A stretch of DNA of 32,625 nucleotides, from sequence record SRR2962707_4322. The stretch is one strand, 5' to 3'. The notes under the pieces are model-generated. The model was given only the letters and a program-made list of their open reading frames with translations, did no database searches and had not been told where the DNA came from. Numbering within the stretch: position 1 is the first letter of the stretch; every line of letters starts with the position of its first letter. Shown here piece after piece: positions 1 through 32,625 of this stretch. The position numbers were made by a program, and so were the translations under genes.

Positions 1-7914: not shown

Positions 7915-8964
7915 ATGGAATCGTACATGCTCGAAAAAGTGAATCTGCCGTGCGCCTGGCTGGCAGAGGATCTTGCACGCGATAAATCATGGGTCCGCCC
8001 GTTCAGTGACGATGATATTGCTGAACTCGAAGAAGCCTTGCGCTACTCCAAGTCGAAAGGCCTGGCGGAGCAGGAAGTGACGGCGGCGGACTTCCCCCTG
8101 CCAAGATTGTCAGGGGCACTGAAGGATGTTTGCCGCGATCTGGAATCCGGCACCGGTGTCGTGATGCTGCGTGGGTTTCCCGTCGAGAACTACAGTTACG
8201 AAGACCTGCGCCGCATTTATTGGGGTATGGGCCAGCATATGGGGTCACTGGAGTGCCAGAACACCAAAGGTGAATATATGCAGGAGATCACTGATCTCGG
8301 GCTTGATTACAATACCGACCAGCATCGTGGCAGCATGACGTCGGCCAAGCTGCGCCCGCATTGTGACCCAACCGATGTTGTCGGCCTTTTCTGCATTCGT
8401 CCGGCCGTAGAAGGCGGGGCCAGCACAATCAGAAGCTCCACGGCAATTTTCAACGAAATCGTCGAGAAGCACCCGGAATACCTGCCGGTGCTCTATCGCG
8501 GCTTCCCTTATGATCTTGATGGCAAGGCGCCGTCGGGTGATCCCAAGGAAGTGACCCACTTCATGCCGGTTTACAGCTGGTGCGAAGGACTGGTCAGCTG
8601 CCGCTTCAATCAAAAGGCGATCGAGGATGGCGCACGCAAGATCGACCGTCCGTTGAGCAAGCTCGAGCAAGATGCGATCGACTTTGTCGGCAACCTGGCG
8701 ATTGATCCGCGGTTCGAATACGCCATGGATTTCCAGCCCGGCGACATACAGTTGCTGAACAACTATGTGACCCTGCATTCCCGCGAACATTACATCGACG
8801 GGGATACGCCGGAGACAAAACGTCTGTTGCTCCGGCTTTGGGTCAATCATGAGTGGGCGCGCCCGCTGGAATTCAGGTTCGCAAACAAGATGCTGATGGG
8901 TGCGCGCAAAGGCGTGGCCCCCAGTGTTGCGTCCTATGAGCTGCCGCAAAGATTGGCGAGCTGA
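7915..8964 (+). CDS. TauD/TfdA family Fe(II)/2-oxoglutarate dioxygenase (clavaminate-synthase-like)
   Basis: GVVMLRGFP; HxD motif PHCDPTDVVGLFC; distal His and Arg in PGDIQLLNNYVTLHSR...RLLLRLW. Confidence 0.9.
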   Translation: MESYMLEKVNLPCAWLAEDLARDKSWVRPFSDDDIAELEEALRYSKSKGLAEQEVTAADFPLPRLSGALKDVCRDLESGTGVVMLRGFPVENYSYEDLRRIYWGMGQHMGSLECQNTKGEYMQEITDLGLDYNTDQHRGSMTSAKLRPHCDPTDVVGLFCIRPAVEGGASTIRSSTAIFNEIVEKHPEYLPVLYRGFPYDLDGKAPSGDPKEVTHFMPVYSWCEGLVSCRFNQKAIEDGARKIDRPLSKLEQDAIDFVGNLAIDPRFEYAMDFQPGDIQLLNNYVTLHSREHYIDGDTPETKRLLLRLWVNHEWARPLEFRFANKMLMGARKGVAPSVASYELPQRLAS

Positions 8965-9038
8965 CGCACCAGCGTCAGATCGATGAATCGATGCCAAATC
9001 AGAAACGAAACGATTACATCCACAACAACCGTATCGTG

Positions 9039-9077
9039 ACCGGTTAATCCCTGTTGTCTTCGGGCAGCAGGGCCGGT
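9039..9077 (+). other. Stable C(UUCG)G-tetraloop RNA hairpin in the tctC leader
   Basis: CCCTGTTGTC-TTCG-GGCAGCAGGG (with G-U pairs), extended by ACCGG/CCGGT. Confidence 0.55.
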
Positions 9078-9104
9078 GGCGTTATCATCAAAGGAGAGGA
9101 AATC

Positions 9105-10112
9105 ATGTCCAAGAGAATGAACAAATGGATTGGGAAGGGCATTGTCGGTGCCTTTGCGTGTGCGTTGGTTGCAACAACGACATTCGTAACGGCAGCGGTT
9201 GCCGACGAGTGGCCGGACAAACCGATTACCGTCATTGTACCCTTCGGTTCAGGTGGCAGCACGGACCGTTCCGCGCGGGCGCTGGCATCGTTCCTGCCTG
9301 GTGAACTGGGCCAGCCCGTTACCGTGATCAACAAGCCGGGTGGCGGTGGCCAGCTGGGGCATAGCTGGTTTCTCCAGCAGCCGGACGACGGCTCGACGTT
9401 GCTGTTCACCTCGGGCTCGCCCTACATCGGCAACAACATCCTGCACACCGGTGCCAAGTTCAAGATCAGCGATTTCGCATTCATCAATGCACAGTGGGTG
9501 GATTGGGATCTGATTGCCTGCCACAAGGATCGTCCGTGGAATTCACTGGTCGAGCTTCTGAACGAGGTGAAAGCCAAGCCGAAAACCATCAGCTTCAGTG
9601 TCGTTCTCGGCTCGAGCGGCCGGCTGACGATTGCGGCTCTGCTTGAAGCCATGGGTCTGCCGAACGATGCCATCAACGTCGTTGTCTATCAGGGCGGTGC
9701 AAAACCGCGAACGGCTCTCGCCGGCGGACAGGTTGACTGTTCGATCATCGGTGGCGAAGGCAGCACGGAAATCAAGGAATTCATCCGTCCGCTCGCCGTT
9801 GTCCGCGAAGAAGCACATCCGGATTGGGATGCGCCGATCGTCAACGAAGCTCTGAAGCCTCTTAACGTCGAAATCCCGCTGATCAGCGGCGGTATCCGGA
9901 CCATTGCCGCGCAGGCCTCTTTCAAAGAGAAACATCCGGAGCGTTTCGCCAAGATCGTCGCTGCCATCGAAAAGACGACCAAAAGCAAGGATTTCCAGAA
10001 GTTTGCCGCACGCTCCCAGTTGGGTGCGGAATGGCACGGTCCGGAAAAAACCTCCGCCATGGTTGATCACAACTTCACTTTCCTGAAAAAATATGCCGAT
10101 CTGGCAAAATAA
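9105..10112 (+). CDS. tctC: Tripartite tricarboxylate transporter substrate-binding protein (TctC/Bug family)
   Basis: Signal peptide, WPDKPITVIVPFGSGGSTDRSAR, LGQPVTVINKPGGGG, YQGGAKPRTALAGGQVD; ATG 9105 follows AAGGAGAGG. Confidence 0.92.
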   Translation: MSKRMNKWIGKGIVGAFACALVATTTFVTAAVADEWPDKPITVIVPFGSGGSTDRSARALASFLPGELGQPVTVINKPGGGGQLGHSWFLQQPDDGSTLLFTSGSPYIGNNILHTGAKFKISDFAFINAQWVDWDLIACHKDRPWNSLVELLNEVKAKPKTISFSVVLGSSGRLTIAALLEAMGLPNDAINVVVYQGGAKPRTALAGGQVDCSIIGGEGSTEIKEFIRPLAVVREEAHPDWDAPIVNEALKPLNVEIPLISGGIRTIAAQASFKEKHPERFAKIVAAIEKTTKSKDFQKFAARSQLGAEWHGPEKTSAMVDHNFTFLKKYADLAK

Positions 10113-10146
10113 GAAAAAGATTGCCGTATAGGGAGGAAATCAGGCT

Positions 10147-10626
10147 GTGTCAGAAGAGAATTCACATGCCGCACACCGTGGCGGCATCCAGTGGGGGCAT
10201 CTCGCGTTCCTGCTGGGGGTCCTGGGATTTCTCGGGTACTACCTCCGGGACAGCTGGCAAGCTCAGGCCAGCGTCGGAAACCTGATTTTCATCCTGCCGG
10301 TAACGCTGCTTTGCGTCTTCACGGTCGCCGTTATTGCGGCCGCTCTCCTGCGCAGGAAAGCAACAGAAACCGCTCAGGGCGAGCAGGAAGGGGATGAAAA
10401 TTTCCTGCCGCTCGTTCTGTCGGTTGCTCTGTTTGCCTTGTACGTCGTTCTTCTGCCGCGCATCGGTTTTGATGTCGGTACGTTTATATTCATCGCTCTT
10501 GTCCTGATCGTTCTCGGAGAGCGCCGCCCGGTCTTTATCGGCATTTACGCATTGGCCTTTTCGGCGCTGACCGTACTGGGGTTCAAGGCGATGATACCGA
10601 CTAACATTCCCACGTTAATATTATGA
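10147..10626 (+). CDS. tctB: Tripartite tricarboxylate transporter small membrane subunit
   Basis: About 4-5 hydrophobic segments, LYVVLLPRIGF motif, lies between tctC and tctA. Confidence 0.85.
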   Translation: MSEENSHAAHRGGIQWGHLAFLLGVLGFLGYYLRDSWQAQASVGNLIFILPVTLLCVFTVAVIAAALLRRKATETAQGEQEGDENFLPLVLSVALFALYVVLLPRIGFDVGTFIFIALVLIVLGERRPVFIGIYALAFSALTVLGFKAMIPTNIPTLIL

Positions 10627-12137
10627 TTTTCGATTTTGAGGCTATCCTAGCCGCCTTCAATCTGTTGACCGGATCATGGGAGCCGTGGATTGTCGTGCCT
10701 CCCGGACTGATAATCGGTCTTGTCTTCGGGGCCATCCCGGGGCTGTCGATTTCCATGGGCATGGCGGTATTCCTGCCGATGACCCTTTATATGGATTTCG
10801 TCCCGGCCATGCTGTTCCTGACGTCGATCTTTACCGGCGGCACGTTCGGGAGCGCCGTTCCGGCGATATTGATGAACATTCCAGGCTCGGCGACGGCTGT
10901 TGCCACGGCGTTCGACGGATACCCGATGTCCAAGCAGGGCCGTCACAATGAAGCCCTCGGTCTTGCGCTGGCGGCATCGACGTTTGGAACCGCCATTGGC
11001 TACATCATCCTGTTCATCCTGATCCAGCCGATTGCAGATCTGGTATTGCGTATCGGACCGCCGGAAATGTTTCTGATCGTGGTTTGGGGACTGACGATGA
11101 TTGCGGCAGTCCGGGGTCATCATTTTGGCAGGGGCATCCTTGCCGGTGCCCTCGGCACCCTGATCGGAACGATCGGCTTTAGCCAGATCGGCGTGGTCAG
11201 GGGGACGATGGGGATCGACGAGATGCTCGACGGCATACCTGTTGTCCCTGCAATGATCGGGTTATTTGCGGCATCGGAATTGTTCAATCTGATGCAGAAA
11301 TCGTATCTGGTGGAAGACCCTGAGGCACGGCGATTGAATTTCCGCGGTATCCTGAGCGGGTTCAGACAGGCTTTTGCCTATCCGGCCGTACTGATACGCG
11401 GCAGCCTGATCGGGACACTGATCGGGGCCGTACCCGGTGTCGGCGGTTCGATTGCGAACCTGATCTCTTATGCGGAAACGAAGCGCCGGGCGAAAAAGGG
11501 GGAAACCTTTGGTGATGGCAACCCCAAGGGCGTAGTTGCCTCGGAAGCGGCCAACAGTAGTTCCGAAGGGGGCTCCATGGTCACCCTGCTGGCACTTGGT
11601 TTGCCGGGTGGCAGTGGAACCGCGGTGATGCTGGCGGCGTTCGCGATGCACAACATCAACGGCGGGCCACGATTCATTCGTGAGAACACGGATATCGTCT
11701 ATGCCATCGTGTTTTCCAATTTCGCCCAGACCATTGCACTGATGGTCATCGGCCTGATGTTCGTCCATTTGCTGGCGAGTGTCGTCCGGGTGCCGCTCCG
11801 GGTGCTCATTCCATCCGTGCTGGCGCTGTCGGTGATGGGGTCATACGGCCTCGTCCAAAACATGTCGGGTCCCTATACAGTTCTGGTTTTTGCCGCTTTG
11901 GGCTGGGTCATGCGGCGATACAACTATTCGGCCGCCGCCATGGTTATCGGCCTGCTGCTGGGACCGATGGCGGAAGCGGAACTGTTGCGAAGCTATCAAC
12001 TGGGCGGCAGCGATCTGACCTATGTGCTGTTCCGTCCGGGTGTGCTGTTTATCATTTTCGCGCTGGCTCTCGCCGCCGTTGCACCACGTCTCTACCGCTG
12101 GTGGCGAGGGCGTGGCGCCGTACAGGAACAAACCTGA
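10623..12137 (+). CDS. tctA: Tripartite tricarboxylate transporter large permease
   Basis: GAIPGL, PAILMNIPGSATAVATAFDGYPMSKQG, FGDGNPKGVVASEAANSS, LALGLPG; ATGA-type overlap with tctB. Confidence 0.95.
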   Translation: MIFDFEAILAAFNLLTGSWEPWIVVPPGLIIGLVFGAIPGLSISMGMAVFLPMTLYMDFVPAMLFLTSIFTGGTFGSAVPAILMNIPGSATAVATAFDGYPMSKQGRHNEALGLALAASTFGTAIGYIILFILIQPIADLVLRIGPPEMFLIVVWGLTMIAAVRGHHFGRGILAGALGTLIGTIGFSQIGVVRGTMGIDEMLDGIPVVPAMIGLFAASELFNLMQKSYLVEDPEARRLNFRGILSGFRQAFAYPAVLIRGSLIGTLIGAVPGVGGSIANLISYAETKRRAKKGETFGDGNPKGVVASEAANSSSEGGSMVTLLALGLPGGSGTAVMLAAFAMHNINGGPRFIRENTDIVYAIVFSNFAQTIALMVIGLMFVHLLASVVRVPLRVLIPSVLALSVMGSYGLVQNMSGPYTVLVFAALGWVMRRYNYSAAAMVIGLLLGPMAEAELLRSYQLGGSDLTYVLFRPGVLFIIFALALAAVAPRLYRWWRGRGAVQEQT

Positions 12138-12176
12138 TCAGAACAACAATCATATAAATTGAGGAGATACCCCGAG

Positions 12177-13043
12177 ATGAAAAAATCGACCGAACTTCGC
12201 CGGCTGATGGCGGAAAGCGCACCTGTCGTTGCACCTGGAGCATATGACGGGATGTCGGCAAGGCTGGTTGAAATGGCGGGGTTTTCGGCGGTTTATGCGA
12301 CGGGGGGCGGCATTGCACGCAGCACCGGTATCCCCGACATGGGGTTAATGAGCCTGTCCGATATCGTGGTTCGGCTGCAGTCGATGGTGGATGCGGTCGA
12401 TATGCCGCTGATCGGTGATGCGGACACGGGGCACGGCAACGCCCTGAATGCCGAACAGACGGTTCGGGCATTCGTGCGTGCAGGTGTCGCCGGGGCGCAT
12501 ATCGAAGACCAGTCATTCCCGAAACGCTGTGGTCACTATGAAGACAAATCGCTCGCGCCGACATCGGAGATGGTTCAGAAAATCAGGGCCATGAAGAACG
12601 CCAGCCTTGATCCTGATTTCGTTCTGATTGCGCGGACCGATGCGCTGGCGGTTGAAGGTTATGACAGTGCCATCGAGCGAATGAACCGCTACATGGAAGC
12701 CGGGGCCGATGTCGCCTTTGTCGAAGCGCCGACAAGCGTCGAGCAGATCGAGCAGATTGCAAAAGACCTGCCGTTCCCGAAACTGATCAACATGTTTCAT
12801 GGCGGCAAGACCCCGCTTGTCGGGACGGAGCGGCTCGGCGAGTTGGGATATGACATCGTCATTATCCCGAACGATACCCAGCGTGCGGCCATTCATGCGA
12901 TGCAGGAAACCTTGTCTGCGATCCGCGATGAAGGTCACAGCGGAAGGCTTCAGGACCGGATGGCTTCGTTCCAGGACCGTGAAGAGATCATCGGCACGCA
13001 GGCCTACATGGATCGTGACAAGAAATATGCGGAAGCCAGCTAA
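12177..13043 (+). CDS. Isocitrate lyase/PEP mutase superfamily C-C lyase (2,3-dimethylmalate lyase/methylisocitrate lyase-like)
   Basis: PGAYDGMSAR, DADTGHG, HIEDQSFPKRCGH catalytic loop, IARTDA, AGADVAFVEAP, NMFHGGKTP; ATG 12177 after GAGGAG. Confidence 0.9.
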   Translation: MKKSTELRRLMAESAPVVAPGAYDGMSARLVEMAGFSAVYATGGGIARSTGIPDMGLMSLSDIVVRLQSMVDAVDMPLIGDADTGHGNALNAEQTVRAFVRAGVAGAHIEDQSFPKRCGHYEDKSLAPTSEMVQKIRAMKNASLDPDFVLIARTDALAVEGYDSAIERMNRYMEAGADVAFVEAPTSVEQIEQIAKDLPFPKLINMFHGGKTPLVGTERLGELGYDIVIIPNDTQRAAIHAMQETLSAIRDEGHSGRLQDRMASFQDREEIIGTQAYMDRDKKYAEAS

Positions 13044-13082
13044 CGCTCTCCACCAATCCCGGTTGAACTGACGGAAGCCACC

Positions 13083-15776
13083 ATGACCAAGAATAGCCTC
13101 AATACCTGCCGCAAGCTCGAAGTCGATGGCGAGACGTACCACTATTACAGCTTGAAAGCTGCCGAAGATGCAGGGGCGGGGCAGGTCATGAAAATGCCGC
13201 GCAGCCTGAAAGTTCTCTATGAAAACCTTCTCAGGCATGAAGACGGGATCGGCATCACCGAAGACGATCTCATGGCATTTACGGGACGCAGCCGGGAAAT
13301 TGGGTGCGGTGCCGAAGTGCTGTATCACCCGTCACGGCTGATGCTGGTCGATTCATCCGGTGTGCCTCTTCTTGCCGATCTGGCTGCCTTGCGTGAAGCG
13401 ATGCTGCGTAATGGCGGTGATCCGATGACGATCAATCCGGCCATTCCGTGCGAACTCGTCATCGATCACTCGGTGATGGTCGATTTCCAGGGCACAGCCG
13501 ATGCGCTGGATAAAAACATGGATCTTGAATACAGCCGTAACGGCGAGCGGTATCAATTCCTGCGCTGGGCCGAAAAAGCCTTCAAGAATTTCAAGATCGT
13601 GCCGCCGGGAACGGGGATCTGCCACCAGGTCAATCTCGAAGCACTGGCGCGTGGTATCTGGATCGATAAATCCGAAGGCCGCACGATGGTGGCCCCGGAA
13701 ACGCTGCTGGGAATGGACAGCCATACCCCGATGATCAATTGCCTCGGCATCCTGGGCTGGGGTGTGGGTGGTCTGGAAGGCGGCGCGGCGATGCTGGGCA
13801 TGCCGGTATCCATGATCTTCCCCCGCGTTGTCGGGTGCAGACTGAGCGGCGCCCTGAAGCCCGGCGTGACAGCAACGGACATGGTCCTGACGTTGACCCG
13901 TCAGTTGCGTGAATATGGCGTTGTCGCGGCCTTCGTTGAATTTTTCGGACCCGGCGTTGGAAATCTCAAGCTTTCGGATCGCGCGACCCTTGCTAACATG
14001 TCGCCTGAGTACGGGGCGACGATGGGGTTTTTCCCGATTGATGAGGAGATGCTCAGCTACCTCGAGAAAACCGGGCGGGGGGAAAACGTGCCGCTGATCC
14101 GGGCCTATGCTCAGGAACAGGGGCTTTGGCATGATCCGGATGCGCCGCAGCCGTCCTACAATGAAGTGGTCGACTTCGACTTATCGTCCGTGGAGCCGAG
14201 CATTGCCGGCCCGAACCATCCGCACAATCACACGCCGCTTCCCAAGGCCAAATCCAAGTTCGCGGATACGATCATTCCGTCCTGTGCGACGTTGCCGGAT
14301 GATGGTGTCTCCGTTGAGGGCGCGGCATGGAAACTGAACCACGGCGATATCGCGATTGCCGCGATTTCCAGCTGCACCAATACGTCCAACCCGGCGGTGA
14401 TGATTGCGGCTGGATTGCTCGCACGGAATGCCGTCGAGCGTGGTCTGTCCGTCAAACCGTGGGTCAAAACCTCGCTGACACCCGGATCACGCGTCGTCGC
14501 CGATTATCTCAAGACCTCGGGGCTGCAGGAGTCGCTGGATCAACTCGGGTATCAGGTTGCCGGTTTCGGCTGTACGACCTGCATGGGGAATTCCGGGCCG
14601 CTGGCGGCGAATGTCGAAGCGGCGGTGAAGGCCAACGACGTCGCCATGGTTGCCGTGCTCTCGGGGAACAGGAACTTTGATGGGCGCATCCATCCACTGG
14701 CGCGGGCAAATTTCATCTGCTCTCCGCCCCTGGTCATTGCCTATGCCCTTGCGGGAAGCATGCGCGTGGACCTCACGACGGAACCTCTCGGGCACGACAA
14801 GGCCGGGAACCCTGTCATGCTGTCCGATATCTGGCCGGACCCCGCTGAATTGAGCGAGATTATCGATACGGTCCTTGTCGCCGAACGCTACACCAGTATT
14901 TACGCGGGGATGTTCGATGGTGACGCCAGGTGGCGGTCTGTCGATGGCGGGGACGGCACGCTATTTGAGTGGCCGGACGATACATACATGAAACGCCCGC
15001 CGTTCTTTAACGACATTGAACCGGCACTGCCGGCGATCGGCGATATACGCGGTGCCCGGCCGCTGGCGATGTATGGTGACGGGATCACCACGGACCACAT
15101 TTCTCCCGTCGGGACGATCACGGAAAGTTCGGCCGCAGGCCAGTACCTGATCGATCAGGGCGTGAAGCCGGCGGATTTCAATTCGTTCGCGGCCAGACGG
15201 GTCAATCATGACGTCATGATTCGCGGGACGTTCGCCAATATCCATATCCAGAACCAGATGGTGCCGGACCGGAAGGGCGGCTGGACACGGCATGAACCAA
15301 GTGCCGAGATCGTTCCCGTCCATGAAGCCGCCCAGCGCTATCGCGATGCCGGGGTGGACCCGATCATCATTGCCGGGCGTGAATACGGCCAGGGATCGTC
15401 ACGGGACTGGGCCGCGAAGGGAACCCGGATACTGGGTGTGCGCGTCGTCGTTGCTCAGGGGTTCGAGCGGATCCACCGTTCCAACCTCGTCGGCATGGGG
15501 GTGCTGCCGCTTCAGTTCGAAGAGGGGACATCCTGGACGTCTCTGGGGCTGGACGGCACGGAAACCTATGACATTACCGGGATTGATCTCATGCGCGGCC
15601 CGCGATCAATGCTTGATTTGCAGATCAACAAAGCCGATGGAACCAGTTTCAACGTCCCCGTTTTGTGCCGTCTGGATACACCGCTTGAGTTCCTGTACTT
15701 CCTGAACGGCGGGATCCTTCATTACGCGGTTCGTAACGAAATTGCACCTGAGCAGGCGAACGCCTTGCCGGCCTGA
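13083..15776 (+). CDS. acnA: Aconitate hydratase AcnA-like protein (divergent substrate motifs)
   Basis: VIDHSV, GICHQVNLE, DSHT, SCTNTSNP and GCTTC (three Fe-S Cys), SGNRNFDGR, TTDHISP, GSSRDWAAKG, FERIHRSNL. Confidence 0.9.
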   Translation: MTKNSLNTCRKLEVDGETYHYYSLKAAEDAGAGQVMKMPRSLKVLYENLLRHEDGIGITEDDLMAFTGRSREIGCGAEVLYHPSRLMLVDSSGVPLLADLAALREAMLRNGGDPMTINPAIPCELVIDHSVMVDFQGTADALDKNMDLEYSRNGERYQFLRWAEKAFKNFKIVPPGTGICHQVNLEALARGIWIDKSEGRTMVAPETLLGMDSHTPMINCLGILGWGVGGLEGGAAMLGMPVSMIFPRVVGCRLSGALKPGVTATDMVLTLTRQLREYGVVAAFVEFFGPGVGNLKLSDRATLANMSPEYGATMGFFPIDEEMLSYLEKTGRGENVPLIRAYAQEQGLWHDPDAPQPSYNEVVDFDLSSVEPSIAGPNHPHNHTPLPKAKSKFADTIIPSCATLPDDGVSVEGAAWKLNHGDIAIAAISSCTNTSNPAVMIAAGLLARNAVERGLSVKPWVKTSLTPGSRVVADYLKTSGLQESLDQLGYQVAGFGCTTCMGNSGPLAANVEAAVKANDVAMVAVLSGNRNFDGRIHPLARANFICSPPLVIAYALAGSMRVDLTTEPLGHDKAGNPVMLSDIWPDPAELSEIIDTVLVAERYTSIYAGMFDGDARWRSVDGGDGTLFEWPDDTYMKRPPFFNDIEPALPAIGDIRGARPLAMYGDGITTDHISPVGTITESSAAGQYLIDQGVKPADFNSFAARRVNHDVMIRGTFANIHIQNQMVPDRKGGWTRHEPSAEIVPVHEAAQRYRDAGVDPIIIAGREYGQGSSRDWAAKGTRILGVRVVVAQGFERIHRSNLVGMGVLPLQFEEGTSWTSLGLDGTETYDITGIDLMRGPRSMLDLQINKADGTSFNVPVLCRLDTPLEFLYFLNGGILHYAVRNEIAPEQANALPA

Positions 15777-15863
15777 GGGGGCAGGGCAAATCGCTGAAGT
15801 TCGTCTATCTGCTTATGGTCTTGGAACCGGCGGTTATCTGGCCGTTTAAAGTTTGGTCGTGGC

Positions 15864-18515
15864 TCAAACCTCACTGAGCGCAGCCCATTCTCCCTGTCGC
15901 AGCCTGTCCATGACCGGCGTCAGATCAGCCTTTGAGTTGATCGCCGGGGGCAGATCCTTGGCCGTGCCGGGTGGGCCGACGAAGACCGCGCCGACAATCC
16001 GCCCCTCTTTGACCACAAGGCGCCGATGCGTGTTGCCGGTTTCCTCGGCATCCTGAACGATTTCCGCGTCGTCATCTTCCAAGCGGCCATAGCCTTTCAC
16101 GTCGATGCCGGTCATCTTGAGGCTGACCATGGTGTTGGGAGCTTCGTAAACGGTATCCTGACCGAATAAACCTCTGGCTGCCACCACCGCCTGGGCGGTA
16201 CCGACAGACCAAAGTCCGCCCACATTGCCCGGTAATTCGGCGACGTCGCCCACGGCATAAATGTCAGGGTCGGATGTCTGCATGGTGTTGTTGACGATGA
16301 CGCCCCTGTTGACCTCCAGCCCGATCTTTTCCGCGAGCTGCTTGTTCGCTTCGACACCGGCGCAGACGACGAAGATATCCGCCGGGATCACGTCGCCATT
16401 TGTCAGTTCGATACCCTCGACCTTGCCATTCCCTTTGACGGCCTTGACCGAAGCGCCGGTAATCACCTGGATGCCGAGGTTCTCTAGGAACTGCTCCAGG
16501 AGCTTGCTGCCGCGCTCGTCCAGTTCCCGGTTCATCAATCGATCTGAGCGTTGAATGATGGACGTTTCCAGATTGAGCTGACGCAAGGCATCGGCGGCCT
16601 CTACCCCGAGAACGCCGCCGCCTTGGACAACAGCCCGGACACAGCCCTTTTCCTGGCGCCAGGTGCGGATCGCCTGGGCGTCGGTCGCTTCACGCAGGAC
16701 GAAGCAACCCGGCATGTCATTGCCCTCCGCCGGCGGTTTGGCGGCAGAGGAACCTTGCGCCATGACCAGCTTATCGTAAGCGAGTTGCTCGCCAGTGCCC
16801 AAGGTGACGACCTTGTCAGTCCGGTTCACATCAACGGCCTGGGTATTGAGCCAGAGATCGACGTTCTTCTTTTCGCACCAGTCCGACGCCATCAGATAAA
16901 GCTCGTCCAGACCGCTGCGTCCGTACAGCAGCCGGCCAATCGCCATGCGATTGTAGAAGGGGTAATTCTCACGGGCGACGATGTCGATCTTGCACGAGGG
17001 GCTGAGCCGTCGGATTTCATCCGCAGCCGCCATGCCTGACGCGCCATTGCCGATGATCACCACTTTCTCGATGCCCGTTTCTACGCTCAGATCGACCGCA
17101 TCCGCAGCTGGAGGCGGCTCAGGCAGGTCATTCGGGTCCGTCTCCAGATCGATCGTGACGCCCCCGCCGACGGCCTTGCAAACGCAGGCCAGGCGCGCAC
17201 GCCCTTCCAGCCCCATGCGGCGCAGAGTCGCCAGTTCATCCTCGGTCGGCGGGCTCAGGTTATCCATACCGTCAATGATGGCGATTGCATCCGCCCCGCA
17301 CATGCCCATGCGGCAGCCGAAATCCAGAGTCAGGCTCGCGGACTCGATCCCTTCCAGCAGGCTGCGACCGGGATTGGCAGCGAAGCTCCGGCCGGATGCC
17401 CGATCCGTTACCAGATCGTCCGCAGCAGTGGCGCCGCCGGCGCGGACAGCATCGACTTTGACACCGACCTTCGGCTGGTCGGAACCTTCTTTGAGGGCAC
17501 GGAAGTCTTTCTCAGCCTTTAACCCGTTGTAGATAACGCGCACTGTAACCAGAGCTACCACGGCCTGAAGGGCATAGCCCGCTTGGGCCGGTGCTGTTGC
17601 GCCGACCAGACGGAAGGCGGTGTCGATGATGCCTTGGCTTGTGAACCAGTAGAAGATGTTCAGGGCAGAAAGTGCTGAAATCGCGGCAATCAGATAATCC
17701 GACATCCGAAAGAAAATGCGCACGGCCATATAGATGCCGAGGGTCGTGACGATCCAGCCGCTCATGTGCAGGAAATAGGCAATCAGCCCGGTCTTGGACG
17801 GATCGACGGCGGTGAAAAAGCCGATGGCGAAACCCGGCAAACCGGCGACGAAAAACTTCTTGTGGCCGGCGTACCAGAGGTCTTGATCCGAAAGATCACT
17901 GAGGAAGGCCGCGCGGGGATTGAAATCGTAGCAGTTTTTCTGGCATCCGACGCAGGTCGGACAATAACCGTTTTTGACGGTGACGACCGGTGCGTGGCCA
18001 TAGGCTTTCTGGATCGGCGCCAGCGGACAGAAGGTGCCGCACCAGCCGCTTCTTCCCTTGAACAAAAGGCCCCCAAGGAATGCCAGACCCAAAGCCACGA
18101 GGATCAACAAAGTCCAGGCCAGTGGTTCCTTGTTGAAATATACATGGCGAAGGCTGACCAGAAAAAAGAATGCCAGGACGGAAATGAAATAGGCCAGATT
18201 CTTGGCCTTCACCGGCAGGGTCAGTTCGCGGGAAAACCCGAATGTCCGTGGCAACTGGTTCAGGAAGGCCATCGGACAGATTTGCCGCCAGATGCCGGGT
18301 GCCACGGCGAACACCAGAGGCAGCGACGGGATAAGCAATTTCCAGAAAAGAGCGAAACCAAAATCCGGGTCGGTCCAGACTGCCCAGACAACGAGCAGCA
18401 TGACGCTAAACGTGACCGCGCGGAAACCCCACCAGAACCACTGGGGCAATCGGGACGGCATTTCCAGATAGCTGGGAAAGGGCTTATAGGCAGTGTCATT
18501 CATCGGCTTGTCCAT
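15864..18515 (-). CDS. Multidomain membrane redox protein: polytopic Cys-rich (4Fe-4S-type) domain, 2Fe-2S ferredoxin and FAD/NAD(P)H-dependent reductase
   Basis: Many TM segments with ICPMA, WCGTFCP, CPTCVGCQKNC; ferredoxin GCRMGMCGAD...RLAC; reductase VVIIGNGASG, LAYDKLVMAQGS, VVQGGGVLGVE, QTSDPDIYAVGD. Confidence 0.88.
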   Translation of the reverse strand: MDKPMNDTAYKPFPSYLEMPSRLPQWFWWGFRAVTFSVMLLVVWAVWTDPDFGFALFWKLLIPSLPLVFAVAPGIWRQICPMAFLNQLPRTFGFSRELTLPVKAKNLAYFISVLAFFFLVSLRHVYFNKEPLAWTLLILVALGLAFLGGLLFKGRSGWCGTFCPLAPIQKAYGHAPVVTVKNGYCPTCVGCQKNCYDFNPRAAFLSDLSDQDLWYAGHKKFFVAGLPGFAIGFFTAVDPSKTGLIAYFLHMSGWIVTTLGIYMAVRIFFRMSDYLIAAISALSALNIFYWFTSQGIIDTAFRLVGATAPAQAGYALQAVVALVTVRVIYNGLKAEKDFRALKEGSDQPKVGVKVDAVRAGGATAADDLVTDRASGRSFAANPGRSLLEGIESASLTLDFGCRMGMCGADAIAIIDGMDNLSPPTEDELATLRRMGLEGRARLACVCKAVGGGVTIDLETDPNDLPEPPPAADAVDLSVETGIEKVVIIGNGASGMAAADEIRRLSPSCKIDIVARENYPFYNRMAIGRLLYGRSGLDELYLMASDWCEKKNVDLWLNTQAVDVNRTDKVVTLGTGEQLAYDKLVMAQGSSAAKPPAEGNDMPGCFVLREATDAQAIRTWRQEKGCVRAVVQGGGVLGVEAADALRQLNLETSIIQRSDRLMNRELDERGSKLLEQFLENLGIQVITGASVKAVKGNGKVEGIELTNGDVIPADIFVVCAGVEANKQLAEKIGLEVNRGVIVNNTMQTSDPDIYAVGDVAELPGNVGGLWSVGTAQAVVAARGLFGQDTVYEAPNTMVSLKMTGIDVKGYGRLEDDDAEIVQDAEETGNTHRRLVVKEGRIVGAVFVGPPGTAKDLPPAINSKADLTPVMDRLRQGEWAALSEV

Positions 18516-18545
18516 CAGCTCTTCCAGCCCCTTCCGTAATAGGTA

Positions 18546-19010
18546 TTAGTCGTTGTTTCGTTGCGTGGTCCAGCGCAGCCGCATGGAGAGGATACGGCCT
18601 AGATCAAAGAGCAATGTGCGTGCGATCCGGGGTTCCCATGCGGCAAGGGTTTCAAAATTCTGGCGGGTAATTCTGACGGCGTTTCCCTGGCTGCGGGCGC
18701 GTATCGTGGCACTCCGCGGCAAACCGTCGAAGAAAGCGATCTCACCGAACACGGAGCCTTCGGAAATGCTGGCCAGTACCGACTCGGTGCCGTTTGCTTC
18801 GATCACCACATCAACCTGGCCGCTGGTCAGGATATAAAAGGAATCGTCTTTTTCACCAGCCCGGATCAAGTCGTCATTCGCCTTGAACTGGCGGGTCTCG
18901 ACGATGTTCAGAACTCGGCCCCAATCCTCTTTGGACAGGTCTCCAAGCAGTATGATCTCTGAAAGTTCCGATGGCGCCACGGACGTGTCGGCATAGTCGA
19001 ACAATCCCAT
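18546..19010 (-). CDS. Stand-alone cyclic-nucleotide-binding domain protein
   Basis: LIRAGEKDDSFYILTSGQVDV, phosphate-binding cassette FGEIAFFDGLPRSATIRA, ends after the C-helix with no HTH; ATG 19010 follows AAGGGGGG. Confidence 0.92.
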   Translation of the reverse strand: MGLFDYADTSVAPSELSEIILLGDLSKEDWGRVLNIVETRQFKANDDLIRAGEKDDSFYILTSGQVDVVIEANGTESVLASISEGSVFGEIAFFDGLPRSATIRARSQGNAVRITRQNFETLAAWEPRIARTLLFDLGRILSMRLRWTTQRNND

Positions 19011-19200
19011 AGTTTCCCCCCTTAAAGACGCTCGCCGTGCCAAAGCCGGACGCTGCCTGAATTTAAACTTTCAAGCTGATTATTATATTATTTATCTGGG
19101 ATAATCGTCAGTAGCAATACAGTCGATTAACACAACCAGCATTGGGGGCTGGGCGGCTGCGGCGCTGATATCTTCGCCGGTTTCATATCCTTTGGTGTGA

Positions 19201-21141
19201 TTAAATGCCCGGCCCCGGCTGCGGATGGCGCAGGTAGGTATAGCTGTCCAGACACGACTCATAGAAGTCGACGAGTTTTACCCCGTCACGTGACCGCAGC
19301 TGTCCGCCCGCAACGGTGGCATCGATCATGGCTTTCACCCGTTTCGCCATGGCGTCCGGACTGTACTGCATGATCGACAGCACCTGTCCCGCTGACGTTC
19401 CTGTGACATATTCCTCGATATAGAAGCCGCTGGCGTCGTTCGGGTCGGCAAAAATATGCGCTTCGTTCAGGCGGCCGAACAGGTTGTGCATGTCCCCCAT
19501 GACGTCCTGATATGCGCCGGTGAGAAACAGGCCGATGTAGTAATTCTCTCCCGGTGACAGGGTATGCAGGGGCAGGGAGTCCCGGTTGCCCACATCGCCG
19601 ATGAAGCGTGTGATCTTGCCGTCACTGTCACAGGTGATGTCCGCCAGGGTGCAGTTGCGCGTGGGTTCCTCGTTCAGCCGGGCCAGCGGTGCGACCGGCA
19701 GCACCTGCTCGATCGCCCAGCTGTCGGCGGCAGACTGAAACAGTGAAAAGTTACACAGATACTGCGAGGTCAGTATGCCTTTCACATCATGCAACTGTTC
19801 CGGCACGAAGTCCTCGGTCTTAATGCCGCCGGCGACGGCCCGCATGAGTTGCCAATACAGGCTTTCCCCGCGGGCCAGTTCCTCGAGCCGCAACACGCCG
19901 AGCTTGAAGCCGTGCAGGATGTCGTCCATCAGGACCACCGCTTCGTTATAGACATCCTGATAGTTTTTGTCGGATTTCAGGTCGTCCAGCAGATCGCGCA
20001 TGTTGGTGACCAGGATGTGTTCGCCGTCCACCGGCGCGGTATCGATGGGATTGGAATCGTTGGTGATTTCACCAAGCACCCGCATGACCACGCAGGAGTG
20101 ATGCGCGGTGATGGCACGTCCGCTTTCGCTGACCAGAACCGGCTCTGCGACCTCTTCCTGTTCGCACATCTGTTTCACCGCAAAGACCACGCCGCGGGCG
20201 TAATCGGCCATGGTGTAGTTCATCGATGAATGGCCGCTGGACCGCGTGCCGTCATAATCGACGGCAAGCCCGCCGCCGATATCCAGGTATTGCAGCGGCA
20301 CGCCCCGCTTCACCAGACGGGCGTAGATACGCGCCGCTTCCTGCACGGCGTCACGCACGAACCGGATGTCGGACAGCTGGCTACCGGCGTGGAAATGCAG
20401 CAACTGGATCGTGTCCGCGTATCCGCGTTCCTGGATCAGCTTCACGGCATTGAGGATTTCGGAAATGGTCAGCCCGAATTTGGCGCGCGAGCCGCTGGAC
20501 TCGCTCCAGCGACCCTCGGCCTTGGCCCGCATCTTGACGCGCAACCCGATGATCGGCGTCACCTGCATTTCATCGGCGAGATTGAGCAACGGTGCGATCT
20601 CGCTGAATTTTTCGATGACCACCACGACCTTGCGTCCGAGCTTGCGCCCGAGCAGCGCCAGACGCAGGAAATCCTCGTCCTTGTAGCCGTTACAGATGGT
20701 CAGGGCCTCGGGGCCGGTGTCATACGACAGGACCGCCAGCAGTTCCGGTTTCGAACCCGCTTCCAGGCCGTAATGATAGGGAAGCCCGGCTTCGACGATC
20801 TCGTCCACCACTTCGCGCATCTGGTTGACCTTGATCGGATAGACGCCCCGGTAGGGGGCGCCGTAATTCATTTCCTCGATGGCATTGGAGAAGGCCAGGT
20901 TCAACTGGCTGACCCGGTTCCGCAGGATGTCATGGAAGCGCATCACGACGGGGAACTGGACGTTCTTTTCACGCAATTCCACAACGACATCGGCCAGAGC
21001 GATGGAGACATCCTTGTCATCGACGGTCGGCAGGATGCGCAAAAGCCCATCGTCCCCAACCCCGAAATAACCGTCGCTCCAGCGCTGAATCCGATACAGT
21101 TCCTCAGCGTTCTCCGAACTCCAACCCGTCATATATGGCAT
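19201..21141 (-). CDS. speA: Biosynthetic arginine decarboxylase
   Basis: YPIKVNQ (PLP Lys), GLEAGSKPEL, ICNGYKD, AKFGL, LLHFHAGSQ, DIGGGLAVDYDG, SESGRAITAHH, DITCDSDG, GAYQDVMGDMHNLFG; SD spacing favours ATG 21132. Confidence 0.96.
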   Translation of the reverse strand: MPYMTGWSSENAEELYRIQRWSDGYFGVGDDGLLRILPTVDDKDVSIALADVVVELREKNVQFPVVMRFHDILRNRVSQLNLAFSNAIEEMNYGAPYRGVYPIKVNQMREVVDEIVEAGLPYHYGLEAGSKPELLAVLSYDTGPEALTICNGYKDEDFLRLALLGRKLGRKVVVVIEKFSEIAPLLNLADEMQVTPIIGLRVKMRAKAEGRWSESSGSRAKFGLTISEILNAVKLIQERGYADTIQLLHFHAGSQLSDIRFVRDAVQEAARIYARLVKRGVPLQYLDIGGGLAVDYDGTRSSGHSSMNYTMADYARGVVFAVKQMCEQEEVAEPVLVSESGRAITAHHSCVVMRVLGEITNDSNPIDTAPVDGEHILVTNMRDLLDDLKSDKNYQDVYNEAVVLMDDILHGFKLGVLRLEELARGESLYWQLMRAVAGGIKTEDFVPEQLHDVKGILTSQYLCNFSLFQSAADSWAIEQVLPVAPLARLNEEPTRNCTLADITCDSDGKITRFIGDVGNRDSLPLHTLSPGENYYIGLFLTGAYQDVMGDMHNLFGRLNEAHIFADPNDASGFYIEEYVTGTSAGQVLSIMQYSPDAMAKRVKAMIDATVAGGQLRSRDGVKLVDFYESCLDSYTYLRHPQPGPGI

Positions 21142-21237
21142 CTCCTTTTCCAGGGCTCTTTATACGCATGCACATTGTGTGAATGCTAGCTGCATGCAAT
21201 AACCGAACAGAGAAATTTGCATGATCGGGTGCTTCTG

Positions 21238-22215
21238 ATGGGCAGTGGTGACGACGGTGATCAGGCGTTTCGCAAGGATTCCTTGCTTGGACGCGCGGCG
21301 GAAATGACCTACGCCGGGGCGTTGAGTTTTCTGCGTCGCCGCTATAGCCGGGATTTAACCGGCGCGGACGTTGCCGTCAGCGGCATTCCCTACGACGGCG
21401 CCGTGACATACCGCCCGGGCGCCCGGCTCGGGCCGCGTGCGATCCGCGCCGCATCGGTGCAACTGGCCGAACTAAAAGCATTCCCCTTCGGCTTCGATCC
21501 ATTCGAGACACTGGGTGTTGTCGACATGGGGGATTGCTTCATCGACCCGCATCACCCCGAGACGGTCGTCGATACGATCACGGATCACATCGCCGGCATT
21601 CTGGCGGCAGGCGCGATACCGCTCAGTTTCGGCGGAGACCATTTCGTGACCTATCCGATTTTACGCGCCATCGCCAGCAAGCATGGTGCGGTATCGCTGC
21701 TGCATTTCGATGCCCACTGCGATACCTGGGATGACGACGGGAAACGCTTCGATCACGGCTCGATGTTTCTGCGGGCGAAAAACGAAGGGCTGATCGATGT
21801 CGCGCGCTCGGTTCAGGTCGGTATTCGCACCCATAACGATTCCGATCATGGATTTGAAATCCTGACCGCGCCCTGGGTGCACCGCCATGGGATTGATGCC
21901 ACCATCGATGCCGTGCGTGCACGTGTCGGCGAAGGGCCCGTCTATCTGACCTTTGATATCGATTGTCTGGACCCGGCCTTTGCGCCCGGGACCGGGACCC
22001 CGGTGGCCGGTGGATTGTCGTCGGCACAGGCACTGGGAATTGTGCAGGGGTTGAGCGGGCTTGATCTGGTCGGCGCCGACGTGGTGGAAGTCGCGCCTGC
22101 CTATGACGTTTCGGAAATCACGGCCATCGCGGCGGCGACAATCGCACATGACATCCTTTGTCTGCTGGCGCTCCGGAAGGGTGCGAAACCAAGCCCGACA
22201 GGCCGCCAGGACTGA
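21238..22215 (+). CDS. speB: Agmatinase (ureohydrolase family)
   Basis: RPGARLGPRAIRAAS, GGDHF, HFDAHCD, DHGSMF, TFDIDCLDPAFAPGTGTP, DVVEVAP; adjacent to speA. ORF track start is TTG 21217; ATG 21238 is more likely. Confidence 0.92.
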   Translation: MGSGDDGDQAFRKDSLLGRAAEMTYAGALSFLRRRYSRDLTGADVAVSGIPYDGAVTYRPGARLGPRAIRAASVQLAELKAFPFGFDPFETLGVVDMGDCFIDPHHPETVVDTITDHIAGILAAGAIPLSFGGDHFVTYPILRAIASKHGAVSLLHFDAHCDTWDDDGKRFDHGSMFLRAKNEGLIDVARSVQVGIRTHNDSDHGFEILTAPWVHRHGIDATIDAVRARVGEGPVYLTFDIDCLDPAFAPGTGTPVAGGLSSAQALGIVQGLSGLDLVGADVVEVAPAYDVSEITAIAAATIAHDILCLLALRKGAKPSPTGRQD

Positions 22216-22230
22216 TCTTTAAGTTCCAAG

Positions 22231-22259
22231 CCCCGGCGTTTGCCCTGTCCGCGCCGGGG
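22231..22259 (+). terminator. Candidate terminator hairpin after speB
   Basis: CCCCGGCG-N13-CGCCGGGG followed by AT-rich sequence. Confidence 0.45.
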
Positions 22260-22346
22260 ATAACGGTTTATTCTTATATATCTGCGGCATTTATCCGCTA
22301 GTCTTCTGAACACGAAACCCGCCGAAGATCATAAGAGAGAGCCATC

Positions 22347-23252
22347 TTGAAGAATACCGACGCCAACCTCCCGCAATTCGTCTGGCGGTCGCTGCTGTAC
22401 GTGCCGGCCAATAACGAGAAATTCATCGCCAAGGCCCATACCCGTGGTGCCGACGCCCTGATCCTCGATCTGGAAGACAGCGTTCCCGAACACGAACGCC
22501 AGCGCGCCCGCGATATGCTCGCCGACAGCATCAAATCCGTGACGCAGTCAGGGGCGGATGCAACCGTCCGCATCAACAGGCCGTTGCGCCATATGGTCAA
22601 GGACGTGGAAGCCGCGGTGCACGCCGGGGCTTCGGCGCTGTTCGTGACCAAGGTTGACGGGCCGGGACATCTGCAGCTTGTCGCGGAACTGGTCGGCGAA
22701 GTTGAACAGGAAGCCGGTCGTGCGCCGGGATCGGTCCGTCTGATCCCGATGATCGAAAGCGCCGATGCCTATTTTTCGGCCCATGCGATTGCCCATGCTA
22801 CGCCCCGCAATTTCGGCATGAACCTGGGGGGTGAGGATTTTGCCCTGGATGTCGGCCTGACGCCGGATACGGATACCCTGATGGTTCCCAAGCAGACCAT
22901 CATGATCGCCGCTCGTTCGGCGGGGCTTGCCCCGCTGGGCTTCATCGGCACGGTGGCGGATTATACGGATACGGACGCTTTTGGTGAGACGGTGCGCCGC
23001 TCGCGCAAATTCGGATTTGAGGCGGCGAGCGTCATTCACCCGTCCGGCGTGCCGGTGCTGAACACGTACTTCACCCCTGAAGCGGCCGAAGTCGACCATG
23101 CGCGGCGTGTGGTGGAAGCTTACGCCGAAGCCGAAAAGCAGGGACTGGGTGCGATCACCGTTGACGGTAAGATGATCGATGTGCCGGTGGTGATCCGTGC
23201 CGAACGCCTGTTGGCGCGAGCCGACGCCATTCAGAGCAAAACCAAGAGCTGA
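22347..23252 (+). CDS. CitE-like / HpcH-HpaI family CoA-ester lyase (citryl-/citramalyl-/malyl-CoA lyase-like)
   Basis: RSLLYVPAN, GADALILDLEDSV, VRIN, PMIES, GGEDF, GFEAASVIHP, GAITVDGKMIDVPV. Confidence 0.92.
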   Translation: MKNTDANLPQFVWRSLLYVPANNEKFIAKAHTRGADALILDLEDSVPEHERQRARDMLADSIKSVTQSGADATVRINRPLRHMVKDVEAAVHAGASALFVTKVDGPGHLQLVAELVGEVEQEAGRAPGSVRLIPMIESADAYFSAHAIAHATPRNFGMNLGGEDFALDVGLTPDTDTLMVPKQTIMIAARSAGLAPLGFIGTVADYTDTDAFGETVRRSRKFGFEAASVIHPSGVPVLNTYFTPEAAEVDHARRVVEAYAEAEKQGLGAITVDGKMIDVPVVIRAERLLARADAIQSKTKS

Positions 23253-23375
23253 ACAGAACGCCCGCTATAACGCCCGCGCCGTCGCAATAGACCGGCCGAA
23301 ATTTCTGATATAAGACGTATAAGCAACGAAAAGACGGGTCAGCGCCCGCAGAATTTGACAAGAGGAACACCAGAG

Positions 23376-24260
23376 ATGCCCCTAAAAACCCGCCCCCTGA
23401 AAGACACCTTCGGTTTAGAAGTGCAGGATGTCGATCTTTCCGACCTTGATGACGCCACGTTCGATGAAATCTACAAGCTGTGGCAGCAGGAACCGCTTCT
23501 GCTGTTCAGGCGCCAGAGCCTGAGTGAGCGGCAACAGGTCGAATACAGCAAGCGGTTCGGCGATCTGGACGTTCTGGTGCGTGACGACATGCTGTCGCCG
23601 AAGCATCCGGAGATCATTTACATTACCGCATTGAAGCGCCCCGACGGGACGCCGCTTGGCGGTCTCGGCAATTATGAAATCTACTGGCATCACGATCAGA
23701 TATACCGCCAGCGTCCGGCCAGCGGTTCGATATTCTATGCCGTCGAAATGCCCGAAAACGACGGGTTCACGTCCTATTGCAATACGAAGCTCGGCTATGA
23801 GTCGCTGCCGGATAATCTGCGTAAGCAGCTTGAAGGCCGCCGCGCCACGGCCAAATACGGCATGAAAACCGAATCCTCGACGCAACGCGATTTCAAGCAG
23901 GATCCGGAAACCCTGAAAAAGATCCACGACAAGACCCCGCCGGCGACCCACGACATTATCCTGGAAAATCCGGCGACCGGTCAGAAATCGATCTATCTGG
24001 ACCCGAACAAGACATTGGAGATCGAAGGTCTGAGCGAGGAAGAAAGCCGCGAACTGATCGATGCCGTCAGCAGCCACATGCTGCGTGATGAATTCGTCTA
24101 TCAGCATTCATGGCGCAACGGCGACGTGGTGATGTGGGATAACGCGCGGCTGTGGCACCGTCGTGAGAAATTCGATCCGATGATGCCGCGCTTTGCCCGC
24201 CGGACGACGATTTTCCTGCGGCCCGAGGACTTTGCGGTTCCCGAACCGGACGCGGCGTAA
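23376..24260 (+). CDS. TauD/TfdA family Fe(II)/2-oxoglutarate dioxygenase
   Basis: FGLEVQDVDL, LLLFRRQSL, WHHDQ (HxD), NPATGQKSIYL, HSWRNGDVVMWDNARLWHRR...RRTT; ATG 23376 after GAGGA. Confidence 0.92.
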   Translation: MPLKTRPLKDTFGLEVQDVDLSDLDDATFDEIYKLWQQEPLLLFRRQSLSERQQVEYSKRFGDLDVLVRDDMLSPKHPEIIYITALKRPDGTPLGGLGNYEIYWHHDQIYRQRPASGSIFYAVEMPENDGFTSYCNTKLGYESLPDNLRKQLEGRRATAKYGMKTESSTQRDFKQDPETLKKIHDKTPPATHDIILENPATGQKSIYLDPNKTLEIEGLSEEESRELIDAVSSHMLRDEFVYQHSWRNGDVVMWDNARLWHRREKFDPMMPRFARRTTIFLRPEDFAVPEPDAA

Positions 24261-24270
24261 GGGCGCCCAA

Positions 24271-25479
24271 ATGACCGACGAAGCCAAAGCCACGCCCCTG
24301 CAGGGGTTGCGGGTCGTTGATGCATCGACGGTGATCGCGGGGCCGACCATCGGCATGCTGATGGGGGATTTCGGCGCCGACGTCATCAAGGTCGAACATC
24401 CGCGCGGCGATGTGCTGCGCAATACCGGCTACCAGAAAGACGGGGTCGGCCTCTGGTTCAAGATGGCCAACCGCAACAAGCGGTGCGTGACCCTGAATCT
24501 TGGAACGGAAAAAGGGCAGGCGATCTTCAAGGACCTGATCCGCTCAACGGATGTTCTGATAGAAAATTTCCGGACCGGGACCATGGAGAAGTGGGGCCTT
24601 GGGTGGGAGGATCTGAAAGCGATCAACCCGCGGCTGGTGATGATCCGCGTGACCGGTTTCGGCCAGACGGGGCCTTACAAGAACCGCCCGGGATTCGGCA
24701 CCATCGCCGAGGCGTTTTCCGGATTCGCCGCCGTCACCGGCACGCCGGACGGTCCGCCGACGCTGCCGAACTTCGGTCTCGCCGACGGGATCGCCGCCGC
24801 CTATGGCACGTTCGCCGCGATGTTCGCCCTGTATCACCGCGATGCCCAGAAAGCGGGTGTCGGGCAATATATCGATCTGTCGATTTACGAACCGCTGTTC
24901 CAGGTAATGGGGCCGCAACCGTTGCAGTTCGATCAGCTGGGCGTCGTTCAGGAACGCTGGGGCAATCGCTCCAAGAACAATGCGCCCCGCAACACGTACC
25001 AGACACGGGATGGGCACTGGGTTGCCGTTTCCACCAATTCCCCGGCCATCGTGACACGGGTGCTGACACTTTGCGGCGGCAAGGAAGTCGCTGAGGACCC
25101 CCGCTTCCAGACGCCGCAGAGCCGCGTTGAACATATCGAGGAAGTTGACGGGATCGTTGCCGACTGGGTTGCCAGGCATGATCTGGACGTGGTGCTCGAG
25201 GAATTCAACAAGGCCGAAGCCGCCATCGGTCCAGCGTATACCATCGACCAGATATTCAAGGACCCGCAGTATCAGGCCCGCGAAGACATCGTCGAGATCG
25301 AGGACGAAGATCTCGGGACATTACGGATGACCAATGCGTTTCCCTTCATGTCTGAAACCCCGGCCCGGGTCCGCCACGCCGGGCCACGCAAGGGCCAGCA
25401 CAACACGGACATTTTCACGGACGAGTTGGGCCTGTCAGCGGAAGAATTGCAGAAACTCAAGGACGAAGGCGTCATCTGA
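24271..25479 (+). CDS. Class III CoA-transferase (CaiB/BaiF family)
   Basis: PLQGLRVVD, IAGP, DFGADVIKVEHP, NRNKR, DVLIENFR, INPRLV, TGFGQTGPY, GLADG (catalytic Asp); ATG 24271. Confidence 0.95.
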   Translation: MTDEAKATPLQGLRVVDASTVIAGPTIGMLMGDFGADVIKVEHPRGDVLRNTGYQKDGVGLWFKMANRNKRCVTLNLGTEKGQAIFKDLIRSTDVLIENFRTGTMEKWGLGWEDLKAINPRLVMIRVTGFGQTGPYKNRPGFGTIAEAFSGFAAVTGTPDGPPTLPNFGLADGIAAAYGTFAAMFALYHRDAQKAGVGQYIDLSIYEPLFQVMGPQPLQFDQLGVVQERWGNRSKNNAPRNTYQTRDGHWVAVSTNSPAIVTRVLTLCGGKEVAEDPRFQTPQSRVEHIEEVDGIVADWVARHDLDVVLEEFNKAEAAIGPAYTIDQIFKDPQYQAREDIVEIEDEDLGTLRMTNAFPFMSETPARVRHAGPRKGQHNTDIFTDELGLSAEELQKLKDEGVI

Positions 25480-25500
25480 CACCCGTCCCGGGCGCCCGGC

Positions 25501-26883
25501 TCAGCTACTGACGGGTTTGTCGGGGACCTTGTTCGGGAAATGCAGTTTTACGATCGTGCCGACGCCGAGCCTGCTTTCAATACCCAGCGTGCCGCCACCC
25601 AGTTCCATGAGCTGCTTCGACAGGGCAAGGCCGAGGCCGGTCCCCTCATGTGTCAGGCCGCTGTTCTGACGCGATTGGCCGAACGGTTCCAGGACCAGCT
25701 CTAGGTCATCGGCAGGAATGCCGATGCCGCTGTCCGTGACGCTGATATCGACGCTGCCATCGGGCTGTGTCGCCGCTGAGATGATGATCTGGGTGTCATC
25801 CCGGGAATATTTCAGGGCGTTTGAAAGGAGATTGATCAGTATCTGGCGAAAGGCCCGCGGATCGGCATAGAGGCTGCGCAACCCGTCTTCGACTTTGACG
25901 ACGATCCGTTCATATTCCGTATGGATGCTGGGCGCGACGATGCGCACCGAACTTCTGATTTCATGCATCAGATCCATGTCGGCGAACGAAACCTTGAATT
26001 CTCCGGCTTCGATTTTCGACAGATCCAGGATGTCGTTGATCAGATTGAGCAGATGCGTCCCGGAGTGTTTGATGTCGCCTGAATATTCCAGGTATTTCTT
26101 ATCGCCGACCGGGCCGAAAGTTTCATGCGTGATCAGTTCCGAAAACCCGATAATGGCATTCAGCGGTGTTCTCAGTTCGTGACTGATTGATGCCAGGAAT
26201 TCGGACTTCGCCCGGTTTGCGGTCATCAGTTGTTCGGTGACGTTTTCCAGCGCTTCATTCTGGCGCTTCAGGCGGCTCTGGCTGCGCCACAGCATGAAGC
26301 CGAACAGTGCCCCGGCCAGTACCAGCCCCGCCGTCGAGAAGATCATGAACCAGGTGGCATTGATAATGTCCGCCCGGTGTGCATCGCGGTACTTTAACAT
26401 GCTCTGGATGATGTGCCCGGCCAGCCGGTTGACCGGATCACGCAGTGTCGCGAGCCGGTCCGCCACACCGCGCAGCTTGATTGCGCCGTCCGTCGCCGCA
26501 GCGTCGAAAAGCGGTGTTTCCTGCTCGATCTTGTTGAAGATACGTTCCAGTCCGCGCCGGTCGGCGTCAGTCAGGGTTTCATTGTAGGGTGGGCGTGTCG
26601 GCAGGCTTCTGAGCCGGTCATAAAGAATATCGAACTGCAAAAGCGCCTCGTCGACGGCGGCGCCCGGACTTTCAAGCTCAAGGCCACGAAGTTCGGACAT
26701 CAAGAGGCTGTAATGCAGTCGGACCTGAACCGCGGCGATCCCGCTGTTGTCATAGTTGCTGCTCGACAACTGGCGCAATGCCGTCAGCGAGGCAATGCCG
26801 GAGATCACGCACAGGGTCAGAAAAATGACGGCCAGAATGCTGAAAACGACGGACAGCCTTCGTTTGAATCTTTTTTTCGTCAA
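25501..26883 (-). CDS. Membrane sensor histidine kinase (two TM helices, helical periplasmic domain, HisKA and HATPase)
   Basis: H-box FLASISHELRTPLNAIIGFSE, N-box QILINLLSNALKY, DSGIG, F-box EPFGQ, GTGLGL; periplasmic QFDILYDRL. Confidence 0.95.
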   Translation of the reverse strand: MTKKRFKRRLSVVFSILAVIFLTLCVISGIASLTALRQLSSSNYDNSGIAAVQVRLHYSLLMSELRGLELESPGAAVDEALLQFDILYDRLRSLPTRPPYNETLTDADRRGLERIFNKIEQETPLFDAAATDGAIKLRGVADRLATLRDPVNRLAGHIIQSMLKYRDAHRADIINATWFMIFSTAGLVLAGALFGFMLWRSQSRLKRQNEALENVTEQLMTANRAKSEFLASISHELRTPLNAIIGFSELITHETFGPVGDKKYLEYSGDIKHSGTHLLNLINDILDLSKIEAGEFKVSFADMDLMHEIRSSVRIVAPSIHTEYERIVVKVEDGLRSLYADPRAFRQILINLLSNALKYSRDDTQIIISAATQPDGSVDISVTDSGIGIPADDLELVLEPFGQSRQNSGLTHEGTGLGLALSKQLMELGGGTLGIESRLGVGTIVKLHFPNKVPDKPVSS

Positions 26884-26910
26884 TCCATCCGCCTTGAGTG
26901 GTCGTCCGGG

Positions 26911-27423
26911 TTAGTGAATGACAAGTCGGCCCAGCTGCCAGATGCTTCTGGCACTGTATTGCTCGTCCTTGAGTTCATCATATTGGTCGACAGGATATAC
27001 GACCCACAGCGGGCCTTTGTTGCGGACCGTCATTTCCTTACCGTTCCAGGACATGGCCAGAAGTACGGGATAGTCCATCGCATCCTTGATAGGGATTTCC
27101 ACCGCATAGCCATCCAGGGCATAGGCGGTGATAAAATTGCCGTCGGCACCGACAAGCTTCAGAACATCGCTCAACAGGACGCCTTCAAAAATCTGGATGC
27201 CGGTTTCAAACGGGTTCGTCGTGCGGAGCGTTTGCATCCCCAGCGCCATCAGCATCTTGCGATCAAAATGTGCTTCGTTTCCGCTGTTGGTGTTGCCGAT
27301 ATCGCCGCCAATGGTCAGGATCGTCCTGCCGGAAGGCTTTGCCATATCAGCCGAAGATGCATGAGGAATGAATAATCCCAGCACAAGGATGATAGCGCTA
27401 ACGGTTTTCAAAACGCCATACAT
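26911..27423 (-). CDS. Periplasmic molybdopterin-oxidoreductase-like (SUOX fold) protein lacking Cys; PruR-like putative pterin-binding protein
   Basis: Signal peptide from ATG 27423; ILTIGGDI, TTNPF, FEGVLLSDVL, ALDGYAVEIP, VRNKGPLWVVYP, RSIWQL; no cysteine; 27 nt upstream of the kinase. Confidence 0.8.
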   Translation of the reverse strand: MYGVLKTVSAIILVLGLFIPHASSADMAKPSGRTILTIGGDIGNTNSGNEAHFDRKMLMALGMQTLRTTNPFETGIQIFEGVLLSDVLKLVGADGNFITAYALDGYAVEIPIKDAMDYPVLLAMSWNGKEMTVRNKGPLWVVYPVDQYDELKDEQYSARSIWQLGRLVIH

Positions 27424-27513
27424 GCGCCTATCATAATCGGAGAGTTGAGTCAGTTCCAGTAAACTCGAACCATGATGCACGATACGTGTCATCGGGCGTA
27501 TCGGAGGTTGAAC

Positions 27514-28368
27514 ATGTCGTCTAGAAAACCCTCAGGTTCCGGTAAAAAGCCCTTAGTAGCGAAGAAAGTCCCCGATCCGGTAACGCTCAGCGGCAAATGC
27601 TATGACAAGGAACTGCGCCGGCTTCAGGTTGAACTGATCAAATTACAGGAATGGGTCAAGCTCGAAGGGTTGAAGGTCGCGGTGCTGTTTGAAGGCAGGG
27701 ACGGGGCCGGCAAGGGCGGTACCATCAAGCGTATTTCCGAGAACACCAACCCCCGTGTGGTGCGTATCGAGGCCCTCGGCAAGCCGACGGAACGGGAACG
27801 CTCGGAATGGTATTTCCAGCGCTATGTGTCACGGCTGCCGGCCGCCGGGGAGATCGTGCTGTTTGACCGGTCCTGGTACAACCGCGCCGGGGTCGAGCGG
27901 GTCATGGGGTTCTGTTCGGACGAGGAATACTGGGAGTTTCTGCGCGAGACCCCGCAATTCGAGAACATGCTGATCCGATCCGGCATCCGGCTCGTCAAAT
28001 ACTGGTTTTCCGTTTCCGCGGAAGAGCAGGAAAGCCGCTTTCAGGCCCGATTGCAGGATCCGACAAAGTACTGGAAATTGAGCCCGATGGACCTCAAGGC
28101 GCGAAGTCTGTGGAATGAGTATTCAGCGGCCAAGGACGTGATGTTTGAGTATACGGACACCGATGAAAGCCCGTGGTGGGTGGTGCCTTCAGACCACAAG
28201 AAAAGCGCCCGACTGAATTGTATCTCGCATCTGTTGTCGCAGTTCGATTACAGGGACGTGATTCCGAAACCGGGAAAGCTGGGGAAGCGGCCCAAGGCCA
28301 GCGACCTGGTGCGCCCGCCGATGGAGCAACAGCGTATCGTCCCGATCAGATACAGGCCGGAAGATTGA
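27514..28368 (+). CDS. ppk2: Polyphosphate kinase 2 (single domain)
   Basis: FEGRDGAGKGG (Walker A), QRYV..LP, FDRSWYNRAGVERVMGFC, WKLSPMD, ARLNCI; ATG 27514 after GGAGG. Confidence 0.96.
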   Translation: MSSRKPSGSGKKPLVAKKVPDPVTLSGKCYDKELRRLQVELIKLQEWVKLEGLKVAVLFEGRDGAGKGGTIKRISENTNPRVVRIEALGKPTERERSEWYFQRYVSRLPAAGEIVLFDRSWYNRAGVERVMGFCSDEEYWEFLRETPQFENMLIRSGIRLVKYWFSVSAEEQESRFQARLQDPTKYWKLSPMDLKARSLWNEYSAAKDVMFEYTDTDESPWWVVPSDHKKSARLNCISHLLSQFDYRDVIPKPGKLGKRPKASDLVRPPMEQQRIVPIRYRPED

Positions 28369-28378
28369 TTTAGGAAGG

Positions 28379-28756
28379 TTAGTGCCGGTTTTTGATGTCG
28401 CCAAGGATGCCGGCAAGCTGCTCTGCATCGACCGGCTTGGGCAGGGCAAAATTCGCGCCGATGCGCTCGGCCATCTTCAGGAAATTGACCCGCTCGTCGA
28501 TGTGTTCGCCCGAGATCGCGACGATGCAGACATCATTCCGGGCGCGGCGGATTTTACGGATGGTTTCGATACCGTCCTGGTTGGGCATGAAGATATCGGT
28601 GACGACAAGGTCGAAATCGGTTTCTTCCATTTTCGCGGAAGCCTCAACACCGTCTTCCGCTTCGGTCACGTCACAGGAGAGATTCTCCAGCATGGTGCGC
28701 AGCGTGGAGCGGATTATAGCGTCATCATCGACAAGAAGAACATTCGGCATAAGCAT
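28379..28756 (-). CDS. Single-domain response regulator (receiver only)
   Basis: VLLVDDD, DLVVTDIFMPNQDG, VAISG, LPKP all present. Confidence 0.93.
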   Translation of the reverse strand: MLMPNVLLVDDDAIIRSTLRTMLENLSCDVTEAEDGVEASAKMEETDFDLVVTDIFMPNQDGIETIRKIRRARNDVCIVAISGEHIDERVNFLKMAERIGANFALPKPVDAEQLAGILGDIKNRH

Positions 28757-28893
28757 TCTTTGTTCACAGCAACAGTGCTCTGCGTGACGGGATCAACCCC
28801 CGTCTGTCAGAGCGTTAAAACGACTTCATCGGTCTAAGTAAGGTTCAGTGCCGAACCTATTGCAGTATATAATCTGTGGGGTGGGGCATTGCA

Positions 28894-28909
28894 TGTGATC
28901 AAAGTCACA
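28894..28909. promoter_or_regulatory. CRP-type binding site
   Basis: TGTGA-TCAAAG-TCACA is an exact TGTGA-N6-TCACA match in an intergenic region upstream of the response regulator. Confidence 0.5.
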
Positions 28910-28974
28910 GCATGGTAAATAGACAGAAAATTACGCCGTAAAGGCGTATCAGCTTTCCATTCTGTTTCTGAAGA

Positions 28975-29004
28975 CTGCCCGATTATCCATTTATAACCGG
29001 GCAG
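28975..29004 (-). terminator. Terminator hairpin after the peroxiredoxin-like gene
   Basis: Minus strand CTGCCCGGTTAT-AAATGG-ATAATCGGGCAG then TCTT, 15 nt past the stop. Confidence 0.6.
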
Positions 29005-29019
29005 CCTCGGCACCGGCAT

Positions 29020-29556
29020 TCAGAGCGCGCCGGTATACTCTCCGCGGGCCGGATAATTCCTCTCGATGGCGAAATCGAGAGCGGCGACAAGCTCCGAAAA
29101 ATGCGGGCGGACGAACGGCATGGTCTGCACCGATCCGTAGTACAACGCGCCATCCGGCTGCACCATGAAAAGGCCGGGTTCGGAAAACAGTGCAGGTTCC
29201 TCGATGCCGATCGATGTCTTGCCGCGGCTTGTGGAAATGTACAGCCCCCATTCCCGGGCTTTCGGCAGTGTAAGGCCATACCCGAAACGGAGAGCCTCGG
29301 CGCCGATCTTCGACTGCATCTCGCGGGTACGCTCCTTGTCGTCGGAACTGATGGCGATGGTTTTAACACCGCGCTCGGCGAATTCCGGTGTGCGCTTCTC
29401 AAGCTCGGTCAGATAATTCGCACAGATCGGGCAGTGCAGCCCACGGTAAAAACAGACAACCGTACCGCGCTCGCTATCGTCATTCATGACGTCGAACGCC
29501 CCGTGGTCGAGGGTGTCCAGGGTCAGGGCTGGGACTTTCTGGCGGGGGATAAGCAT
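29020..29556 (-). CDS. Peroxiredoxin-like (AhpC/TSA, PRX_like2) protein
   Basis: FYRGLHCPIC (CxxC), IAISSD, FSEPGLF, QTMPFVRP, YPARG; ATG 29556 after GGAGA (ORF track 29568). Confidence 0.9.
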   Translation of the reverse strand: MLIPRQKVPALTLDTLDHGAFDVMNDDSERGTVVCFYRGLHCPICANYLTELEKRTPEFAERGVKTIAISSDDKERTREMQSKIGAEALRFGYGLTLPKAREWGLYISTSRGKTSIGIEEPALFSEPGLFMVQPDGALYYGSVQTMPFVRPHFSELVAALDFAIERNYPARGEYTGAL

Positions 29557-29656
29557 CGAAATCTCCATCAGGGGGTTACGTTATGATCCATTGCCCGAGA
29601 CGATATCAGTAAGTATTATCGGAAAAATATCAAATATCTGATTAGGACACCTGATT

Positions 29657-30403
29657 ATGCACTATGACCGCCTATCGGCCCTGATTCAGCGCTTTACGCT
29701 CCGTGTTCAGTTATGCGAACCGGGCAAGGGCAACATGCGTGTTCTTGGCGACGATGCCGACGGGACACCGACCCGCGTGGTGTTTTCGCCGACGGGGCGC
29801 GCCATTATCCAGCCGGTGGGGGAGAAGGTGCTGGTTGAAGCCATTGTCGACTGGGGCGGCACCGCGAACCCGCTTTTGGCGGCGTTGCCCTCGACCCTGG
29901 CGCTGCCTGTCGATCAGGATGAAACCGCGCAGCTGCTGCAGGTGTTCCTGGCTGAAGCCAGTGCCGCCAGATGTGGATGCGCATCTGCGATGAGCAGGCT
30001 TGCGGAGGTTCTGGTGATCCGGGTGCTGCGCGCCCAGATGGCGCGAGGAACCACCGAGCCGGGCCTGATTGCCGGACTGGCCAACCCCAAAATCAGCCGC
30101 GCCATCGTCGCCATGCATGACGATCCCGGCCGGGCGTGGCGGAACGAGGACCTGGCAGGCATTGCGGGCATGTCATTGAGCCGGTTCTGTGACGTTTTCC
30201 GGGAACTTGTCGACCGCACACCGCAATCATATCTGCGGCACTGGCGGATGACGTTGGCGCGTCAGGATCTGGACCGGGGCGGCCGGGTACAGGCGGTGGC
30301 GCGGCGTTATGGCTATACCAGCCCCGAAGCGCTGACCCGCGCATTCCAGCGCCAGTACGGAATCAATCCGTCGGATGTGAAGCGGGAAATGCGTCCGGCT
30401 TGA
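29657..30403 (+). CDS. AraC family transcriptional regulator (cupin_6/RclR-like)
   Basis: NPLLAALP, RLAEVLVIRVLR, AIVAMHDDPGRAW...LAGIAGMSLSRF, YLRHWRM, VARRYGYTSPEALTRAFQRQYGINP. Confidence 0.92.
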   Translation: MHYDRLSALIQRFTLRVQLCEPGKGNMRVLGDDADGTPTRVVFSPTGRAIIQPVGEKVLVEAIVDWGGTANPLLAALPSTLALPVDQDETAQLLQVFLAEASAARCGCASAMSRLAEVLVIRVLRAQMARGTTEPGLIAGLANPKISRAIVAMHDDPGRAWRNEDLAGIAGMSLSRFCDVFRELVDRTPQSYLRHWRMTLARQDLDRGGRVQAVARRYGYTSPEALTRAFQRQYGINPSDVKREMRPA

Positions 30404-30418
30404 CTCTTTGGCGGGGCG

Positions 30419-31270
30419 TCAGGTCTTGCGGCGTTCGGACAGAATATTGATCAGGATCGCGCTGAAGATTACGGCGGCCCCGGCCAGCACCCAGGGATCA
30501 AGCGGCTCGCCGTACAGCATAAGTCCCAGCATCGCCACCATCGGCAGACGGAGAAAATCCATCGGCACCACGACCATGGCGTCAGCATGTGCGAACGCCC
30601 GGGCCATGCAGTAATGCGCACTCAACGCCGTGGCGCCGACGATGAGCAGCCACGGCGTCATGGCGAGACTGGGGGTGGTCCAGTCCAGGAATGACGGCAC
30701 GGCCCCCATCGGCAGCTGGATCACGGTCATGTAGAAGATCACCGCCAGGGGGGTATCGGTGCGGGTGATCTTCTTGGTCAGGGTATGCGACAGCGCATAG
30801 CCGATAGCGGCCATCAGGGCACTGGCGGCGCCGATGTCGAGCGGGACCATCCCGGGACGCAGGATGATCAGGATACCGCTGAAGCCGATGGCGATCACGA
30901 GAGCGCGGATCGCGGTCAGACGTTCCGAGAGCAGGAACGGCGCCAGCAGGGCGGTCCAGATCGGGATCGTGAATTCGATGGCGAAGACCTGGGCCAGCGG
31001 GATGACGGATATCGCGAAGAACCAGCCGAACTGGCCGACATAGTGCGCGATATTGCGGATCAGATGCAGTCCGCCATGACGGGTCTTGATCTGATGCCAG
31101 CCAAACCGGCTGAGAACCGCAGAGATGATGATCAGCCCGATGAGACTGCGGAAAAACAGAATCTGGAACGTGTTCAGTTCAGCCGACAGCTCGCGTCCGG
31201 CAATCGCCATGGACAGGAAGGAGAACAGGGCCCCCACCATCCAAAGCGCTGCGATGACAACCCCGCTCAT
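30419..31270 (-). CDS. DMT/EamA family transporter
   Basis: About 10 TM segments, QILFFRS, LLSERL, GFSGILIILRPG, PMDFLRL, LYGE. Confidence 0.92.
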   Translation of the reverse strand: MSGVVIAALWMVGALFSFLSMAIAGRELSAELNTFQILFFRSLIGLIIISAVLSRFGWHQIKTRHGGLHLIRNIAHYVGQFGWFFAISVIPLAQVFAIEFTIPIWTALLAPFLLSERLTAIRALVIAIGFSGILIILRPGMVPLDIGAASALMAAIGYALSHTLTKKITRTDTPLAVIFYMTVIQLPMGAVPSFLDWTTPSLAMTPWLLIVGATALSAHYCMARAFAHADAMVVVPMDFLRLPMVAMLGLMLYGEPLDPWVLAGAAVIFSAILINILSERRKT

Positions 31271-31316
31271 GGTCTGGCGCCTGTTCGTGGCGAAACCGGT
31301 AAGGTCACGTCACGGA

Positions 31317-32625
31317 TCAGAAGTTCAGCGACAGATCTCTGTGCACCGAGCGGCAGGCAGCAACATCAAGAGCCACTTCTTCCGGCATCCTGCTCAGCAT
31401 CCTAAGGCCGATGGTGTCCTGAATCTTGCCTGCGTATTCATCCAGACCCGGCTTCAGGGACTGGGTGGCCGCCTTGCGCCATTCCAGAGACGCCAGATAT
31501 TCCGCTTTGGCTTTGTCGAATGCGGATACGGCATCTTCGATCTTGATCGGATCGCGTTTGAGCGCCCGCTGAACTTCAACCACGGCCTTGTCCAGATCGT
31601 AGCTGCCCGGCAGCGCCCGGATATCGGTCAGGATGTCGTCGACACTTTGCAGCGCCGTCGAAGTATCACCGGCTGCGAGCTGCTCACCGATGGTGGTGAA
31701 TTTCGGTTCAAGCGCGGCATAGGCATCGCTTGAGCCAAGCAGCTCGGCGAGTTTCTGCACCGGCTCGAAAGCCTGATCGACATTGCGGCGATAGAGGTTC
31801 CGGGCAAGGGTGTGTTTCTTGCTGAGCGCCACGAATTCCTTGTTCTTCTGTTTCCACTCTTCAGGAATCTGCGTCTTCAGGGTTTCAATCTCGGCCTTGT
31901 CCTTTTCGATCTTGGCCTCCCATTTTTCACGCTGAACGTCATACTCCGAGCCCTTCGGCAGGCGACGGAGTTCCGTTTCGAGCATTTTGATTTCCTTGCC
32001 GTCGTCACGGATGGTCGCCTGAAGGGCGCGAACGTCGGTGTGGAGATCCTTGTAACCCTTGGCATAAGCCTGCTCAGCCGCTTCGGCAGCGCGGATGGTC
32101 GCGACCATTTCAAAGGTCTTTTCCGCCTTGTCGAAGCTGGCCGTCAGTTCTTTCTGCATGTTGTCCGGCAGCATCGAAATATCGAGATTGCGGGCCGACG
32201 AGATGGCCGATTTCAGTTCGTCACCGCGCATGTCGTACTGTTTGAACAGGTAGTCCTCGATGCAGAACTGCAGAGCCGGGTTGCGCGGCGGCGGGGCGGT
32301 TTCGCTGGTCAGCGACAGCCGCGTCGGCAGATAGTTCACCAGTTGCGGCGTCAGGCCGACGATCACCAGGGCAAACAGCTGCAGGCCGATGAACGGGATC
32401 ACGCCCTTGTACATGGAGATCGTCTTGACGACCGTCGGGGCTACACCGCGCAGATAGAACAGTGCAAAACCGAACGGGGGGGTCAGGAACGATGTCTGGA
32501 TGTTCAGGCCGATCATCACGCCGAGCCAAACGGCGGTGATGTTGGCGGCCGGATCCATGAGCAGGATCGGCGCCACGATCGGCACCACGACGACAGCGAT
32601 CTCGATGAAGTCGAGGAAGAAGCCG
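31317..32625 (-). CDS. dctM: TRAP transporter large permease with long C-terminal helical extension (partial; 5' end off right edge)
   Basis: Frame is open to the window edge (GFFLDFIEIAVVVVPIVAP); NIQTSFLTPPFGFALFYLRGVAP and YKGVIPFI are DctM C-terminal motifs. Confidence 0.92.
   Translation of the reverse strand, partial: GFFLDFIEIAVVVVPIVAPILLMDPAANITAVWLGVMIGLNIQTSFLTPPFGFALFYLRGVAPTVVKTISMYKGVIPFIGLQLFALVIVGLTPQLVNYLPTRLSLTSETAPPPRNPALQFCIEDYLFKQYDMRGDELKSAISSARNLDISMLPDNMQKELTASFDKAEKTFEMVATIRAAEAAEQAYAKGYKDLHTDVRALQATIRDDGKEIKMLETELRRLPKGSEYDVQREKWEAKIEKDKAEIETLKTQIPEEWKQKNKEFVALSKKHTLARNLYRRNVDQAFEPVQKLAELLGSSDAYAALEPKFTTIGEQLAAGDTSTALQSVDDILTDIRALPGSYDLDKAVVEVQRALKRDPIKIEDAVSAFDKAKAEYLASLEWRKAATQSLKPGLDEYAGKIQDTIGLRMLSRMPEEVALDVAACRSVHRDLSLNF

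What the first reader, a model, noticed from the sequence alone, without database searches (positions are those of the whole stretch)
15864..19010. Stand-alone cNMP receptor paired with a membrane Fe-S/ferredoxin/flavin-reductase fusion: candidate cyclic-nucleotide-linked electron-transfer module
Seen: a two-gene unit with a 30-nt gap. The first gene is a lone CNB domain with an intact FGE...PRSA cassette and no DNA-binding or catalytic domain. The second is an 883-aa chain joining a polytopic membrane domain with Cys clusters (CP, CxxxCP, CxxCxxCxxxC; NapH/CcoG-like), a 2Fe-2S ferredoxin and a complete rubredoxin-reductase/NirB-N-like FAD-NAD(P)H module. No terminal oxygenase or siroheme domain is nearby. 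Inference: a self-contained NAD(P)H to FAD to Fe-S to membrane wire (or a redox sensor) modulated by a cAMP/cGMP-binding partner. I know of no characterised system with this architecture.
Basis: partly seen in the sequence, partly recalled or inferred. Interest (0 to 1): 0.72.

Follow-up and report, generated by a model that had tools for sequence, protein, structure and literature searches.

The report
Signal-receiver protein paired with membrane iron-sulfur reductase
Two adjacent genes encode a small cyclic-nucleotide-binding protein and a large membrane enzyme that joins an NAD(P)H-using flavoprotein, a ferredoxin and an iron-sulfur membrane part; the pair is kept together in many bacteria, has not been studied, and may let a second messenger switch an electron route into the membrane.

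Summary
Window 18546-19010(-) encodes a 154-aa lone cNMP-binding protein with an intact FGE...PRSA cassette. Thirty bases downstream, 15864-18515(-) encodes an 883-aa chain: an eight-helix Cys-rich membrane domain, a 2Fe-2S ferredoxin and a ferredoxin-reductase-type FAD/NAD(P)H module.

The pairing is not chance. A homologue of the small protein lies directly upstream, on the same strand, in 66 of 80 genome loci (66 of 73 that can be judged), while other neighbours vary.

New here: the partners fall into two kinds.
- 30 loci, like the window, keep the cNMP-contact Glu and Arg and have no FHA-scaffold neighbour.
- 36 loci have lost both residues, and 35 of them have an FHA+T6SS_FHA_C gene next door. 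These form one derived clade.

Other family members carry an N-terminal FHA domain in the same chain; in Nocardiaceae, 5 of 5 of these sit beside a Ser/Thr kinase gene.

The enzyme therefore always travels with a signal-receiver module. The best reading is a signal-gated NAD(P)H to FAD to Fe-S to membrane-acceptor oxidoreductase.

The membrane domain is only remotely NapH-like and matched no solved structure. Four literature searches found no paper on the family. Binding, acceptor and cNMP control are untested. This scan noted the same family three times before on other DNA.

The parts
19082..19111 (-). promoter-like site (CTGACG, 18 nt spacer, TATAAT) upstream of the CNB gene
   Evidence: 10 of 12 matches to the consensus. 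This is a pattern match only. A terminator-like hairpin of the upstream speA gene lies at 19136-19152(-).
18546..19010 (-). gene for a 154-aa stand-alone cyclic-nucleotide-binding (CNB) protein
   Evidence: PF00027 E 2.9e-22. Ribosome-binding site GGGGGA before the ATG at 19010. Closest solved relatives are CNB domains of PKG and PKA-R (E 1e-22).
18696..18749 (-). phosphate-binding cassette, residues 88-105 (FGEIAFFDGLPRSATIRA), with Glu90 and Arg99
   Evidence: Glu and Arg are kept in all 30 type A partner proteins and lost in 36 type B partners.
18516..18545 (-). 30-nt intergenic spacer with GGAAGAG before the ATG of the large gene
   Evidence: sequence read.
15864..18515 (-). gene for the 883-aa membrane Fe-S / ferredoxin / flavin-reductase fusion
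17481..18515 (-). eight-helix membrane domain (residues 1-345) with C80-P81 and C159xxxC163-P164
   Evidence: AF2 pLDDT 90.3. PF12801 scores 17.2 bits at residues 137-170, below the cut-off of 22. NapH model NF007013 E 6.4e-4. hhalign against a true NapH: 72% probability over 68 columns.
17880..18059 (-). loop between helices 4 and 5 (residues 153-212) carrying GWCGTFCP and the CxxCxxCxxxC 4Fe-4S-type motif
   Evidence: Invariant in 76 sequences. Its cytoplasmic position is inferred from the positive-inside rule and from the even number of helices before the cytoplasmic domains.
17172..17408 (-). 2Fe-2S ferredoxin domain (residues 370-448) with C401, C406, D409, C444, C446
   Evidence: PF00111. 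Closest solved structure is 9i2a, Ferredoxin-4, E 8.5e-10. Asp409 is invariant where that ferredoxin has its third Cys.
15930..17066 (-). FAD/NAD(P)H ferredoxin-reductase module (residues 484-862)
   Evidence: Pyr_redox_2 and Rubredoxin_C. Foldseek finds TodA reductase 4emi (E 2e-32, TM 0.86 on target), putidaredoxin reductase, BphA4 and rubredoxin reductase. 3klj, a NirB-family N-terminal domain, scores E 3.7e-39.

Best explanation
The two genes form one unit. The large protein is a self-contained membrane oxidoreductase. The proposed path is: NAD(P)H reduces FAD in the C-terminal ferredoxin-reductase module; electrons pass to the fused 2Fe-2S ferredoxin, then to a 4Fe-4S-type site and a CxxxCP site on the cytoplasmic face of the eight-helix domain, and from there to an acceptor in or at the membrane. 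By analogy with NapH, that acceptor is most likely the quinone pool. The small protein is a detachable regulatory subunit. In this window's branch it binds cAMP or cGMP through a canonical cassette, docks on the enzyme through its conserved N-terminal FxY and C-terminal AAWxPxxAxxLLxDLG...RLR segments, and switches electron flow on or off.

Shown: domain make-up, conserved cofactor residues, the conserved gene pair, and the exchange of the signal module among branches.

Inferred: the order of electron transfer, the topology, the acceptor, physical binding, the ligand, and the direction of control.
For: 1. Redox modules. All of them are present, with invariant cofactor residues in 76 homologues. 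The reductase module superposes on ferredoxin-NAD+ reductases that serve 2Fe-2S ferredoxins.

2. Gene pairing. A CNB homologue lies on the same strand directly upstream in 66 of 80 loci from Alpha-, Beta- and Gammaproteobacteria and Eremiobacterota/Vulcanimicrobiota. Its stop is 134 nt or less before the match in 63 of the 66. Other neighbours are not conserved: no other gene cluster is present in more than 21 loci, and the window's own neighbours recur only in L003, 3.5 kb away.

3. Cassette. Glu and Arg are kept in 30 of 30 type A partners and in the window. The sequence is closest to cNMP-binding sites of PKG and PKA-R.

4. Exchange of the signal module on one enzyme.
- 35 of 36 type B loci, whose cassette is degenerate, have an FHA+T6SS_FHA_C gene adjacent.
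- L022 has that FHA protein in place of the CNB.
- 11 of 24 tested family representatives carry FHA fused at the N-terminus.
- 5 of 5 FHA-fused Nocardiaceae genes sit beside a Ser/Thr kinase gene.

5. Cyclases. Class III cyclases are present in all 5 relatives' genomes searched. They lie within 6 kb of the pair in 3 of 30 type A loci: L019 adjacent and divergent, plus L015 and L026.

6. NapH similarity. The membrane domain shares the helix-GWCGxxCP-CxxCxxC core with NapH (6 of 6 tested domains, E 6e-6 to 3e-3; hhalign E 3.4e-5). Passages of PMC8238504 describe NapH-like PF12801 proteins as modular membrane electron-transfer parts and NapH as the putative quinone-binding subunit.
Against: - There is no experimental or expression evidence for this family.
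- The acceptor is unknown. No conserved partner enzyme, haem-binding His or recognisable quinone site was found.
- All predicted cofactor sites lie on one face of the membrane.
- The NapH similarity is local (68 columns) and far below family cut-offs.
- More than half of the partner proteins (36 of 66) lack the cNMP-contact residues. cNMP sensing is therefore not what keeps the pair together.
- Cyclase genes are near the pair in only 3 of 30 type A loci, and none lies in this window.
- 7 judgeable loci have no CNB neighbour: L016, L017, L022, L059, L074, L075, L077. One of them, L074, is FHA-fused.
- The relative position of domains in the full-length model is uncertain (pTM 0.56).
Confidence: 0.5

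Rival explanations
1. Redox sensor rather than metabolic enzyme. The large protein reads the NAD(P)H/NAD(P)+ ratio or the membrane redox state through its flavin and clusters. It passes this on by binding or releasing the CNB or FHA adaptor, which then acts on other targets.
For: The only conserved partners are signalling domains without an output domain of their own. No terminal enzyme is linked. FHA+T6SS_FHA_C proteins are scaffold-like.
Against: A full three-cofactor chain with invariant NAD- and FAD-binding glycines is costly for a sensor. FHA fused in cis fits input to the enzyme better than output from it. No downstream target is linked.
Confidence: 0.2
2. Reductase for a cytoplasmic-face or transported substrate such as Cu(II) or Fe(III), or a cofactor-maturation factor, in the manner of CcoG. 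The CNB protein tunes it.
For: CcoG is a membrane Fe-S protein that reduces intracellular Cu2+ to Cu+ (passages of PMC8456105 citing Marckmann 2019). In the protein studied here all predicted sites face the cytoplasm, and the periplasmic loops are 3-10 residues long.
Against: No CcoG/FixG model is among the hits at E up to 1 for 6 membrane domains. No copper, iron or cytochrome-oxidase assembly genes recur beside the pair in 80 loci.
Confidence: 0.15
3. The small protein is a structural subunit that no longer responds to nucleotides, even in this window's branch. The cassette would be kept for folding or for another ligand.
For: Type B partners keep the fold (PF00027 still above cut-off) and the N- and C-terminal motifs, but lack Glu and Arg. 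The fold therefore has a role independent of cNMP.
Against: Glu and Arg are kept in 30 of 30 type A proteins across distant lineages. They are lost only where an FHA protein is gained. This pattern is expected if they are functional in type A.
Confidence: 0.1
4. The adjacency is incidental and the two genes work separately.
For: None beyond the lack of direct interaction data.
Against: 66 of 73 judgeable loci keep the pair on the same strand while flanking genes vary.
Confidence: 0.03

Closest known systems
NapH / MauN membrane ferredoxins, and the wider NapH-like PF12801 group (NosR, PceC)
   Same: Polytopic membrane protein with a helix followed by GWCGxxCP and a CxxCxxCxxxC motif on the cytoplasmic side. 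The local profile match covers exactly this core. The group is used as a modular membrane electron-transfer part (PMC8238504, passages).
   Different: The protein studied here has eight helices. NapH, as I recall it, has four helices, two CxxxCP motifs and two ferredoxin motifs; the protein here has one full CxxxCP (the first is reduced to CP) and one ferredoxin motif. It has no extracytosolic FMN-binding domain. Its own NAD(P)H-FAD-2Fe-2S donor is fused in the same chain. Scores are 16-26 bits against cut-offs of 213-234.
Ferredoxin-NAD(P)+ reductases of oxygenase systems (TodA, putidaredoxin reductase, BphA4, rubredoxin reductase) and the N-terminal half of NirB
   Same: Same fold and motifs (TM 0.80-0.87 on target; Pfam). 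Their natural partners are small 2Fe-2S ferredoxins or rubredoxins.
   Different: Here the ferredoxin is fused upstream and the whole unit is anchored to a membrane Fe-S domain. No oxygenase or siroheme domain follows.
NqrF subunit of Na+-NQR (recalled, not tested here)
   Same: A membrane-anchored chain with a 2Fe-2S ferredoxin domain and an NADH-oxidising flavin domain that feeds electrons into a membrane complex.
   Different: NqrF uses an FNR-type FAD domain and a single helix, and is one subunit of six. The protein here has a different reductase fold and a polytopic Fe-S domain in one chain.
CcoG cupric reductase
   Same: A membrane Fe-S protein acting on a cytoplasmic-face substrate (PMC8456105, passages).
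   Different: No sequence match was detected. CcoG has no fused flavin reductase.
Bacterial cNMP receptors: CRP family, CNB domains fused to Pat acetyltransferase, family 2B encapsulins, bacteriocin transporters
   Same: The same CNB fold and cassette. These are the NCBIfam models the small protein hits, all below cut-off.
   Different: The domain stands alone (154 aa). It is paired in trans with a redox enzyme. It has family-specific N-terminal FxY and C-terminal AAWxP...RLR segments.

Membership tests
cNMP-binding domain (PF00027) | Score above the Pfam gathering cut-off | tested here: met
   78.9 bits against 27.5.
cNMP-binding domain (PF00027) | Phosphate-binding cassette with the ribose-contact Glu and phosphate-contact Arg (the roles of these residues are recalled from PKA and CRP) | tested here: met
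   Glu90 and Arg99 are present. They align with the FGE...RSAT cassette of PKG.
cNMP-binding domain (PF00027) | Actual binding of cAMP or cGMP | not testable with these tools
   Needs a binding assay.
CRP/FNR transcription factors | C-terminal helix-turn-helix DNA-binding domain; score above the NF008732 cut-off | tested here: not met
   The protein is 154 aa with no second domain. It scores 61 bits against 266 and matches model positions 17-136 only.
NapH / MauN (NF007013, TIGR02163) | Score above the curated cut-off | tested here: not met
   18.9 and 16.0 bits against 234 and 213. The six membrane domains tested scored 16.6-25.6 bits on NF007013 and 14.3-24.5 bits on TIGR02163.
NapH / MauN (NF007013, TIGR02163) | Two CxxxCP motifs and two 4Fe-4S ferredoxin motifs (recalled definition) | tested here: not met
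   There is one CxxxCP (C159-C163-P164), one reduced CP (C80-P81) and one CxxCxxCxxxC.
NapH / MauN (NF007013, TIGR02163) | Remote homology of the helix-CxxxCP-ferredoxin core | tested here: inconclusive
   hhalign against a true NapH (L081, 428.7 bits to NF007013): probability 72%, E 3.4e-5, 68 columns.
Fer4_5 (PF12801) | Score above the gathering cut-off | tested here: not met
   17.2 bits against 22 in the window protein. The family is recorded for four homologues, P0034, P0035, P0073 and P0085.
CcoG / FixG | Match to the family model | tested here: not met
   No such model appears among the hits at E up to 1 for 6 membrane domains.
Plant-type 2Fe-2S ferredoxin (PF00111) | Score above cut-off | tested here: met
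   24.7 bits against 21.
Plant-type 2Fe-2S ferredoxin (PF00111) | Cx4Cx2C...C ligand set | tested here: not met
   The pattern is C401x4C406x2D409...C444xC446. The Asp is invariant in 76 sequences. Which four residues hold the cluster is open.
Ferredoxin-NAD(P)+ reductase (Pyr_redox_2 + Rubredoxin_C) | Both domains above cut-off and the fold of solved members | tested here: met
   202 and 33.5 bits. TM 0.86 to TodA reductase.
Nitrite reductase large subunit NirB | Full-length match including the siroheme / 4Fe-4S half | tested here: not met
   Only model positions 1-390 of 794 match, at 290 bits against 578.

The most novel reading that the evidence does not exclude
This would be the first bacterial membrane redox enzyme gated directly by a cyclic nucleotide through a dedicated receptor subunit, and so a new class of bacterial cNMP effector. 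The family also shows a natural swap of input: cNMP in one branch, phosphothreonine (FHA with Ser/Thr kinases) in others, on an unchanged electron-transfer chain. Second messengers would then control the entry of NAD(P)H electrons into the membrane post-translationally.
Probability: 0.35. Interest if true: 0.8.

Novelty: new variant of a known kind. Interest (0 to 1): 0.65.

Why it matters
Many Alpha- and Betaproteobacteria encode several class III cyclases; 3 to 11 matches were found in each of the five relatives' genomes searched. From recall, few cNMP effectors beyond CRP-type regulators are known in bacteria. This pair offers a concrete, widespread candidate effector that can be tested with ordinary biochemistry. 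The membrane domain alone finds 918 cluster representatives at E up to 0.001.

The family also gives a rare natural experiment. The same enzyme is wired to cNMP, to an FHA scaffold, or to a fused FHA domain beside a kinase. This should help show how a signal module controls an electron-transfer chain. The eight-helix Fe-S domain matched no solved structure in two searches.

Tried and rejected
- Complex prediction (CNB residues 1-150 with fusion residues 11-858): no verdict. ipSAE was 0.02 and 0.03, the alignments were not used, and controls were not run. It says nothing for or against binding.
- Expression: no RNA holder listed.
- Fold of the membrane domain: Foldseek against the PDB gave no hit better than E 0.45. 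VIA-align wide gave a best Z of 7.9 on 70-residue helical hairpins only. This does not show that the fold is new.
- Positions that separate type A-linked from type B-linked enzymes: only 2 of 883 (A224G, R663A). Uninformative about the docking site.
- CNB fused into the enzyme chain: 0 of 24 representatives tested. None was seen among the 120 listed full-length hits.
- Shorter forms of the membrane domain: 72 hits, mostly fragments or split copies of the same family. No other architecture was found.
- ESM Atlas: the nearest clusters are unnamed 330-380-aa proteins of Gemmatimonadota and Planctomycetota (score 0.95). A lead only.
- Cyclase linkage: only 3 of 30 type A loci. Not a conserved part of the unit.
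- Whole-genome search for the window: no genome is held.
- Literature: four full-text searches found no paper on this architecture. The terms were NapH/CcoG/NosR/polyferredoxin; cyclic nucleotide-binding domain/stand-alone/oxidoreductase/operon; cNMP-binding/FHA domain/ferredoxin/FAD-dependent oxidoreductase/NapH; and cyclic nucleotide-binding/cAMP receptor/respiratory chain/NADH dehydrogenase. Subscription journals are not covered.
- Actinomycetota sample: the FHA-fused query was found in 1 of 301 genomes, the centre itself, and in 5 of 151 Nocardiaceae.
Full report
WHAT IS THERE

On the minus strand, one search lists an 883-aa ORF (15864-18515) and, 30 nt upstream of it, a CNB ORF (18546-19043 from TTG). 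A -35/-10-like site lies at 19111-19082, and a terminator-like hairpin of the upstream speA gene at 19152-19136. The pair therefore looks like its own transcription unit; these are pattern matches only.

Pfam finds in the small protein only cNMP_binding (E 2.9e-22). In the large protein it finds Fer2 (370-448), Pyr_redox_2 (484-775), Pyr_redox and Rubredoxin_C (798-862). NCBIfam matches the N-terminal half of NirB only, far below cut-off. Residues 1-345 have no Pfam family above cut-off. PF12801 (Fer4_5) reaches 17.2 bits at residues 137-170.

They are invariant or nearly so in 76 homologues.

STRUCTURE AND NEAREST RELATIVES OF EACH PART

AlphaFold2 on a 76-sequence alignment gives a full-length model with pLDDT 84.1 and pTM 0.56. 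The membrane domain alone gives pLDDT 90.3 and pTM 0.89, with eight long helices.

- Topology. From the positive-inside rule and the even helix count, I infer that the N-terminus, both Cys-motif loops, the ferredoxin and the reductase all face the cytoplasm. The other loops are 3-10 residues long.
- Reductase module. It superposes on ferredoxin-NAD+ reductases: TodA reductase 4emi (E 2e-32, TM 0.86), putidaredoxin reductase, BphA4 and rubredoxin reductase. By sequence it also matches a NirB-family N-terminal domain, 3klj.
- Ferredoxin domain. It is closest to 9i2a, Ferredoxin-4 (E 8.5e-10). An invariant Asp409 stands where that ferredoxin has its third Cys, and a CxC pair follows later.
- Membrane domain. 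It finds no solved structure: Foldseek gives no hit better than E 0.45, and VIA-align gives a best Z of 7.9 on helical hairpins. Six of six family membrane domains give weak hits to NapH model NF007013 (E 6e-6 to 3e-3; 17-26 bits against a cut-off of 234). A profile comparison with a true NapH gives 72% probability over 68 columns: helix 4, GWCGxxCP and CxxCxxC (L081).

The domain therefore shares a core with NapH but fails the family's defining features.

IS THE PAIRING REAL?

The full-length architecture is common. One search found 670 hits, annotated only as FAD-dependent oxidoreductase or nitrite reductase large subunit. A scan of species-representative genomes returned 80 loci.

A homologue of the window's CNB protein lies on the same strand just upstream of the large gene in 66 of the 80. 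Its stop is 134 nt or less before the match in 63 of the 66. Of the other 14 loci:

- Seven cannot be judged because the contig ends: L011, L024, L027, L043, L068, L069, L070.
- Seven truly lack the CNB gene: L016, L017, L022, L059, L074, L075, L077.

All-against-all clustering of flanking ORFs finds no other gene in more than 21 loci. The window's own neighbours (speA, agmatinase, aconitase, a PEP-mutase-like gene, TctA) recur only in L003, 3.5 kb away. The pair is a conserved, self-contained unit.

TWO KINDS OF PARTNER, AND A THIRD WIRING

Aligning the 66 partners splits them cleanly.

- Type A (30 loci, and the window) keeps FGE[IL]AFFD..PR[ST]A.
- Type B (36 loci) reads FG[ILM]xSFLDGxxSA and lacks both the Glu and the Arg. 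From knowledge of PKA and CRP, these two residues hold the ribose and the phosphate.

Both types keep an N-terminal FxY and a C-terminal AAWxPxxAxxLLxDLG...RLR segment. Both remain single-domain proteins.

An FHA+T6SS_FHA_C protein is encoded next to the CNB-like gene in 35 of 36 type B loci. L066 has no upstream DNA to judge, and in L013 and L021 the gene is divergent. This scaffold gene is next to 0 of 30 type A loci. The one FHA domain near a type A pair is part of a cyclase-FHA protein in L015.

On a FastTree of 73 large proteins, all 36 type B loci form one clade with support 100, nested among type A. The clade also holds L022, which has the FHA protein and no CNB, and L069, which cannot be judged. 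The loss of the cassette and the gain of FHA therefore look like one derived event. The tree is a quick one and unrooted, so I do not press the order of events. One MAG carries both types (L047 and L080).

A search of 1.84 billion representatives with the membrane domain finds 918 proteins at E up to 0.001, and 225 at E up to 1e-30. In 16 of the best 150 the domain starts at residue 100 or later. Of 24 variants scanned, 11 carry an N-terminal FHA domain in the same chain and none carries a CNB domain.

The Nocardia locus L074 is such a fused form (1015 aa) and lies 93 nt downstream of a Ser/Thr kinase gene. Five of 151 Nocardiaceae genomes searched have the fused form. All five have a Ser/Thr kinase gene adjacent; four of these are PknH-like and divergent.

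HOW IT MOST LIKELY WORKS

The same electron-transfer chain is always tied to a signal-receiver module. The module is a cNMP receptor in trans, an FHA scaffold with a degenerate CNB protein in trans, or an FHA domain in cis beside a kinase. This pattern is best explained if the module controls the enzyme.

For this window, the reading is a cAMP- or cGMP-gated NAD(P)H to FAD to 2Fe-2S to 4Fe-4S/CxxxCP chain ending at a membrane acceptor. [quoted passage not shown] NapH-like proteins are described as modular membrane electron-transfer parts (passages of PMC8238504).

Class III cyclases are present in all five relatives' genomes searched. They lie near the pair in 3 of 30 type A loci.

Not shown: binding of the two proteins, the ligand, the acceptor, and the sign of control.

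Rivals:
- A redox sensor that reports through the adaptor.
- A CcoG-like reductase of a cytoplasmic-face substrate. CcoG reduces intracellular Cu2+ (passages of PMC8456105), but no CcoG model matches and no metal genes are linked.
- A partner protein that no longer responds to nucleotides.

NOVELTY

Each domain belongs to a known kind. What is not described is their union in one chain, the eight-helix Fe-S domain, and the obligatory signal partner. Four literature searches found nothing on it, and source names are generic. I rate it a new variant of a known kind.

The scan's own notes show that the same family was flagged three times on other genomes, with the same general reading. I re-derived the linkage here independently. 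I add the strict type A / type B split, the monophyly of type B, and the kinase adjacency of the fused forms.

LIMITS

- No genome is held for the window.
- No RNA data were found.
- The complex prediction gave no verdict.
- Counts come from the best 80 of 292 related stretches and from species representatives.
- FHA adjacency rests on BLAST clusters, with Pfam checks of representatives and of all exceptions.

Noticed in passing
window 17172-17408 (-), residues C401, C406, D409, C444, C446: The fused 2Fe-2S domain has an invariant Asp where its closest solved relative (9i2a) has the third cluster Cys, followed later by a CxC pair. The cluster may have an Asp ligand or use both Cys of the pair.
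   Followed up: partly
L015:2089-2967 (-): A 292-aa protein fusing a class III cyclase domain to an FHA domain lies 2.5 kb upstream of a type A CNB-enzyme pair. This hints at a link between phosphothreonine signalling and cNMP production in this system.
   Followed up: partly
L019:3067-5367 (-) and L026:2427-3938 (+): A CHASE2-cyclase gene lies divergent and adjacent to the CNB gene in L019. A receiver-domain cyclase gene lies 1.6 kb upstream on the same strand in L026.
   Followed up: partly
L074:3535-8601; L095-L098: In Nocardiaceae the enzyme carries an N-terminal FHA domain and sits beside a Ser/Thr kinase gene in 5 of 5 genomes. Four of the kinases have a PknH-like extracellular domain.
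   Followed up: yes
P0081, P0085, P0087; loci L016, L017: Long forms (1181-1246 aa) add a further helix, a Pro/Ala-rich linker and a conserved about-100-residue C-terminal domain of unknown family. The two loci with this form have no CNB neighbour.
   Followed up: no
L047 and L080 (contigs of one MAG): One genome carries both a type A and a type B copy of the unit, so the two wirings can coexist.
   Followed up: no
window 9054-15776 (+): A TctCBA tricarboxylate transporter is followed by a PEP-mutase/isocitrate-lyase-family gene and an 897-aa aconitase. This looks like a tricarboxylate or methylcitrate-type catabolic cluster, convergent with the large gene.
   Followed up: no
window 19201-22215: Arginine decarboxylase (-) and an arginase-family (agmatinase-like) gene (+) are divergently arranged just upstream of the CNB gene. 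The same two genes lie 3.5 kb from the pair in L003.
   Followed up: partly
window 1-6497: A FecR-like gene, a ShlB/FhaC-type two-partner-secretion transporter and a secretin with TPR lie at the left end of the window.
   Followed up: no
window 25501-28368: A histidine kinase gene is followed by a small ORF with a partial molybdopterin-oxidoreductase domain, and a polyphosphate kinase 2 gene lies next to them.
   Followed up: no
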